NCBI GenBank assembly: GCA_011391125.1 | Contig: JAABRE010000014.1 | Span: 4,109-68,108 of the forward strand | Direction of reading: 5' to 3' | Length of the DNA stretch: 64,000 nucleotides | Source of the DNA: Synechococcales cyanobacterium S06 | GTDB taxonomy: Bacteria; Cyanobacteriota; Cyanobacteriia; Cyanobacteriales; JAABRE01 | Shown here: piece after piece, positions 1 to 64,000 of the stretch | Layout of the letters: each line of letters begins with the position of its first letter | Numbering within the stretch: position 1 is the first letter of the stretch | Notes under the pieces: model-generated | What the model was told of the DNA's origin: nothing | Database searches by the model: none | Seen by the model: the letters and a program-made list of their open reading frames with translations, nothing else | Program-made: the position numbers and the translations under genes

Positions 1-108
<108 letters not shown>

Positions 109-245
109 GATTGTTATATTTAGGAGCTAGGGTAGGGGTAGGCCTCGCGCCTATCCTTATCAAAAGTGACCAAATTTGACCGCAATTTAAAGTTAAAAAA
201 TTTCAAAATTAGCTATCTCTTGGAGCTAATTAGGGTAAAAAACAA

Positions 246-731
246 ATGACATACTGGACAATTTTGCTGGCAACAAAAGCCGTCGAAAAAACGGCCGAAG
301 GGGGATTATTTGATTTTGATGCCACTTTACCATTAATGGCCTTGCAATTCTTGGTCCTAGTAGCTTTACTCAATGCGGTTTTTTATAAACCTTTGAATAA
401 ATCTCTGGATGATCGAGCTGAGTATATTCGTCAAAACTTAGCTCAGGCCAAGGAAAGAAAGCAAAAATCAGAAAATCTCGCCAAACAATACGAACAAGAA
501 TTAAGAGAAGTTCGTCGTCAAGCTCAAGAAATTATTGCGAGTGCGCAAACCGAAGCACAAGGTATTGTAGCGGGGCAAATTAAAGAAGCACAACAAGGTT
601 TGCTCGCTGAGAGACAAAAAGCGGCGGCCGAAATTGAAGCTCAAAAAGCTCAAGCAATACTCGCTTTAGAAGCACAAGCGGAATCTCTGAGCGGACAGAT
701 TGTGCAGAAGCTTTTGGCAAATGTAGCTTAG
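246..731 (+). CDS. F0F1 ATP synthase subunit b' (cyanobacterial atpG)
   Basis: 161 aa with one N-terminal TM helix, then an Ala/Glu/Gln-rich coiled coil. It sits between c and b as in cyanobacterial atp1 operons. Confidence 0.85.
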
Positions 732-837
732 TTAAATAATAAAACAACTATTCTCCGCCGCCCATAAGCTTGTTTTCCTGACCAATCTAACAAGGTGGGC
801 ATCGGGCCTGCCATCATAACATCAAATTTTTAGCAGG

Positions 838-1368
838 GTGGCTATCATGGGGATTTTCTCATACTTAGCGTCATCTCACGGTGGCCTAGGTTTGAACTTA
901 AACATATTTGAAACTAACTTAATTAACCTATCAATTATTCTTGGCTTGGTAGTTGTTTATGGTAGTAAACTCGTAGGCAACATCCTCAATGACAGAAAAG
1001 GCAGAATTGAAGAGGAAATTAAGGATGCCGAAACCCGCGCCTCTATTGCTGCTAAAGCTTTAGAACAAGCAAACCAAAATTTAGCCCAAGCTAAGGCCAA
1101 AGCTGAGAAAATTAAGGCCGAGGCTCAGGTTGATGCAACTCGTGCTGCTGAAGCGATTAAAGCTCAAGGAGCTAAAGAGCTGGAAAAACTCAAAGAGGCT
1201 GCTGGTAAGGAATTAGATTCTGAACAGGCTAAGGTGATGGCGGAATTAAAACAACGCATTGCTGTATTAGCGCTGGAGCGAGTAGAGTCGGAACTTAAGC
1301 AACGTCTTGATGGTTCGACCCAAACAAGATTAATTGATCACTCGATCGCCCAGCTAGGAGGTAAGTAA
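838..1368 (+). CDS. atpF: F0F1 ATP synthase subunit b
   Basis: 176 aa with an N-terminal TM helix and a long AEAKA-rich coiled coil. GTG start at 838; an alternative ATG lies at 847. The stop overlaps the next start (TAATG at 1366-1370). Confidence 0.85.
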   Translation: MAIMGIFSYLASSHGGLGLNLNIFETNLINLSIILGLVVVYGSKLVGNILNDRKGRIEEEIKDAETRASIAAKALEQANQNLAQAKAKAEKIKAEAQVDATRAAEAIKAQGAKELEKLKEAAGKELDSEQAKVMAELKQRIAVLALERVESELKQRLDGSTQTRLIDHSIAQLGGK

Positions 1369-1925
1369 TGGCAAGTAATTTAATTAGTGCCGGAGTTGGT
1401 GATCCTTACGCCGAAGCTTTAATGTCGATCGCCCAAGCGAATGGTTTAGAAGACCATTTTGGCGACGAGTTAAAGGGATTTTTATGGTTATTGGGAGAAT
1501 CCAAGGATTTTGAAGCTTTTTTAGCTAATCCTCTCCTGAAACCTCAAGATAAAAAAGCCATCATTAGACAGATTGCTGGTGAGGGAGTAAATCCTTTGCT
1601 GGTAAACTTTTTACTGTTCTTGGTTGATCGCCGCCGCATTATCTTTTTGTCAGCAATTGCCCAGAAATATCTGGAATTATTGCGCAAACTGAGAAATGCG
1701 GTCTTGGCCGATGTAACTTCTGCTTCGGAACTTAGTGACGAGCAGAAAAATGCGATCGCCGAGAAAGTGAAAACCATGACTGGAGCTGCTTCCGTTGAAA
1801 TCAGTACCAAAATTGACCCTAGTTTAATCGGTGGCGTAATTGTCAAAGTAGGTGATCAGGTCTTAGATGCTAGTTTAAGAGGGCAATTGCGCCGTCTTAG
1901 CATCAATTTGATGAGTAACCGTTAA
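1368..1925 (+). CDS. atpH: F0F1 ATP synthase subunit delta (OSCP)
   Basis: 185 aa with a C-terminal LIGGVIVKVGDQVLDASLRGQL delta/OSCP signature. GGAGG Shine-Dalgarno at 1353-1357. Operon position fits. Confidence 0.9.
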   Translation: MASNLISAGVGDPYAEALMSIAQANGLEDHFGDELKGFLWLLGESKDFEAFLANPLLKPQDKKAIIRQIAGEGVNPLLVNFLLFLVDRRRIIFLSAIAQKYLELLRKLRNAVLADVTSASELSDEQKNAIAEKVKTMTGAASVEISTKIDPSLIGGVIVKVGDQVLDASLRGQLRRLSINLMSNR

Positions 1926-1948
1926 AAAAAACAACTAAGCAAACATAA

Positions 1949-3469
<1,521 letters not shown>

Positions 3470-3478
3470 TCAGACCAA

Positions 3479-3524
3479 GCAGGCAAGATGCCTACTTCCA
3501 CTGTGGGGCAGGCATCTTGCCTGC
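3479..3524 (+). promoter_or_regulatory. Intra-operon stem-loop between atpA and the gamma-subunit gene
   Basis: GCAGGCAAGATGCCT (3479-3493) pairs perfectly with AGGCATCTTGCCTGC (3510-3524), giving a 15-bp stem. No T-run follows. Confidence 0.6.
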
Positions 3525-3554
3525 CTAATTTATAGTAATTGAGATTTACAACAG

Positions 3555-4499
3555 ATGGCTAATCTTAAGGATATTCGCGATCGCATTGAATCGGTAAAAA
3601 ATACCAAAAAAATTACCGAAGCGATGCGTCTTGTGGCAGCGGCCAAAGTACGTCGCGCCCAAGAACAAGTAAATGCTACTCGCCCTTTTGCTGATACTTT
3701 GGCACAAGTCCTTTATGGCCTGCAAAATCGCTTAAAGTTTGAGGAAGCAGACCTTCCTCTCCTCAAACAGAGAGAGGTTAAATGTGTCGGATTATTGGTC
3801 GTTTCGGGCGATCGTGGTTTATGCGGTGGTTATAATGCCAACGTGATCCGTCGCGCTGAACAACGTGCCAAGGAATTGAAAGCTGAAGGTTTAGATTATA
3901 AGTTTGTAATCGTTGGCCGTAAAGCAACCCAGTATTTTGAGCGTCGTAATGAACCGATTGACAAAAATTATACTGGTTTAGAGCAAATTCCTTCGGCTGC
4001 TGAAGCAGGGGAAATTGCTGATGAATTACTCTCTTTGTTCCTCTCGGAAACAGTGGATCGGGTTGAGTTAATTTACAGTAAGTTCCTCTCTTTGATTAGT
4101 TCTAAACCGGTTATTCAAACTTTGTTACCTTTGACAACCCAAGGTTTAGAGCCTCAAGATGATGAAATTTTCCGCTTAACAACTAAAGGCGGCCAGTTTC
4201 AAGTTGAACGGGAAAAAGTTGCTAATGAGGTGGCTAGTCTTCCCCAAGATATGATTTTTGAACAGGACCCAGCGCAAATTTTAGATGCACTTTTGCCACT
4301 GTACCTGAATAATCAATTGTTGAGGGCTTTACAGGAAGCCGCAGCTAGTGAATTGGCAGCTCGGATGACTGCCATGAACAACGCTAGTGACAACGCTTCT
4401 GATTTGATGAAATCTCTGACTTTATCTTACAATAAGGCGCGTCAAGCTGCGATTACCCAAGAACTTCTTGAAGTTGTTGCCGGTGCAAACGCAATTTAA
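3555..4499 (+). CDS. atpG: F0F1 ATP synthase subunit gamma (cyanobacterial atpC)
   Basis: 314 aa. N-terminal [36 protein letters not shown] and C-terminal [22 protein letters not shown] are gamma signatures. Confidence 0.97.
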
Positions 4500-4512
4500 T
4501 TAATGTTAATTG

Positions 4513-4564
4513 ATAATTGGCGGTTGATAGTTTTTCGTAAATTATTGACCGTCAATTATTTTTT
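4513..4564 (+). terminator. Rho-independent terminator of the atp operon
   Basis: ATAATTGGCGGT (4513-4524) pairs with ACCGTCAATTAT (4548-4559) with one G-T wobble. It is followed by TTTTT (4560-4564), 14 nt after the gamma stop. Confidence 0.7.
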
Positions 4565-4573
4565 AAAACTTGT

Positions 4574-4993
4574 TTATTCCCAAGGATTATATATTTTTAC
4601 AGCGCTATTTTTCATGTCTTTAATATTTCTAGTAACTAAAGTCTTATGATAAATAATAGCTGTCGCTACAATTAAACTATCAATAGCCGGCATTTTATTT
4701 CCTTGTTTTTCAGTAGTTGCTATAATTTCGCCCCATGTTAAAGCTATATCAATATCAATATTTAATATTCTTGTTTGAAAACGGGGAATTAGCTCTTGAT
4801 TTAACCACTTATTAAGTGTATTTCTCTTTTGAGAATCAGGTAATTTAGATATTCCTTTTTGGATTTCACCAATAGTTATGGCTGATAAAAATAGGGTCTC
4901 TTCTGAACAGGAATTTATCCAATTAATAACTTGAGAATTTGGTTTTATTTTAGTTAATTCTGAAATTACACAAGTATCTAATAAAAAAGTCAA
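4574..4993 (-). CDS. vapC: Type II toxin, PIN-domain VapC family
   Basis: 139 aa. N-terminal FLLDTCVISE carries the PIN acidic residue. There is a 4-nt overlap with an upstream small antitoxin gene. Confidence 0.85.
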   Translation of the reverse strand: MTFLLDTCVISELTKIKPNSQVINWINSCSEETLFLSAITIGEIQKGISKLPDSQKRNTLNKWLNQELIPRFQTRILNIDIDIALTWGEIIATTEKQGNKMPAIDSLIVATAIIYHKTLVTRNIKDMKNSAVKIYNPWE

Positions 4994-5238
4994 AACTCAA
5001 CCTCCCTACCAAAATCGTCTTCTCTTTCTAAGTCTAATTCCACTCCATATAAGGGCGATTTTTGAAAAAACTCGACCAATCCATTTTTAGGTTTAGTTAA
5101 TTTTTGATAGTCATTTATAGACAGTATAACTACTGTTTCTGTACTATTTTTTATGACTATTTGTGGACCGTTTTGAATTGCGTTTTCTACTACTTCATTA
5201 AACTTATTTTTTAGGTCTTGTAATTGCCATGTCTTCAT
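4990..5238 (-). CDS. Type II antitoxin, Phd/YefM-like
   Basis: 82 aa. MKTWQLQDLKNKFNEVVENAIQNGPQIVIKNSTETVVILSINDYQKL matches the Phd/YefM N-terminal fold pattern. It overlaps vapC. Confidence 0.8.
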   Translation of the reverse strand: MKTWQLQDLKNKFNEVVENAIQNGPQIVIKNSTETVVILSINDYQKLTKPKNGLVEFFQKSPLYGVELDLEREDDFGREVEF

Positions 5239-5330
5239 AATTTTACTCAGATTATTTTACTAACTAGATTATAACTTAAATAGAAATCTTTTTTTTTGAT
5301 GTCAATATGTAAACCAGTTGTATAGTTTTG

Positions 5331-5396
5331 TAGGGTGGGCAATTGGCTCATATTTGAGTTACGATAGCTTAAAATTTAATTAATTGCCCACCTTAA
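5331..5396 (+). repeat. 66-nt hairpin repeat, copy A (GGTGGGCAATT ... AATTGCCCACC)
   Basis: 11-bp perfect inverted termini (5335-5345 and 5382-5392). 64 of 66 nt are identical to copy B at 8285-8350 in the same orientation. Confidence 0.9.
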
Positions 5397-5425
5397 AATT
5401 TATCTAAAATTGGAGCAATGGACTG

Positions 5426-5542
5426 ATGAAAACTCAAGATAAATTAACAACTTTACCAGATTATTTAAACCTTAATTATCCGATTACTTTTTATCCCGAA
5501 ACTGAGGGAGGTTATACTATAATTATTCAAGATTTAGTTTAA
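5426..5542 (+). pseudogene. HicB-like antitoxin, N-terminal remnant (38 codons)
   Basis: MKTQDKLTTLPDYLNLNYPITFYPETEGGYTIIIQDLV-stop. It matches the HicB N-terminal pattern (YP-x-x-x-x-P-E-x-GGY ... DLPG) but ends where DLPGC would follow. Confidence 0.55.
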
Positions 5543-5603
5543 CCTATTTAAAATTAGGGTTAGAATATCCCCAAGGATTGCCAGATTTTTTGACCAGATG
5601 GTG

Positions 5604-6971
5604 TCAGAAACCCTTGCAAAAATGGAAGATTGAAAATGATTTTCCTAAAGATTGGAAAGATAAACAATTAAAAGAAGATAAACGATCAATTAATTGATAA
5701 TCGGGTTGCATTTCTACAAAAATAAAACGTCTTCTTACCGCAAAATCTACTAGAGCAATACTTCTATCAGCAGAATTCATCGTACCAATAATATGTAAAT
5801 TAGGAGGTAATTGAATTGTGAATTTTTCATTATCATCATCACTTAAACTAATATCAATGCTTTTATCCCTATCTAAAACATATAATAATTCACCAAAAAT
5901 TGCGCTGATATTACCTCTATTTATTTCATCTATAACCAGTAAATATTTTTTATTTTGGTTGCTATTTGTATCTACATTTTGCAAAAATTTAATTAACACA
6001 CCTGGAACGTATTTTATACTATTATTTTCAATGGTTTTACCATAAATAAACTCTTGATAAGTATAATTTTGGTGAAATTGAACTTTAAGAATATTATTAT
6101 ATTTTTCAGATATTCTATCAATTATAAATGATTTTCCTGTACCCGGTACTCCTGTTAAAATTAGTTGTTTATATTTATTCAGTAAATGCCAAAGTTTATT
6201 TTCTGTAAGCATCATATATTTGTTTAAATAAGTTTTTTCTGATGAAAATAAGATAGAAAATTTAGTAGTTAAGTCAGAATTTGACTGCTGATAATCAAGA
6301 TCAACTAAATTATCTATTTCTAAATATTCTCTAGATTCTTGAGCTTTAATTTTTTGTTCACTAAATTTTATCTTAATTGAATCTTGAACATCAAATAATT
6401 GTTTAACTTGATTATAATTTAACTTATAGTCTTGATAAAAATATTCTTTTAAATCGTCAAAATTAGTAAAATTTTCTAAAGAATGACATCTATATAACCA
6501 AATAATTAATGCTGATAAAGAAAATTTCTGGTCATACATTTCTAATCTAGTTCTTATAGATGTACTTTTTAAACGATAAGTTTTATCTTTCCCTTTTTCT
6601 AAAAGATGATCACTAATACTATTATCAATAGTATCTTTAACACGGGAAAAAATGCTATTAAAATTAGTTTTAGGATTATAAAATTGTTTATTTTTGTCAG
6701 AAAATCGAGTTAAAAAAAGACACCAATTAGAGTTTCCTATTTCATTTTCGAGATCAAACATTCCTCCCAATTCATAAATACTTAATTTTCCTAATTCTTG
6801 ATCTTGATACAATTCTGAATGGGTTATCCACTTACTTGAACTAATCCCTAATTTTGATAAAAAGAGATAAATTGGCAATGTATCAATATTACCTTTTTTC
6901 CCAGCAATATATTTAACATTTGCTAAGTTCGTAATCACTTGAAAAATTGTTTCTTTAGCAAAATAAGACAT
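5604..6971 (-). CDS. McrB-like AAA+ GTPase restriction subunit with an uncharacterised ~265-aa N-terminal domain; probably C-terminally truncated
   Basis: Walker A LTGVPGTGKS, then LLVIDEINRGNISAIFGELLYVL, IIGTMNSADRS and AVRRRF (McrB signature set). Only 39 aa follow RRRF. It lies 6 nt downstream of the methyltransferase gene. Confidence 0.8.
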   Translation of the reverse strand: MSYFAKETIFQVITNLANVKYIAGKKGNIDTLPIYLFLSKLGISSSKWITHSELYQDQELGKLSIYELGGMFDLENEIGNSNWCLFLTRFSDKNKQFYNPKTNFNSIFSRVKDTIDNSISDHLLEKGKDKTYRLKSTSIRTRLEMYDQKFSLSALIIWLYRCHSLENFTNFDDLKEYFYQDYKLNYNQVKQLFDVQDSIKIKFSEQKIKAQESREYLEIDNLVDLDYQQSNSDLTTKFSILFSSEKTYLNKYMMLTENKLWHLLNKYKQLILTGVPGTGKSFIIDRISEKYNNILKVQFHQNYTYQEFIYGKTIENNSIKYVPGVLIKFLQNVDTNSNQNKKYLLVIDEINRGNISAIFGELLYVLDRDKSIDISLSDDDNEKFTIQLPPNLHIIGTMNSADRSIALVDFAVRRRFIFVEMQPDYQLIDRLSSFNCLSFQSLGKSFSIFHFCKGF

Positions 6972-6977
6972 AATTCT

Positions 6978-8045
6978 TTAAGAAAAATATTGTAATTTAA
7001 TACTTTTAGCTAAATGAAAAGCTAACTGAGAAGGTACTGCATTCCCAATCATTTTATACTTTTGCATAACCGAACAACCCAAAAATTTAAAATGATCAGG
7101 AAAAGACTGAAATCTTGCTATTTCACGGACAGAATAACGTCTATTTTCTAACGGATGAATAATTCCTGAATTTTCTGGAGTAGCTGCTGCTGTAATAGTT
7201 CCCATTATTTCCTGAAGAGAAAATCGACGATAAAAATTGGGCGATCGATATTCCTTAATATTATTTCTCATTTTTTTCAATCTTTCTGGTAATTCCTGAT
7301 AGGGAATATCTTTCCAAGAACCTCCTTCGGGGATAAATTTTGTTAAATGTAATGATTGTGGTGATAAATTCCACATTTCTATTTCTTCATCTTCTGGTAA
7401 TGGTTTTTCGATAACTTTTTTTATTACTAATTCTTCTTGATCTAAGAGAGGTTCAGGAAAGATAAAAGGAGAAGTTAAATCATCACGAACTCCGACTAAA
7501 AAAACCCTATATCTATTTTGAGGTACTTCATAATCGGCCGCATTAAGTAATTTATAGGATAAATTATAACCTACATTTTTTAGCTCTAAAGTTATTCTCT
7601 CAGGCATTGTTAAACCATTTTCATCTTTAGCAGATAAAAAACCTCTCACATTTTCAAAGATAACAATTTTAGGCTTTTTTAACTTTAAAATTTCTATTAC
7701 TTGTCCAAACAAAACACCTCGATCATCATGGGTTGAATTTCGATTCCCCGCACTAGAAAAAGGTTGGCAAGGTATTCCAGCCAAAATAATATCACCTTCT
7801 GGTAAACTTTTTTTATCTATTTCCTGAATATCTTTAATCAAAATATCACCAAGATTATATTTATAAGTCTTTTCTACTGATGATTCAATATCATTAGCAA
7901 ATACAATTTCATAACCAGCTTTATTAAAGCCATAATCAAAACCTCCACAACCACTAAAAAGACTGATAACTTTAGGTTGTGTATCTGGTAATTCTTTTAA
8001 GTTATTTTGCCAAGAAAATAAATTAAATTGAGTCGTTGCTGTCAT
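6978..8045 (-). CDS. DNA (cytosine-5)-methyltransferase
   Basis: 355 aa with motif I FSGCGG, motif IV GIPCQPFS, motif VI ENV, motif VIII QNRYRVF and motif X GNAVP. Confidence 0.95.
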   Translation of the reverse strand: MTATTQFNLFSWQNNLKELPDTQPKVISLFSGCGGFDYGFNKAGYEIVFANDIESSVEKTYKYNLGDILIKDIQEIDKKSLPEGDIILAGIPCQPFSSAGNRNSTHDDRGVLFGQVIEILKLKKPKIVIFENVRGFLSAKDENGLTMPERITLELKNVGYNLSYKLLNAADYEVPQNRYRVFLVGVRDDLTSPFIFPEPLLDQEELVIKKVIEKPLPEDEEIEMWNLSPQSLHLTKFIPEGGSWKDIPYQELPERLKKMRNNIKEYRSPNFYRRFSLQEIMGTITAAATPENSGIIHPLENRRYSVREIARFQSFPDHFKFLGCSVMQKYKMIGNAVPSQLAFHLAKSIKLQYFS

Positions 8046-8284
8046 TTTACAAATTTTAATTAGTATAGATGATTAAGATTTTTATATTTTAGTCAAAACT
8101 AAATAATATTTACAAATATAAAAATCTATTCTATCAATACAATTTAAGTATTGTCAAGCAGAAAATATTAGGACTCATTTTACTTGGTTAAAGGATAGTA
8201 ATGTTAACAGTAATGGTATCAAATTCTCTGATAATAAATCCCCAGAAAATTACCAAGAATTGCGGGTAATTCGCGTTAGTTATC

Positions 8285-8350
8285 TAGGGTGGGCAATTGG
8301 CTTATATTTGAGTTACGATAGCTAAAAATTTAATTAATTGCCCACCTTAA
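8285..8350 (+). repeat. 66-nt hairpin repeat, copy B
   Basis: Differs from copy A at 2 positions and has the same orientation. It lies 240 nt upstream of the methyltransferase start. Confidence 0.9.
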
Positions 8351-8359
8351 TTTTAGTCA

Positions 8360-8662
8360 TTATTCTAAGTTGCGCTTTTGCCAATAATTTGGCCGACGTT
8401 TTCCATGGGCGATCGCCACAACCCAGATAAAAGCTTCTAATTCTGTATAAAAAATGAGGTAGGGAAAACGGCGAATTACACAGTAACGTAAGCTTTTAAT
8501 TGTATAAGATTTGCCTAGATTCGGATTAATTTTAATCTTTTCGAGAACTTGTTCAATTTCAGAGAGCAAATCTAGTCCTAATCCTCTCTTTTGCTTTTCA
8601 TAATATTCCATGGCCTTGTCAAGCTCTCGTTTGGCTTCACTATGAATAACAATAGATTTCAT
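8360..8662 (-). CDS. Type II toxin, RelE/ParE family
   Basis: 100 aa with a basic C-terminus and YRVIRRFPYLIFY-like core. It has a 4-nt overlap with an upstream small acidic antitoxin gene. Confidence 0.8.
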   Translation of the reverse strand: MKSIVIHSEAKRELDKAMEYYEKQKRGLGLDLLSEIEQVLEKIKINPNLGKSYTIKSLRYCVIRRFPYLIFYTELEAFIWVVAIAHGKRRPNYWQKRNLE

Positions 8663-8889
8663 GAATATTTCGCTCTCAATTCTGATAATACTTGATCTGC
8701 TGATTCACTATTAGCAAATCCTTCCTGAATTTCTGCTAATCTTTGGGTTAATTCCTGCTCCCAGACCGAGAAAATATTGTCATCTACATCTTCATCTAGG
8801 GAATGGATGAGAAAATAAGCTAATTCGGCGCGATCTTGCACAGGAAGTTGAGCAAGTTCTCTTTTGAAGTTTTCTGCTGTTTTAGTCAT
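8659..8889 (-). CDS. Addiction-module antitoxin (small acidic helical protein)
   Basis: 76 aa, acidic (LDEDVDDNIFSVWEQEL). It is translationally coupled to the RelE/ParE toxin. Confidence 0.7.
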   Translation of the reverse strand: MTKTAENFKRELAQLPVQDRAELAYFLIHSLDEDVDDNIFSVWEQELTQRLAEIQEGFANSESADQVLSELRAKYS

Positions 8890-9083
8890 GGTAAAAACTT
8901 TTATAACCAGTCATCTTAAATTATAGTGTATTACTAATTAACAGTGAATAACAAGCTAAAATGTGGGTTGCTGATGAATCTTGGCTACCCTACCTTAATT
9001 ATGAAACTGAAATTCAAGCTGAGTTTTTGATTTGGTATAATCAAGGGCTTGATTATTTCAGTTTCAATAATTATTAATAATTA

Positions 9084-9653
9084 TTAATTATCCTTGTCCA
9101 TGGTTAATGAAAGTTGATTTACAATTTCTTCTAATATTTTTTCTGGTGTATTTTCTCCGTTAATTGTTAATAGTTTGTGACGGCGATCGTAGTATTCTAA
9201 AATGGGAATCGTACGCTCTTCAAACATCTCAATTTTACGTTTAATAATGTCGGCTTGATCATCCTCTCGATTGCGGGATTGAGATCGCCTGATCATCACT
9301 GACTCTTTAACCTCCAAATAAATCGCCCAATTCAGACGTTGATTTACTTCTTCGAGTAAAAAATCCAACTCCTCCGCTTGAAAAGCCCTTCGAGGATAAC
9401 CCTGCAAAAGCCAACCCTTGCTTAAATCCGGTTTCAGAAGACGTTCCCGCATAAATTCGATTAATATTTCATCAGGCACAAAATCTCCCTTGGCGACAAA
9501 ATCCTGAGCTTTGAGACCTAAAAAAGATTGGGTGGCGATCGCCTCCCGCAAAATATCCCCCGTGGCAATTTTGGTAATCTGAAGATGTTCGGCCAATAAA
9601 TCCGATTGTGTAGCTTTACCGGCCTCTGGTCCACCTAAAATAATCAATTTCAT
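9084..9653 (-). CDS. adk: Adenylate kinase (short-LID type)
   Basis: MKLIILGGPEAGKATQ P-loop, TGDILR, GFLLQGYPR-like (GWLLQGYPR). The most likely start is the ATG at 9653; the ORF track extends to 9668. Confidence 0.85.
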   Translation of the reverse strand: MKLIILGGPEAGKATQSDLLAEHLQITKIATGDILREAIATQSFLGLKAQDFVAKGDFVPDEILIEFMRERLLKPDLSKGWLLQGYPRRAFQAEELDFLLEEVNQRLNWAIYLEVKESVMIRRSQSRNREDDQADIIKRKIEMFEERTIPILEYYDRRHKLLTINGENTPEKILEEIVNQLSLTMDKDN

Positions 9654-9860
9654 GAACGTAATCCTCAACTTTAAAAATTTAATAAAATTTTAACTTTCCA
9701 GCAGAACGAATCTGGGTTATTTGAGTAAATATATCATTAATGAATCTTAAAGTTTCATCTATATTTAGTGTTTAATTCGAGCTATAATCGAATAACTACA
9801 CTATATATTGTATATATTGGTGTTGTGGTTTAATACCCAATCCCGACAAATTTAGATTAT

Positions 9861-10397
9861 ATGATTGCACAGCTAACAACGACTCTGGACACTTCCTTGT
9901 CTTCAAAACCCCACAAAATTGAGGGAATGATACAAGTATTTACGAGCACTCAGCGTAATTTTTATACCGATGTCATGGTCCAAGCTTTAATTTGCGCAGG
10001 TCATGGTACACCCGTGTTAGTGGTACAGTTTCTTAAAGGTGGAATTAACCAGGGTCCGAATCAACCCGTACAATTAGGCGAAAATTTAGATTGGTTAAGA
10101 TGTAATTTACCCCGTTCTGTGTATAATTCCCAGTTAGAACCTGCTGAAATACAAGCTTTAAACTTGTTATGGGAACATACGCAAAAAGTCGTTTTAGAAG
10201 GGCGTTATTCTCTGATTATTTTAGAGGAATTAAGTTTAGCAATTAATTATGGTTTAATTCCTGAAACTGAGGTAATTAATCTGATTCAAAAGCGTCCGAC
10301 TCATGTAGATTTAATTCTTACTGGTCCAGAAATGCCAGAATCTATCTTAAATATAGCCGATCAAATTACCCAAATTCGCCGTAGTTGCCACGATTAA
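9861..10397 (+). CDS. CobO/BtuR-like cob(I)alamin adenosyltransferase-family protein lacking the P-loop
   Basis: 178 aa. IQVFTSTQRNFYTDVMVQALICAGHGTPVLVVQFLKGG aligns to the family N-terminus, but the GxGKGKTT box is replaced by STQRNFYT. The C-terminal DLILTG ... AD.IT fits the family. Confidence 0.6.
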   Translation: MIAQLTTTLDTSLSSKPHKIEGMIQVFTSTQRNFYTDVMVQALICAGHGTPVLVVQFLKGGINQGPNQPVQLGENLDWLRCNLPRSVYNSQLEPAEIQALNLLWEHTQKVVLEGRYSLIILEELSLAINYGLIPETEVINLIQKRPTHVDLILTGPEMPESILNIADQITQIRRSCHD

Positions 10398-10465
10398 TAA
10401 TTGACAATTAACAATTGTTTTAGTTAACAGTGGATAGTTGAGAATTGACAGTTATTTTAGTTATA

Positions 10466-10501
10466 GCGGTTAGTTATCAGCTATTAGCTACCCGCTTTTT
10501 T
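10466..10501 (+). terminator. Terminator-like hairpin after the CobO-like gene
   Basis: GCGGTTAG ... CTACCCGC stem (one mismatch) followed by TTTTTT (10496-10501). Confidence 0.5.
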
Positions 10502-10567
10502 AAAACCATTATTTAGCAATGGATTTAAGGTTACATTTGTGGTTTATCCACTTGACAACCGCTAGAT

Positions 10568-10630
10568 CAACTATTAACTATCAACTATCAACTATCAACT
10601 ATCAACTATTAACTATTAACTATTAACTAT
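10568..10630. repeat. Heptamer tandem array, 9 units (CAACTAT/TAACTAT)
   Basis: Read directly: caactat taactat caactat x4 taactat x3. The last unit supplies the TAG stop (minus strand) of the CobW-family gene. Confidence 0.95.
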
Positions 10631-11733
10631 TTTCCGAATCCTTTACCCCGATTATCTGAAGGAAGACACACACATTTTTCTAGTTGTTGTAATAGTTTTT
10701 CGTGATCTAAATTTTGACCGATTAAAACTAATTGATTTTTCTTTTCTCTACCATTCCACTCCTCATCTTCGATGGTGAAACGTTTACCACTTAAATGGAA
10801 GACATGACGGGAGGGACTTTCGTCAAACCACATAATCCCTTTTGCCCGAAATACATTGTCAGAAATTTGGTTGTCCAGAAAATATTGAAATTTTCGAATA
10901 TTCAAGGGGCGATCGCACTGGAAAGAAACCGAGGTAAACCCATCATTTTCTAAGTGGTTGGAGTGCTCATGGTGATGGTGGTGGTGATGTTCATCAGTAC
11001 AATGGGGATCGTGACAGTCATGGTCATGGTCATGATGTTCATGGTGGTCATGGTGTGATTCGTGACTATCAAAATATTTATCAGACTCAAATAAACCGAC
11101 ACTTAAAATTAAAGGTAAAGGAACTTCTGATTTAGTTGTGCGTAAAATTCGCGATCCTTTTTTCAGGTCCCTAATTCTAATTTCTAAAGCATCAACGTCC
11201 GCTTCATCGACTAAATCAGTCTTATTTAAAACGATAATATCACCATACGCAATCTGACTATTCGCAGCTTCACTATTAAATAAATCGAGGCTAAAATTAG
11301 CACAGTCAACCATGGTAACGATGGAATCTAAACGGGTTAAGTCCCTTAATTCTGTGCCTAAAAAAGTTAAAGCAACGGGAAGAGGATCAGCTAATCCAGT
11401 AGTTTCAACTACTAAGTAATCGATCTTATCTTCTCTTTCTAATACTTTATAAACCGCATTAACTAAATCATCGTTAATCGTACAACAAATACAACCATTA
11501 TTTAACTCCACCATGGAGTCATCAGTTTTAATAATCAGTTCATTGTCAATGCCAATTTCGCCAAATTCATTCACCAAAACCGCAGTTTTTACACCTTGTT
11601 GGTTGGTTAAAATATGATTTAAAAGGGTAGTTTTACCACTACCAAGGAAACCTGTAATAATTGTCACTGGTAGGCCATGTTTCACCGTATCAAGGGTTTC
11701 TGAATTGTGAACCGGAGTTTGTGTTGTGGTCAT
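10627..11733 (-). CDS. CobW/G3E-family GTPase metallochaperone with a His-rich insert
   Basis: GFLGSGKTTLLN P-loop, GCICCT metal motif and a His-rich run HESHHDHHEHHDHDHDCHDPHCTDEHHHHHHHEH (about nt 10960-11065). Confidence 0.9.
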   Translation of the reverse strand: MTTTQTPVHNSETLDTVKHGLPVTIITGFLGSGKTTLLNHILTNQQGVKTAVLVNEFGEIGIDNELIIKTDDSMVELNNGCICCTINDDLVNAVYKVLEREDKIDYLVVETTGLADPLPVALTFLGTELRDLTRLDSIVTMVDCANFSLDLFNSEAANSQIAYGDIIVLNKTDLVDEADVDALEIRIRDLKKGSRILRTTKSEVPLPLILSVGLFESDKYFDSHESHHDHHEHHDHDHDCHDPHCTDEHHHHHHHEHSNHLENDGFTSVSFQCDRPLNIRKFQYFLDNQISDNVFRAKGIMWFDESPSRHVFHLSGKRFTIEDEEWNGREKKNQLVLIGQNLDHEKLLQQLEKCVCLPSDNRGKGFGK

Positions 11734-11941
11734 AGAATAGGGAAAATTTTAAAATAAACGTCTGATTAAACTATTATTACTTATTCTCTGTCTTAATTAC
11801 GATGAAAGCCCAAATAGGGCATTGCTGTATTTTTAAATCGAGGTAGCAATCCTCTCTACAAAACAGTTTAAAAACTGGTTTTCATCCATTTTTACCATGT
11901 TTAAAGTATCTGACCTTATGTTATGTCAAAAAGTCTGTTTT

Positions 11942-13162
11942 TTAGCCCCAGAATTTAATTTGTTCCTTGGTACTGTAATTGGGGAATATTTGGGCAAGAT
12001 TGGCCGAACTTGACCGAAAGTGCGTTGATAAAAGGGACAGCAACACATCGCGAAAATCAGTGGTGATATTTAAGTCACGTCCTTGAAATAAATCCCCTTC
12101 TTCTAATCCTGGCCAGTCTCCATAAACCTTACCACCTTGAATACCACCACCTAAAAGCCAGATCACGTTTCCATGACCATGATCTGTCCCTAAATTACCA
12201 TTTTCCCGTACAGTGCGCCCAAATTCCGACATCACCACAATGGCGGTATCTTTGTAGGTAGAACCCAATCCCTTGACCAGAGCGCTTAATCCCTCTCCTA
12301 GGGGTTTCAAATTGCGATTTAACAGATTATTTTCGTTTATATGAGTATCCCAACCACCCACAGACATAAAACCTAACTGGGTTTTGGCATCCCCCACCAT
12401 TAATTTAGCCAAATTTTGCGCATCCGTGGCAAAGTTAACCGGAGAAGGAGCTCCTTGGTTGGCCATGTTCATCTCCTGATCTAGTTCTTGGAGCAGGATT
12501 TCTCGGGCCTGTTGTCCTTCTTTGTAGCTCATACTCAGGTCATCTTTACCTGTGTAAAGGCGATCGAATGCCGTATTTACGGGAAGTTCATCAATAGCCA
12601 AATGGCGATTAGCGGCCTTCCCGATGGGCAAATTAGCCACCGGATTTGAACCAACAAGAATTCTTGGCGTAGTCGTTCCTAAATTGACGGCCTGTACCGG
12701 GTTATCTTGATTTACAATACCTAAAAGTCGATTCATCCAACCCGTGGTAGTGGTTTTTACTCCTGGTGTTCCCGTTTCCATATATTCTTGAGCGTCGAAA
12801 TGGGACCGAGTATGATCAGGAGAACCAACTGCGTGAACAAACGCGAGACTACGCTGCTGCCATAATGGCATTAATTCGGCTAAAGCGGGATGCAGTCCGA
12901 ATTTTTCATTGAGCTTGAGAACACCCCCTTCTTTACCCGGAGAGGGTAAAGCAATGGTGGGACGAGCAGTGTAGTAACTTGACTCCTGATAGGGAACAAC
13001 GATATTTAAACCATCTACAGCACCACGAAGGAAAATAACGATCAATTTTTTCTGGGTGTTGCTTGGAGTAACAGCCCTAGCTACCCAGCCATTTAAACCA
13101 ACGGGTATTATTATTGATCCAGTAAGCAAGGCAAGAGATTGGATAAGTTTTCTACGTTTCAT
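11942..13162 (-). CDS. DUF1501-family (sulfatase/phosphatase-like) exported protein
   Basis: 406 aa with an MKRRKLIQSLALLTGS signal (Tat-like RRK) and the GGWDTH and SEFGRTVRENGNLGTDHGHG motifs typical of DUF1501. Confidence 0.75.
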   Translation of the reverse strand: MKRRKLIQSLALLTGSIIIPVGLNGWVARAVTPSNTQKKLIVIFLRGAVDGLNIVVPYQESSYYTARPTIALPSPGKEGGVLKLNEKFGLHPALAELMPLWQQRSLAFVHAVGSPDHTRSHFDAQEYMETGTPGVKTTTTGWMNRLLGIVNQDNPVQAVNLGTTTPRILVGSNPVANLPIGKAANRHLAIDELPVNTAFDRLYTGKDDLSMSYKEGQQAREILLQELDQEMNMANQGAPSPVNFATDAQNLAKLMVGDAKTQLGFMSVGGWDTHINENNLLNRNLKPLGEGLSALVKGLGSTYKDTAIVVMSEFGRTVRENGNLGTDHGHGNVIWLLGGGIQGGKVYGDWPGLEEGDLFQGRDLNITTDFRDVLLSLLSTHFRSSSANLAQIFPNYSTKEQIKFWG

Positions 13163-13174
13163 GTGACCTCTTAA

Positions 13175-14653
13175 TTAACGATTCATCATTTCTGGACTAC
13201 CCAACATTAAACTTGCTTGTAGGTTGGGAGGACTGCTATTAAGAACAGATTGAGTATGAGGGGAAAAATTATCGCCCAAGGTTTGGCTTAATTGATTGGC
13301 ATTAACGGCCTGTTTTTGGTTGAAAGAACCTCGACTAAAAGCTGTCGCTAAACTGACACGACGCATCATTGCATCTGGACTCAACCAAGCTTCTCTGGTG
13401 TTTTTGTAACCATCGGGAGTGCTACAACCAAAAATGGGCATTCCCATCTGAGCAATAGTACCTGAGACTTGGCGTATATTAACATTATTGATCCCCACAG
13501 CTCGCACTAAGGAAACCACATATTCGTAGGGAGTTTTAAATTTACTGTCGTAAAATTGAGAGTTGAGAAATTCTGGACTTTGAAAAAGGGTTTCTAAAAC
13601 TGCTTTGAGATTGCCATCGGTTTGGGAAAATTTTTGAGCCAGGTTTTTCACTAGGCTGACTGGAGGTTCATCGTTGACAAAATATTGTGCTAATTTATAA
13701 CTGAGATGACGAGCTGTACTCGGATGACGAGCTAGTAAATCAAGAGCTTGCTCCACCTCGTCAGCTCCACTACCCTTGATAGTTTGCCCCAATAGCACTT
13801 TGTCACTAAAATCATGGCGTTTGGGGTTGAAATAGAAACCAGTACCATCTCCTTGCTTACCGTTAGGAGAAACTCCCCAACCAGTGAGGATATGAGCAAG
13901 ATTTACCACATCCTCCTGACCATAACCTCCGTCAACTCCGAGGGTGTGTAATTCTAGTAATTCCCGGGCATAATTTTCATTAATACCTTTAAATTGTCCT
14001 TTCGCTTCGGGGCTATTCGGATCGGTATTGCGCCAGTTATCAAGATACTCTAACATGGCTGGATGGCGAGCGACAGCTCCTAATAAATCACGAAATTTAC
14101 CCATAGTATAGGGTCGAATGGCTTGTTCCTCGTAATTGCCAATCCACATTTGGGTCATTCTGTTCTTTCTGACAAAAACATTGAAGTGATTAAACCAAAA
14201 GTTAGTCAGCACTTCCTGAAGTTGTTTTTTACTGGCGATCGCCCTGACTAAATGAGCTTCAATGGCCTGATCTCTCATTTTGTTACGATATTCACGCGCG
14301 ATGACTGTTTCTTTTTTATCCTGTTTATTTTCCTTGAAGTTGAGACGTTCATATTCGCGATAAATGGCCGCAGGGGTTTCCTTGAAAGTGGAAAATTCCC
14401 TTAATTTAGTGCTTAATTCTGGCGATTCCTTGATTGATTGGTATGCCAATTGACTAGCAATATAATTTTTGATTCCCTGTGACTTGACTAAGTCAATAGA
14501 TCCCTGAGTTTGACCGAAAGTGAGACGATCAAGAATATGAATGAGTTGGGGATCATTAGAAGCACTGTGAGCAAAATCAAAGGGTAAAATCTTAAACCAG
14601 CAAACGATAGCGATAATGGGGATTAATAAATATACAATAAATTTTTTTCTCAT
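13175..14653 (-). CDS. DUF1800-family protein (usual partner of DUF1501)
   Basis: 492 aa with an N-terminal TM/signal, an FWFNHFNV motif and ELHTLGVDGGY. It lies 12 nt upstream of the DUF1501 gene. Confidence 0.7.
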   Translation of the reverse strand: MRKKFIVYLLIPIIAIVCWFKILPFDFAHSASNDPQLIHILDRLTFGQTQGSIDLVKSQGIKNYIASQLAYQSIKESPELSTKLREFSTFKETPAAIYREYERLNFKENKQDKKETVIAREYRNKMRDQAIEAHLVRAIASKKQLQEVLTNFWFNHFNVFVRKNRMTQMWIGNYEEQAIRPYTMGKFRDLLGAVARHPAMLEYLDNWRNTDPNSPEAKGQFKGINENYARELLELHTLGVDGGYGQEDVVNLAHILTGWGVSPNGKQGDGTGFYFNPKRHDFSDKVLLGQTIKGSGADEVEQALDLLARHPSTARHLSYKLAQYFVNDEPPVSLVKNLAQKFSQTDGNLKAVLETLFQSPEFLNSQFYDSKFKTPYEYVVSLVRAVGINNVNIRQVSGTIAQMGMPIFGCSTPDGYKNTREAWLSPDAMMRRVSLATAFSRGSFNQKQAVNANQLSQTLGDNFSPHTQSVLNSSPPNLQASLMLGSPEMMNR

Positions 14654-14746
14654 AAATCTTTAAATATTTTTAACCAAATTATAGCTATTTACTGGATGAA
14701 CCAAAACTGACCAGAAAAGCAAGGTGTAGGGGTTAACGTAACTATG

Positions 14747-14886
14747 ATCAGTTATAGTGATTCCAATTAAGATTAAAACAGTTGAAAAATAGGTTCGTAG
14801 TTGCGCTTTAGCGCTTCTTAGGACTAAAGTCCAACAACAAACTAAAAACTTTTGTTTAATTTTTATTTGGAATTACTATAACTGAT
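14747..14886. repeat. 140-bp palindromic MITE-like element with a GTTCGTAGTTGCGC core
   Basis: ATCAGTTATAGTGATTCCAA (14747-14766) is inverted at 14867-14886. The core hairpin GTTCGTAGTTG ... CAACAACAAAC spans 14793-14842. Confidence 0.8.
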
Positions 14887-15000
14887 TACTGTGATTCTAG
14901 CTTGTGTCATAATTGTTTCTTAATCGGTAATTACCTGAATTAATACTCTTTTTGTAGTATTGTTAAGATTATCAATCTTTCCCAATTTATAGATATTTAT

Positions 15001-16449
15001 ATGTCAATCACTGTTTATAACACCTTAAGTCGTCAAAAAGAAGCCTTTTCTCCTATTGAAACTGACAAAATCAGAATGTATTGTTGCGGAATGACTGTTT
15101 ATGATTATTGTCATATTGGTCATGCGAGAACTTGTTTAATTTGGGATGTTGTCAGAAGTTACCTACAATGGCGGGGTTATCAAGTTAATTATATCCAAAA
15201 TTTTACTGATATTGATGACAAAATCCTGAACCGCGCCCGTCAGGAAAATACCACCATGGAGGCAGTTTCTGAGCGTTTTATTGCCGCTTATTTTGAAGAT
15301 ATGGCAAATTTGGGGGTAAAAAAAGCAGACGCTTATCCTCGCGCTACACATAGCTTAGACGGGATTAAACGTTTGGTTTATGAGTTGGAGCAAAAAGGCT
15401 TTGCTTATCCCAGCGAGGGGGATGTTTACTATTCCGTCCGTAATTTTCCGGATTATGGTAAGCTTTCTGGGCGCAAATTAGAGGATTTGCAAGTGGGGGC
15501 CAGTGGCAGAGTTGAAGTGGAAGACCCAGAAGCAGCCAAGAAAAAATATCCCTTTGATTTTGCTTTGTGGAAAGCGTCAAAACCCGGTGAACCGTCTTGG
15601 GAGTCAAATTGGGGAGCAGGGAGGCCTGGTTGGCACATTGAATGTTCCGCCATGGTACGCGAGAGATTGGGGGAGACCATTGATTTTCACGTCGGAGGCA
15701 GTGACTTGATTTTTCCCCACCATGAAAATGAAATTGCCCAATCGGAAGCAGTGACAGGGAAACCTCTGGCCAATTATTGGTTACATAATGGGATGGTGAA
15801 GGTGGGAGGCGAAAAAATGTCCAAATCTTTGGGCAATTTTACCACTATTCGCGATTTATTGGCGAAATTTGAACCCGAAGCAGTTAGATTATTTATTTTG
15901 CAGGCACATTATCGCAAACCCATTGACTTTACCGACGAAGCATTGCAGGCTGCCACCAATGGTTGGCATACCCTGCGACAAGGCTTATTATTTGGCCAGC
16001 AATATGGCGCAAAATTAAACTGGGATAAGGAGTTAAATTTCGATAAAAATATTGCCTTAGAATTTGAAAAAGTGGTGGATGAAGACTTTAATTTTAGTGG
16101 TGGTTTAGCAGTTTTATTTGAGGTAGCGAAAAATTTAATCAAGGAAGGCAATATTTTAGTACATCAAGGGAAAACAGAAACTTTAAGTAATGAGTTACAA
16201 AAACAATGGCAAACTTTGGTAAAATTAGCAGAAGTTTTAGGTTTTGAAGCCAAAATTGACCAGGAAGTTAAGATTAGTAATAACGGGTTAACAGATGAAG
16301 CAATTGAGACTTTAATTAGCCGAAGAAGTGAGGCTAAAAAAGCGAAAAATTTTGCGGAAGCTGATCGTATTCGCAATGAATTACAGTCCCAAGGAATCAA
16401 TTTAATTGATCAATCCGGTGGTGTAACAAAATGGCACAGAAATAGTTGA
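15001..16449 (+). CDS. cysS: Cysteine--tRNA ligase
   Basis: 482 aa with a HIGH-type motif (CHIGHARTC), KMSKSLGN and WHIECSAM. Confidence 0.97.
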   Translation: MSITVYNTLSRQKEAFSPIETDKIRMYCCGMTVYDYCHIGHARTCLIWDVVRSYLQWRGYQVNYIQNFTDIDDKILNRARQENTTMEAVSERFIAAYFEDMANLGVKKADAYPRATHSLDGIKRLVYELEQKGFAYPSEGDVYYSVRNFPDYGKLSGRKLEDLQVGASGRVEVEDPEAAKKKYPFDFALWKASKPGEPSWESNWGAGRPGWHIECSAMVRERLGETIDFHVGGSDLIFPHHENEIAQSEAVTGKPLANYWLHNGMVKVGGEKMSKSLGNFTTIRDLLAKFEPEAVRLFILQAHYRKPIDFTDEALQAATNGWHTLRQGLLFGQQYGAKLNWDKELNFDKNIALEFEKVVDEDFNFSGGLAVLFEVAKNLIKEGNILVHQGKTETLSNELQKQWQTLVKLAEVLGFEAKIDQEVKISNNGLTDEAIETLISRRSEAKKAKNFAEADRIRNELQSQGINLIDQSGGVTKWHRNS

Positions 16450-16623
16450 TAATTGACAATTATAGCATTTTCAGATTAAAGGAGAAACATCCCTTACCCC
16501 CAACCAAAGGAAGAGGGGGAAGAAGATTCCTCATAAATTTTATAAGTGCTATAACAATTAACAATTAGGAAGTGTGAGCATCTTGCTCACGAATTGATCA
16601 AGTATCAATGGTAAAATAAATGA

Positions 16624-19600
16624 ATGAATCAGTTTAATTTTTCAGATCAAAAATTTATACCGTTAATTATTCTAACTTTGTTGGGATATTTGGGAAATTA
16701 TTATCATCTCTCTGTCTTTTTTGGGGTAGATTTCCTTTTTGGTAGTATCTTTGTCTTTTTAACTATCTATTATTACGGTATTATTCCTGGTACAATTGTC
16801 GGTTTTATTGCTTCCGTTTATACTTATCAACTTTGGGGACATCCATTTGCCATTATTATTTATACCTTAGAATCTGTATTTATTGCTTGGCAATTATATT
16901 ATAAAAAACAAGAAAATATAGTTTTTTGGGCTGGCTTTTATTGGCTTTTAATTGGGATTCCTTTGGTCTTATTATTTTATGGTTTACTTTTAGAAGTACC
17001 ACCTAATGGGACATTATTAATTGCTTTAAAACAATCCGTTAATGGTATATTTAATGCTTTGTTAGCCAGTTTAATAATTAATTATTTACCTGTCTATAAA
17101 TGGTTGAAAAATAACAAATATAAAAACAAGTTATCTTTACAGCAAACTATTTTTAACTTATTAGTTAGTTTTGTCTTTATTCCTGCTTTAATTATTACCA
17201 TTTTAAATGGTAATCAAATTATGAATACCATCAAAAGTCAAATAAATATTGAGTTAAATTCCATCGCTCAACCCCTGTCAGCTAATCTTAACCTATGGTA
17301 TAATCAACATTTCTATGCTGTTAATCAATTAAATAAAATTGCTTCGGAAACTACGACTCTTGCCACTTTACAAAATAGCACCGAGTTAATCAAAAAAGCT
17401 TCGCCGGATTTTTTGAAAATGTATGTTACTGATGTTAATGGTAAGATTATTAGTGCCGAACCCAATCTTAATGAAAAAGGGCAACCAATGCTTCGTTTAA
17501 ATATAGCTGATCAACCAGAATTTAAACTAGCTAAAACTATTTTAAATCCCCTGATTACTGATGTTCATATTGATCAAGCTTATCCTTTTCCCCATCTGGG
17601 AATTATGATTCCTATTATTAAGAATAATAGCTTTCAAGGAGTTACTTATGGTTCTTTAGATTTAAAAGAAATTAACCAAGTATTTAAGGATAGTTCCCGA
17701 AAAAGACAATTAAAAATAACTTTAATTGATCGACAAAATAAAGTTATTACCAGTACAGATTTAGACACCAAAAATCAGAATTTATTCCTACCAGACAAAG
17801 AGCGGGAAATCCAGCATCTTGATGATAATATTTATCAATCTTTACCGATTGCTAAAGGTATGCCAATTATGGTACGTTGGCGGAAATCTTTTCATGTTAA
17901 ACAAATTGCGGTATCCTCAGATATTCCTTGGACTTTAGTCGTTGAACTGCCTACTAGTCCTTATATAGATTATATTGAAAGATTATATATTAAAAGTTTA
18001 GCTTTAATGCTATTAATTACAATTTTAGCCTTAATTTCAGCCATTATTTTAAGTACAAAATTAGTTAAACCGCTATTAATTCTGGCTTCTTTAACAACTA
18101 ATTTACCAGAGAAATTAGAAAATAATTTAATTGCCACGGATTTACCAGATAGTGATATTAAAGAAATTGAAACCTTGAGTTATAATTTTCAATTAATGCT
18201 TCTCGCACTTAATGAGAAATTTCAAGAAATTAAACAAGTTAATAATAACCTCGAAACAATCGTAGAAGAAAGAACCCAAGAATTGTTAGAATTAAATCAA
18301 GAATTAGAGGAAGAAATTAAAGAAAGGGAACAAATTCAGCACATATTAATTGAAAAAAAGGAACGTTATGATTTAGCGGTTTCCGGTACAAATGATGGCA
18401 TTTGGGATTGGCATTTAAACACCAATGAGGTTTATTTTTCTCCGTCATGGATGCGAATTTTAGGTTATGAAGATTCCCCTTTACCTAATCATATTTTAAG
18501 TTGGATAGATAATGTGCATCCAGATGATTTAGAACAGACTATTAAAGCTATTAATAATCATCTCGAAGGTAAAACACCACTTTATGAAAATAGCCATCGT
18601 CTTAAACATAAAAATGGTGATTATATTTGGATTGCAGCTAAGGCCAAATGTATTTATGATCAGGAAGGAAAACCCTATCGTTTAGTTGGTACAAATTCGG
18701 ATATTACTGACAGAAAATTAGCCGAAGAACAACTACAAATTACTAAAGAAGAAGCAGAATCTGCTAATCTTAGTAAGAGTGAATTTCTCGCCACTATGAG
18801 TCATGAAATTCGTACTCCCATGAATGCTGTGATCGGAATGACTGGCTTACTTTTAGATACAAATTTGACGAGACAACAACGAGATTTTGTGGAAATTATT
18901 AGAAATAGCGGCGATAGTTTATTAACAATTATTAATGATATTCTTGATTTTTCTAAAATTGAATCTGGTAATTTAGAGTTAGAAGAACAACCTTTTAACC
19001 TTCGCATTTGTATTGAAGAATCTTTAGATTTACTCGCATCTAAAGCTCGGGATAAAAATATTGAATTGGCTTATTTAATGACTCCTAATACTCCTGAATT
19101 AATTATGGGAGATGTGACAAGATTAAGACAAATTTTGGTTAATCTTCTCGGTAATGCGATTAAATTTACTAATTCTGGTGAAGTGGTTGTATCAGCGGAT
19201 TCAACTATTATTGAGGGTGATAATTTACCTTTGTGTTTAATACAATTTGCTGTTCGTGATAGCGGTATTGGTATTGCACCTCAACGTATGCATCGACTAT
19301 TTAAAGCTTTTAGTCAAGTCGATTCTTCCACCACTAGAATTTACGGAGGCACCGGATTGGGGTTAGTAATTAGTCAAAAATTAACCGATTTAATGGAAGG
19401 TCAAATGTGGGTAGAAAGTGGGGGCTTTGTTGGTGGCAATGTTCCGGTTAATTGGACTTTTGAACCGAGGCCAATTGGTTCTACTTTTTATTTTACCATT
19501 GTTACTAATCCTGTCTATTATTCCTGTTTATTAGATCAGAAGAATAATGATAATTTCTTGAAAGATAAAGAATTATTAATAGTTGATGATAATATGACCA

Positions 19601-20784
19601 ATCGTCAAGTTTTAACGATGCAAACTCAATCTTTTGGCATGATTCCTTTAGCTGTAACTTCAGGAAAGGAGGCTTTAAATATTTTAAAAAAGGGAAAAAC
19701 TTTTGATTTGGCCATTCTTGATATGCAAATGCCAGAAATGGACGGAGTTATGTTAGCTCATCAAATTCGTCAAGCTGATTATGGGAAAAATTTACCTTTA
19801 GTTATGTTAACTTCTCTTGGTAAAACTGAATTGAATCAAGCTAATGAAATCGATTGGGCTGCTTATTTGAATAAGCCAATTAAACAATCTTATCTTTATA
19901 ATGTTTTAGTTAATATTTTTGAAAAGTCGCCCATACCTCAGATTAATTATCCCTTAGCTGAGACTAATTATGACTCAGAAATGGCCACTAAATTACCTTT
20001 AAAAATTCTCTTAGCTGAAGATAATGTCGTTAATCAAAAAGTGGCTCTTAATATTTTAAAACGTTTGGGCTATCGGGCAGATATTGCCGCTAATGGTTTA
20101 GAAGTTCTTGATTCTTTGGAACGTCAATTTTATCATGTAATTTTAATGGATGTACAAATGCCAGAAATGGATGGTTTAACTGCCACTAAGAAAATTAAAC
20201 AACTATATTCACCGGAAAATTGTCCCCGCATTATTGCAATGACGGCTAATGCAATGCAAGGCGATCGAGAAATTTGTTTACAATCTGGTATGGATGATTA
20301 TATTAGTAAACCTATTCATATTAAAGAGTTAATTAGTGCTTTATATCAGTGCGAATCCACTATTTATCCCCTTAAAAAAACGCCTCAAAATCAGCAAGAA
20401 AAAATGACAGATAATCAGATTATTGCTCCTAATATTTTAGATCAAGCAGCTTGGGATGAATTAATCACTATTGTGGCCGATGGTGATAATGAATTATTAA
20501 TTGAATTAATTAATTCCTATTTAGAAGATGCCGCTAAATTAGTACAATCTATCCAAGAATCCATCGAAAAATCAGACGCTCTTTTATTACAAAGAGCAGC
20601 TCACACTCTTAAATCTAGTAGTGCTTCTTTAGGAGCAAAAACTTTCTCTTTATTGTGCAAAGAATTAGAATTAATTGGCCGTAGTGGTGATATTTCTCAA
20701 GCTGAACCTCTGTTAGATAATTTCATCATTGAATATCAAAAAGCCATCATGGCCTTGACTTTAGAATTAGAGAAACTCAATTAA
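16624..20784 (+). CDS. Hybrid sensor histidine kinase (multi-TM N-domain, periplasmic domain, PAS, HisKA, HATPase, REC, REC, Hpt)
   Basis: 1386 aa. H-box [14 protein letters not shown], N/G boxes ([14 protein letters not shown]), two receiver domains ([22 protein letters not shown]) and a C-terminal Hpt ([14 protein letters not shown]). Confidence 0.95.
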   Translation: [1386 protein letters not shown]

Positions 20785-20815
20785 TAATTATTAATTAATC
20801 ACCTAGTAAAGTGTA

Positions 20816-20883
20816 GGGTGGGTTAGCAGCGAGATTAATTTTGATGAAAAACCAATAACTTTTGATTCGCAGCGTAACCCACC
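20816..20883. repeat. Hairpin with GGGTGGGTTA ... TAACCCACC termini (relative of the GGTGGGCAATT family)
   Basis: Inverted termini at 20816-20825 and 20875-20883, 30 nt after the kinase stop. Confidence 0.6.
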
Positions 20884-21173
20884 ATTTTCACGAACTAATA
20901 AGTAATAAATAATAAGTTTGACCTCTCGATGAATCAATGAGGATTGAATAAGGAAAAAATTTTGTCGTTTTTCCCATTCTAAGCTGTCGGTCGCAAGTTC
21001 TAGCCGTACCCGTTATTTTAAATGATGTTTTATTCACATTGAAACGGCTATCATTGGTTTGAGACGATCCATCTTTAATTTTTACCAGATGTCAATTGTA
21101 TTTTTTTGGTAAAGTTGCGTTCTTTTTGGGGCAGTTATGGTTAAAATGTGGCTAATTTAGTTATTTTTTTACG

Positions 21174-22991
21174 ATGCTTGCTCCTATTCAAGTTAATACA
21201 CTGATTGATTTATTGCAATTGAGAGCCGAAACTCAACCCCATCAACACGCTTACACTTTTTTGATTGATGGTAAAAAGGAGTCAGCCCCTTTAACCTACG
21301 CTGACTTACAACGTCAAGCTAAGGCGATCGCCGCCACTTTACAAGAAAGTCAAGTAAAAGGGGAAAGAGCTTTACTGCTGTATCCCCAAGGGTTAGAAGT
21401 AGTTGCGGCTTTTTGCGCTTGTTTATATGCTGGTGTAATCGCCATCCCAGTGCCACCTCCGGAATCGGGAAGATTAAAACGCACGTTGCCGCGCTTGAGG
21501 GCAATAGTCAAAGATGCCCAAGCATCCCTAGTTTTAACCAATGGCTCAATTTTGGAATTAGTCGCCAATGTGGAAGCGGAATTTCCTGAATTTGCCCAAA
21601 TGAGGTGGATTGACACGGAAAAAATCGACTTAAATTTAGCCGAAAAATGGCAAAATCCCCAGATTTCTCAGGATACTTTGGCCTACTTGCAATATACGTC
21701 AGGTTCGACAGCCACCCCCAAAGGCGTAATGTTGACCCACCATAACTTGATCCACCATTGTCGATACTTGCAACGTGCCGGCGGTTACAACGAAAAAAGC
21801 GTCACTCTAACCTGGATGCCCTATTTTCACGATTATGGCTTAGTGGAAGGAATTATGGTTCCCCTTTACAACGGCCACCCTTGCTATTTAATGTCACCAT
21901 TTGCCTTTATTAAACGCCCTTTACAGTGGTTAATTAATATTACTAAATATGGGATTTCCCACTCCCAAGCGCCTAATTTTGCCTACGATTTATGCGTCAG
22001 AAAAATTAAAGACAAGCAAATTAGTGACTTAGATTTAAGTCATTGGGAAGCAGCCGGCAATGCGGCAGAACCCATCAATCCCAGGGTAATGTTAGAATTT
22101 GCTGACAAATTCGCTCCGACTGGTTTTCAGTGGACCACCTTTGCACCAGCTTACGGATTGGCGGAATACACCTTGTTGGTTTCCAATAAACCCAAGGGTA
22201 CAAAACCCGTATTTTGCGCCGTGAAAAGCGCCAGTTTAGAACAGGATCACGTCGTCATCGCCGCTCCTGACCAAGAAGAAGGGGTTAAAATTATTCCTAG
22301 TTGTGGTCAATTAGTCTGCGAAACCGAAGTGGCCATTGTGCATCCTGACACCTTAACCCGTTGTACAGACAGCGAAGTGGGCGAAGTTTGGGTTAAAGAC
22401 CAAAGTGTCGCCCAAGGCTATTGGCAACGTGCCGAAGAAACCGACAAAACCTTCCGCGCTTATCTTAAAGATACGGGAGAGGGACCGTTTTTAAGGACAG
22501 GAGACTTGGGCTTTTTGCGGGAAAATGAATTGTATATCAATGGTAGAATTAAAGATTTAATCATTGTTAGAGGAAGTAATCACTATCCCCAGGATTTAGA
22601 GTGGAGTGTCCAAAACCTAGACCCAGCCTTGCGTTCCGACTATGGCGCTGCTTTTTCCGTCGAAATTGACGAAGAGGAAAGACTCGTAATCGTCCAAGAA
22701 ATCGAGAGAAAAGCCGAAAACCTAGACACGGAGAAACTTATTGCTGATATTCGCCAAGAAATCGCCGAAGAGCACGAATTGCAGGTCTATGCGATCGTGT
22801 TGGCTAAACCGGGGACAATCTTAAAAACGGCCAGCGGAAAAATTCAGCGTCGTGCGATTCAAGCTAATTTTTTGGCGGGAAAAATCGATGCCCACGATGA
22901 CTGGTGTGAAAACATCAAACAAAGTTTGAAATATAAAAACCTCGAACAACAAGTCGAAAACCTAGAACAACAAGTAAAAACAGGAGTTTAG
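21174..22991 (+). CDS. Fatty acyl-AMP ligase (FAAL-type adenylating enzyme)
   Basis: 605 aa. N-terminal LTYADLQRQAKAIAATLQ ... GERALLLYPQGLEVVAAFCACLYAGVIAIPVPPP is FAAL-typical. Also LQYTSGSTATPKGVMLTHHNL and GDLGF ... GRIKDLIIVRG. Confidence 0.85.
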   Translation: MLAPIQVNTLIDLLQLRAETQPHQHAYTFLIDGKKESAPLTYADLQRQAKAIAATLQESQVKGERALLLYPQGLEVVAAFCACLYAGVIAIPVPPPESGRLKRTLPRLRAIVKDAQASLVLTNGSILELVANVEAEFPEFAQMRWIDTEKIDLNLAEKWQNPQISQDTLAYLQYTSGSTATPKGVMLTHHNLIHHCRYLQRAGGYNEKSVTLTWMPYFHDYGLVEGIMVPLYNGHPCYLMSPFAFIKRPLQWLINITKYGISHSQAPNFAYDLCVRKIKDKQISDLDLSHWEAAGNAAEPINPRVMLEFADKFAPTGFQWTTFAPAYGLAEYTLLVSNKPKGTKPVFCAVKSASLEQDHVVIAAPDQEEGVKIIPSCGQLVCETEVAIVHPDTLTRCTDSEVGEVWVKDQSVAQGYWQRAEETDKTFRAYLKDTGEGPFLRTGDLGFLRENELYINGRIKDLIIVRGSNHYPQDLEWSVQNLDPALRSDYGAAFSVEIDEEERLVIVQEIERKAENLDTEKLIADIRQEIAEEHELQVYAIVLAKPGTILKTASGKIQRRAIQANFLAGKIDAHDDWCENIKQSLKYKNLEQQVENLEQQVKTGV

Positions 22992-23107
22992 AAATCCGGT
23001 TCGTAGTTGCGCTCGTTGCGCACTAAAATTGTCAATTCTTGAGAGTTTGTTTAGGGCGATCGCCTCGACAACTAAACTACAAATAATTAGAAATCCAATT
23101 TTATATT

Positions 23108-24871
23108 ATGAAAAAATTACTCCAATATAACCTAGCAGAAACCGTCGAAAAAGACTTAGGAAATCCAGAAATTCCTAACAGTATCCTATCCTATCAAAGA
23201 GTAATTGAAATCGACGAAAGCGAGCAGTTTCCCCACGAGGAAGTTGCTTGGCTTTATAACCAGAAATACCAACATTATTATATACCTGAAAATTGCGGCG
23301 GAAAATTTACTTCCTTTGAGGACTTTGTCGCATTTGTCAGGGTATTAACGAGAAGGGATTTAACCACAGGAATCGCTTTTACCACCATGTTTTGGTCCTT
23401 TTTAACTTGGATGGCGGGAAATGACGAACAAAAACGCATTTTATCCCATTACATGAGGGAAGAAAATGGAGCAATGTGTTTAGGTTACTCTGAAAAAGAG
23501 CATGGAGCAGACTTAGTTGGTGGTGATTTAACAGCGACTAAAGTTGAAGGTGGTTATCTTTTAAATGGCGAAAAATGGCCAATTAATCGAGCGACAATTT
23601 CCGGGGTTGCTTACATTTTGGCGAAAACAAATAGCGAAGGTGGTGCAAGATGTTTGTCCTTATTTATGGTAGAAAAAAGTAAGATTGATGGCAATAATTA
23701 CTATAATTTGCCTAAGATTTTAACCCATGGAATCCGCGCTTCTGACATGAGTGGTATTGGGTTTAAGGATTGTTTTGTCCCGGATTCCATGTTAATTGGA
23801 AAAGAAGGAGAAGGGTTAGAAATTGCCCTGAAAGGGTTTCAAATTACCCGTACTTTATGCTCAGGTTTTTCCCATGGAACAGCAGATACGGCCTTAAGAA
23901 CCACTTTAAAATTTGCCATTAATCGCCGACTTTATGATAAGAATGTCTTTGATCTTCCGCAACCAAGAAAGGTTTTAAGTGACGCTTTTTTAGATTTGTT
24001 AATTTGTGATTGTGAAACGATTTCATCAGCTCGGGGTTTTCATGTCGTGCCCGAACAATTTAGTGTTTGGTCCGCAGTGGTTAAATATTTTGTTACTGTT
24101 CAATTAGAAAGGATGGTTAATGATATTTCTGCGGTGTTAGGAGCGCGTTATTATTTCCGCGAAGAACATGATTTTGGCATTTTTCAAAAAATATTGAGAG
24201 ATAATGCTATTGTTAGTGTGTTTGATGGAAGTACCGTGGTTAATTTACACGCTTTAATCCTACAATTCCGCCAATTAACTAAATATCGTGGCAAAAGAAA
24301 TGAGCAAATTCTTAACAGTATTGAAGATCGTTTACAAACTATTTTTAGTTTAGATCAAACATTACCAACTTTTGCTCCTGAAAAGTTAGCCTTATTTGGT
24401 CGAGGTGCTGATGATGTGTTACAAGGTTTAGAAATTGCCTTACACAAATTAGAGGAATTAAAAAATAATTCTGAAATTAATCCAGAGGTATTAAATCATG
24501 TAATTAATTTGGGTAATATGGTGTTAACCGAGTTAAATGAACATGATCAATTGATCGCAAAATCTAGCTTTGAATATGGTCACAATCAATCCCCAGAAAT
24601 GTTTGAAATTGCGAAAAAATACTGCACTTTACATACTGCTACAAGTTGTTTATTTATGTGGCTTTATAATCGTCAAAATTTAGGGGACTTTTTCGCCCAA
24701 GGTGAATGGTTAGTATTAGCTTTACATCGGCTTTTACGCACTTTTAAACCTTTACCTTATACAATTTCTGAACTTTATGAAAGCAATCTTACTCAAGAAA
24801 TGGTTAAACTATACCAAGATGAGAAAATGTTTTCAATTGTACCTTTTCAATTAGCAAAAATTAACCCCTAA
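23108..24871 (+). CDS. Acyl-CoA dehydrogenase-family protein (long form; probably acts on acyl-carrier-protein substrate)
   Basis: 587 aa. GYSEKEHGADL, GEKWPINRAT, GIRASDMSGIGF are ACAD middle-domain-like. It sits between the FAAL and carrier-protein genes. Confidence 0.7.
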   Translation: MKKLLQYNLAETVEKDLGNPEIPNSILSYQRVIEIDESEQFPHEEVAWLYNQKYQHYYIPENCGGKFTSFEDFVAFVRVLTRRDLTTGIAFTTMFWSFLTWMAGNDEQKRILSHYMREENGAMCLGYSEKEHGADLVGGDLTATKVEGGYLLNGEKWPINRATISGVAYILAKTNSEGGARCLSLFMVEKSKIDGNNYYNLPKILTHGIRASDMSGIGFKDCFVPDSMLIGKEGEGLEIALKGFQITRTLCSGFSHGTADTALRTTLKFAINRRLYDKNVFDLPQPRKVLSDAFLDLLICDCETISSARGFHVVPEQFSVWSAVVKYFVTVQLERMVNDISAVLGARYYFREEHDFGIFQKILRDNAIVSVFDGSTVVNLHALILQFRQLTKYRGKRNEQILNSIEDRLQTIFSLDQTLPTFAPEKLALFGRGADDVLQGLEIALHKLEELKNNSEINPEVLNHVINLGNMVLTELNEHDQLIAKSSFEYGHNQSPEMFEIAKKYCTLHTATSCLFMWLYNRQNLGDFFAQGEWLVLALHRLLRTFKPLPYTISELYESNLTQEMVKLYQDEKMFSIVPFQLAKINP

Positions 24872-24884
24872 AAGGAGCAAAAAC

Positions 24885-25259
24885 ATGACAGTGACCCAAT
24901 CCAATTCCCAGTTAGAAACCGTCCAAAATTGGCTGATTAATAAATTAGCGGAACAACTTTCTTTAGAGTCCGAAACTATCAATATTATTGAACCGTTAAC
25001 CCGTTATGGTTTAGATTCCATTGATGCTGTCACCATGGTTGGTGATTTAGAAGACTGGCTAGATCTAGAATTACCTTCAACCCTATTTTGGGACTATCCA
25101 ACCATCGAAAAATCCTCCCAATATTTAGCCGAAAATTTTGATTTATCAGGTGCTATAAATGGGGATAAAACTGATAGTAAACCCGCAGCAAAAACCCCCG
25201 AACCAGTTGCAGCTGGTAAAGAAAAAACAGGTTTATTTGGTCGTTTAATGGGTCGGTAA
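24885..25259 (+). CDS. Acyl carrier protein (PP-binding) with a Lys/Pro/Ala-rich C-terminal tail
   Basis: 124 aa. RYGLDSIDAVTMV carries the phosphopantetheine Ser. AAGGAG Shine-Dalgarno 8 nt upstream. 13-nt gap to the ACAD gene. Confidence 0.85.
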   Translation: MTVTQSNSQLETVQNWLINKLAEQLSLESETINIIEPLTRYGLDSIDAVTMVGDLEDWLDLELPSTLFWDYPTIEKSSQYLAENFDLSGAINGDKTDSKPAAKTPEPVAAGKEKTGLFGRLMGR

Positions 25260-25332
25260 TTCCCTCACTCCCTCTTCCTAGAGGAGAGGGAAGATGAATT
25301 TTTAAATATTATTAAATCATAGAAATAAGGCC

Positions 25333-26790
25333 TTGAATTACTCAGATTTTTCTTTTTGGTGGATATTAATCCTATTTTGTATTCCCTTTTTTAGCGTTCG
25401 TTTCCTTGCCAACAAACTTAATCTTTGGCGAGGTGTTTTTGATACAATTGGGATTATTTCCTTATCATTAATTCTGTTTTATAAGGCCAGTCCTTCTAGT
25501 TTTTTAGTCTTTATATTTGAGTTAATTGTTAACTATTTAATGGTGCAATATATGCTCAAAAAAGAAGGAGCGCAAGCCAAATTAATTGCCACAATTATTA
25601 TTATTTTTGATGTGGCAATTTTAGCGTATTTTAAATACTTGATATTTTCAGTAGAAAATGTAATTGGCTTAGTTTTTTCGATACCAGAAAACTGGCAAAC
25701 AAATTTTATTATTCCTGTTAGTAATAAGATTCCTCCGGGAGTTTCTTTTTATACTTTTCAAATGATATCTTTTGTCGTTGATTCCCTTAATCTAAGAAAA
25801 AAGAAACCGATTGCTTTCCTAGATTACGTCAATTTCATCGCCTTTTTCCCGCAAATTGTCGCTGGTCCCATCGAAAGACGCATAGATTTATTACCGCAGA
25901 TTACCAATTTTAGGTTTAAATTTACGGTGGAAAATTTTGAGGAGGGTTTTCGTTGGATATCTTTGGGAATGTTTATGAAATTTGTATTAGCAGATAATAT
26001 TTCCCCTTATATTAAGTTAGAAGAAAGCGGTAATCCTTGGGTAATTTGGTTTTTTGCTTTTCTGTTTACTTTAAGAATTTATTTTGATTTTGCTGGTTAC
26101 AGTTTTGTCGCAATGGGTTTAGGTAAAATTCTAGGGATAAGATTAACGGTGAATTTTTTAGCTCCCTATACTTCCCAAAGTATTAATGAATTTTGGCGCA
26201 GATGGCACATTACCTTAAGTACATGGTTTAGGGATTATGTTTTTATACCATTAATGGGCTCACAAAAACAATTAGCACCCACATTTTTATTTATTACCTT
26301 TACCCTATCAGGTTTTTGGCATGGAGCAGCCTGGAATTTTATTATTTGGGGTGCATATCACGGTAGTTTATTGTTAGTATTACGCTATCTAGGAAGACCT
26401 TTTCAAAGATTAGTAGGTAAATATTTCAAACAATCAGAATTTATTAGTTGGGGTTTAACTTTTGGTTCAGTAGTTTTCGGCTGTTTATTCTTTATGGAAA
26501 GTAACACGGGGAGACTTTTAACTAAGTTGAAAACCATTGCCCTACCTTGGCATTATTCTCTTACAAATTTAACTGATTTTGTAAGTTCCTATAGTATTAA
26601 TGAAATAGCAGCTTTATTAATAATTTTAGGCTTATCAATCGGCACTTTATTGTTAGAATTTATGGCAGTATGGAAGGGGAAATTTGAATATGAATTATTG
26701 CTTAACCCAAAAATATCTCCTTTCCTTTTAGGCTTAGTATTTCTGTTAGCTTCTAATGAAACTTCCAAATTTATTTATTTTGAGTTTTAA
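25333..26790 (+). CDS. MBOAT-family membrane O-acyltransferase (DltB/AlgI type)
   Basis: 485 aa, multi-TM. FWRRWHITLSTWFRDYVFIPL and SGFWHGAAWNFIIWGAYHG (conserved MBOAT His). TTG start in the ORF track. Confidence 0.9.
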   Translation: MNYSDFSFWWILILFCIPFFSVRFLANKLNLWRGVFDTIGIISLSLILFYKASPSSFLVFIFELIVNYLMVQYMLKKEGAQAKLIATIIIIFDVAILAYFKYLIFSVENVIGLVFSIPENWQTNFIIPVSNKIPPGVSFYTFQMISFVVDSLNLRKKKPIAFLDYVNFIAFFPQIVAGPIERRIDLLPQITNFRFKFTVENFEEGFRWISLGMFMKFVLADNISPYIKLEESGNPWVIWFFAFLFTLRIYFDFAGYSFVAMGLGKILGIRLTVNFLAPYTSQSINEFWRRWHITLSTWFRDYVFIPLMGSQKQLAPTFLFITFTLSGFWHGAAWNFIIWGAYHGSLLLVLRYLGRPFQRLVGKYFKQSEFISWGLTFGSVVFGCLFFMESNTGRLLTKLKTIALPWHYSLTNLTDFVSSYSINEIAALLIILGLSIGTLLLEFMAVWKGKFEYELLLNPKISPFLLGLVFLLASNETSKFIYFEF

Positions 26791-26798
26791 TTATCAGT

Positions 26799-27728
26799 AT
26801 GAAACCAGTCAAATTACTTCCTTGGTTAATTAGTATTAGTGTAGCGTGGTCATCCGGTTTTGTTTATAATGTTTATTTCGGCGGGCTGATTGGTTGGCAT
26901 CGAAAAACCTATAATAATAAAGTAGCTTTAGCTGCTAATATTCAAGCCGAAAAACGATTAATTTTCGTTGGAGGTTCTGGTGTTCATTATACTCCTAATT
27001 CTGAATATATGGAGGAAAAACTTGGCTTTCCTGTGTTTAATATGGGTTTAGATGGTAAGCTAGGTTTAGATGTGATTCTTCCTTTAGCTTTGGAACAAAT
27101 AAAAAAAGGTGATCTTGTCTTATTAATTCCCGAATATTTACTACTTTTAGATGACGATGGAATTGGGACAATTTCTTTTCAACTTGCTTTAGCAACTAAT
27201 CATTTAAACTTAGTAAAACTTTCGCCAAAAGAGTTTTTTGAAAACATTTGGATGTTAGGAATACCCGGTTTAAAACCTTTAGTAAAATCAGGGGTAGATT
27301 TAGCGACAAAAGGATATTTTGATGAATACTTTTCTGATCCTATTACCGAAAGGGGAGAGCCAACAAAAACTTGGGTGAGAAAGAGTAAATGGTGGCCCAT
27401 GACAGTGGATCAACCTGTATCAGAATACTCTTTAAAAAGTATTGCTAAATTTAAACAAGATGTGGAAGCAAAAGGCGGAACTTTGATTTTATCTTTACCG
27501 ATTATTTATGGTAGTAATGATGAAAAAACTAAGGAAAATGTCCAAAAAACTGCTGAGCAACTTGCCAAAATTGCTCCTTTAATTTATGATCAAGAAACTT
27601 TAAATATTTGGACAGATTCTAATTTATTTGCTGATACTCATTATCATCTCAAACCAGAAGGGAGACTGATTAGATCTCAAGAAATAATTAAGGAATTACA
27701 ACCTATACTTCAAAAAATAAATCCCTAA
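26799..27728 (+). CDS. Membrane-anchored extracytoplasmic protein, candidate DltD/AlgJ-like partner of the MBOAT
   Basis: 309 aa with an N-terminal signal-anchor (LLPWLISISVAWSSGFVY), FVGGSGVHY (candidate Ser) and a C-terminal FADTHYHLKPEG (Asp/His). 8-nt gap to the MBOAT gene. Confidence 0.45.
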   Translation: MKPVKLLPWLISISVAWSSGFVYNVYFGGLIGWHRKTYNNKVALAANIQAEKRLIFVGGSGVHYTPNSEYMEEKLGFPVFNMGLDGKLGLDVILPLALEQIKKGDLVLLIPEYLLLLDDDGIGTISFQLALATNHLNLVKLSPKEFFENIWMLGIPGLKPLVKSGVDLATKGYFDEYFSDPITERGEPTKTWVRKSKWWPMTVDQPVSEYSLKSIAKFKQDVEAKGGTLILSLPIIYGSNDEKTKENVQKTAEQLAKIAPLIYDQETLNIWTDSNLFADTHYHLKPEGRLIRSQEIIKELQPILQKINP

Positions 27729-27829
27729 TAGTTCGCCAAAATAATCACAAAGGAGCATTTTTGTTTGTGAACCCAAATAAATGCTAACCTATAAAAATAA
27801 CAAATCATTCATCAAAGGAACTTAAACAG

Positions 27830-28807
27830 ATGTTAGTACAAAAGCTCGATAAATTACAACAATTCTTAAAACAATTTCAAATATATCGTCGTATTCCTGA
27901 TAGGTTTTGGTCTGAAAAAATTTTAGAAGCTGATCTGAGTTTTCATAAATTAGATTATGACAAAAATACCAAAAAAATCTTAATCAAACCGTTTAATTTT
28001 TTGCTTTCTCAAGAGCAAAAACCGTATCATTTTTTACTAAAAGAGACCAATGTTAGATTAGCCGAACTATTAAAGAGAGACTTTAATACTAATTTTGAAA
28101 CCAATGAAAACCAAGAATTAGTTATTAATTTAGATGGAATTAAAGCGATCATTAAATGTGAACAAGATTTGGAAATTATTCATGAAATATTTATCCAAGG
28201 AGTTTATAACTTTATTTACGATCAATCCTTGGTAGTTATTGATATTGGGATGAATACAGGATGGGCCAGTTTATATTTTTCCCTCAGAGATAATGTGAAA
28301 GGAGTATATTCTTTTGAACCTTTTCAAAAAACTTATGAAGAAGCGTTAAATAATTTTAGTTTAAATCCTAAACTTACCGATAAAATTCATCCTTTTAACT
28401 ATGGAATTAGTGGGAAAGAAGAGACCATAAATGTAGAATATGATTATGAGATGAAAGCCAGTATTGGTGTTAAAGGATTACCAAGTAATTTGGCTACAAA
28501 TAAAGAAAAATCCTTAGAAACTGCCCAGATTTTGCTGAAATCAGCTACCGAGGTTTTAAACCCAATTTTTAGTGAATATCCAGAGGTGGAATTCATGGGA
28601 AAAATTGATTGTGAAGGTTCTGAATATGAGATTTTGGAATCTTTGGAAAAAGCTAATCTTCTTAGTCGTTTCAAAATAATTATTATGGAATGGCACGAAA
28701 AAGGACCAGATCAATTAGTAGAATATCTAACTAAAGCTAATTTTACAATTTTTTCTCGTCGTCCTAAAAGCAAAACTATTGGCATGATTTATGCGATAAG
28801 ATGTTAG
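27830..28807 (+). CDS. FkbM-family SAM-dependent methyltransferase
   Basis: 325 aa. VIDIGMNTGWASLYF (SAM motif I variant) and KIDCEGSEYEILESL, typical of FkbM. Confidence 0.8.
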   Translation: MLVQKLDKLQQFLKQFQIYRRIPDRFWSEKILEADLSFHKLDYDKNTKKILIKPFNFLLSQEQKPYHFLLKETNVRLAELLKRDFNTNFETNENQELVINLDGIKAIIKCEQDLEIIHEIFIQGVYNFIYDQSLVVIDIGMNTGWASLYFSLRDNVKGVYSFEPFQKTYEEALNNFSLNPKLTDKIHPFNYGISGKEETINVEYDYEMKASIGVKGLPSNLATNKEKSLETAQILLKSATEVLNPIFSEYPEVEFMGKIDCEGSEYEILESLEKANLLSRFKIIIMEWHEKGPDQLVEYLTKANFTIFSRRPKSKTIGMIYAIRC

Positions 28808-29102
28808 TTTAAAACTTGTAAACCCTTTAAAAAAGAAGTGGAAAATAAGGATAGAAAATTAATTTTATCCTTACTTTAATTTACAAGATAGTCACCAATT
28901 ATTTGCTGATATCTAATATCACTTATTACCAGAAGGGAGAAACATTCGGTCTGAACAAATTGTAAAGCAACTGAAAGCTATAGTAGAAAGTAAATAAATT
29001 CTTAACTTAATTTATCGGTCAATTCTGATTTATAATAGGAATTGAATTTAATAAATTAAAATCGAAAAATTCTCAAATATAATTAATTTTACCAGAGGTC
29101 TA

Positions 29103-30932
29103 ATGTCATTACACGATCGCTATTTAAACCTAATTGATACTATCGTAAATATTTCTTTAGAAGGGAAAATTCGTTCCAAAGAACAAGTTTACCGAATGTT
29201 AACAGAAGAAGTCAGTCTTAGTACGGGAGAAATTTTTGAATTATGTTTAGATGAAAATATCAATGTAACTGAATCTCAATTAGAAACTAAACTCAAAGCA
29301 ACTCGTATTTTGAGGGCGTTACAGACAATTAAGGGAGAATGGGAACGCTATTTAAAAGACCAGCAAATTTCAGCGGTAATAACATCATCAACTCAAGAAA
29401 TTATTGATGCAGAATCTGAAGAACGTTTAATAACCTTATTGAAAATAATTGACCAGAATCAAGCTAAAATATTAACCTTAGAACAAATACAACAATTAGT
29501 TAAATCCCTTAAACAAGAATTAGAAATACAATCAAATTTGACTTTAGCCCAAGAATTACGTCAACTAACTAATGGTATTACTAGAGGTATAGAATCTTGG
29601 CAAAAAATTGAACCTTATTTAATTAGTTGGATTTATGAACAAAATAATAATCCTTTAGGATTCGGGGGAATTGCGGAATCAAAAGGACCTTGGATATTAT
29701 GGTCAAAACAGGTAGATAATCCTTTAGTTCAACAGCTTTTTAAAACCATTGCCAGTAATCAATCTTTAAGTCAATTACCATTAGAAACTTATGGTAAAGA
29801 TGTCAGTAGTTGGGTAGAATTAGCTATTATTTTTCAGTATTTACAAAGAGGATTAGTAGCCTGGTTTGATCAGCAACCTTATAATGTAAAAATAGGAAAG
29901 CAATTATCTATTTCCACCTTTCTTACCTTTGCTGGAATTTGGAGTCAGTTATCTCAATGTTTTAATCTAACTAATTATCAAATATTGGCTAATAGCTGTT
30001 TTCAAATAATGTTACAAATTTTGCGAACGTTTGCTCAACGCCCAGATTTTCCCCTTTATGGTGGTATTTTTGCCTCCTTTTCGGGAGCATATTTAAAAAA
30101 TACTTTAGCCTATTTAGATACACCTTTAAAAAAAGCAGAAAAGACCCAAGAAAAAGCGCGAATTTTAACCTTATTGGGTTATTCTGAACGCACTTTAGGA
30201 CAATATGAAAAGGCGATTTCTTTCCATGAAGATGCTTTGAAAATTGCCCGTAGTGCTGAAGATAAACTCTGTGAAATTGCTAATTTTAATCATTTATCCC
30301 GTATTTTTGTCGCTCAAAAAAATTATGCTGAAGCGATTAATTATAGTCAAAGAGCCTTAATTTTAGCTCGTCAAACTGGTGATAAATTAGGTGAGGCAAA
30401 TGCCTTAGTAAATTTAGGTTATAGTGAGGTATTTTCCGCTCGCGAAAAAGATAGTATTGAACCAGAAATTTATGAGTCAGCCATTAATTATTTAGAGCAA
30501 GGTTTAGCTTTATCAATACGTTTAGAAGATAATCAAAGTAAGGCTCTTTGTTACTCTAGTTTAGGTATTGCTTATCTTATTTTAGAACAACCTCAAACTA
30601 CGATTAAATATTTAACTGAGGGTTGGAAATCGGCCCAATTTTCCGGTGATTTATATTTGCAAGGACTTAATTTAAGCTATTTAGGTGAAGCTTATTATAG
30701 TATTTCTTTGTTACCAGAAACTGTTATTTATGCTGGTTTAGGAATGTATCTTTTAGAGCAAATTGGCGCAAATGAATGGCGACAACCTGCTGGTTTATTA
30801 ACTGTTTTAAAAGGTAAAGAAGCGGAGTTATTTGAGGTAGCTTTAAAACAAGGGCGATCGCAAATTATCGCCCTAATTGGAGTTGATGGTTATGATTATT
30901 TACCAGAATTATTGGCAAAATATCAGCAATAA
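29103..30932 (+). CDS. TPR-repeat protein with an uncharacterised ~340-aa N-terminal domain
   Basis: 609 aa. The C-terminal half has repeated A-x-x-x-Y-x-x-A-L-x-I-A/LGYS TPR-like units (e.g. AINYSQRALILARQTGDKLGEANALVNLGYS). Confidence 0.7.
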   Translation: MSLHDRYLNLIDTIVNISLEGKIRSKEQVYRMLTEEVSLSTGEIFELCLDENINVTESQLETKLKATRILRALQTIKGEWERYLKDQQISAVITSSTQEIIDAESEERLITLLKIIDQNQAKILTLEQIQQLVKSLKQELEIQSNLTLAQELRQLTNGITRGIESWQKIEPYLISWIYEQNNNPLGFGGIAESKGPWILWSKQVDNPLVQQLFKTIASNQSLSQLPLETYGKDVSSWVELAIIFQYLQRGLVAWFDQQPYNVKIGKQLSISTFLTFAGIWSQLSQCFNLTNYQILANSCFQIMLQILRTFAQRPDFPLYGGIFASFSGAYLKNTLAYLDTPLKKAEKTQEKARILTLLGYSERTLGQYEKAISFHEDALKIARSAEDKLCEIANFNHLSRIFVAQKNYAEAINYSQRALILARQTGDKLGEANALVNLGYSEVFSAREKDSIEPEIYESAINYLEQGLALSIRLEDNQSKALCYSSLGIAYLILEQPQTTIKYLTEGWKSAQFSGDLYLQGLNLSYLGEAYYSISLLPETVIYAGLGMYLLEQIGANEWRQPAGLLTVLKGKEAELFEVALKQGRSQIIALIGVDGYDYLPELLAKYQQ

Positions 30933-31061
30933 TTTTAAATAATTGCCCTTAACTAAGTAAGTAATCATCAAAGCAAGTATCATAAAAAATAGTTCGTTGT
31001 TGCGCTTTAGCGCTCTCTATCTAAATTGCGAAGTTAAATGATAATTTTTCATTTTTACTGA

Positions 31062-31287
31062 TAATTAGGGTTTACGGAAAAAAGCTGAAAGCTATGTAGA
31101 TCAAGACTTTCAATTTGGTGGGACTTGAATTAAGTGCAAGGATTGCAACAAATAATAGTAAAAAACCTTACATTTACGGGGATTAATCAAGATTTTTGCT
31201 CGTCAAAAGACCCGGTCAAACTATCAACTATCAACTATCAACTATCAACTCGCCCTCACCAGCCATTTATTCAGCAAACCCTAATTA
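31062..31287 (-). mobile_element. 226-bp MITE, copy 1 (TAATTAGGGTTT terminal inverted repeats)
   Basis: Reverse complement of 43796-44021 with a few substitutions. Termini are TAATTAGGGTTT / AAACCCTAATTA. It carries an internal CTATCAA heptamer run. Confidence 0.85.
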
Positions 31288-31429
31288 GATGTCTTGCAAA
31301 ACTGAGTTCGTAGTTGTAATTTATTGCCAAAAAAAAGTTTTTATTAACAGAATTAATCGTTTTTCAAACAAATTATTTGAGGACTAAAATCCAACTACAA
31401 AGCTAATTTAATAGTTTCGCAAGATGTCT
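31288..31429. repeat. Palindromic element of the GTTCGTAGTTG family, directly abutting the MITE
   Basis: GATGTCTTGCAAAAC (31288-) is inverted as GTTTCGCAAGATGTC (31414-31428). Inner arms are GTTCGTAGTTG (31306-) and CAACTACAAAG (31392-). Confidence 0.7.
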
Positions 31430-31464
31430 ATTTTAACCACCTACTTAGCTCCATGGAGAATTAA

Positions 31465-32994
31465 CTAACTCATCCTGTCAATGGTCCGATATTGGATTGC
31501 TTCGGCCAAGTGCTGAATTTGCAAATTATCTGACTCCGCTAAATCTGCAATGGTCCGTGCTACCTTGAGGATACGATCCATCGCCCTAGCTGAAAGACCC
31601 AATCTTTTGATCGCACTTTCCAATAAATTATTACTAGCTTGATCCAAATCGCAATGACTGCGCAAATGCCTGGTTTGCATCTGGGCATTGCAGCGAACGA
31701 TTTTTTCGCCCTGAAAACGTTGAGAAGCCTTGTCACGGGCATTTTTAACCCGTTCTCGCACGTTTTTCGAGTCCTCCCCTGTACTTTGCTTGGTCATTTC
31801 TTCTGGTTTTAAGCGGTTGACGGCGACTTGTAAGTCAATGCGATCGAGCAGGGGACCTGATAATTTAGCCCAATATTGTTCTCGTTGGCGAGGGCTACAG
31901 GTGCATTGTTGCAGGGTATCGCCATAATAACCGCAGGGACAAGGGTTGGTACTTGCCACAAGGGTAAATTGGGCCGGAAATAGTACGGATTGGCGTGTCC
32001 GAGAAATGGTGACGTAACCATCTTCGAGGGGTTGGCGCAAATATTCTAAAACGGTGCGTTTAAATTCGGTTAATTCGTCTAAAAAAAGGATACCTTGATG
32101 AGCTAGGGAAATTTCCCCCGGTCGGGGAAAACTTCCTCCTCCCACTAAGGATGGTCCACTGGCCGAATGATGAGGACTTCTAAAAGGGCGCTCGGTGATT
32201 AAATGCCCTTGGTTTTTCAATAAACCAGCGACGGAGTGAATTTGGGAAACTTCCAACGCTTCACTAAAATTCAAGGGCGGTAAAATGCTCGGTAATCGCC
32301 TTGCTAACATGGTTTTGCCGCTTCCGGGTGGTCCCACGAAAATTAAATTATGGCCCCCGGCTGCGGCAATTTCTAAGGCGCGACGTGCATGATTTTGCCC
32401 TTTTACTTCTTTTAAGTCAAGATGTGTCAGGGCAGAATGCTCCAAGTTTTCTTCTAGCTTAAATTCCGTTGCGCTATAGTTGTGGGGTTGATTCAAAAAG
32501 TCCGCAACTTCTCCGAGAGATTCAAATCCATAAACAGAGATTCCTTTGACAACTGCCGCTTCGTTGGCGTTGTCTTTGGGAACTACTAAGCTCCGAATGC
32601 CTAGTTTTTGGGCAGCGGCGGCGATCGGCAACACCCCTGAAACCGGTCTTAATGCACCGTCTAAGGAGACTTCTCCTAAAAATAGGTGGTCCCCTAAAAG
32701 GTCAGTATTCACCTGTTCAGATGCGGCTAAAATGCCGACACTAATGGGTAAATCAAAGCTTGGTCCTTCTTTGCGTAAGTCGGCTGGTGTTAAATTAATC
32801 AAAATAGTCCGCAGAGGGAAGGCAAAACCGGCATTTTTTAAGGCTGCTTTGACTCTTTCTCTCGACTCCTGTACTGCCGTATCCGGCAACCCAACAATGA
32901 TGGTTTTCGGCAAGCCCCCAGCGACATCCACTTCAATGCCGACTTTTACAGCATCGATACCTAATATTGACGCACTCCAAACTCTGGCTAACAT
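31465..32994 (-). CDS. comM: YifB/ComM-family Mg-chelatase-like AAA+ ATPase
   Basis: 509 aa. N-terminal Lon-protease-like VEVDVAGGLP, Walker A GPPGSGKTM, ILFLDELTEF. Confidence 0.95.
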   Translation of the reverse strand: MLARVWSASILGIDAVKVGIEVDVAGGLPKTIIVGLPDTAVQESRERVKAALKNAGFAFPLRTILINLTPADLRKEGPSFDLPISVGILAASEQVNTDLLGDHLFLGEVSLDGALRPVSGVLPIAAAAQKLGIRSLVVPKDNANEAAVVKGISVYGFESLGEVADFLNQPHNYSATEFKLEENLEHSALTHLDLKEVKGQNHARRALEIAAAGGHNLIFVGPPGSGKTMLARRLPSILPPLNFSEALEVSQIHSVAGLLKNQGHLITERPFRSPHHSASGPSLVGGGSFPRPGEISLAHQGILFLDELTEFKRTVLEYLRQPLEDGYVTISRTRQSVLFPAQFTLVASTNPCPCGYYGDTLQQCTCSPRQREQYWAKLSGPLLDRIDLQVAVNRLKPEEMTKQSTGEDSKNVRERVKNARDKASQRFQGEKIVRCNAQMQTRHLRSHCDLDQASNNLLESAIKRLGLSARAMDRILKVARTIADLAESDNLQIQHLAEAIQYRTIDRMS

Positions 32995-33334
32995 GATGTT
33001 TTGATAAATAATTGATTTTAATCTTATTGTGGCATAAAAAATAATTATGACAAGTTTTACTACTTTACTCGAAATTTTCCCAAGAAAATTGAGTTAAAAG
33101 CCTCCCTCTTTGATTAATAAAAATGAAAAAATTATTCCCAAGTCAATCCTCTCAATAAATTGAGAAGTTTGACTTCTCAATTCTTTTCGTGAAGAGCAGT
33201 TATTAGATTAGTTGAATTTATTGCTTTGGAAATTTCAACAATTTGTGACATTTTCTAAGTTCAAATTTTTTTCAGGAATCTTTTTTAAAGGAGGTGTAGT
33301 CACAATTATAAATATTTATTCATAAACAAAAGTT

Positions 33335-34537
33335 ATGTCTGATTTTTATATAAAACCATCGACTTCTCATCCTTTAGGCCCTTTTGACGCAGAAATTGCC
33401 CCTTTTGAAGAAACAAATGTTCCCGGAGAAATTTTTTCTCCCGACAAAGGCCGTTTAAATACGGATTTAGTTAAGGCCTATTTGCGCGAAATTGGTCGCA
33501 TTCCTTTATATACTCCCGATCAGGAAGTTTCTGAAGCTAAAAAAATCCAAGCTTATCTTAAATTGCGGACAATTTGTGAACAGGAAGCCAAAAATGGCGA
33601 TCTCATTTTGCAAAAATATCAAGAATTATTGACAATTCGTAACCAATTAACTGCGAATCTCGGTCATTGTCCCAGTTGGCAACGTTGGGCTAAAGTTCTA
33701 GGGATCGAGGTAGCTGAACTTAAAGACAGTTTGATGAAGGGAAAAATCCAATGGGCAAATTTAACTACTTTCACCGTGGAAGAACTCGAAACCATTGAAA
33801 AAAAAGGACTGCAAGCTAAACACGACATGATTAAAGCTAATCTTCGGTTGGTGGTTTCCGTCGCCAAAAAGTACCAAAATCGCGGTTTAGAATTATTAGA
33901 TTTGATTCAAGAAGGAACTCTTGGTTTAGAAAGAGCAGTGGAAAAATTCGATCCCACTAAGGGTTATCGGTTTTCTACCTACGCTTACTGGTGGATTCGT
34001 CAAGGTATGACTAGGGCGATCGCCACTTCAAGTCGCACCATTCGCCTTCCGGTTCATATCACGGAAAAACTCAATAAAATCAAAAAAGTGCAACGGGAAT
34101 TGTCGCAAACTAAAGGTCGAACTGCTAGTTTAGAGGAAATTGGCCAAGAATTAAACATGACCACTTCAGAAATCAGGGAAATGTTCCAGAAAGTACCTCT
34201 GTCTATTTCCTTGGATCTGAAAGTCGGTCATGAAAAAGATACTGAATTGATCGATTTATTAGAAACAAATTTGGAAACTCCCGAAACTCTTTTAATTCGT
34301 GAAGCTTTACAAAATGACCTGCATAAAATGTTAGCAGAACTTACTAAACGAGAACAAAGTGTTATTGGCCTACGTTTTGGTTTAACTGATGGCAAATGTC
34401 ATTCTTTAGCTAATATTGGCCGTATTTTGGATTTATCCAGAGAAAGAGTCAGACAAATTGAATCTAAAGCCATGAAAAAATTACGTCATCCTAAATATCG
34501 CACTTGTATTAAGGATTATTTGGATCTAATGGGTTAA
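33335..34537 (+). CDS. RNA polymerase sigma-70 factor (RpoD family, group 2-like)
   Basis: 400 aa. Region 2 ANLRLVVSVAKKYQNRGLELLDLIQEGTLGLERAVEKFDPTKGYRFSTYAYWWIRQ and region 4 LSRERVRQIESKAMKKLR. Confidence 0.95.
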   Translation: MSDFYIKPSTSHPLGPFDAEIAPFEETNVPGEIFSPDKGRLNTDLVKAYLREIGRIPLYTPDQEVSEAKKIQAYLKLRTICEQEAKNGDLILQKYQELLTIRNQLTANLGHCPSWQRWAKVLGIEVAELKDSLMKGKIQWANLTTFTVEELETIEKKGLQAKHDMIKANLRLVVSVAKKYQNRGLELLDLIQEGTLGLERAVEKFDPTKGYRFSTYAYWWIRQGMTRAIATSSRTIRLPVHITEKLNKIKKVQRELSQTKGRTASLEEIGQELNMTTSEIREMFQKVPLSISLDLKVGHEKDTELIDLLETNLETPETLLIREALQNDLHKMLAELTKREQSVIGLRFGLTDGKCHSLANIGRILDLSRERVRQIESKAMKKLRHPKYRTCIKDYLDLMG

Positions 34538-34568
34538 TTATCTCGATTAGCTAATCATTAATTGATAA

Positions 34569-35342
34569 TTATCTCGCAAAATAAGCTAAAGTCTGCATCC
34601 CGACTAAACCATCAGTGGCTAAATTATTCGCTCTTTGAAATGCTCTCACCGCCCTTTCCGTCGTGCTACCATAAATACCATCCACACTTCCTTGATAAAA
34701 GCCTCGTTTTTGTAACTCCTGTTGTAATAAAGCAACACCTTGATGGCGATCGCCCCGACGAAACATTTGCGAAGAATATAAATAGGATTTGCGGGTATTG
34801 CCTAAGTTAACCGTTTGATTAAGGGGACTGGTAGCATTACTCATCGCTACCAGATTCTGATTCGCCGGCTTAACCGTAGTATTATTCTTTAAAGTGGCGG
34901 CATTAGTTCCCATATTACCGGGGACATTACCTAAAGGAGGGGCAGCAGGCACTCGAATCGGTCCATTAGAAGGAGGTAATTTAGAATTAGACGCTCCCAT
35001 ATTCAGGTTTGAGCCATTAAACAAAACCGACCGAGTTTGTGCCCCGACAATACCATCAGCGGTCAATCCCTTCGCTTGTTGGAAGTTTTTAACAGCTTTT
35101 TCCGTTTCCGCACTAAAAACTCCCGTGGGATTTTCGTTTAAATAGCCTAAACTTTGTAACTTTTCTTGTAATTTTTGTACTTGTTCTCCATTTGTACCTT
35201 TTTTTAAAACTGGATTGGCTTTTGCTTCAGATACTACGCCCAAAACACCGACAGCACTGGCTAAAAATAAACAGGATAAGCGATGATTTTTAGCATTATT
35301 TAAGGTTTTTAAGCCCGGGGGACGCTTTTCTATACTAACCAT
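34569..35342 (-). CDS. Secreted protein with two peptidoglycan-binding (PG_binding_1) domains
   Basis: 257 aa with a signal peptide. Two copies of the G-x-x-V-x-x-LQ-x-x-L ... DG-x-x-G-x-x-T pattern (GEQVQKLQEKLQSLGY ... ADGIVGAQT; HQGVALLQQELQKRGF ... TDGLVGMQT). Confidence 0.85.
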   Translation of the reverse strand: MVSIEKRPPGLKTLNNAKNHRLSCLFLASAVGVLGVVSEAKANPVLKKGTNGEQVQKLQEKLQSLGYLNENPTGVFSAETEKAVKNFQQAKGLTADGIVGAQTRSVLFNGSNLNMGASNSKLPPSNGPIRVPAAPPLGNVPGNMGTNAATLKNNTTVKPANQNLVAMSNATSPLNQTVNLGNTRKSYLYSSQMFRRGDRHQGVALLQQELQKRGFYQGSVDGIYGSTTERAVRAFQRANNLATDGLVGMQTLAYFAR

Positions 35343-35491
35343 AATCTTTAAATCTTTTTTACTCTAGTTTTTTGAACGTCATTTATAATTAACGATCATT
35401 TTCCTTAGTTGTATAACAAAAAGCAAGGAAAAAAAAGTAACTAGATCACAATCCTTAACAAAAAAAATCTTTACCAAGCCTGCTGAGAATA

Positions 35492-35529
35492 CCCCTTCTT
35501 CGGACAAGTTAACCTGCGACAAGAAGGGG
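35492..35529. promoter_or_regulatory. Perfect 9-bp stem-loop in a divergent intergenic region
   Basis: CCCCTTCTT (35492-35500) pairs with AAGAAGGGG (35521-35529), with a 20-nt loop. Confidence 0.5.
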
Positions 35530-35679
35530 GATGAAAAGCAGACGATATATACAAACAATTCATAGCTACAAACTACTTGACATTTAGGCAAAGAACAATT
35601 AACATGACCTCTAACCTAGGTTTTTGCGTAAAACTCTAGCTGAAATTGCTGTACTCAAACAAAAACTTAAGGTTAAATG

Positions 35680-35845
35680 CGGTGGGACACCCCGTATCTA
35701 AAAATGCTTGTGGAGACGGTCTGACGGGGGGCCAGGGAACTTCTGTTTCCTAGTCTAGTTAAGAGTCGATGAGGCAAGAATCTCCTCCCTCGGACTGCTA
35801 AACTCGCGCTTAGTTTAGCGCTTGACAGGGAGGAGAGTGTCAAAT
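35680..35845 (+). ncRNA. Candidate structured RNA or 5' leader upstream of the ferredoxin gene (family not recognised)
   Basis: GC-rich island in AT-rich spacer with several nested helices: CCCCGT/ACGGGG, GGGAAC/GTTTCC, and CTCCTCCCT ... AGGGAGGAG enclosing GCTAAACT/AGTTTAGC. Confidence 0.25.
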
Positions 35846-35908
35846 AACTAAGTTACCAATAACCGTTACAGTAGATCAGGATTAAACTAAAAATATATTT
35901 ACGGATCA

Positions 35909-36232
35909 ATGACTAATACCTACACTGTTGAGATTATTCACCAAGGAACAACTCATACTATACAAGTACCAGAAGACCAAACCATTCTGCACGCAGCTGA
36001 TTTAGCCGGCTTAAGTTTACCTACTTCCTGTGGAGCAGGAGTTTGTACCACTTGCGCTGCTAAAATTACCAATGGTGGGCAAGTAGATCAATCTGAAGGG
36101 ATGGGGGTTTCTCCTGATTTACAAGCACAAGGTTATGTGCTTTTATGTATCGCTTATCCTCGTTCTGATCTTAAAATTATCACCGAACAAGAAGACATCG
36201 TTTATCAACATCAATTTGGACTAAACAAATAA
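35909..36232 (+). CDS. Plant-type [2Fe-2S] ferredoxin (PetF paralogue)
   Basis: 107 aa. Cys pattern SCGAGVCTTCAAKI ... LLCIAYP matches C-x4-C-x2-C ... C. Confidence 0.93.
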   Translation: MTNTYTVEIIHQGTTHTIQVPEDQTILHAADLAGLSLPTSCGAGVCTTCAAKITNGGQVDQSEGMGVSPDLQAQGYVLLCIAYPRSDLKIITEQEDIVYQHQFGLNK

Positions 36233-36288
36233 TAATTGACAATTGATCCAGAACAATTAACAATTAAATTGATTCTTAGTTATGGGTG

Positions 36289-36321
36289 AAAAATCCGATT
36301 TCTTCAATAAATCGGATTTTT
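36289..36321 (+). terminator. Terminator-like hairpin after the ferredoxin gene (AAATCCGATTT family)
   Basis: AAAATCCGATTT ... AAATCGGATTTT stem followed by T residues. Confidence 0.6.
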
Positions 36322-36322
36322 G

Positions 36323-36399
36323 CAACTGTCAACTGTCAACTGTCAACTGTCAACTGTCAACTATTAACTATCAACTGTCCACTATCAACTGTCAACTAT
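36323..36399. repeat. Heptamer tandem array, 11 units (CAACTGT/CAACTAT/TAACTAT)
   Basis: Read directly. It ends 5 nt before the ATG at 36405. Confidence 0.95.
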
Positions 36400-36404
36400 T
36401 AATT

Positions 36405-36578
36405 ATGACCACCCATTTTATTACTGCTGAAATTGATTTAACCGAAGCTCCCGTTAAACTTCCCCAAGCAATTGAATCCCATTTGCAAAAAAGCGGCCAA
36501 CCCCTACGCTGGGCAATTACCGAAGTTGACCAAGAAAAGCAAAAAGTCCTCGTCGAAGCTGTTGTCACCCGTGACTAA
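36405..36578 (+). CDS. Small conserved-looking protein (57 aa), function unknown
   Basis: MTTHFITAEIDLTEAPVKLPQAIESHLQKSGQPLRWAITEVDQEKQKVLVEAVVTRD. The longer ORF-track version (from 36282) only translates the heptamer array. Confidence 0.5.
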   Translation: MTTHFITAEIDLTEAPVKLPQAIESHLQKSGQPLRWAITEVDQEKQKVLVEAVVTRD

Positions 36579-37626
36579 ACCCCTTTTTACCGCAGTTTTG
36601 ATTGTACCGACGGGCATTGGCGCAACCATTGGAGGTTATGCTGGTGATGCTTTACCTGTGGCTAGAGCTATCAGTCAAGTGTGCGATCGCCTCATAACCC
36701 ACCCCAATGTCCTCAATGGGGCCCAATTGTATTGGTCAGAGGATCATATCTCTTATGTGGAAGGGTTCGGTTTAGACCAATTCGCCCAAGGTAATTGGGG
36801 TTTACGTCCGGTTTCCCAAAATCGAGTCGGTTTGATTTTAGATGCAGGAATTGAGTCGGAATTGCTTTTACGTCATATTCAAGCAGCAGAAGCCACTAAA
36901 GCTACTTTAGGCTTAAATATTAGCGATTATATTATTACTGACGCACCTTTACAGGTGGCGTTGCAAAATACATCAGGTGCTAGTTGGGGTACGATTGGTA
37001 ATACTGCAAGTCTCCTCCGCGCCGCCGAAAAATTGATTAGCCAAGCTAAAGTGGGGGCGATCGCCGTGGTGGCGCGCTTCCCCGATGATCCAGAAAGTCA
37101 AGCTTTGGCCGATTATCGCCATGGTAAGGGCATTGATCAATTAGCCGGTGCTGAAGCGGTCATCTCCCATTTGATTGTCAGGAATTTCAAAATACCCTGC
37201 GCCCATGCTCCAGCGTTGTCTCCTTTACCAGTTGATCCTGACTTGTCACCGCGAGCGGCCGCTGAAGAATTAGGTTATACTTTTTTGCCCTGTGTTTTAG
37301 TTGGTTTAAGTCGTGCGCCGCAATTTATTCTTAATAGAAATAAGACAATTTCTACTGATATTTGGTCAGAGCAAATTGACGCTCTGATTATTCCAGCCAA
37401 TGCCTGTGGTGGTTGCGCTGTATTGAGTTTAAGTGATTCTAATACTAAGATTATTGTGGTAGAAGAAAATACTACTGCTCTGAATGTTACTCCTGAAATG
37501 TTAGGAATTAAGGCTATTAAAGTGAAATCTTATTTAGAGGCGATCGGTTATTTAGTAGCTTTTCGTGCGGGGATCAACCCGAATTCATTAACCCAAAATT
37601 CTGCATCATTAAATTTACTTCGTTAA
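36571..37626 (+). CDS. Conserved hypothetical protein (possibly DUF3326-like); start uncertain
   Basis: The open frame runs from 36472. The GTG at 36571 overlaps the upstream stop (GTGACTAA) and begins VTKPLFTAVLIVPTGIGATIGGYAGDALPVA. No catalytic motif recognised. Confidence 0.6.
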   Translation: MTKPLFTAVLIVPTGIGATIGGYAGDALPVARAISQVCDRLITHPNVLNGAQLYWSEDHISYVEGFGLDQFAQGNWGLRPVSQNRVGLILDAGIESELLLRHIQAAEATKATLGLNISDYIITDAPLQVALQNTSGASWGTIGNTASLLRAAEKLISQAKVGAIAVVARFPDDPESQALADYRHGKGIDQLAGAEAVISHLIVRNFKIPCAHAPALSPLPVDPDLSPRAAAEELGYTFLPCVLVGLSRAPQFILNRNKTISTDIWSEQIDALIIPANACGGCAVLSLSDSNTKIIVVEENTTALNVTPEMLGIKAIKVKSYLEAIGYLVAFRAGINPNSLTQNSASLNLLR

Positions 37627-37673
37627 AAATTGTTAAATATTTGTAGTGGAAGCATCTTGCCGGCTAAAATTAG

Positions 37674-37736
37674 TAGGGTGGACCATTTAAAATAAATTAA
37701 AATTTATGGAGACTCTCTCTGGTTAATTGCCCACTC
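37674..37736. repeat. Degenerate third copy of the GGTGGGCAATT hairpin repeat
   Basis: TAGGGTGGACCATT ... TTAATTGCCCAC, 32 nt upstream of the CPBP protease gene. Confidence 0.5.
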
Positions 37737-37767
37737 TAACCACCATCAATAACTCATTCTAAAACCT

Positions 37768-38361
37768 GTGAATAATCCTAATCATAACGAAATTGAAACC
37801 TTAACTCGTACCCAAATTTTAGGGGTAATGGCTATTACTGCTTTAATCTTATTAATCATAGCTAAAGTCTGGCAAAAATTAGGATCAGTGCAAATCTTGC
37901 CTCTACAATTAGATTTAAAAACGTTAATTTTAGGCTTAATTGTTGCCCTAGGAATTACTATTTGTAGTGCCATTATTTATCGAATTTGGCCTAGTTATCG
38001 TCGCAGTGCCAACTATTATTTAGAATTAGTAATTAAACCTTTAATGTGGCCAGATATAATTTGGTTGGGTTTATTACCAGGATTAAGTGAAGAGTTATTA
38101 TTTCGCGGTGTTATGTTACCAGCGATCGGTTTAAATATGCTTGGTTTAATTGTTTCTAGTTTAGCATTTGGAGTATTACATTTAAGCGGTGAAAATCAGT
38201 GGTCCTACGTAGTTTGGGCCACCATTATTGGCGGTATTTTAGGTTATATAGCAATAATAACCGGTAATTTAGCTATTCCTATAATTGCCCATATTTTAAC
38301 TAATTTTATCTCCGGTTTATTATGGAAATTTGGCAAAAATGTTGGCTTTACCTCTTCCTGA
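37768..38361 (+). CDS. CPBP-family intramembrane glutamic endopeptidase (CAAX protease/Abi)
   Basis: 197 aa, multi-TM, with SEELLFRG (EExxxR), FGVLHL (FxxxH) and AHILTNF (HxxxN). GTG start. Confidence 0.85.
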   Translation: MNNPNHNEIETLTRTQILGVMAITALILLIIAKVWQKLGSVQILPLQLDLKTLILGLIVALGITICSAIIYRIWPSYRRSANYYLELVIKPLMWPDIIWLGLLPGLSEELLFRGVMLPAIGLNMLGLIVSSLAFGVLHLSGENQWSYVVWATIIGGILGYIAIITGNLAIPIIAHILTNFISGLLWKFGKNVGFTSS

Positions 38362-38460
38362 CAATTCATCAAATACCGTTACAAACATTAAATTACCAGA
38401 ATGAAAATAAAATCATGCAATAATTTTCAGTCATAGAATTTGAGATAAAAAAGGAAAAAA

Positions 38461-38607
38461 ATGTTAAAGAATAATACGGAACTTAACTTACTTCAAGAAG
38501 CCGAACAATTAATAGAAGAAAATAAATTATCAGAAGCAATTATTTGTTGTCAAAAACTTATTAAAAATGAACCCTTACAACCTATTCAGATAATTTTGAT
38601 TAAATAA
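38461..38607 (+). pseudogene. Orphan 48-codon ORF resembling the first TPR unit of a larger protein
   Basis: MLKNNTELNLLQEAEQLIEENKLSEAIICCQKLIKNEPLQP resembles an N-terminal TPR. It terminates abruptly. Confidence 0.25.
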
Positions 38608-38629
38608 GGATTTAATCCTTTAGACAACC

Positions 38630-39304
38630 TTAATTTCTTGGATTAAAATTAGATAATTGTTCTAAAATCGCTTGCTGTTTTCGTTCGATCGCCTCTAGTT
38701 TTCCTAAAATATTAACATTATTTTGTGCATTATAATAATTATTATTTAATGGTTGATTAACTTTTTTCAAGAAAACAAATTTACTGATTAACCAAGGTGT
38801 TCTTAAAATGGAAATCAAAATTTGCTTGAGTAATTCAATAATAAGTTGCCAGAGGGAAAAAATTAATAAAAGACAAACAAAACTAATAATTATCCCGAAA
38901 ATTGGGTGAGTAAAAAGCCAGTTTAACAAGGGATGTTCTTGAATCCAACCATGAAGAAAAGTATCTAAAGAAAGATTAATTTTTTCGCTTAAATCATGCT
39001 TTAAAGTGTCAGCTTTTTCGATGGTTTCATTGAGAGAAGCTTTACTTTTTTCCGTAACTACCGTAATCTGATTAGTTAAATGATCAGTAGTTTCCGTGAG
39101 ATTAGTTTTAAAAGATTCGGTTGCTTGATTTTTAACATTAGTAATCTCCTGTTTATATTGGGAAACAGTATCTAAACTTTGCTGCTGTAAATCATGAAAA
39201 GTAGTCTTTAATTCTTGGGTTTTTTGAGTTAATTTCTCTAAATTTTCCCCGGTAATTGGGTTTTTAAAATTAATTTCTGAGATTAAAATTTGAAAAAAAG
39301 TCAT
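38630..39304 (-). CDS. Hypothetical membrane-anchored helical-repeat protein
   Basis: Likely ATG at 39304. Polar helical repeats rich in T/N/Q/K/E, then TM segments (IFGIIISFVCLLLIFSLWQLII). Confidence 0.55.
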   Translation of the reverse strand: MTFFQILISEINFKNPITGENLEKLTQKTQELKTTFHDLQQQSLDTVSQYKQEITNVKNQATESFKTNLTETTDHLTNQITVVTEKSKASLNETIEKADTLKHDLSEKINLSLDTFLHGWIQEHPLLNWLFTHPIFGIIISFVCLLLIFSLWQLIIELLKQILISILRTPWLISKFVFLKKVNQPLNNNYYNAQNNVNILGKLEAIERKQQAILEQLSNFNPRN

Positions 39305-39802
39305 AAATAAATCCTCTCTTAACTTGTTAGTATTATACAGTAATAGTAATTGAAAAATCGCCCTTTTAAAACTTAACAAATAAACTTAGCGCACTTCTTT
39401 GCACCTCTGCTTCGAGTGCGTGAGATTATGATTGTACTATTATTAAATACGAAAAAACAACAAAAAGGAGAATTTTTCTCACCCGACAACGGAGGCACAA
39501 TGAAAATTAAGACAAACTGACTGAGTCCGTTCCGGATTTGCAAAAAGAAACTAATCAAGTAACTGAGGCAGTTAAAGAATTGTGTCAGAAATCAAAAAAC
39601 AATTTTGTATCTTTTCAGCAAAATTGCCCGTGGGAGGTGAATTTAGCCTTTTGGTTTATTAGCCACTGCAAATATTACCACCTGTTAGCCCTATTTTAGG
39701 AAGTAAAAGGAAAAATATTTTTAATTACGGAATCAGAGAAAATGGGATTGTAGATAAAAATAAGAACATAAATAATAAAAGAATTATCTTAAGGAGATAG
39801 TA

Positions 39803-40348
39803 ATGATTAATCCGATAAATCCAGAGAAAAAGCAGTTAGATCAATATAGAATTGAGTTATTAGATACTATTCTGACAGAAGATAATATTTATCCTTGGGA
39901 AATTTCAGTAGAAAGTACAGCAGCTTATTTTAATAACTTAGAATCCCTTAATATTGAGACTGAAATAAATACAGATAATTTTTTTTCTTACTTAGATAAT
40001 TGTTGGCAATCTTTTGATAATAATAAGTTAGAAACATCTTTACGGGAAAAATTTGGTCAATTAATTCCCCAAGAATTTTATCAAATGATTGTTAATCAAG
40101 CTACAAAAATTATTAGCGAAGAATTAACCGCAATAGAACAGTTAATAAAATGTGTACAACCCTTATTAACAAATTGGGGAGAAGAAGATTTACAAACCTT
40201 TGCACGTCCTTTTGTTTATGCTACCAGAAGCGGTAAAAAAGCCCATACAGAAGAGATAAACTGGGATAAGCTTTCAGAAGTCAAAAAAGCGCGTTTAACC
40301 GTGGAAATCGCCCATTTTGCCCTTAAACAATTGACAATTGACAATTGA
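39803..40348 (+). CDS. Hypothetical protein (181 aa)
   Basis: Clean ORF with AAGGAG Shine-Dalgarno 8 nt upstream. No motif recognised. Confidence 0.6.
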   Translation: MINPINPEKKQLDQYRIELLDTILTEDNIYPWEISVESTAAYFNNLESLNIETEINTDNFFSYLDNCWQSFDNNKLETSLREKFGQLIPQEFYQMIVNQATKIISEELTAIEQLIKCVQPLLTNWGEEDLQTFARPFVYATRSGKKAHTEEINWDKLSEVKKARLTVEIAHFALKQLTIDN

Positions 40349-40386
40349 TTTACTATCAACTATCAACTATCAATTATCAATTATTC
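40331..40386. repeat. Heptamer array, 8 units (TTGACAA x2, TTGATTT, ACTATCA x3, ATTATCA, ATTATTC)
   Basis: Read directly. It contains the stop codons of both convergent genes (TGA 40346-40348; TTA 40381-40383 on the minus strand). Confidence 0.9.
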
Positions 40387-40590
40387 TTGATTTGCTTTTC
40401 TAGCGTCAGCCACCGCACCAATAAAAGATGCTATGGTCAAAGGGATACTGACCGCTAAAATAATACCCGTTGTCATTGTACCCAATTCCGGCTGTCCCGA
40501 ACTAATCTCGAATACTGAACCAACAGCGGCGATCGCCGCAATACAAGAAAGCAATAATAAAAGACCGCTTTTTGGGGTCATTGTGATCAT
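40381..40590 (-). CDS. Small two-TM membrane protein (69 aa)
   Basis: Two hydrophobic helices (LLLLLSCIAAIAAVGSVF; GIILAVSIPLTIASFIGAV). It lies 15 nt downstream of def. Confidence 0.5.
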   Translation of the reverse strand: MITMTPKSGLLLLLSCIAAIAAVGSVFEISSGQPELGTMTTGIILAVSIPLTIASFIGAVADARKANQE

Positions 40591-40605
40591 ATCAACAAAC
40601 TCTCC

Positions 40606-41169
40606 TTAATGAATGGGTTTCACAGCTTGAACAGAAAAACCTTGTTTTTTTAATTCCTCAGTTAAAGCTAAACCATTTTCGACGCGATCGACAAATAAAA
40701 CCCCTTTCAGGTGGTCCATTTCATGTTGAATTACACGAGACAACAAGTCATTGGCCTTGATTTGGCGTGGTTTTCCGTGTTCATCCTTAAAAGTAACTTC
40801 TATTTTTTCAGGACGATTGACTTCCATATAAACATTAGGAACACTTAAACAACCTTCTTCCATGGAACACGATTCGCGACCATACTTGGTAATAGAAGGA
40901 TTAATCATAATCAAAGGTGGATTGGCGGGGTTATCAGGTTGAGTATCAATCACAATTAGTTGCTTATTCACACCGACTTGGGGAGCAGCTAAACCAATAC
41001 CATTCGCGCTATACATAGTTTGTAGCATTTCGCGAGCCAATTCCCTGATATTATCATCAATTTTAGCAATGCGTTTAGCATCACCACGCAACGCTTTGTC
41101 ACCCAAATAATGAATTTCTAAAGGGGGTTTAGCTAACTTTTGTTTTTCAACTGCAATTACAGAAGTCAT
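40606..41169 (-). CDS. def: Peptide deformylase
   Basis: 187 aa with GIGLAAPQVG, EGCLSVP and QHEMDHL. Confidence 0.97.
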   Translation of the reverse strand: MTSVIAVEKQKLAKPPLEIHYLGDKALRGDAKRIAKIDDNIRELAREMLQTMYSANGIGLAAPQVGVNKQLIVIDTQPDNPANPPLIMINPSITKYGRESCSMEEGCLSVPNVYMEVNRPEKIEVTFKDEHGKPRQIKANDLLSRVIQHEMDHLKGVLFVDRVENGLALTEELKKQGFSVQAVKPIH

Positions 41170-41262
41170 AGAATTAGAAAATAAACACGATAACTGATTT
41201 TAATTATATTTTAACAGTTATCGTAGGGGCGCGGTCTTCTAGCCCTATATTATTTATACTGT

Positions 41263-41955
41263 ATGATTAAATATTTATTATTGGTAATTAAATTTATGAA
41301 TGAAAATCACCAAAATCCGGCAATTTTACAGGAAATATTAACAGAATTAAAAATTGCTCAAGAAGAAAGACAGCAAATTTTAGTTAAATTGCAACAACTA
41401 GAAAAAATATTAAAACCAGAGACAGAAATTAAGCTAATTAAGCTAAATATTCCCCAAAAACCTGCCCAAATAGAACCAATTTTTAACATAGACTATCAAC
41501 CCTTAACAGAAATGTTAAAAAATCATCAATGGAGGAAAGCTGATCAAGAAACAGCGAGAATAATGTTAAGTTTAGGTAATCAAGAAAAGCAAGGTTATTT
41601 GAGTGAAACTGACCTATATAAATTACCAAAAAACGAGCTAATTAAATTAGATGAAATGTGGTTAAATGCTAGTAATAATAAATTTGGTTTTAGTGTCCAA
41701 AATAAACTCTATCAAAGTTTAGGAGGAAGGAAATTTTTTGAACCAGAAATTTGGCGTAAATTTGGCGAAACCGTTGGTTGGTATGATCGTTCAAACTGGT
41801 TAAATTATGAGCAATTAAACTTTAGTGAAAATGCGCCCATCGGTCATTTACCAGTCATGGGAGATGGTTTAATTTGGTTTGTAGGAGGTTGGGAAGGCAG
41901 TTTTAATGCGTTTTCCATCCTGTTAGTTAAACTTATCCAATTTAACATTATTTAA
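41263..41955 (+). CDS. GUN4-domain protein
   Basis: WRKADQETARIML ... LYKLPKNELIKLDEMWLNASNNKFGFSVQ matches the GUN4 domain pattern. An alternative start lies at 41296. Confidence 0.8.
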   Translation: MIKYLLLVIKFMNENHQNPAILQEILTELKIAQEERQQILVKLQQLEKILKPETEIKLIKLNIPQKPAQIEPIFNIDYQPLTEMLKNHQWRKADQETARIMLSLGNQEKQGYLSETDLYKLPKNELIKLDEMWLNASNNKFGFSVQNKLYQSLGGRKFFEPEIWRKFGETVGWYDRSNWLNYEQLNFSENAPIGHLPVMGDGLIWFVGGWEGSFNAFSILLVKLIQFNII

Positions 41956-41963
41956 AAGTAAAG

Positions 41964-42018
41964 GTTCGTTGTTGCGCTTTAGCGCTATCTTTGCTTGTGC
42001 TAAAGCACAACAACAAAC
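41964..42018. terminator. Bidirectional terminator-like hairpin of the GTTCGTTGTTGCGC family
   Basis: GTTCGTTGTTGCGCTTTAGCGC ... GTGCTAAAGCACAACAACAAAC. It lies between the stops of convergent genes (41955 and 42021). Confidence 0.65.
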
Positions 42019-42020
42019 TT

Positions 42021-43679
42021 TTAATTACTCTTTGTCAAAAGATCACCCTTAATTAAAGTATGTAATTCCCAATTAACATCAGTTTCAGGGTAATCTAAAC
42101 GGTAATGACCTCCCCTACTTTCCTGACGAAAATTAGCACTTTTCAAAATTAAATAAGCAATATCTAATAAATTAAAAGTTTCCCCATAAAAGCTTAATTT
42201 TTCCTCAGAATTTAGCTGAATATTAAGCCCCGGTTGTAACTTATATAAATATTTACTAACCTCGGTTTCTTGTAATTCTAAACGCCATTTTTCTAATTGA
42301 GAAAGTCCTTCTTCCATGACTGATTGAGAGCGACAAATACCCGCACTTTTCCACATTAACTTTGGTAAAAGTTCCCGCACCAATTTTAATTTGGCCAACT
42401 CTTTTTCCCAAGTTTTAGTATCAATAGAAATAGTCTCAAACTCCTCATTAATTTCCTCAGAATTAACCTCAAGTTTAGACAATTGTGCCGCATAAACAAT
42501 ACATTCTAATAACGAATTACTCGCTAATCTATTCGCTCCATGTACCCCCGTACTGGCAGTTTCACCGATCGCATATAAACCAGAAATAGAACTACAATTG
42601 TTCGTATCAACTGCGATACCACCCATCCAATAATGAGCAGCAGGAGTCACCGGAATTGGCTCAGAAAATACATCAATACCCCATTTGGAGCATTTTTTAA
42701 TAATATTAGGAAAACGATAGCGAATTTGAGAATCGGGAATAGGTCGTAAATCCAAGAAAACACGAGCATTGGCGGGATCAACTTCAGTTTTTAATAAATG
42801 ATTGAAAATTGCCCGACTTACCACATCTCTTGGCGCTAATTCTCCCTTGGGGTGATAATCAAAAGCAAAACGATGACCTTTTGAGTCAATCAAATGGGCA
42901 CCTTCCCCCCTGACAGCTTCACTAATCAAAAAATGGGGCGCTCCTGTTTTAGTCAAAGCAGTGGGATGGAATTGGAAAAATTCCAAATCCCGCAACAATG
43001 CACCCGCACGATAGGCGATCGCCACCCCATCCCCCGTGCTAACTTGGGGGTTAGTAGTTTGGGCAAACACTTGACCACCACCTCCCGTTGCCAAAATTAC
43101 CGCACCAGCTTGAATCCAGGTAATTTGATTATCGTATAAAAGACTAATCCCCTTAACTTGGGATTTTTCGGCGTTTAGCCACAAATTTAGGGCAAAAGCG
43201 CCTGGTATTACTTGAATATTCTGTTTTTCTAGCACTTTCGCCGTCAGAATGCTCACGATCGCCCTTCCCGTGGTATCGGCCGCATGAAGTACCCGTGGCC
43301 TTGAATGTGCGGCCTCCAAAGTCATGGCCAAATGACCATCAGTGCGATCGAAAGCCACTCCCATTTTGACCAGAGAATCTATGGCCGCTGGGGCATTTTC
43401 CACCAAAAATTTAACCGCTTCCGAGTCACAAAGACCCGCTCCTGCTTCCATTGTATCCACTAAATGCAGACTAGGAGCGTCATCAGGGGCGATCGCCGCC
43501 GCAATGCCGCCCTGAGCCCAATCACTGGCCCCAGTTTGTAAGGTATCCTTAGTAATTAAAGCGACTCGTAGATGTTCCGGTAAACAAAGTGCCGCATATA
43601 ATCCCGCCGCACCAGCACCAATGACAATAACGTCAAAATGACGAGCCATATTTAAAGAAGGTAAAGAAAGAGGATTCAA
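42021..43679 (-). CDS. nadB: L-aspartate oxidase
   Basis: 552 aa. FAD motif VIVIGAGAAGLYAAL, then HPTAL, ISEAVRGEGA, SRGGHYRLDYP. Confidence 0.95.
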   Translation of the reverse strand: MNPLSLPSLNMARHFDVIVIGAGAAGLYAALCLPEHLRVALITKDTLQTGASDWAQGGIAAAIAPDDAPSLHLVDTMEAGAGLCDSEAVKFLVENAPAAIDSLVKMGVAFDRTDGHLAMTLEAAHSRPRVLHAADTTGRAIVSILTAKVLEKQNIQVIPGAFALNLWLNAEKSQVKGISLLYDNQITWIQAGAVILATGGGGQVFAQTTNPQVSTGDGVAIAYRAGALLRDLEFFQFHPTALTKTGAPHFLISEAVRGEGAHLIDSKGHRFAFDYHPKGELAPRDVVSRAIFNHLLKTEVDPANARVFLDLRPIPDSQIRYRFPNIIKKCSKWGIDVFSEPIPVTPAAHYWMGGIAVDTNNCSSISGLYAIGETASTGVHGANRLASNSLLECIVYAAQLSKLEVNSEEINEEFETISIDTKTWEKELAKLKLVRELLPKLMWKSAGICRSQSVMEEGLSQLEKWRLELQETEVSKYLYKLQPGLNIQLNSEEKLSFYGETFNLLDIAYLILKSANFRQESRGGHYRLDYPETDVNWELHTLIKGDLLTKSN

Positions 43680-43795
43680 TTTTAATTAATTCCCAATATT
43701 TTTTCAAATTGTAACAGCAAAAATGACAACAAGGCCATAACCAGAAAAAAAGGTTTCAGGTTTCCTCCCCCCCTCCTCAGTTATCAGTGAACAGA

Positions 43796-44021
43796 TAATT
43801 AGGGTTTGCTGAATAAATGGCTGGTGAGGGCGAGTTGATAGTTGATAGTTGATAGTTGATAGTTTGACCGGGTCTTTTGACGAGCAAAAATCTTGATTAA
43901 TCCCCGTAAATGTAAGGTTTTTTACTATTATTTGTTGAAATCCTTGCACTTAATTCAAGTCCCACCAACTTGAAATTCTTGATCGACATGGCTTTGTGCT
44001 TTTTTCAGTAAACCCTAATTA
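43796..44021 (+). mobile_element. 226-bp MITE, copy 2
   Basis: Inverted copy of 31062-31287 with the same TIRs. The 81-aa ORF 43704-43949 lies inside it. Confidence 0.85.
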
Positions 44022-44077
44022 ATAACTGGTAACTGGTAACTGATAATTGATAACTGATAACTGATAATTGGGTAATT
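44022..44077. repeat. Heptamer array, 8 units (TAACTGG/TAACTGA/TAATTGA), abutting the MITE end
   Basis: Read directly: ataactg gtaactg gtaactg ataattg ataactg ataactg ataattg ggtaatt. Confidence 0.9.
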
Positions 44078-44093
44078 GATTTAATTTAAAAAG

Positions 44094-44531
44094 ATGCTGA
44101 CAAAATGTATGATTCCCGTCAATAAATCACCTCAAGATTATCGAGCATTTAGGATTAGTCCTGATGATACTAATCGTTTAGCGATTATTTTTGAGCCGAA
44201 AATTGCCGACGCTTCTTTAACCCTCTGTGTCGAAATCTTTGATCCCGGAGGAAAAACCCCTCCTAATCGTCATAATATTGCAGTGGAAATGTTTTTTATT
44301 CTTAAAGGAAACGGACTTGCTGAATGTGACGGCAAAGAAATTGCCTTTACAGCGGGGGATAGCTTATTAGTACCACCCAAAGGTATTCATCAAATCAGAA
44401 ATACCGGTCAAGGTCGTTTGTATGCCCTTTGTTTCATGGTACCGAATGAAAATTTTGCCGAATTAATTTTAAGTGGAACACCTGTGGAATTAGACGAAGA
44501 GGATTTTCTAGTTTTGCAACGTCAAGATTAA
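44094..44531 (+). CDS. Cupin-domain protein
   Basis: 145 aa. GGKTPPNRHNIAVEMFFILKG ... GDSLLVPPKGIHQIRN is a cupin motif 1/2 pattern. Confidence 0.75.
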   Translation: MLTKCMIPVNKSPQDYRAFRISPDDTNRLAIIFEPKIADASLTLCVEIFDPGGKTPPNRHNIAVEMFFILKGNGLAECDGKEIAFTAGDSLLVPPKGIHQIRNTGQGRLYALCFMVPNENFAELILSGTPVELDEEDFLVLQRQD

Positions 44532-44620
44532 GGAATAAAACATCTTTTCAATCGTAATAAACTGACTAGAAAAATAAGAGAAAAAAGCCCAAAGCTAAGC
44601 GCTAAAAGCTAATTGCTAGA

Positions 44621-44652
44621 GAAATCCGATCGCCGAAAAACCACCGGATTTC
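44621..44652. terminator. Hairpin GAAATCCG ... CGGATTTC downstream of rplI
   Basis: 8-bp stem, 28 nt after the rplI stop. Same core word as the hairpins at 36289 and 58090. No clear T-run. Confidence 0.4.
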
Positions 44653-44679
44653 CACAAAATTAAACGGTTTTCCCAGACC

Positions 44680-45138
44680 TTACAGAGGAGCAACTTGAAT
44701 TTCAACCTTAGCAATAACTTCTGGATGTAACTTAAGTTCCACTTGGTAAAATCCCGTTCTACTAATATCAGGTAAAGTCACACCTTTTCTGTCAATTTCC
44801 TGCTTAGTGATTTCCTTAATCACATCAACCACATCTTGACTTGTAACAGTACCAAAAATCGCTTCTCCTTCCCCTACCTGCTTGCGAATGACAAAACGTC
44901 CCACAGTTGCCAGAGCTGTTTTTCTCGCATCTGCTTCCTGTTTAATGGCAATTAAACGCTGACGCTCTTTCTCGCGTCTTTGTTCAACTTGTCTTAAAAT
45001 ACCAGGAGTTGCTAAATTAGCGAAACCTTGGGGAATTAAATAATTACGAGCGTATCCAGGAGCCACTTCCACTAAATCTCCGTTTTTGCCCAATTTAGTC
45101 ACATTTTTGTTTAAAACTACTTGTAATCGTTTAGCCAT
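44680..45138 (-). CDS. rplI: 50S ribosomal protein L9
   Basis: [38 protein letters not shown]. Start taken at the ATG at 45138 (152 aa) rather than the longer ORF-track start. Confidence 0.95.
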
Positions 45139-45297
45139 TTGTTCTCCTAATTTTGTTTTGATACATTTTACCAAATTTACCATTATATGACTAATGGGCG
45201 ATCGAGGCAAGACTAGAGACCATAAAAATTAGCTTTGATCTTATTAATTGGATTTTAGTTATTATTTGAAAAGCTTAGTTTAAGAGGAAAATAGCAG

Positions 45298-46086
45298 ATG
45301 ACTTCTTGGAAAAATTTAATTCCGTCAAAAACCCGCTCTTCGGTGAGGGAATTTCGCCAAAAATCAAAAAATTATGCTCAGGAACTCAAGTTGATTTGGC
45401 GTGGTTTTCAGTATTCCGGCACTCAAGTTAATTGTCCTTGTTGTGGAGGTCATTTTCGTGAGTTTCTTCCCTTTGGTGTGCAAACTAGAAAAAATGCCCA
45501 ATGTCCTCGTTGTTTATGTTTAGAAAGACACCGTTTATTATGGCTTTATTTTCAAGAAAAAACTAATTTATTTAGAGATAATCTCAAAGTCTTACATATT
45601 GCTCCTGAAAAATGGTTTCAAAAAAAATTAAAATCTTTGTCTAATTTAGATTATCTTAGTGCAGATTTAGACTCATCTTGGGCGATGGAAAATATGGATA
45701 TTACTGATATTAATTATCCAGATAATACCTTTGATGTTATTTTATGTAATCATGTTTTAGAGCATATTCCTGATGATCATAAAGCAATGCAGGAATTATA
45801 TCGGGTACTTAAACAAGGAGGATGGGCAATCTTACAAGTACCCATGGATACCACTAAAGAAACTACTTTTGAAGACAAAAATATTACTTCACCCGAAGAA
45901 AGATTGCGCTTTTTTGGGCAGCAAGATCATGTTAGAATCTACGGCCAAGACTATAAAAATAGACTGGAAAATGCCGGTTTTAATGTTAAAATAGATCAGT
46001 ATGTTAAGGATTTAGATGATACCTTAGTTAAGAAATATGGTCTTAGAAAAGACCATGATATTTATTTTTGTTCTAAAGTTAAATAA
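45298..46086 (+). CDS. Class I SAM-dependent methyltransferase with an N-terminal Cys4 zinc-ribbon
   Basis: CPCCGG ... CPRCLC. Also FDVILCNHVLEHIPDDHKAMQELYRVLKQGGWAIL (Methyltransf_11-like). Confidence 0.8.
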   Translation: MTSWKNLIPSKTRSSVREFRQKSKNYAQELKLIWRGFQYSGTQVNCPCCGGHFREFLPFGVQTRKNAQCPRCLCLERHRLLWLYFQEKTNLFRDNLKVLHIAPEKWFQKKLKSLSNLDYLSADLDSSWAMENMDITDINYPDNTFDVILCNHVLEHIPDDHKAMQELYRVLKQGGWAILQVPMDTTKETTFEDKNITSPEERLRFFGQQDHVRIYGQDYKNRLENAGFNVKIDQYVKDLDDTLVKKYGLRKDHDIYFCSKVK

Positions 46087-46089
46087 TCC

Positions 46090-46863
46090 TTAAAACACGT
46101 CTTTTTGCCCTCGTAAACGTCCAAAAACCTGCACAGGTTCATCGCTGTTCATCGCTTTTTGCAGTTCGGGGGTATCCCACCTTAAAAAAGGATTTGTGAG
46201 CTTTTCTAGCCCTAAAATTGAGGGAATTGTGGCTATTGATTGACTCCTTTGTCGTTGGACTTCCTGATATCTTTCCTGCAAATTTTCATTATTGGCTTCT
46301 ACCGTCAAAGCAAATTTTAAATTACTCAAAGTGTACTCGTGGGCACACCAAACTCTGGTATGATCGGGCAAATTCCTTAATTTTGTGAGAGATTTGACCA
46401 TATCAGCTGGAGTTCCCTCAAATAAGCGGCCGCACCCCCCCGCGAACAACGTATCTCCACAAAATAGCTCCCCGGTACTCTCATTCTCAGCAGGTGGGAA
46501 ATAATAGGCAATATGGGCCTTCGTATGTCCGGGTACAAAGAAGACTTCGGCAATACGCCCAGCAAATTCCACCCTGTCACCATCTTGCAAAAATCTTTCT
46601 TGTCCTGGTATTCTACCTCGGTCTTCAGCTCCCCCATAGATACAAAGATCAGGAAAAGCCGCCTTTAATTGATTGTTTGCCCCAATATGATCACCGTGGT
46701 GATGAGTATTAAAAATGGCGACTAAATTAAGCTCAAATTCCTGTAAAATTTTAGCCACCGGTTCATACTCAGCCGGATCTACTACGGCCGCAATTTGCTG
46801 ATTCTGATCATAAAGTAGAAAAATATAATTATCAGATAAGGCCGGAATGCGTAGAATTTCCAT
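46090..46863 (-). CDS. gloB: Hydroxyacylglutathione hydrolase (glyoxalase II)
   Basis: [37 protein letters not shown]. Start taken at 46863. Confidence 0.93.
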
Positions 46864-46937
46864 TTTTAACTTCTCCCTCAAAAATTAACTATAATTTGCT
46901 TGAATTGTGTATTATTTTAATAGTAAAAGGAGAGCAA

Positions 46938-47144
46938 ATGACGACCAACTTTTCACATCAAGCTAAACCAAGCATAGAAAATACCGTATCGCAAATTATG
47001 CAAACAGGTAACTTAAATCGTCAAGAACATTTTGATTTAGTTACCCTGTTTCTTTCCGATTTTTTAGTCACCGAAGAAGAAAGAATACAAATAAATCTTG
47101 TTTTTGATAATATGTACAAAGGAAAAATCCAATTTATTGATTAA
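46938..47144 (+). CDS. Small hypothetical protein (68 aa)
   Basis: ATG at 46938 preceded by AAAGGAGAG. No motif recognised. Confidence 0.45.
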   Translation: MTTNFSHQAKPSIENTVSQIMQTGNLNRQEHFDLVTLFLSDFLVTEEERIQINLVFDNMYKGKIQFID

Positions 47145-47173
47145 TATATATTAAATTAGGGTTAATTAACATC

Positions 47174-48373
47174 GTGAATTTATCAGGAAATAATCTCAAA
47201 ATATCCATAGTCGCTAGTGATTTATCCAGTCAAGGTGCAGGAAGATGGGGGGGAGCAAATCGACCTTTTTTATTAGCTCATGCTTTGAAAAAAATAGGCT
47301 ATTCCGTTGAAATAGTGGGGTTAGCTTTTGATAGTAATTCTCCTACTTTGTATGACCCAGAAATTCCTGTTTCTTCTGTCCCTTGTTCCTATTATTCAGG
47401 TATAATTAGTGCATCTCAACAGTTATTACAACAAATTGATGGTGACATTATTTATGCAGTAAAACTGAAACCAACTAGCTTTGGTTTAGCTATTCTGAAA
47501 AAATTAATCGGTAATAAACCTTTAATTTTAGATATAGATGATTGGGAATTAAGTTGGTATGGAGGGGAGAATTTTCAATATAAACCGAATTTAAAACAGT
47601 TAATTACAGATATTTTACCCAAAGAAGCACCCTTAAGATTTCCAGATCATCCTCTCTATTTATCCTGGTTAGAAAAGTTAACCTCTTACGCCGATCTTAT
47701 CACAACCCATACTCAATTTTTACAACAACGTTTTGGGGGAATTTATATTCCTAATGGTAAGGATACAAACTTATTTAATCCCGAAAATTATGACCCAGAA
47801 GCTAGTAGAATAAAATATGGTTTATCCGATTATAAAGTGTTAATGTTCCCCGGTGCACCGCGTCAATATAAAGGATTAGAAGATGTTTTAACCGCTTTGG
47901 AAATACTAAATCAACCTAAACTAAAATTAGTCATTGTTGGCGGTAGTCCCTATGATGATTATGATCAGAAATTAATGGAAAAATGGGGTAAATGGATTAT
48001 TAAAATCCCTAAATCTCCTGTTAATCTAATGCCAGAAATTGTCGCTGCTGCCCATATAATTGTCGTACCCCAGAAAAATACTCCCGCTACTCAGGCCCAA
48101 TTTCCTTTAAAATTAACGGATGGAATGGCCATGGCCAAACCAATTTTAGCGACCAAAGTTGGTGATATACCTGATATTTTAGGCGATACTGGTTTCTTGG
48201 TTGAACCTGATTCTCCTCAAGAAATTGCCACTACAATTGACTATATTTTTCAGCATTGGGACTTAGCTCAAAATAAAGGATTAGAAGCTAGAGAAAGATG
48301 TCTTAATTACTTTAGTATTGATACCATGGCAGCAATTTTAGAGCCCATTATTAATAATTTATTAAACCAATAA
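47174..48373 (+). CDS. Glycosyltransferase, GT4 family (GT-B fold)
   Basis: 399 aa. C-terminal FPLKLTDGMAMAKPILATKVGDIPDILGDTGFLVEP is an E-x7-E-like region. GTG start. Confidence 0.85.
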   Translation: MNLSGNNLKISIVASDLSSQGAGRWGGANRPFLLAHALKKIGYSVEIVGLAFDSNSPTLYDPEIPVSSVPCSYYSGIISASQQLLQQIDGDIIYAVKLKPTSFGLAILKKLIGNKPLILDIDDWELSWYGGENFQYKPNLKQLITDILPKEAPLRFPDHPLYLSWLEKLTSYADLITTHTQFLQQRFGGIYIPNGKDTNLFNPENYDPEASRIKYGLSDYKVLMFPGAPRQYKGLEDVLTALEILNQPKLKLVIVGGSPYDDYDQKLMEKWGKWIIKIPKSPVNLMPEIVAAAHIIVVPQKNTPATQAQFPLKLTDGMAMAKPILATKVGDIPDILGDTGFLVEPDSPQEIATTIDYIFQHWDLAQNKGLEARERCLNYFSIDTMAAILEPIINNLLNQ

Positions 48374-48374
48374 T

Positions 48375-50450
48375 ATGACCTTTAAAGAACTCACTATACA
48401 ATTTATTAAAGATAATCCAATCTTGATTACTTTAAGTATTATTTTAGGATTTTCCGGCGCAATTTTTAATACCGTGGGTACAGCTTTAATTATTCCTCTT
48501 TTATTAGTCTTTGTCGGTCAATCGCAAATGTTACTTGAAGGTGGTCCACCCATCTTACAAAAAACCATTTCACTTTTTGATACTTTCCCTGAAAATACCA
48601 GATTTTTCGCCATGTTTGGAGCCGTTTTATTCGCAATTATCCTTAAAAATGCCGCTAATTTAGGAAATACCATCATCTCAGGACAACTTTCTCGCAATTT
48701 AGTTAAAAGTCTAAGATTAGAAGGTATTAAAACTATTTTAAATGTAGATATAGATTATCATAATAAAAATAAAAGTGGCGATCTTCATAATCGTTTAAGT
48801 GGCGAAATCAATAAAACTGCTAGTTCAGTTAGAACGGTTATTACTATGATTTCTAATATTATTAATATTTCGGTTTTTGTCTGGTTTTTAGTTACTTTAT
48901 CTTGGCAACTTACTATTATTACAGTTTGTTTATTTGGTTTGATCGCTCTTTCTAATCAGTATTTTGTCAAAAAATCCCGAGAATATGGACATATTCTTGG
49001 GCAAACAGCGAAAGATTATGCTAATACTTTATTTGAAGTCTTAGGTGGGATAAGACTAATTAAAACTGTCAGTTATGAAGAACCAGAATATGAAAAAATG
49101 CGACAGCTAACTTTAACAAGAGAACAGGCCGAATTTGACAGTCAAATTAACTTTAGTATTCTTGGACCTTGGACAGAAATTAGCGGTATTTTTGTAATCT
49201 TTATTATCGTTATAGCTGGTAAATTTATTTATGCTGAAAATATGGCTAGTTTTTCCGCCATTATTTTAACTTACTTGGTTTTATTAAATAGATTAATCCC
49301 TCCTGTTAATGCTTTAAATGGCCAGCGTAATAGTTTAGCTAATGCTGATTTCAGTGTACAAATGACCACAGATTTACTCCGAAAAGACAATAAACCGATC
49401 ATGGAAAATGGTCATGAAATTTATCAAGGTTTACAGGATAAAATTGAATTTAAAAATTTAAGTTTTACTTACCCCGATAATCAAAATCAAGTTTTGAAAC
49501 ATATCGAATTAACTATTAATAAAGGTAAAACCATTGCTTTAGTAGGAGCTTCTGGTGCAGGTAAATCAACCATAGCAGATTTATTACCTAGATTTTATGA
49601 TCCCACAGATGGCAAAATTATCCTAGATGGTAAAGAGTTAAGGGAATATGAGCTAAAATCCTTAAGAAAAGCGATCGGTTTTGTCAGTCAAGATACTTAT
49701 TTATTTAATAATTCCGTCGCTTATAATATTGCTTATGGAATGGAAAATGCCAGCCAAGATGATATTATTATGGCAGCCAAAAGGGCAAATGCCTACGAAT
49801 TTATTATTGATTTACCCCACGGATTTGATACCGAAATTGGCGATCGCGGAGTCTTACTTTCGGGAGGTCAAAGACAAAGAATTGCCATCGCTCGCGCCTT
49901 ATTAAGAAACCCTGATATCTTAATATTAGATGAAGCAACCAGTGCGTTAGATACTGTCTCAGAAAAATTAGTACAACAAGCAATTGAAGAACTTTGTAAA
50001 GATAGAACCAGCTTGGTAATTGCTCACCGATTATCTACCATTGAAAAAGCCGATCAAATTGTGGTTTTAAATAAGGGAGAAATCGTGGAAATGGGTAATC
50101 ACCAAGAATTATTAGCAAAAGATGGTTACTATGCTAAATTATATTCAATGCAATTCACCGACAAGGCAAAATCACAAGAGATCGAATCAGCAAATTTAGA
50201 CAATTTATCGTCACCAATTTTAAGAGAATTCCAGCAAACTTTCCAGAAATTGCCCAATTATATTTCTTTTGAAATTAGGGCTGGACTTAATGCTCTATTA
50301 GGCACTTTAGGATTATTAAATGATGGCTTATTTGATAATACAGAAGAACAGCATGAACTGGTGGAAGAATCCTATGATTCGGCCTTAAATTTACTTAATA
50401 CCATTGAATTTTTTGAGGTAAGAATATCGAATTTAATCTCTAAATATTAG
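48375..50450 (+). CDS. ABC exporter (fused TMD-NBD, MsbA-like) with a ~95-aa C-terminal HisKA-like extension
   Basis: 691 aa. Walker A GASGAGKST, signature LSGGQRQRIAIARA, Walker B ILILDEATSALD. The tail reads ISFEIRAGLNALLGTLGLL. Confidence 0.92.
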   Translation: MTFKELTIQFIKDNPILITLSIILGFSGAIFNTVGTALIIPLLLVFVGQSQMLLEGGPPILQKTISLFDTFPENTRFFAMFGAVLFAIILKNAANLGNTIISGQLSRNLVKSLRLEGIKTILNVDIDYHNKNKSGDLHNRLSGEINKTASSVRTVITMISNIINISVFVWFLVTLSWQLTIITVCLFGLIALSNQYFVKKSREYGHILGQTAKDYANTLFEVLGGIRLIKTVSYEEPEYEKMRQLTLTREQAEFDSQINFSILGPWTEISGIFVIFIIVIAGKFIYAENMASFSAIILTYLVLLNRLIPPVNALNGQRNSLANADFSVQMTTDLLRKDNKPIMENGHEIYQGLQDKIEFKNLSFTYPDNQNQVLKHIELTINKGKTIALVGASGAGKSTIADLLPRFYDPTDGKIILDGKELREYELKSLRKAIGFVSQDTYLFNNSVAYNIAYGMENASQDDIIMAAKRANAYEFIIDLPHGFDTEIGDRGVLLSGGQRQRIAIARALLRNPDILILDEATSALDTVSEKLVQQAIEELCKDRTSLVIAHRLSTIEKADQIVVLNKGEIVEMGNHQELLAKDGYYAKLYSMQFTDKAKSQEIESANLDNLSSPILREFQQTFQKLPNYISFEIRAGLNALLGTLGLLNDGLFDNTEEQHELVEESYDSALNLLNTIEFFEVRISNLISKY

Positions 50451-50571
50451 CTGATTTCTTGATTTTTGAAAAAAAAACAATTAAATATAACATTCTGTAA
50501 AGCTAAAGTTAGATTGCTCCCTCTCTTATTAGACAATGGAGTTAAACTTATAGTCAAAAAAATAAATAATT

Positions 50572-51207
50572 ATGGGACTTATTAAATCTCAACCATTGGA
50601 AGAAGCTATTAAAGTAGCTGGAACAGACGACGAAACCCGCAATCGCATCATTAGAGCCGCCTTACGTTTGTTTTCTCGTCATGGTTACGAAAAAACCACT
50701 ACCAAGGAGTTGGCTGCTGTAGCAAAAGTAGCCGAAGGAACTTTATTTCGACATTTTGAGAACAAAAAAGCAATTTTAATCGAAGTAACCACCTTAGGTT
50801 GGATCGAAATTTTGACGGATTTATTAACGGAATTAAGCGAAATGGGGAGCTATAAAGCGGTAGCTCAAGTAATGCGCAAAAGAATGTTAAAATTAACCGA
50901 AAATGCCGATTTATTTCGAGTTTGCTTTATTGAAGCTCAATTTCACCCCGAATTAAGAGAAAAGATCCAATCAGAAGTGATTGGAAAAATGACAAGTGTT
51001 GCTGAAGCCTTCTTTGAAACCGCCATGGAACGGGGCATATATAGAAAAATCAACCCTAAAATTGTGGCTCAAGTCTTTTTAGGGATGTTTGCGATCGCCG
51101 GATTTTCTGATCAAACAATTATTGATCCCAAAGCCAGTCCCAAACAATTAGAAGAAATGGCCGAAGGTATTGCTGATATTTTTCTTAACGGTGTATTAAA
51201 CAATTAA
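50572..51207 (+). CDS. TetR/AcrR-family transcriptional regulator
   Basis: 211 aa with HTH RIIRAALRLFSRHGYEKTTTKELAAVAKVAEGTLFRHFENKKAIL. Confidence 0.93.
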   Translation: MGLIKSQPLEEAIKVAGTDDETRNRIIRAALRLFSRHGYEKTTTKELAAVAKVAEGTLFRHFENKKAILIEVTTLGWIEILTDLLTELSEMGSYKAVAQVMRKRMLKLTENADLFRVCFIEAQFHPELREKIQSEVIGKMTSVAEAFFETAMERGIYRKINPKIVAQVFLGMFAIAGFSDQTIIDPKASPKQLEEMAEGIADIFLNGVLNN

Positions 51208-51215
51208 TAAGTAAG

Positions 51216-52778
51216 ATGACTAGAGTAAATAAATCCAATTTAAAAAGTAAGAAAAAGAGCAGTAACATCTTAGAGAAAATAATGGTATTTTGGGCGACAG
51301 TTAACCTAACGTTAGTGTTATTTGATCTTAGTTATATACCATGGCGGGATTTTTGGTTACAAGGGAGAATACAACTATTTCTTAAAGTCGGCCAATATGA
51401 ATTAGAATTTCCGGAATATCCTCTAAAAATTTTACCTTTTTCCCTTACAAATTATTATGATTGGGTCAAAGGAATTGAACCCTATCGAGATACAGAAAAT
51501 TATTTAAAAACCGTAGAAAAATTTAACAATCAAATTAATCAAATAGCGATCAAAACCTTAGAAAATGAATCAAAAATAGATAAGGAGCAAGAAAATATAG
51601 AACAAATTTTAGGGGATTTACGTGAGCAAAGTCAAGAAATAATCGCCACAAATCCTTTTCAATCGGCGAATAAAACTGGCACTTTAGAAAAGATAAAAAA
51701 TAAAATGAGAGTGCATATTTTTGGCTCAGAAGAAGCTTCAGCCAAGAAATCTTTTGAGATATTTTGGAGCAAAGAACATTTACTTAAACAAGGAATTAGA
51801 CAGGAATTAATCTTTTTTGACAAAGAAATAAAACCCTTAATTGAAACTAATTATTATCGTCCCCTAGGAGAAAATGGCCAGTTGGTAGATAATTTTGGTA
51901 TCCTCGATTTTTCCTGTTTTACGATTTATTTTCTCGGGGAATTTTTAGGGAGAACATGGTATATTAGCCGTAGTCATAGCGGGGTAACATGGTTAGATGC
52001 CATGTTATGGAGATGGTACGATTTATTTTTCTTTTTACCCGTATTTCGTTGGTTAAGAATTATTCCGGTTACCCTTCGTTTAAATAAAATTGGCTTCCTC
52101 GATTTAAGTGCCATTCAAAAACAAGTAAGTCAGGGTTTTGTCGCTGGAATTGCCGAAGATTTAACCGAAGTAGTGGTGATCAGAATTATTGGTCAAACTC
52201 AAAACTTAATTGCAGAAGGGAAAATAGAGACAGTTTTAGCTAATCAAAATACCACAGAATATATTGATATTAATGAGAAAAATGAAATCAAAGAAATCAC
52301 GAAATTAATCTTAGAATTAATTGTTAATCAAGTAATACCTAAAATTCGCCCCGAAGTAGAAGCATTATTAACTTATAGTATCGAAAAAACCTTAAATCAA
52401 TCAGAAGCCTATCAAAGATTACAACAAATTCCTGGCCTGACCAACTTACAACAAAATTTAACCACACAAATAATTAAACAAATTTATCAAATTACCACCG
52501 AAACTTTACAAGGATTTTTAAAACAAGATCAAGAATTTGACAGTTTACTGGACGAAATAACCCAAAAATTTACGAACACCATGGGAGCAGAATTGAAAGC
52601 TCAAGAAAGTATGGAGCAAATACAAAACCTCTTGATTGATTTTCTGGAAGAAATGAAAATAAATTTCATTCAGAAACTTTCAGACGAGGATGTCGAGGCA
52701 ATTTTGGAGCAAAAAAGAAAACTAAAACATCCAGCAAGTTTAATCACCCCAGTCAAATCCTTAAAAAAGTCAAAATAG
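51216..52778 (+). CDS. Membrane protein with voltage-sensor-like S2-S4 helices and a long C-terminal helical region
   Basis: 520 aa. TM at aa 22-43, then aa 227-291: FTIYFLGEFLGR, WRWYDLFFFLP, FRWLRIIPVTLRLNK. It lies 8 nt after the TetR gene. Confidence 0.6.
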   Translation: MTRVNKSNLKSKKKSSNILEKIMVFWATVNLTLVLFDLSYIPWRDFWLQGRIQLFLKVGQYELEFPEYPLKILPFSLTNYYDWVKGIEPYRDTENYLKTVEKFNNQINQIAIKTLENESKIDKEQENIEQILGDLREQSQEIIATNPFQSANKTGTLEKIKNKMRVHIFGSEEASAKKSFEIFWSKEHLLKQGIRQELIFFDKEIKPLIETNYYRPLGENGQLVDNFGILDFSCFTIYFLGEFLGRTWYISRSHSGVTWLDAMLWRWYDLFFFLPVFRWLRIIPVTLRLNKIGFLDLSAIQKQVSQGFVAGIAEDLTEVVVIRIIGQTQNLIAEGKIETVLANQNTTEYIDINEKNEIKEITKLILELIVNQVIPKIRPEVEALLTYSIEKTLNQSEAYQRLQQIPGLTNLQQNLTTQIIKQIYQITTETLQGFLKQDQEFDSLLDEITQKFTNTMGAELKAQESMEQIQNLLIDFLEEMKINFIQKLSDEDVEAILEQKRKLKHPASLITPVKSLKKSK

Positions 52779-53049
52779 AGCTATAATATTAAAGGATATT
52801 CCCTCGCTACACAAGTGCCTGATTTTAGGTTATATTTGTTAGATAGGTTTTGCGACCCTTGAGAGGTAATGCTGAGTATATTTAGCAAATATGCGTGTAA
52901 CCTCTACTTTGAATCTCTGTTTTTTGTAACAGAGAAGTCTTCGCGAATAAACTTGATTTTCTGAATTAAATTGATTCAGGAAACATTGGCACTGATTTTC
53001 AGATCAGATTAATCTCAAAATTTTGACATTAGTCTGAAACACTATTGTA

Positions 53050-53071
53050 GTGGGTCTGACCCGCTTTTTTT
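53050..53071 (+). promoter_or_regulatory. Attenuator/terminator-like hairpin plus T7 run in the rimP-nusA-infB leader
   Basis: GTGGGT ctg ACCCGC (6-bp stem, 53050-53064) followed by TTTTTTT (53065-53071), 14 nt before the rimP ATG. Confidence 0.45.
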
Positions 53072-53085
53072 GTTGCATTGATTAT

Positions 53086-53532
53086 ATGACTCATCCTTTG
53101 ATCCCACAAATTATTGATCTAGCCACCCCGTTAGCCCATCAACTAGGTTTAGACCTGGTTGACGCAGTATTTCAAACGAATAGAACCCCACCAGTGTTAC
53201 GAATTGACGTTCGTAACCTCGAAAGCGATACGAGTTTAGATGACTGTGAAAAAATGAGTCGAGCATTAGAAGAAAAGCTCGACGATTGTGAGTTAATTCC
53301 AGGTGATTATGTGCTGGAAGTATCAAGTCCTGGAATTTCAAGACAATTAACCACAGATAGAGAATTTATCTCATTTAAAGGTTTTGCGGTACTCGTGACA
53401 ACTTTACCCCCAGAGCCGAAAAAATGGCAAGGAAACCTTCAAGGGCGGGATCAAGAGGCAGTTTATTTGAGTCAAAAAGGCAAAATAATTACGATTCCCC
53501 GAGAGGATATTGCCAAAGTGCAATTAACTTAA
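53086..53532 (+). CDS. rimP: Ribosome maturation factor RimP
   Basis: MTHPLIPQIIDLATPLAHQLGLDLVD ... LEVSSPGISRQL. Start taken at the ATG at 53086. Confidence 0.9.
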   Translation: MTHPLIPQIIDLATPLAHQLGLDLVDAVFQTNRTPPVLRIDVRNLESDTSLDDCEKMSRALEEKLDDCELIPGDYVLEVSSPGISRQLTTDREFISFKGFAVLVTTLPPEPKKWQGNLQGRDQEAVYLSQKGKIITIPREDIAKVQLT

Positions 53533-53568
53533 TAGACAAAAATTAATAAACTAGGAGGAACAATACTG

Positions 53569-54744
53569 ATGTCCATCGTCAGTTTACCCGGATTGACCAA
53601 AATGATTGACGAAATTAGTCATATTCATAACTTACCCAAAACATCGGTGGAAGAAGCGCTCCGAGAAGCTTTATTAAAGGGATATGAGCGTTATCGTCGT
53701 TCTCTGAGTATCAGTCACACTCAATTTAGTGAGGAATACTTTGAAAACTTTAAAGTAGAACTAGACACCGAAGAAGAAGGATTTCGCATCCTCTCCATTA
53801 AAACCATCGTTGAGGAAGTCAATAATACCGATCATCAAATCGGACTGAAAGAAGTACGGGAATTTGATGAAGATGCTCAACTTGCTGATACCGTCGTAGC
53901 CGATGTTACTCCAGATCAAAAAGATTTTGGACGTATGGCGGCAATTCAAACCAAACAGGTATTATTGCAAAAACTACGGGATCAACAAAGGAAAATAATC
54001 CAAGAAGAATTCCAAGAAATAGAAGGAGAAATCTTATCAGCTAGAGTGCTTAGATTTGAAAAACAATCTATCATTATGGCGGTAACTAGCACCTTTGGAC
54101 AACCTGAAGTGGAAGCTGAACTACCCAAACGGGAACAATTACCCAATGACAACTATCGAGCCAACGCCAACTTTAAAGTTCATTTAAAGAAAGTGAGAGA
54201 CGGTTCAACTCGTGGTCCCCAATTAATTGTGTCCAGATCTAGTGCAGATTTAGTTGTCTATTTATTTGAAAACGAAGTCCCCGAAATCGAAGAGGAAATC
54301 GTACGGATTATCGCTGTGGCGAGGGAAGCAAATCCCCCCTCTCGTCATGTGGGACCGCGAACGAAAATAGCCGTTGACACCTACGAAAGAGACGTAGATC
54401 CCGTCGGCGCTTGCATCGGCGCTCGTGGTTCACGGATTCAATCCGTAGTTAACGAACTTAGGGGCGAAAAAATAGACGTAATTCGTTGGTCGCCTGATCC
54501 GGCTACCTATATCGCCAATTCCCTAAGTCCCGCTCGAGTAGATCAAGTGATTTTGCTTAACCCCGAAGAACGACAATCTTTAGTTTTGGTGGCGGATGAT
54601 CAACTAAGTTTGGCCATTGGTAAAGAAGGGCAAAACGTCCGTTTAGCGGCCCGTTTAACCGGTTGGAAAATCGACATCAAAGACGGTGCTAAATACGAAG
54701 GTCCAGGAGTTTCGGCGAGGGAATCTGAGATAGTTACCCAATAA
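53569..54744 (+). CDS. nusA: Transcription termination/antitermination factor NusA
   Basis: 391 aa with S1 and KH regions (DPVGACIGARGSRIQSVVNELRGEKIDVI; LAIGKEGQNVRLAARLTGWKIDI). GGAGG Shine-Dalgarno upstream. Confidence 0.97.
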   Translation: MSIVSLPGLTKMIDEISHIHNLPKTSVEEALREALLKGYERYRRSLSISHTQFSEEYFENFKVELDTEEEGFRILSIKTIVEEVNNTDHQIGLKEVREFDEDAQLADTVVADVTPDQKDFGRMAAIQTKQVLLQKLRDQQRKIIQEEFQEIEGEILSARVLRFEKQSIIMAVTSTFGQPEVEAELPKREQLPNDNYRANANFKVHLKKVRDGSTRGPQLIVSRSSADLVVYLFENEVPEIEEEIVRIIAVAREANPPSRHVGPRTKIAVDTYERDVDPVGACIGARGSRIQSVVNELRGEKIDVIRWSPDPATYIANSLSPARVDQVILLNPEERQSLVLVADDQLSLAIGKEGQNVRLAARLTGWKIDIKDGAKYEGPGVSARESEIVTQ

Positions 54745-54767
54745 GAAGGGGACATGAACTAATAGCC

Positions 54768-55049
54768 ATGAAACCCAACCACCGGCGCTGTATTAGTTGT
54801 CGTCAAATCAAACCAAAATCAGGATTTTGGAGGATTGTGAAAACCTATCCATCTGAACAGGTACAATTGGATCAAGGAATGGGACGTTCAGCTTATCTCT
54901 GTCCACAGGTTGACTGTTTAAAAACAGCCCAGCAAAAAAACAGATTAAGTCGCGCCTTAAAAACCAATGTACCAGCAGAAATTTATCAGAAATTATGGGA
55001 GCGTTTAACCACCCCTTCATCAAATCCCCTAGATATAGTTGATATATAA
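54768..55049 (+). CDS. ylxR: YlxR-family (DUF448) RNA-binding protein
   Basis: 93 aa. RRCISCRQIKPKSGFWRIV ... GRSAYLC. It sits between nusA and infB. Confidence 0.88.
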   Translation: MKPNHRRCISCRQIKPKSGFWRIVKTYPSEQVQLDQGMGRSAYLCPQVDCLKTAQQKNRLSRALKTNVPAEIYQKLWERLTTPSSNPLDIVDI

Positions 55050-55156
55050 ACTTACTCACTGAAAGGGAGGACAGCAACGGCAAACAATTATCGGCTCCAC
55101 CGAGCCAAAAAACCAACCAATAACCATTAAATACTACCGATTAAGGGGAAGAGTGC

Positions 55157-58063
55157 ATGAACAACGCCAAAGTTAGAATATATGACCTATCAAAAGAACT
55201 AAATTTAGAAAACCGGGATATTTTGGCAATTTGTGATCAAATTAATTTAACGGTTAAGAGTCACAGTAGCACAATTAGCGAATCCGATGCCGAGCGCATT
55301 AAGGCTGCAGCTGTCAAATATACTCCAAGTCCCATCAACAAAAGCCCTCATTCGGGAATCGCAGAAGAAGGTAGCCCGCAAAAATTAAAAGAAAAACCCA
55401 AACAACAGATACTTGCCATTCATCATAAAGGAACAGAGGGAGACCAACAGGAAAAAGATTCCAGTAAATCGCTTCTGGTATCCCCCCCTAGAACACCTTT
55501 AAAAGGAGAACTCAAAAGTAAAAGCGAGAACAAAGAATCCGATGAGTCGGCCAAATCTCCCTTCAATCAAGAGCCGAAAGCAGCTACCGAGTCAGGTTTA
55601 GCTAAACCCAAACTTATGGGACCTCCGTCAAGGGAGAAAACTGAGAAACTTCCAGCCAAAGATAAACCCACCGTCATCACCAAGAAAAATCGCGAGAACG
55701 GAGTTTCTGAGCTGACCATTAGCAAAAATAAAGATGCTAAAGTTAAAGACAGGGACGAGTCCTCGTTAAACAAAGAAAAAGTCAAACTACAAAAACCTTT
55801 GCGGCCTAAATCGGAAATCTCAGAAAGCAAAGGAGATATGGATGATCTTGATGTGGATGATGAAAACGAAACCAAAGCTCCCTTCGCTGATGATTTAGAC
55901 GAAGAATCCAGCTTAGAAAAACAGAAAAAAAACAAATTAAAACTGAAACGGCCTAATCCTCCCCATGCCGCTAAAAAAAGTAAATGGGAAGAAGAAGAGG
56001 AAGAAAAAAATCTACAAAGTAAATTAGCTAAAACTAAAAATAAACGGCGACAACTATTGCTCGATGAAGATGAGGATGACCTGGAGTCGGAACTCGGCTC
56101 CGTTGCTTTACCAAGCTCCGTAAGTATCTCCATCGCTCGGCCTCCTAAACCACCCTCGTCGGATGAATCAAGCTTTGTAGCTCCCCCCACCCAAAAACAA
56201 AAAGCTAGTCCCCGCCAGAAGGGTAGCAAAACCGAAAATAAAGATCGTCGTCGCGAAAAAGCGCCCACTAAACAAAAATCCGAGTCCATTGTTCTCACCG
56301 GTAGTTTAACCGTTCGCGATCTCGCGGAGTTAATTGCAGTTCCTGAAACGGATATCATTAGAATTCTCTTCTTTAAAGGGATGGCTGTTAGTATCACCCA
56401 AACCCTAGATTTGGATACGGCTAAAATGGTTGCCGCCGAACTAGAAGTCATGGTAGAAACTCCCGAAGAAAAATCAGCGGCCACCAAAGAAACGGACATG
56501 ATTGAATTTGGCGACCTCGACCTGCTGCAACATCGTCCTCCTGTGGTAACGATTATGGGTCACGTTGACCACGGTAAAACTACTTTACTTGATTCCATCC
56601 GCAAGACTAAAGTCGCTCAAGGAGAAGCTGGTGGTATTACCCAACACATTGGTGCTTATCACGTTGACTTAGAACATAATGGCAAAATGGAGCAGATTGT
56701 GTTCCTCGATACTCCTGGTCACGAAGCCTTTACCGCCATGAGGGCGCGGGGTGCAAGGGTGACGGATATTGCTGTCTTAGTGGTGGCTGCCGATGATGGA
56801 GTACAACCTCAAACCAGGGAAGCAATCAGTCACGCTCGCGCAGCTGGAGTGCCCATTGTTATTGCCGTCAATAAAGTTGATAAACCAGGCGCTGAACCAG
56901 ATCGCGTCAAACAAGAATTGAGTGAATTTGGTTTAGTACCCGAAGAATGGGGTGGCGATACCATCATGGTTCCTGTCAGCGCTCTCAAAGGGGAAAATCT
57001 CGATACCCTGTTAGAAATGATCCTCTTAGTCGCTGAAATTGGCGAACTTTCTGCTAACCCAGATCGCAAAGCCAAAGGAACAGTCATTGAGGCGAATTTA
57101 GACCGCTCCAGAGGTCCAGTGGCTACTTTGTTAGTCCAAAATGGTACGCTCAGAGTCGGTGATATTATTGTGGCCGGTTCAGTCTTTGGTAAGATTCGGG
57201 CTATGATTGATGACCGCGGCGATAAGGTCGAAGCAGCGTCTCCTTCCTTTGCCGTGGAAGTCCTTGGTTTGAACGATGTACCGGCTGCTGGTGATGAATT
57301 TGACGTTTATGATACGGAAAAAGAAGCACGGGCGATCGCCGAAAGCCGTTATGAAAATCAACGTCAATCCCGTCTGCAACAGGCCATGTCCTCCCGTCGC
57401 GTCAGTCTCAGTAGTCTGTCTCAAAAAGCTCAAGAAGGCGAACTGAAAGAACTGAATTTGATTCTCAAAGCGGATGTCCAAGGTTCAGTGGAAGCTATCC
57501 TTGGCTCTCTGCAACAGTTACCCCAAAATGAAGTACAAATTCGCGTTCTCTTGTCTTCCCCTGGTGAAGTCACCGAAACTGACGTGGATTTAGCTGCTGC
57601 TAGTGGTGCGGTAATTATTGGCTTTAATACCACTTTAGCCTCCGGTGCACGGGCTGCATCTGATCGCGAGGGTGTGGATATTCGTGAATACAACATTATT
57701 TACAAGCTCCTTGATGAAATTGAAGGTGCGATGGAAGGTCTCTTAGATCCAGAGGAAGTCGAAGAACCCCTTGGCCAAGCTGAAGTTCGCGCCGTCTTTA
57801 ATGTCGGCCGTGGAGCGGTGGCTGGTTGTTATGTTCTCTCTGGTAAGATCGTTCGTAATCGCTTACTGCGCGTTAAACGTGGTAATCAAATCGTTTATCA
57901 AGGTCCTCTTGATTCCCTGAAACGGATGAAGGAAGATGTCCGCGAAGTTAATGCTGGTTTTGAATGTGGTATTAATTCCAGTAAGTTTAATGATTGGCAA
58001 GAAGGCGATATCCTCGAAGTCTATCAAATGGTCTTAAAACGCCGTACCCTTTCTCCTAAATAA
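55157..58063 (+). CDS. infB: Translation initiation factor IF-2
   Basis: 968 aa. Lys/Glu/Ser-rich N-terminal region, then G-domain [24 protein letters not shown]. Confidence 0.98.
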
Positions 58064-58089
58064 TTAACAATTGACCATTGTTAACACCT

Positions 58090-58157
58090 AAAAATCCGAT
58101 TTTTCAGGGCTAAAATTAAGCATAAAAGCGTTTATTTTCCTAAGAAAAATCGGATTT
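58090..58157 (+). terminator. Long hairpin after infB (AAAAATCCGATTTTTC ... GAAAAATCGGATTT)
   Basis: Inverted arms at 58090-58105 and 58144-58157, with a T-rich tract at 58164-58170. Confidence 0.55.
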
Positions 58158-58193
58158 ATCAAATTTTTTTAATTATTAATTATTACTATCATT

Positions 58194-58775
58194 ATGCGCA
58201 ATTCACCTTTTTTAGGGATTCATTTAGCCTCAATTGCTTTCGTTCCTCTTTTTTTACAAGTGGTTTGGCTAGGTTTAGCGATCACCCAACCTCTTCCTTT
58301 TTATTGGTTCGAGTTACTTTTGTTAGTTATTATTGGTCTTTTTCCGATTATTTTTATGCAGTGGAATAAGCCTTTTTCGCCTTTTAATTTGCTATTTTTT
58401 ACTCTCAAAATTGATGATTTAACGGAAGATCAGCGCCGTATTTTAACAGCTTTAAAATCTACTCGACAACGTTTTTTAACTGCGATCGCCTCCCTCGTTT
58501 CTCTCTTCATTCTTTGGACTATTTATCAATATGCTCCTTTAGCTACGGAAGCGGCCTCTTTTCTGCCCCAATTTCGTCTCTTTGGCCTTTTAATTGCTAT
58601 GTTGGCCTTTTTTATGTTTAATTTACTTCTCCAAGTTTCTTTAAGCATTATTCCTCTCTTATTAATTAATCAGGAAAAATACGATTCCCTCGAACCTTAT
58701 CCCTTAGATAAAATTAAACAGGATTTTACTGTTTTAGGAGTTCCACTGACAAAACTTTTATCTAGTATTGAATGA
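58194..58775 (+). CDS. Hypothetical integral membrane protein (193 aa, about 4 TM)
   Basis: Hydrophobic helices throughout. No catalytic motif. Confidence 0.6.
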   Translation: MRNSPFLGIHLASIAFVPLFLQVVWLGLAITQPLPFYWFELLLLVIIGLFPIIFMQWNKPFSPFNLLFFTLKIDDLTEDQRRILTALKSTRQRFLTAIASLVSLFILWTIYQYAPLATEAASFLPQFRLFGLLIAMLAFFMFNLLLQVSLSIIPLLLINQEKYDSLEPYPLDKIKQDFTVLGVPLTKLLSSIE

Positions 58776-58830
58776 GAAATTTTTTGGAGGAACAATTTAT
58801 GAATTTTCTCCTATTAAGTATCTAAAAATA

Positions 58831-59847
58831 ATGGAAAATAAGCAATTTATCCCTACTTTATCCATGGTAATTCCCGTGTATAACGGTGGGGAATTGTTTC
58901 GTAATTGTTTATTAAGCGTTAAACAATTTGCTCCCCCGGATACGGAAATTATTGTCGTCGCTGATGGAGATACCGATGGTTCGCGCAATTTAGCTCAAGA
59001 ATTTACGACTAAAATAATCATAAATGATCGCCCTTTAGGACCAGCAAATGCTAGAAATTTAGGCGCAGAAATCGCTACAGGAGATTTAATTTTTTTCCTC
59101 GATGCTGATGTTTCGATAAATGAACAAACTATTACCAAAATTAAGCTATTTTTTGCCAAAAATCCCGAAATAACTGCCTTAATTGGTTCTTATGATGATC
59201 AACCCGGCGCTACTAATTTTTTATCTCAATATAAAAATTTATTTCATCATTATATCCATCAACAAAGTCAGGAAGAAGCCTCAACTTTTTGGGGTGCTTG
59301 TGGTGTGATTAAACGTGATATATTCTTAAAAATAGGCGGTTTTAATGAAGATTATAAATTACCTTCTGTCGAAGATATTGAGTTAGGTTATCGACTTAAA
59401 GAAGCCGGTTATCACATTAGTTTATGTAAGGATATTCAGGTTAAACATCTGAAAAAATGGGGTGTAATTTCTCTTTTAAAAGCCGAGATTTTTCAACGTG
59501 CTATCCCTTGGACTATTTTATTATTAAAATACGATAAGATTATTAATGATCTAAACTTAAGTTGGACTAATAGATTTAGTGTTATTCTTGTTTATACTCT
59601 CTTGTTTTTTACTTTATTATCATTCTGGATTCATCTCAGTTATTTAATAATCTTAATAATTGGCATTATCTTATTAGTAATTAATCGGAAAGTTTATCAC
59701 TTTTTTTATCAGAAAAAAGGCCTATTTTTTACCTTAAATACGATTTTTTGGCATTGGTTTTACTATTTTTATGGTGGTTTCGGTTTTGCCATCGGATTTA
59801 TTTTATTTAGATTAAAAAAATGTTCATTAACTATTGGAAAAAATTAG
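58831..59847 (+). CDS. GT2-family glycosyltransferase with C-terminal TM helices
   Basis: LSMVIPVYNGG, VVADGDTDGS, FLDADV (DxD), VEDIELGYRL, plus 2-3 C-terminal TM helices. ATG at 58831 is preferred over the TTG at 58768. Confidence 0.85.
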   Translation: MENKQFIPTLSMVIPVYNGGELFRNCLLSVKQFAPPDTEIIVVADGDTDGSRNLAQEFTTKIIINDRPLGPANARNLGAEIATGDLIFFLDADVSINEQTITKIKLFFAKNPEITALIGSYDDQPGATNFLSQYKNLFHHYIHQQSQEEASTFWGACGVIKRDIFLKIGGFNEDYKLPSVEDIELGYRLKEAGYHISLCKDIQVKHLKKWGVISLLKAEIFQRAIPWTILLLKYDKIINDLNLSWTNRFSVILVYTLLFFTLLSFWIHLSYLIILIIGIILLVINRKVYHFFYQKKGLFFTLNTIFWHWFYYFYGGFGFAIGFILFRLKKCSLTIGKN

Positions 59848-60992
59848 ACTTTTCGGGTAAATTATATATTTTATCTGGTTTTTTATTATTAATAAGTGTC
59901 GCCTATCTTGGCAAGGGTTTTTATTATTTACTCCTAGATAATCAAGAAGGAACTATTGATTTATATTTGCGTTGGCAGGAACAGCAATATTTTTACCATG
60001 GCCATTATCCCTATTTTGCCAGAGAAGGTAGCGATTTGGTGATTCGCGAAATAGGTCCGATAACTTCTGGGGGTTATCTTCCTTGGTCTTTTTTTAGCGG
60101 AGTTTTATTTTTTCCCCCCATTTCTTATCCCCTTACTCGTTTATATCACGTCTTTCTTAATCTTATTTCTTTAAGTGTTTTAGCCCTATTTTCTTACAAT
60201 TTAGGTAAGATTTATCACAAATCTTACGCTTTATTTGCCATGGCTGCAACTTTAGCTATTAGTAGTAATTGTACCACTCTTAAAAATGGCCAATATGGTT
60301 TAATTATTAATGCTTTTCTGATCGGTTGTTATATTTTTATCCAAAAAAATAAACATAGTTGGGCTGGTTTATTTTTGGGAATAGCTATGATTAAACCCAA
60401 TATTTCCGCTTTTTATTTTTTGATTCCTCTTTCTCAAAAGAAACTAACCAGTGTCCTACTTTTTTTCCTTTATCTTATTTTTGCTACGGTTTATATTTTG
60501 GGAATAACTGAGACTAACCCTCTCTTAATGTTAATTAATTTTTCTCAGCAAGTATCTTTTTTTACGGCTAAAGGTAATTCCGTTGTTAACCTGCTTTTAC
60601 CGTTAGGAATACCGGGTAATTATGCCACTCTTATCTTGGGATTGGTCGGCATAATTATTTGTCTAAGTATTTTTTATTTTTATCGTAATTATTCTTTATT
60701 AACCTTATTTGCGATCGCCTCTGTGATGGGGAGAATGTGTTTTTATCATTATGACTACGATAATTTGATGCTTGTTTTCCTATTATTAGCAATGCTGGAA
60801 TTAACTTTTAAATATCCCCATAAATTAAATATGATCGTCTTATTCATAGTAGGAATAAGTTTATGGATTCCCCCTACAGCAGTTACTTTCTTTGCCTTTT
60901 ATCAGGGAAAATTACAGTTTATAATTTGGGGATTAGCCGCAGTTTATTTGTTAATTTCTCAAAAATATAATAAGGCAAATTTCCTTAAATAA
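59820..60992 (+). CDS. Polytopic membrane protein, candidate GT-C-type glycosyltransferase
   Basis: 390 aa, at least 9 predicted TM helices. It overlaps the 3' end of the GT2 gene by 28 nt. Confidence 0.45.
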   Translation: MFINYWKKLDFSGKLYILSGFLLLISVAYLGKGFYYLLLDNQEGTIDLYLRWQEQQYFYHGHYPYFAREGSDLVIREIGPITSGGYLPWSFFSGVLFFPPISYPLTRLYHVFLNLISLSVLALFSYNLGKIYHKSYALFAMAATLAISSNCTTLKNGQYGLIINAFLIGCYIFIQKNKHSWAGLFLGIAMIKPNISAFYFLIPLSQKKLTSVLLFFLYLIFATVYILGITETNPLLMLINFSQQVSFFTAKGNSVVNLLLPLGIPGNYATLILGLVGIIICLSIFYFYRNYSLLTLFAIASVMGRMCFYHYDYDNLMLVFLLLAMLELTFKYPHKLNMIVLFIVGISLWIPPTAVTFFAFYQGKLQFIIWGLAAVYLLISQKYNKANFLK

Positions 60993-61044
60993 TAACTTTC
61001 AAAAGACAAAAATAAAGCGAGTGATTTATGATGAGGACTCTTTT

Positions 61045-61087
61045 CCCCCCTCTCCCTTTGGGATGAGGGGGGTAGGGGGGTGAGGGG
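61045..61087. repeat. C-rich/G-rich hairpin with four G-tracts between convergent genes
   Basis: CCCCCCTCTCCC (61045-61056) faces GGGATGAGGGGGG (61060-61072). G-tracts at 61060-62, 61067-72, 61075-80 and 61084-87. Confidence 0.7.
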
Positions 61088-61114
61088 TAGCTCTCATTTA
61101 ATCTGAAATTGATA

Positions 61115-62062
61115 TTAAGAATATTCGTCACGATGAAAGTAAAATTTAGATAATTTTACTCTAGTATTTCCTACCCCTGAAATATAGCCCATGGCTTGTC
61201 CTATAGCATTGATAATTAATCCTGAAAAAAGAGTTAAGAATAATTTAAAGGATAATAAATTCTGTAATTGACGTTTTTGTAATATTTTGTAAATTCTTCC
61301 AAAATGAATTAATGGAATTAAAAAAAATACAGTAGCATAAAACATCTTTTTAGCTAGATGCCAGTTTTCATTATTCGATCGATCGTACGCAAAGACTCTA
61401 CCAAAATAAAACTGTAGTTTAAACCAAACGAATAAATTACCAATATTCGTATGGGAAGTTTTTGCCTTTGATTCTAAATAAAGCTCATATCCTTTATTTC
61501 GTAAATCCCAATGCAATACCATATCAGTTTCCATCATTTCTTCTAACTTTTCTCCATAAAAAAGGAGAACATTTTTTTTATAGCTACTATGAAAAGGCAA
61601 AGAATTCATGATTCCCGAAGGTGTTGAATCTATCCAATTAGAAAAAGTACCTAACATATCTACCTGACTAACGAAATTATCAGGATTCGCATTTTTGATG
61701 ACAGAACCAACCACTGCCCAAGGTTGCTCATGCGCTTTAATTAAATATTCTGCCCAATCAGAATCAGGAAAACTATGATCCTCTGCCAATGCAACAATAT
61801 CCGCCTGTGAATAACGAATTCCTTGGGCATAACAAAAACCAATGGATTTTATTTCACCAATTTCAATAATTCTAATGGCATAAAAATCATCAATTTTGTC
61901 AATATGATCTTTAATTTCAGAAGCTGAAGGTGCAACAATAACAATTTCTAAACTTTTTTTGACAGTTTGTTGACAAAGATAACTAATGGTTTTGGCAATA
62001 GTTTCATAGTTATCTGGAGTGGTTAAAATAACTGACATTTTAGGCGACGTTAGAGAATACAT
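61115..62062 (-). CDS. GT2-family glycosyltransferase with C-terminal TM helices
   Basis: 315 aa. MSVILTTPDNYETI, LAEDHSF (DxH/DxD-like) and a C-terminal hydrophobic region. Confidence 0.75.
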   Translation of the reverse strand: MYSLTSPKMSVILTTPDNYETIAKTISYLCQQTVKKSLEIVIVAPSASEIKDHIDKIDDFYAIRIIEIGEIKSIGFCYAQGIRYSQADIVALAEDHSFPDSDWAEYLIKAHEQPWAVVGSVIKNANPDNFVSQVDMLGTFSNWIDSTPSGIMNSLPFHSSYKKNVLLFYGEKLEEMMETDMVLHWDLRNKGYELYLESKAKTSHTNIGNLFVWFKLQFYFGRVFAYDRSNNENWHLAKKMFYATVFFLIPLIHFGRIYKILQKRQLQNLLSFKLFLTLFSGLIINAIGQAMGYISGVGNTRVKLSKFYFHRDEYS

Positions 62063-62173
62063 AAGATTAATTAATAAACATTAAATTTTTTGTCCTAATA
62101 TCATAATAGAATTAAGTATGCTTGTATTTATCTTTGTTATCTAAATTCAAAAAATAGGCTGTGATGGTACTTT

Positions 62174-63052
62174 ATGGAAAAATTAGATATTTCTGTTATT
62201 ATTCCCACCTATAATCGACCTCAACAATTGTCTAACTGTTTGCAGGCCTTGATTCAAATTAAATACCCATCTTTTGAGGTAATTATTGTTGATGATGGTA
62301 GTGATCAATCATTGGAAAATACCGTTTTTGGTTTTCAGTCTCAACTAAACATCAAGTTAATTACTCAGGAAAATCAAGGGCCAGCTGCTGCTCGTAATAC
62401 GGGAGCAAAATTCTCTCAAGCTGAATATCTGGCTTTTACTGATGATGATTGTTTACCAAATGCAACTTGGCTCGCCTCACTGGCCGAGGTTTTAAAGTTA
62501 TCTCCCCATTGTTTAGTTGGGGGTAAAACAGAAAATGCTTTAGCTGCTAATCCTTACGCTACCACATCCCAAGCTATTCTTGAAGTGGTTTATAGTTATT
62601 ATTATGAACAAGGAAAACCTTTACGTTTTTTTGCCTCCAATAATTTTGCGGTTTCTCGCCTTGACTTTTTAAATTTAGGTGGTTTTAACGAGAATTTTAG
62701 AACTTCTGAAGATCGAGAATTTTGCGATCGCTGGTTAACAGAAGGATATGATTTAAAATATGTACCATCAGCTTTACTTTACCATGCCCACGAGTTAACA
62801 CTGGCTACTTATTGGCGACAACATTTTAATTATGGTAGAGGAGCATATAAATTTTATCAACGGAGAATGAAACAAGGTTTAAAAGGTTTAAAAGTAGAAG
62901 GACAATTTTATCAAAAGCTAATCACTTATCCTTTCAGTTCTAATTTTCCCCGGCAATTTTACTTAAAATATTGGCTAATTCTTTTTACTGCCCAATTAGC
63001 TAATTTACTGGGTTTTTATCAGGAAAAAATACATAATTTCAGGGAAAATTAA
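62174..63052 (+). CDS. GT2-family glycosyltransferase
   Basis: 292 aa. ISVIIPTYNRP, IIVDDGS, FTDDDC (DxD), SEDREFCDRW. Confidence 0.88.
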   Translation: MEKLDISVIIPTYNRPQQLSNCLQALIQIKYPSFEVIIVDDGSDQSLENTVFGFQSQLNIKLITQENQGPAAARNTGAKFSQAEYLAFTDDDCLPNATWLASLAEVLKLSPHCLVGGKTENALAANPYATTSQAILEVVYSYYYEQGKPLRFFASNNFAVSRLDFLNLGGFNENFRTSEDREFCDRWLTEGYDLKYVPSALLYHAHELTLATYWRQHFNYGRGAYKFYQRRMKQGLKGLKVEGQFYQKLITYPFSSNFPRQFYLKYWLILFTAQLANLLGFYQEKIHNFREN

Positions 63053-63064
63053 CAGCAAATAAAG

Positions 63065-64000
63065 ATGATTATTAACGGAAAAAATCTTAAACTAGAAGAT
63101 ACCTTAACCGCAGATATTTGTATTATTGGTGCGGGAGCAGCAGGCTTGACTTTAGCTCACAAATTCCATCAGACTTCTCTTTCTGTTTTACTGCTAGAAA
63201 GTGGAGGATTGAAAAATGATCCTGTGACTCAATCCTTCGCTGATGGCACAACAGATGGCGAAATCTACCCTTTTATTCAATCTCGCTTTCGTTGTTTAGG
63301 AGGCTCAACTAGCCGTTGGAGTGGTATGTGTATCCCTTTAGATGAGGGAGATTTCGAGCCGAAATCATGGCTACCCCATAGCGGTTGGCCTTTTTCCTTG
63401 TCCGAACTTTTACCTTATTATCAACAAGCTCAACAAATTTTCGGATTACCAGAAACAATTCCCTCTCTGAATGAAAAATCACTTTTTCACCAATCTCCCT
63501 TTGAAACGAAAATATTAAAATATAGTAATCCCCTTGATTTAGGCAAAAAATATAAGCAGGAAATAATTGAGTCCCAAAATATCAGTCTGATTATTCATAG
63601 CAATGTTATTGAGTTAATTCCTAATCAAGAAGGCAGATTAATAGAATCTTTAAAAGTGCAAGGAAGTGACGGTAATCGTTTTATCGTTAAAGCTCGTACA
63701 GTTATCTTAGCCACTGGTGGAATGGAAAATGCCCGACTTTTATTAGCCTCCAATAGTTATTTTCCTCAAGGTTTAGGCAATCACCATGATTTAGTAGGGC
63801 GTTTTTTTATGGAACATTATTTCAAGGTTACGGGTATTTTGCCGATTAAGCAACAACAAAAATTGACGACATCTTTTACTCATCGTTACCCTTTGGGTAA
63901 TACCTACGCTCAAGATGTGTTCGGTTTCAATGATGATTTCAGGGAGAGAGAACAACTTTTAAATATGCACTTGCGTATTTGTCGTTATAATCTTTTAGAA
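63065..64000 (+). CDS. GMC-family FAD-dependent oxidoreductase, N-terminal part (3' end lies outside the window)
   Basis: ATG at 63065. The frame stays open to the window end (312 codons, translated by hand). ICIIGAGAAGLTLA FAD motif, GGSTSRWSG, LATGGMENARLLLAS, GRFFMEH. Confidence 0.85.
   Translation, partial: MIINGKNLKLEDTLTADICIIGAGAAGLTLAHKFHQTSLSVLLLESGGLKNDPVTQSFADGTTDGEIYPFIQSRFRCLGGSTSRWSGMCIPLDEGDFEPKSWLPHSGWPFSLSELLPYYQQAQQIFGLPETIPSLNEKSLFHQSPFETKILKYSNPLDLGKKYKQEIIESQNISLIIHSNVIELIPNQEGRLIESLKVQGSDGNRFIVKARTVILATGGMENARLLLASNSYFPQGLGNHHDLVGRFFMEHYFKVTGILPIKQQQKLTTSFTHRYPLGNTYAQDVFGFNDDFREREQLLNMHLRICRYNLLE

Follow-up and report, generated by a model that had tools for sequence, protein, structure and literature searches.

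In the bacterial MBOAT–SGNH pathways described so far, the transferred group is acetyl, with acetyl-CoA as donor, or D-alanine, which DltC supplies. DltC belongs to the Dlt pathway of teichoic-acid D-alanylation, which comprises DltA, DltC, DltB, DltX and DltD. The mycobactin lipidation module is composed of MbtM (a FAAL), MbtL (an ACP), MbtN (an acyl-ACP dehydrogenase) and MbtK (an acyltransferase). PatA/PatB, AlgI/AlgJ/AlgX and WssH/WssI are reported to use an acyl-CoA donor and no carrier protein, and the FxYxxF acyl-shuttle motif has been defined and experimentally shown for DltX and PatA (PMC12148441).

In cyanobacteria, the varlaxin proteins AerO (A-domain), AerP (PCP) and AerQ (MBOAT) are a proposed sugar acylation trio, and the suomilide/banyaside MBOAT (BslP) is proposed to acylate a sugar moiety (PMC10143770, PMC13122637). 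A first-pass annotation of the locus analysed here, made from the sequence alone, named DltB as the only well-characterised carrier-fed MBOAT. This holds for characterised enzymes, but the AerO/AerP/AerQ trio has been proposed as well (PMC10143770). A published description of a FAAL–ACAD–ACP–MBOAT–SGNH cassette was not found; the nearest precedents are Dlt and the proposed varlaxin trio.

Gene content of the locus

The window, i.e. the whole stretch of DNA that was analysed (64 kb), contains the six ORFs of the cassette on the + strand, with spacers of 116, 13, 73, 8 and 101 nt. Gaps of 389 and 295 nt lie before and after the set, respectively, and the surrounding genes are housekeeping genes. 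The ORF positions agree exactly with the six co-directional genes and gaps of the first-pass annotation, and its identification of FAAL, ACAD, ACP, MBOAT and FkbM is confirmed in all cases by profile searches (Pfam, NCBIfam).

21174..22991, + strand: FAAL, 605 aa (PF00501 and PF23024)
23108..24871, + strand: ACAD-family flavoprotein, 587 aa (PF02770, PF00441, PF02771)
24885..25259, + strand: stand-alone ACP, 124 aa (PF00550)
25333..26790, + strand: MBOAT acyltransferase, 485 aa (PF03062)
26799..27728, + strand: membrane-anchored SGNH-fold partner, 309 aa (AlphaFold2 model, Foldseek)
27830..28807, + strand: FkbM-family SAM methyltransferase, 325 aa (PF05050, TIGR01444)
28875..28988, + strand: degenerate second copy of the SGNH partner, C-terminal part (tblastn)

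The FAAL matches PF00501 (E 5e-65) and PF23024 in the Pfam profile search. Its best NCBIfam matches are all FAAL families (E 1e-115 to 1e-134; PRK05850, E 4e-134), with scores that all lie under the curated lineage-specific cut-offs. NCBIfam models of acyl-CoA ligases match more weakly and are mostly broken into two or three stretches, and the alignments to FACS models are interrupted just ahead of residues 376-382. Known hallmarks of FAALs are a FAAL-specific insertion, a FAAL-specific helix and a blocked CoA pocket (PMC8460268), at which the interrupted FACS alignments may hint. The closest PDB sequence is 7r7e (deposited as 'Polyketide synthase', E 3e-159); further matches are FadD32/23/28 as well as 3kxw, whose deposited name is saframycin Mx1 synthetase B. 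FAALs or FAAL-type loading domains make up the first 15 sequence matches in the PDB, several of them deposited under other names, and the first clearly non-FAAL match is McyG (E 4e-44). A DltA-type D-alanine–carrier-protein ligase was rejected, with 105 bits for the DltA model PRK04813 (cut-off 476) versus 386-448 bits for FAAL models. Every characterised FAAL loads fatty acids on holo-ACP (PMC12820801), and the enzyme is predicted to adenylate a fatty acid and to load the ACP of the cassette. In locus L003, the gene of an Sfp-type PPTase adjoins the cassette.

The ACAD passes the cut-offs of PF02770 (44.9, cut-off 33.3) and PF00441 (35.4, cut-off 22.4) and scores slightly below that of PF02771 (21.8, cut-off 22.9). 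A C-terminal extension of ~200 aa has no PDB sequence match. The protein is without the catalytic Glu at the MCAD Glu376 position (YEGT). In the alignment to Bcd (5ol2) and MCAD (4p13), FDGS is found opposite YEGT, with Asp373 (24224-24226) at the catalytic-base position. The carboxylate is kept, and Asp373 is invariant in 21 orthologues. The ACAD probably dehydrogenates the ACP-bound acyl chain.

The ACP matches PF00550 (E 2e-13), and the Ser of its GLDSID motif, already pointed out in the first-pass annotation, is the phosphopantetheine site (Ser45, 25017-25019). The segment LTRYGLDSIDAVT is invariant in 21 orthologues. The protein is a PP-binding domain that contains a DS motif, and it is best matched in the PDB by PKS-type ACPs such as Asl1650, not by DltC. 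The C-terminal tail ends with KTGLFGRLMGR (25224-25256), a basic-aromatic peptide that is kept in 17 of the 21 orthologues.

The MBOAT reaches 88.2 bits with PF03062 (cut-off 27). The conserved His motifs claimed for it are present, with H292, H330 and H343 invariant in its orthologues. H330 (26320-26322), the predicted catalytic His, is part of a WHG that falls opposite the conserved WHG of DltB in the alignment, and it is unchanged across 61 orthologues. The protein matches DltB structures at the sequence level (E 1e-25), and the best Foldseek match of its AlphaFold2 model (pLDDT 83) is DltB (6bug, TMt 0.71, E 1e-9), followed by HHAT and then LPCAT3. Beyond the DltB core, the model has two extra helices (422-447 and 461-472). 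The C-terminus is FIYFEF (residues 480-485, 26770-26787), which contains Tyr482 and fits the FxYxxF shuttle motif of DltX and PatA; 22 orthologues end in FIYFxF without exception. The architecture is thus that of PatA/AlgI and not DltB-like. DltB equivalog status was rejected, given 177.5 with TIGR04091 (cut-off 375) and a shuttle motif that is fused to the MBOAT. The PatA/AlgI layout and the TIGR04091 score under the cut-off point to a hybrid of Dlt-type donor logic and a PatA-type transferase. The label 'Dlt-like', under which the cassette was first described, fits the donor logic but not the architecture of the MBOAT with its fused FxYxxF. A grouping of the MBOAT with AlgI/PatA, named at the outset as an argument against the proposal, is found in part, at the level of architecture.

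The 309-aa protein has no Pfam or NCBIfam match. In its AlphaFold2 model (pLDDT 90.9), an N-terminal TM helix is followed by an SGNH fold, whose Foldseek matches include SGNH esterases and DltD (6pfx, E 8e-5, TMq 0.42). Membership in the DltD family was rejected, since no Pfam family matches even at E<=1 and the fold alone is similar. The flank charges favour an N-in/C-out topology, i.e. an outward-facing domain. Ser60 (26976-26978) lies within GGSG and His283 within DTHYH (27633-27647), and both residues are invariant across the partner family, even in distant relatives. This family comprises ~3,860 sequence clusters without a Pfam model. An MBOAT gene directly adjoins the partner-family gene in 68 of 70 distant loci; here the two are 8 nt apart. 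The SGNH fold, the presence of DltD among the best structural matches and the pairing of the family with MBOATs support the earlier suggestion of a DltD/AlgJ counterpart. The 309-aa protein is predicted to be both the extracytoplasmic acyl acceptor and a transferase.

Conservation of the cassette across cyanobacteria

At least 14 cyanobacterial genomes, belonging to several orders, share the gene order FAAL, ACAD, ACP, MBOAT and 309-aa protein, which argues that the arrangement is more than chance. The synteny of FAAL–ACAD–ACP–MBOAT, for which a survey had been suggested, thus includes the 309-aa gene. FAAL orthologues (59-73% identity) head the cassette in 15 loci. The MBOAT orthologues form a tight clade with 61-81% identity, the next-best MBOATs share at most 43%, and the nearest non-cyanobacterial relatives operate without a carrier protein.

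The tightest link within the conserved synteny is that of ACP and MBOAT. The ACP gene is located next to or near the orthologous MBOAT gene in 22 of 23 informative distinct loci, including L006 (~1.7 kb apart) as well as L171 and L173 (FkbM block between). In Crocosphaera/Rippkaea loci, the ACAD–ACP–MBOAT link persists without a local FAAL and SGNH gene. An exception is the orthologous locus L087/L088, which consists of MBOAT–SGNH–Pyr_redox_2 with no FAAL, ACAD or ACP nearby. By comparison, an ACP gene adjoins the MBOAT gene in none of about 130 loci of other bacterial MBOATs, and neither ACP nor ACAD was found at 60 non-cyanobacterial genome loci and 80 metagenome loci of other MBOATs.

Homologous cassettes are not embedded in PKS/NRPS clusters. 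In the 536 kb of window and orthologous loci, neither PKS/NRPS nor a further adenylation domain or ACP was found. The ORFs of at least 800 aa in these 536 kb are only ClpB, RpoC, IF-2, sensor kinases and one 1036-aa ORF (L080), the last being left out of the inspection. Similarly, no KS or C domain is present among the window ORFs of at least 350 aa, which upholds the earlier claim for the 64 kb.

Most relatives have additional linked genes that the window lacks, namely a second MBOAT pair and the genes of a Pyr_redox_2 protein and an HTTM/DCC1 membrane protein. The extended clusters carry the second MBOAT pair and GT-C-like genes, and in L084 the MBOAT and SGNH genes are separated by those of a GT2, a GT-C protein and a 544-aa protein. 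Pyr_redox_2 and HTTM/DCC1 genes, which accompany the cassette in most genomes, are missing from the window, so the pathway may be incomplete here or completed in trans.

Predicted acylation pathway and alternative explanations

The gene identities, the synteny and the absence of PKS/NRPS speak for the carrier-fed MBOAT acylation that was proposed initially; the DltB-like MBOAT architecture of that proposal was not retained. We consider it fairly probable that the genes form a trans-envelope acylation pathway of MBOAT–SGNH type, which has a donor arm of its own based on an acyl carrier. The coupling of a FAAL and its own ACP to an MBOAT and an outward-facing partner makes fatty acyl attachment probable. 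The cyanobacteria with this gene set thus probably attach a fatty acyl group, instead of the usual acetyl or D-alanyl group, to a component of the cell surface.

We infer the ACP-to-MBOAT transfer, every other transfer step, the fatty substrate, the enoyl product and the acceptor as follows. The FAAL would activate a fatty acid by adenylation and charge the stand-alone ACP with it at the Ser45-phosphopantetheine. The ACAD, with Asp373 as base, would oxidise the tethered chain; 2-enoyl-ACP is the likeliest product, comparable to MbtN in mycobactin lipidation. The ACP would then dock at the cytoplasmic face of the MBOAT, where its basic-aromatic tail possibly holds it at the membrane. His330 would catalyse transfer of the acyl group to Tyr482 in the MBOAT's own FIYFEF at the outer face. 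From acyl-Tyr, the group would pass to the SGNH partner in the membrane, at Ser60, and this protein would esterify an extracytoplasmic acceptor, most likely a cell-surface glycan. FkbM, a lineage-specific accessory, probably acts as a methyltransferase on the same glycan or product. Arguments for a surface glycan are the GT genes in L084, the GT-C-like genes together with the MBOAT2 pair, and a 42% FkbM homologue that is found in a polysaccharide cluster. Points against the pathway are the MBOAT architecture, shared with the acetyl-CoA-using PatA/AlgI group, the carrier-free nearest non-cyanobacterial relatives, L087/L088 with its missing donor genes, the Asp in place of Glu in the ACAD, the Crocosphaera-type loci with their missing local SGNH gene, and the linked genes that the window lacks. 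Nor do we know of a cyanobacterial surface polymer that carries a fatty ester of the expected kind. That an acyl chain of medium or long length, possibly 2-enoyl, is exported via an acyl-tyrosine shuttle and esterified onto a surface glycan or protein is put forward tentatively.

As in the Dlt pathway, an adenylating enzyme would load a small carrier, the MBOAT would take the acyl group from the carrier's phosphopantetheine, and an FxYxxF tyrosine would hand it to a membrane-anchored SGNH protein outside. DltB is also the best structural match of the MBOAT, and DltD is among the best of the 309-aa protein. In contrast, the cassette has a FAAL in place of DltA, a PKS-type ACP and an interposed ACAD, its shuttle motif is part of the MBOAT and not of a DltX microprotein, its proteins miss the DltB and DltD family models, and it is found in a Gram-negative phototroph, which has no teichoic acids. 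With PatA/PatB, AlgI/AlgJ/AlgX and WssH/WssI, it shares two extra C-terminal MBOAT helices, the terminal FxYxxF, an adjoining SGNH gene and a target that is predicted to be extracytoplasmic (PMC12148441). Unlike these systems, its MBOAT is genetically bound to a dedicated FAAL, ACAD and ACP, and its SGNH partner is from another family, for which Pfam has no model.

The mycobactin module resembles the cassette in ACP loading by a FAAL, desaturation by an ACAD-family enzyme and delivery by an acyltransferase without PKS extension. MbtK, however, is a soluble GNAT that acts on a cytoplasmic siderophore intermediate, whereas the cassette has an MBOAT with an outward shuttle. The ACAD scores 18.4 bits with the MbtN model (cut-off 700), so MbtN-equivalog status was rejected and the resemblance is one of logic only. 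The varlaxin and suomilide/banyaside systems likewise have cyanobacterial MBOATs with proposed sugar acylation, in varlaxin with a stand-alone A-domain and PCP. These MBOATs lie inside NRPS clusters, have a small-molecule target and are not accompanied by an ACAD; the varlaxin acyl group is hydroxyphenylacetate, unlike the fatty acyl predicted here. The functions are proposals without biochemical characterisation, and neither an SGNH partner nor a shuttle motif has been reported for these MBOATs. HHAT, the second-best structural match of the MBOAT, as well as PORCN and GOAT similarly move medium- or long-chain acyl groups across the membrane onto a secreted substrate, but from acyl-CoA, with neither carrier nor SGNH partner and by direct transfer to protein.

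The PatA/AlgI architecture of the MBOAT would also fit two neighbouring but independent modules, i.e. an acetyl-CoA-dependent MBOAT–SGNH O-acetyltransferase for polysaccharide or peptidoglycan, and FAAL–ACAD–ACP feeding another lipid pathway. More distant MBOAT–SGNH pairs, with partners from this SGNH family, lack an ACP and in Akkermansia are found among acetylation genes; L087/L088 has the pair without donor genes, and a weak PlsC-like acyltransferase is encoded upstream of the Rippkaea ACAD. The PlsC-like gene is, however, confined to Rippkaea, and the ACP stays near the MBOAT despite many rearrangements. Where insertions of FkbM or MBOAT2 part other genes, the cassette set is still together. 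Moreover, the MBOAT clade is sharply set apart from ACP-less MBOATs, and in many of these genomes the same cluster already includes another MBOAT, which is AlgI-like and has a partner of its own. Independent modules are thus regarded as unlikely.

It is also improbable, and slightly more so, that the same chemistry serves natural-product or lipid tailoring, with a small molecule or membrane glycolipid as acceptor in place of an envelope polymer. Published proposals of sugar-acylating cyanobacterial MBOATs, one with an A-domain and PCP (PMC10143770, PMC13122637), are in line with such an acceptor, as are HHAT and LPCAT3 as next-best structural matches after DltB and the GT2 and GT-C genes of L084, which could build a glycolipid. 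Yet no NRPS, PKS or other scaffold genes are located near about 25 orthologous loci, the surroundings are housekeeping genes, and the MBOAT identity across orders is unlike that of strain-specific natural-product clusters. The fused Tyr shuttle and the outward-facing SGNH partner are, in addition, a hallmark of envelope-polymer acylation. A lipo-initiation module that primes a PKS/NRPS line encoded elsewhere, although it is the usual job of FAAL+ACP pairs and the ACP resembles PKS-type ACPs, is very unlikely, given the lack of KS and C domains in the 64 kb (ORFs of at least 350 aa) and of a second adenylation domain or ACP in the 536 kb, and an ACP that is tied to the MBOAT instead.

If the trans-envelope pathway with its own acyl-carrier donor arm is correct, the acyl-tyrosine shuttle mechanism would extend to fatty acyl groups, and the cyanobacterial cell surface would bear an unrecognised lipid modification. 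It would also provide a function for FAALs outside biosynthetic gene clusters, which are reported but uncharacterised, and would allow the ~3,860-cluster family to be annotated as cognate MBOAT partners. Surface lipidation of this type would parallel, in bacteria, the lipidation of Hedgehog, Wnt and ghrelin, with acyl-ACP taking the place of acyl-CoA as donor. Its product would represent a new class of lipid-decorated envelope polymer and could be the basis of surface hydrophobicity and adhesion in benthic, mat-forming species.

The FkbM gene and an SGNH gene remnant

The FkbM protein exceeds the cut-offs of PF05050 (43.8, cut-off 22.7) and TIGR01444 (62, cut-off 37.7). Its inclusion among the cassette genes is borne out by three other genomes (L170, L171 and L173), in which orthologues with 46-67% identity are located inside the cassette. 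It was not found in about 20 other orthologous loci. FkbM is a recurrent accessory gene of one cyanobacterial sub-lineage.

Downstream of fkbM, the remnant at 28875-28988 shares 50% identity with residues 268-305 of the 309-aa protein (tblastn). It reads LFADI*YHLLPEGRNIRS, with an in-frame stop inside the DTHYH motif. The relative L089, which is 96% identical, has a longer remnant in this position.

Gene layout and domain content

Re-reading of the window reproduces exactly the six co-directional open reading frames, and their spacing, that the first-pass annotation had described. Five of the six gene identities are also borne out by Pfam and NCBIfam profile searches. The sixth protein, of 309 aa, has no match in either collection even at E≤1 and no PDB sequence match. 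Since sequence searches were uninformative, its fold was identified via structure prediction.

Genes of the cassette, with the basis of each assignment
21174-22991, + strand: FAAL, AMP-binding and DIP2/FAAL-type C-terminal domain (profile searches)
23108-24871, + strand: ACAD, 587 aa, acyl-CoA-dehydrogenase family (profile searches)
24885-25259, + strand: ACP, PP-binding carrier protein with Ser45 in GLDSID (profile searches)
25333-26790, + strand: MBOAT (profile searches)
26799-27728, + strand: SGNH partner, 309 aa (AlphaFold2 model and Foldseek)
27830-28807, + strand: FkbM methyltransferase (profile searches)

The genes are separated by 116, 13, 73, 8 and 101 nt, and the upstream gap measures 389 nt. 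Between 20600 and 31500, a promoter and terminator scan gave counts no higher than in shuffled sequence, and an Rfam scan of the whole window returned no match. The claim that the cassette has no PKS/NRPS partner agrees with the window ORFs of at least 350 aa, none of which contains a KS or C domain. These ORFs are housekeeping or unrelated genes (ATP synthase, CysRS, hybrid kinase, sigma factor, NusA, IF-2, glycosyltransferases and others). Elsewhere in the window, an AAA_5 (McrB-like) ATPase and a C-5 cytosine DNA methylase are encoded in the stretch of lowest GC (5604-8045, - strand, GC 0.27), probably a restriction-modification or defence islet.

Putative donor arm and MBOAT–SGNH pair

All top NCBIfam matches of the adenylating enzyme are FAAL families. 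Among PDB sequences it is closest to 7r7e (E 3e-159; deposited under the name polyketide synthase), to 3kxw (deposited under the name saframycin Mx1 synthetase B) and to the mycobacterial FadD32, FadD23 and FadD28. The first two we take to be FAAL-type enzymes as well, which their deposited names do not show. The orthologue in a Phormidesmis MAG (L013, 5721-7666; L numbers denote homologous loci retrieved from other genomes and metagenomes) is broken into three frames, by either a frameshift or an assembly error. Every characterised FAAL loads fatty acids on holo-ACP (2026 survey, PMC12820801).

In the PDB sequence search, the ACP is most like PKS-type ACPs. It has a variable acidic/Pro-rich linker followed by a basic-aromatic C-terminal peptide with the consensus KKGWGGL[FW]GR, which reads KTGLFGRLMGR in the window (residues 114-124, 25224-25256). 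Of 21 orthologues, 17 have the peptide; the Romeria/Phormidesmis group lacks it. Such a C-terminal tail is unusual in ACPs and may tether the carrier to the membrane or to the MBOAT. Residues 33-394 of the ACAD align with butyryl- and medium-chain acyl-CoA dehydrogenases, and its C-terminal extension of ~200 aa has no PDB sequence match. The position of the catalytic Glu is occupied by Asp373 (FDGS versus YEGT), without variation across 21 orthologues.

The MBOAT, part of a cassette previously described as Dlt-like, matches DltB structures in sequence (E 1e-25) and in fold (Foldseek of the AlphaFold2 model; best match 6bug, TMt 0.71, then HHAT and LPCAT3). It is no DltB equivalog (177 on model TIGR04091 versus a cut-off of 375), and its architecture is of the PatA/AlgI type with a fused shuttle motif. 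Two extra C-terminal helices are present, and the protein ends in FIYFEF, a hexapeptide that fits the FxYxxF 'acyl shuttle' motif (PMC12148441) and is terminal and invariant in all 22 orthologues examined. Orthologues at 61-81% identity are restricted to cyanobacteria in our sample, and the next-best MBOATs reach at most 43%. The most conserved stretch, residues 276-294 (LAPYTSQSINEFWRRWH), is the sole AlphaFold2 segment with a pLDDT below 50.

For the 309-aa protein, the AlphaFold2 model (pLDDT 90.9) comprises an N-terminal TM helix, a second helix and an α/β domain. A Foldseek comparison with the PDB yielded SGNH esterases and DltD (6pfx, E 8e-5; also 6o93 and 7dxm). An exhaustive profile search places the protein in a family of 3,860 clusters (50% identity, E≤1e-3), nearly all of 300-320 aa. 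GGS (Ser60), Asn81, Asp105, Glu112 and Tyr282-His283 are kept even at ~20% identity; the motifs of the family are GGSN and F[FY]DTxYHLN. Distant members were collected by a metagenome scan with a profile from a 14-sequence subset, which retrieved 80 loci (L090-L169), 70 of them informative. An MBOAT ORF lies directly beside the SGNH-family gene in 68 of these 70. In Akkermansia the family gene likewise adjoins an MBOAT, and the pair is placed among acetylation genes. For 37 of 46 close members of the family, and for 12 of 14 distant ones, the charges flanking the TM helix favour an N-in, domain-out orientation. Adjacency and flank charges together therefore identify the family as the cognate, outward-facing partner of MBOATs. 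It is in effect an unannotated MBOAT-partner family that lacks a Pfam model. The proposed DltD/AlgJ role agrees with the SGNH fold, the DltD matches and the MBOAT adjacency.

Between the FkbM and TPR genes (28875-28988, + strand) are the decayed remains of a second copy of the gene for the SGNH partner. They align with residues 268-305 at 50% identity, and a stop codon interrupts the DTHYH motif; in a 96%-identical relative (L089) the corresponding place holds a longer stretch of such remains, seen as an ORF of 86 aa. The window remnant is a trace of rearrangement at the FkbM-side end of the window cassette. On one metagenome contig (L128, 1960-3357), an MBOAT and an SGNH-family gene are followed by an AMP-binding ORF that is truncated where the contig stops; the group may represent another adenylate-fed MBOAT pair, outside cyanobacteria.

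Conservation and linkage of the cassette

A survey of the kind suggested by the first-pass annotation shows that the FAAL–ACAD–ACP–MBOAT neighbourhood recurs in many cyanobacterial taxa. The order FAAL–ACAD–ACP–MBOAT–SGNH is found in Romeria, Xenococcaceae, Microcoleaceae, Geitlerinema, three Phormidesmis genomes, Leptolyngbyaceae, Coleofasciculus, a Cyanobacterium sp. MAG and several further MAGs. Crocosphaera, Rippkaea and a Microcystaceae MAG have ACAD–ACP–MBOAT–Pyr_redox_2 only, and one organism (L087/L088) has MBOAT–SGNH–Pyr_redox_2 only. A PlsC-like gene in Rippkaea was dismissed as a true acyl-ACP consumer; it is present in no other locus.

In most relatives the cassette is accompanied by a Pyr_redox_2 flavoprotein and an HTTM/DCC1 membrane protein, and in many also by a second MBOAT, AlgI-like, that has a separate partner protein of ~390 aa; none of these lies within the 64-kb window. 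The flavoprotein (385-418 aa) and the membrane protein (~620 aa, combining an HTTM domain of vitamin-K-carboxylase-like type with a DCC1-like thiol oxidoreductase domain) are located downstream in L004, L006, L010-L016, L086 and L170. They might serve ACAD reoxidation or acyl-chain modification.

Of 23 informative distinct loci, 22 have an ACP beside the orthologous MBOAT or close to it. Around other MBOATs, HMM and phmmer searches, with E. coli AcpP among the queries, detected no ACP in any of 60 genome loci from outside cyanobacteria and 80 loci from metagenomes. Two firmicute loci (L028, L037) with an AMP-binding gene ~3.5 kb from the MBOAT were not accepted as carrier-fed, since they have no ACP and a gene on the opposite strand lies in between. 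Homologous cassettes are not embedded in PKS/NRPS clusters either: 536 kb of window and orthologous loci contain no second adenylation domain or second ACP, and the ORFs of at least 800 aa are only ClpB, RpoC, IF-2 and sensor kinases, besides one 1036-aa ORF (L080) that was not examined.

The FkbM gene is absent at about 20 orthologous cassette loci. It is not unique to the window, as a homologue search found orthologues (46-67% identity) inside three other cassettes. In a Cyanobacterium sp. MAG (L170) the gene follows the SGNH gene; in Chroococcopsis gigantea (L171) it is on the opposite strand, flanked by ACP and MBOAT; and in L173 it separates the ACP from the second MBOAT pair. It is therefore a recurrent, lineage-specific accessory. 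A further homologue (42% identity) is located in a polysaccharide cluster.

Proposed pathway and candidate acceptor

The cassette is reasonably likely to encode an MBOAT–SGNH trans-envelope acylation pathway of PatA/AlgI architecture with an acquired Dlt-like donor logic. The analysis establishes its genes, folds, motifs and linkage, while each transfer step, the acyl group and the acceptor are inferred. FAAL would form acyl-ACP, and ACAD would modify the ACP-bound acyl group. This group would pass from the ACP to His330/Tyr482 of the MBOAT and then to Ser60 of the SGNH partner, which would deliver it to an extracytoplasmic acceptor.

The earlier comparison with Dlt stands for the logic of adenylate, carrier, MBOAT and SGNH protein, but not for family membership, as the tests for DltA, DltB, DltX and DltD all failed. 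PatAB and AlgIJ share the same build, but the cassette has a carrier protein. The logic of the donor arm mirrors that of mycobactin MbtM/L/N, but the cassette ends in an MBOAT. Varlaxin AerO/AerP/AerQ, uncharacterised and part of an NRPS cluster, is the sole other carrier-plus-MBOAT proposal found. According to PMC12148441, MBOAT/SGNH pathways apart from Dlt have no carrier protein. No description of a FAAL/ACP/MBOAT system was found in the literature, and recent FAAL reviews (PMC12820801 among them) do not mention MBOATs or ACADs.

An MBOAT–SGNH pair that uses acetyl-CoA, with FAAL, ACAD and ACP serving another pathway, is the main rival. It seems rather unlikely, given that the ACP–MBOAT link persists through many rearrangements and that a separate AlgI-like pair is already present in the same clusters.

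For the trans-envelope acylation pathway, a glycan is the favoured acceptor, on account of the FkbM context, the second MBOAT pair that accompanies the cassette and a GT-C/GT2 insertion. The insertion is found in a stromatolite relative (L084, 11623-17068), where genes for a PMT_2/GT-C protein, an unknown protein of 544 aa and a GT2 separate MBOAT from SGNH partner, and it hints at a glycan or glycolipid acceptor. The MBOAT of this locus is 80% identical to that of the window, and CysRS–kinase genes lie upstream as in the window. Among the minor non-carbohydrate substituents reported for the exopolysaccharides of cyanobacteria are fatty acids (review, PMC4500136); this is a lead only. Two gene groups 20-35 kb downstream of the cassette, a GT1 with an ABC exporter (47174-50450) and a GT2/GT87-like/GT2 group (58768-62062), are surface-glycan genes that could have a connection with the acceptor.

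Follow-up and report, generated by a model that had tools for sequence, protein, structure and literature searches.

Within the window (the whole 64,000-nucleotide stretch of DNA analyzed here), the ORF at positions 51216..52778 of the + strand had been described in an initial annotation as a TetR-linked, pore-less voltage-sensor protein. This ORF is real and complete: it begins with an ATG start codon and encodes a 520 amino acid protein of the Sll0827 family, recorded here as a pore-less membrane protein resembling a voltage-sensor domain (VSD) on the basis of the ORF call and of its orthologue Sll0827. The three peptides previously quoted from it as S2, S3 and S4 are located exactly at amino acids 227-291 (nt 51894-52088). 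Upstream, a TetR-family regulator is encoded at 50572..51207 (+; PF00440 match, E-value = 2.3e-16), with 8 nt (taagtaag) separating its stop codon from the ATG of the 520 amino acid ORF; an ABC transporter is also encoded upstream in the window. Between the gene and rimP lies a terminator-like hairpin with a T-run (53049..53075, +), which from its sequence is probably the 3' end of the transcription unit.

The claimed linkage to a TetR gene is therefore correct for the window, where this gene is a lineage-specific neighbour outside the conserved context of the family. Of the seven cyanobacterial loci compared, only those of the window and its closest relative (L004, 67% identity) have it upstream, and co-regulation by TetR as a family trait was rejected since the other five (L001, L002, L003, L005, and L006) lack the gene; the sll0827 locus of Synechocystis has no TetR neighbour. 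The ABC/TetR context is confined to the close lineage of the window, and neighbours vary among the seven cyanobacterial loci. No conserved partner gene was detected among 79 loci: apart from the focal gene itself and an antisense artefact of it, no neighbour cluster was present in more than 8 of them.

Domain organization of the 520 amino acid protein

The N-terminus (aa 1-21; 51216..51278, +) is rich in Lys and Arg, with a net charge of +6 by charge count, and is predicted to be cytoplasmic according to the positive-inside rule, the basis for placing such a segment on that side of the membrane. Seven K/R residues precede the first hydrophobic segment (aa 18-43), in agreement with the single early transmembrane segment previously noted after a Lys-rich N-terminus. 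The S1 helix (aa 22-43; 51279..51344, +), assigned from hydropathy, AlphaFold, conservation, alignment to NavAb S1, and co-evolution, is marked by N30 and D37 (N-x6-D), F36, Y40, and R44. It is followed by a conserved 183 amino acid domain that forms an insert between S1 and S2 (aa 44-226; 51345..51893, +), which is predicted to be extracytoplasmic and is modelled by AlphaFold with a pLDDT of 80-90 as a beta-hairpin plus helices. This insert carries the motifs YDWVKGIEPYRDT, NPFQxANKTGTLExIKN, FWS, and NYYRP, is as conserved as the VSD region, and gave no known relative in Pfam/NCBIfam, PDB, Foldseek, or VSD profile comparisons.

The next three helices were assigned from conservation, profile alignments, and AlphaFold, and in the case of S4 also from co-evolution. 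S2 (aa 227-253; 51894..51974, +) harbors an outer D231, F235, and the motif F239-x-x-E242-x-x-x-R246; S3 (aa 257-276; 51984..52043, +) harbors W259-x-D261, found only in the cyanobacterial clade, together with R266-W267-Y268-D269 and P275 (D-x5-P); and S4 (aa 277-292; 52044..52091, +), which a minimal LPVF turn connects to S3, harbors R278, R281, P284, R288, and K291. The hydropathy of S2-S4 is modest, and DSSP analysis of the AlphaFold model places short helices at 259-265, 267-272, and 278-291. Beyond S4 there are conserved amphipathic helices (aa 298-333; 52107..52214, +; QGFVAGIAEDxTEVVVIxIINQ), supported by conservation, hydropathy, and AlphaFold, which are possibly a coupling element and not a transmembrane pore helix. 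The remainder is a C-terminal helical domain (aa 346-504; 52251..52727, +) of low AlphaFold confidence, with weak DUF445 similarity and no pore domain. The topology suggested by these features has the N-terminus in the cytoplasm, S1 running outward, the 183 amino acid domain in the periplasm or thylakoid lumen, S2-S3-S4 leading back, and about 230 amino acids of helical domain in the cytoplasm.

Family distribution and conserved residues

The cyanobacterial origin ascribed to the protein was supported, and the uncharacterized family to which it belongs is large (1,896 matches), extending beyond cyanobacteria to Acidobacteriota, Leptospiraceae, and Myxococcota, and thereby to non-photosynthetic phyla. 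It is a widespread, unannotated bacterial family with Sll0827 as its prototype, and spans 22-96% identity, the S2-S4 motif residues being its most conserved part. Sll0827 of Synechocystis sp. PCC 6803 (P0391) falls in the 90% cluster of representative P0106, to which the window protein aligns with an E-value of 7.4e-160, 51% identity, and 94% coverage; judged from this alignment, Sll0827 is the full-length orthologue of the window protein, and the two have all domains in common. Sll0827 has been identified as a core cyanoglobule (lipid-droplet) protein of Synechocystis, accounting for 5.4% of mass (Susanto et al., 2025, PMC12223511), and proteomics, in Synechocystis alone, showed its enrichment in droplets versus the membrane pellet (PMC12223511, Table 1). 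It is listed in that study only as "Uncharacterized protein, no homolog," and its fold and mechanism are not described there.

Counts across the family single out the residues expected of a VSD. In S1, N-x6-[DN] is present in 194 of 213 sequences. The S2 positions are conserved at D231 (90/92), F239 (87/92), E/D242 (87/92), and R246 (77/92), with a spacing of 10 between the outer D and the inner E in 170 of 189 sequences and of 11 in the clade of the window protein. In S3, D/E269 (89/92) lies within W-Y-D-x5-P, with P275 in 86 of 92 sequences, and D269 aligns with D80 of NavAb and with the WNWFD motif of NaChBac, while S4 retains R281 (91/92) and R288 (86/92). Both the S2 charge-transfer motif F-x-x-[ED]-x-x-x-[RK] with its outer acid and a conserved S3 acid are thus present, and the F/E/D/R positions, whose lack of conservation among homologues the initial annotation had named as grounds for its own refutation, are retained. 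D261, which a cyanobacteria-only alignment had suggested as the S3 counter-charge, was ruled out because distant members do not have it but keep D269.

The S2-S3-S4 elements are present in the order previously claimed, but their spacing departs from that of known sensors, as the interval from S3 D269 to the first S4 arginine is just 9 residues versus 19-20 in NavAb/NaChBac. Two arginines of the window S4 (R278 and R281) are in i/i+3 register; P284 and L287 occupy the next two positions, and R288 and K291 are out of register, so that the window protein has fewer than three basic residues at every third position. Three such residues are found in the Acidobacteriota/Leptospiraceae subfamily, where S4 is an invariant R-x-x-R-x-x-R; this distant subfamily has a longer S3/S4 than the window protein. 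With two in-register arginines and a 9-residue spacing, S4 may not have enough room to move. The objection that so short an S3-S4 hairpin is incompatible with a VSD was softened, given the longer S3/S4 of the distant subfamily and the co-evolution data.

Profile comparisons, co-evolution, and the search for a pore

Searches with the window protein and with a cyanobacteria-only profile gave no match in Pfam, NCBIfam, or PDB (phmmer/hmmsearch). No Pfam model reached its gathering threshold, the best being Ion_trans (E-value = 0.31), which was also the Pfam family most often matched by individual distant members (4/34). The cyanobacteria-only profile gave an hhalign probability of just 5-9% against VSDs, and a clear signal required the addition of distant members from an exhaustive search. 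The resulting diverse profile matched the VSD profile (PF00520 S1-S4) over S2-S4 with a probability of 92.3% (P = 5.4e-7), over unmodified aa 1-300 with 87.9% (P = 3.2e-6), and over S1 plus S2-S4 with 89.8-92.5%; it reached 85% against BacNav alone versus 92% against the mixed VSD profile, and S1 alone was not significant (P = 0.055). By the same method, the KvAP VSD matched the BacNav VSD with 89.2% (P = 2.2e-6), and the reversed sequence, the insert, and the C-terminal half all gave at most 0.3%. Since the match of the family equals the KvAP-BacNav control and the negative controls are clean, we consider the sequence similarity to be of the level seen between VSDs. Within-helix shuffles scored at most 23.1 against 40.1 observed (the null being local-mode shuffles, with one global-mode shuffle score of 127.6 treated as an artefact), and the native helix order was the best among 24 permutations. 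An unbiased profile search of 177,635 PDB sequences returned NaChBac as the sole match, over S2-S4. The S2-S4 motif therefore exceeds chance, being the most conserved part of the family and more similar to VSDs than reversed, shuffled, and helix-permuted controls, and the proposed homology of S2-S3-S4 to VSDs is supported by these comparisons and, for S1, by landmark residues and co-evolution.

Co-evolution analysis yielded five couplings above the shuffle maximum, including the pairs D231-R281 and E242-R288, and placed 19 of 22 S1-S2, S2-S3, and S1-S4 pairs in single antiparallel registers versus a null mean of 5.7, at a low DCA depth (Meff 136) and with register windows picked after the data had been seen. 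No S3-S4 signal was observed. This indicates antiparallel packing of S1-S2, S2-S3, and S4-S1, with a short S3 and S4. A Foldseek search of PDB with the full-length AlphaFold model, whose C-terminal half is poor, gave generic helical matches only and no VSD (best E-value = 2.4).

The predicted absence of a pore domain was borne out: the C-terminal half and the full-length profile gave hhalign probabilities of at most 1% against a 107-sequence alignment of S5-P-S6 pores, and the region after S4 has no strongly hydrophobic or pore-like segment, nor any hydrophobic segment beyond aa 325. No enzyme or PTEN-like phosphatase domain was found in aa 293-520 in Pfam or NCBIfam. The post-S4/C-terminal region of both subfamilies recurrently gave weak matches to DUF445 (PF04286; E-values from 0.0024 to 1.2, all below the gathering score), a group of uncharacterized predicted membrane proteins for which we know of no function. 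A relationship with MotA/TolQ/ExbB (raised in PMC6768053) was discarded, with no PF01618 match listed in the 79 members scanned and none in the PDB search.

The best profile match of the family, and its only PDB sequence match, is thus the VSD of NavAb/NaChBac (N-terminal half of PF00520 Ion_trans). Both have S1 N-x6-acid (N30/D37 corresponding to NavAb N25/E32), S2 acid-x9-F-x-x-E-x-x-x-R, S3 W-x-x-D, S4 R-x-x-R, and four antiparallel helices, the latter predicted from co-evolution in the family. Unlike NavAb/NaChBac, the family has no S5-P-S6 pore, carries the 183 amino acid S1-S2 insert and a 230 amino acid cytoplasmic helical domain, has an S3b/S4 "paddle" shorter by 10-17 residues, and falls below the Pfam threshold, with two in-register S4 arginines in the window protein versus four in the channels.

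Possible roles of the membrane domain

We tentatively propose, with a confidence somewhat short of even, that the membrane core is a divergent but genuine S1-S4 homologue of BacNav/Kv VSDs, pore-less, and acting as a working charge-transfer sensor coupled to the cytoplasmic domain. Because the buried charges appear to be under strong selection across phyla, they are taken to form such a system, in which the outer side would hold D37 and D231 and the inner side E242 and D269, with F239 as the hydrophobic plug and R278, R281, and R288 as the S4 charges. In response to a change in membrane potential (or in a local proton gradient), S4 would move by roughly one charge step. The conserved amphipathic helix after S4 would relay this movement to the cytoplasmic helical domain, which in Synechocystis would be placed at thylakoid-attached lipid droplets (cyanoglobules). 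Given the short S3-S4 hairpin, the movement would be restricted to that of a small switch, in contrast to the large stroke of channels.

It is also conceivable, though less likely than not, that the domain derives from a VSD but is static, in which case a relic four-helix module would serve as a membrane anchor or a lipid/prenylquinone-binding scaffold with its charges in fixed salt bridges, and the outer insert and cytoplasmic helical domain would be the functional parts, for example in tethering lipid droplets to the membrane. The S1-S4 domains of TRP channels are such non-sensing domains. In its favour, Sll0827 belongs to a lipid-droplet proteome in which prenyl-lipid enzymes abound (PMC12223511), the S3-S4 hairpin is very short, the window protein has just two in-register arginines, and the insert shows the same degree of conservation as the VSD. 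Fixed pairs would account just as well for the D231-R281 and E242-R288 couplings. However, the F/E/D/R constellation is typically lost in S1-S4 domains that do not sense voltage, but is kept here from cyanobacteria to Acidobacteriota and Leptospiraceae, and the distant subfamily retains three evenly spaced arginines.

We consider it improbable that the protein is not a VSD at all, but a convergent monotopic or hairpin lipid-droplet protein whose aromatic and Arg-rich interfacial helices mimic the S2-S4 motifs. Enrichment in droplets over the membrane pellet (PMC12223511) is odd for a polytopic bilayer protein and would suit this explanation. Hairpins or amphipathic helices are the usual means by which proteins associate with droplets. 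The short AlphaFold helices in aa 259-291, the modest hydropathy, and the lack of a Foldseek match or of a family model at threshold point the same way, but they stand against hhalign probabilities of 88-92%, for which the negative controls were clean and the positive control comparable, NaChBac as the sole PDB match, landmark residues and spacings that agree across four helices, and co-evolution consistent with four antiparallel helices in a bundle. Members of the family are also found in phyla that are not known to have cyanoglobule-type droplets.

It appears very unlikely that the VSD itself conducts protons in the manner of Hv1, under the control of voltage or delta-pH at the thylakoid or plasma membrane. 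Like eukaryotic Hv1/VSOP, the window protein would combine a stand-alone, pore-less VSD with a helical C-terminus in the cytoplasm; the acidic S1 residue D37 is conserved, and the cyanobacterial clade has a Trp between the S4 arginines (R278-W279-x-R281). Nevertheless, the comparison of the family with human Hv1 gave an hhalign probability of 0.4%, with no specific relationship detectable, and the window protein is much larger and has an extracytoplasmic insert. Its S4 reads R278-W-L-R281-I-I-P instead of the Hv1 signature R-x-W-R-x-x-R, W279 is missing in the distant subfamily, D37 aligns with the outer NavAb E32 and not with the mid-S1 selectivity aspartate, and Hv channels are reported to be absent from prokaryotes (PMC10377628). 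Voltage-sensing phosphatases, also eukaryotic, join a VSD to a non-pore cytoplasmic module by the same logic as proposed here, but the window protein has no PTEN-like phosphatase or recognized enzyme domain. The earlier comparison with Hv1 and these phosphatases thus applies to the pore-less architecture and not to a specific kinship. Finally, although VSDs are modular, split channels can function (PMC13095418), and an ABC transporter is encoded upstream in the window, a detached sensor subunit gating a separately encoded pore or transporter is most improbable, as the family has no conserved adjacent gene and the ABC/TetR neighbours belong to the close lineage of the window.

The family can be regarded, from its sequences, as a bacterial variant that is new to the VSD superfamily, for which interpretation as a pore-less sensor is partly supported: VSD homology and the absence of a pore hold, whereas TetR linkage as a family trait and specific kinship to Hv1 or voltage-sensing phosphatases do not. 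According to reviews, all known prokaryotic VSDs are joined to pores for K+, Na+, or Ca2+, and the pore-less VSD proteins Hv1, VSP, TMEM266, and sNHE are eukaryotic (PMC10377628; PMC13095418). A more far-reaching and, in our view, unlikely proposal is that these are the first stand-alone pore-less voltage sensors in prokaryotes, ancient and present in several phyla, which in cyanobacteria couple membrane energization (thylakoid/plasma) to cyanoglobule biology. If true, the autonomous use of VSDs as sensors would predate eukaryotic Hv1 and VSP or have arisen independently of them, and a conserved pore-less bacterial family would alter the picture of pore-bound prokaryotic VSDs, with a compact S3-S4 hairpin and a large S1-S2 insert as unusual departures from the canonical domain. 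Sll0827 would then offer, in Synechocystis, a model that is small, abundant, and amenable to genetics, and the proposal would give an initial hypothesis on the structure and mechanism of a protein that ranks among the most abundant uncharacterized ones in cyanobacterial lipid droplets.

The protein and its family

The ORF at 51216-52778 (+ strand) encodes a 520 amino acid protein that the initial annotation proposed to be a pore-less voltage-sensor protein linked to a TetR regulator. We located the three S2-S3-S4 segments at aa 227-291 (nt 51894-52088), preceded by a Lys-rich N-terminus (7 K/R in 21 residues) and one hydrophobic helix (aa 18-43); beyond aa 325 hydrophobicity is too low for a membrane span. 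Together with the ORF limits and the TetR spacing, these checks establish that the sequence observation was accurate.

Sequence searches of Pfam, NCBIfam and PDB returned no match for this protein or for a 121-sequence family profile. A word-indexed search recovered 1,896 relatives, every one labelled "hypothetical", of which the named ones are cyanobacterial (Synechocystis, Crocosphaera, Rippkaea, Gloeothece, Picosynechococcus, Limnothrix, Xenococcus, and others), and an exhaustive HMMER search yielded 571 family clusters at 50% identity. A distant subfamily (22-30% identity) occurs in Acidobacteriota (Thermoanaerobaculia, Holophagae), Leptospiraceae and other Spirochaetota, Myxococcota, Desulfobacterales, and Methylomirabilota, with two peptide patterns matched in at least 124 species genomes. 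Some members carry UniRef names ("Uridine phosphorylase", "GGDEF domain-containing protein", "polyhydroxyalkanoate synthesis regulator protein") that look like annotation errors, since no domain match in our searches backs any of them. Long variants of 616-655 aa from Lyngbya and Limnospira (P0133, P0137, P0138, P0144, P0154, P0155, P0162, and P0163) match the profile in 2-4 separate stretches; within the N-terminal half they gain ~110-130 residues, perhaps through enlargement or partial duplication of the S1-S2 insert.

Relationship to voltage-sensor domains

The F, E, D and R positions on whose conservation the proposal had been staked are retained across the family. In S1, N30-x6-D37 (194/213) corresponds to N25-x6-E32 of NavAb. 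In S2, D231 (90/92) matches the outer acid of NavAb and NaChBac, 10 residues upstream of the inner Glu, a spacing kept in 170 of 189 members (11 in the clade of the window protein), and F239-x-x-E/D242-x-x-x-R246 (F239 87/92, E/D242 87/92, R246 77/92) reproduces F-x-x-E-x-x-x-R. W267-Y268-D/E269-x5-P275 of S3 (D/E269 89/92, P275 86/92) parallels W-x-x-D of the same channels, as do R278 (66/92), R281 (91/92), and R288 (86/92) of S4 their R-x-x-R. The invariant R-x-F-R-L-F-R...R-L-x-x-S of the distant subfamily reads as a textbook S4. The S3 of the cyanobacterial clade carries a tandem W-x-D...W-R-W-Y-D (window 51990-51998 and 52008-52022; aa 259-261 and 265-269), whose D261, near-invariant in cyanobacteria and missing in other phyla, may pair with R288 or K291.

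For profile comparison, a voltage-sensor domain (VSD) profile was built from 120 database proteins, all with PF00520, using sequences of NavAb, NaChBac, KvAP, Hv1, and Kv1.2 as seeds, which are validated by a 99%-identity match to NavAb and by the recovery of KvAP. The cyanobacteria-only family profile aligned weakly but in register (hhalign global score 19.6, P 9e-4, 9%), above all 100 within-helix shuffles (maximum 13.2) and the 23 other helix orders (each 13.0 or less). Unlike this profile, a diverse family profile gave a clear signal: 92.3% (P 5.4e-7) for S2-S4 alone, 87.9% (P 3.2e-6) for the unmodified N-terminal 300 residues, and 89.8-92.5% (P 5e-7 to 1.8e-6) for S1 plus S2-S4, versus 0.3% or less for controls (reversed, insert, C-terminal half). 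Because these values match the KvAP-BacNav VSD positive control (89.2%, P 2.2e-6) and shuffles score lower (within-block maximum 23.1 versus 40.1 observed), the family resembles BacNav sensors roughly as closely as the KvAP sensor does. Two untargeted checks agree: the only PDB matches of the S2-S4 profile among 177,635 sequences were NaChBac and a NaChBac chimera (E 1.9, by itself non-significant), aligned over S2-S4 with a 17-residue gap at S3b/S4-N, and among 24,736 Pfam models Ion_trans was the one that distant members, scanned singly, matched most often (4/34, best E 0.31). That the resemblance to a VSD is convergent is less likely than either a working sensor or a static VSD-derived module.

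The AlphaFold model (121 sequences) was fairly confident over aa 20-300 (block pLDDT mostly 65-91) and poor in the C-terminal half, with helices at 17-49, 227-253, 259-272, and 278-291. Foldseek against PDB gave only generic helical matches (best E 2.4), the query domain being split by the 183-residue insert. As a stand-in for structural comparison we used mean-field DCA (263 sequences, Meff 136, a low depth, phylogeny ignored). Five couplings, each between two helices, rose above the highest value reached in 15 column-shuffle nulls (A27-V285, M23-E242, F235-F273, L19-E242, and V34-F227); D231-R281 and E242-R288 were also coupled. In the top 40, one antiparallel register per helix pair accounted for 8/10 S1-S2, 7/7 S2-S3, and 4/5 S1-S4 pairs, or 19 in-register pairs versus a null mean of 5.7 (maximum 10), with register windows picked after the data were seen; this analysis gave no S3-S4 signal. 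The couplings fit a closed four-helix bundle of up-down topology, with the distant S1 as one of its helices.

The family departs from canonical VSDs in several respects. S1 and S2 are separated by a 183-aa domain that is conserved as strongly as the helices, is confidently predicted, and has no detectable relatives in sequence and profile searches. The S3 acid and first S4 arginine are 9 residues apart in the window protein and 11 in the distant subfamily, versus 19-20 in BacNav, and the alignment of R278/R281 with R3/R4 of NavAb/NaChBac means that the R1/R2 paddle is missing. The proposed lack of a pore was borne out by an S5-P-S6 profile comparison (1% or less). After S4 come a conserved acidic amphipathic helix and a variable helical domain of ~200 aa. 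Sub-threshold DUF445 (PF04286) matches recur in the post-S4/C-terminal helical region of cyanobacterial and non-cyanobacterial members (window 52251-52727, aa 346-504; P0240; P0256; and locus L007:5001-6353; E 0.0024 to 1.2), which hints at a shared helical module, so far uncharacterised.

Genomic neighbourhood and lipid-droplet link

The TetR-family gene (50572-51207; PF00440, E 2.3e-16) stops 8 nt before the ATG at 51216. The claimed linkage thus stands in the window but not as a family trait, as TetR lies upstream only here and in the closest relative (67% identity), and is absent in Synechocystis, Picosynechococcus, a Coleofasciculaceae MAG, and two further relatives. Since that closest relative repeats the glycosyltransferase-ABC-TetR-gene order, TetR more plausibly regulates the glycosyltransferase-ABC exporter module. 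This module (47174-50450) encodes a 399-aa glycosyltransferase and, one base past its stop codon, a 691-aa MsbA-like exporter with an extra C-terminal tail of ~100 aa beyond the ATPase domain. Downstream, rimP-nusA-(ylxR)-infB is present in 5/8 cyanobacterial loci, the window included, which we read as conserved gene order; no conserved neighbour was found across 79 distant-subfamily loci. A terminator-like hairpin (53049-53075) separates our gene from rimP. The mechanical rimP start (GTG, 53050) falls within it; translation probably begins at the ATG near 53086 instead (MTHPLIPQ...).

The family member P0106 (51% identity to the window protein over 94% of length) shares its 90% cluster with "sll0827 [Synechocystis sp. 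PCC 6803]". In lipid droplets of the cyanoglobule type, Sll0827 is listed among the core proteins as uncharacterised and ranks seventh in abundance (5.4% of mass); the same study notes predicted transmembrane helices in nine cyanoglobule proteins, whose mode of association it calls unclear (Susanto et al., Plant Cell 2025, PMC12223511). In Synechocystis CACIAM 05 (L001, 5001-10068), an amidase gene comes next after the sll0827 orthologue, and farther downstream lie an opposite-strand ferrochelatase gene and then a UbiE-like methyltransferase gene (sll0829/rapQ in PCC 6803). The sll0829 product, encoded two genes downstream of sll0827, likewise belongs to the cyanoglobule core (PMC12223511), so two droplet proteins are encoded within ~4 kb in Synechocystis.

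A putative pore-less sensor

According to a 2023 review, database searches found every prokaryotic VSD to come with a pore domain, and Hv channels to be nonexistent in prokaryotes (PMC10377628); a 2024 review names only channels, sNHE, VSP, and Hv1 as voltage sensors (PMC13095418). Our literature searches found no description of the Sll0827 family as VSD-like. What we rate as new is a putative bacterial pore-less VSD with an S1-S2 loop insert and a truncated paddle.

The buried charges are kept across phyla, which argues for a working charge-transfer system. The main rival, a static anchor or lipid-binding scaffold of VSD origin, is almost as probable and is favoured by the short S3-S4 hairpin. 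Less probable are proton conduction along an Hv1-like path and a role as detached sensor serving an unlinked pore. With working charge transfer, voltage or a proton gradient would drive a small S4 shift that reaches the cytoplasmic helical domain via the post-S4 helix; in cyanobacteria this domain would be located at the thylakoid-droplet interface.
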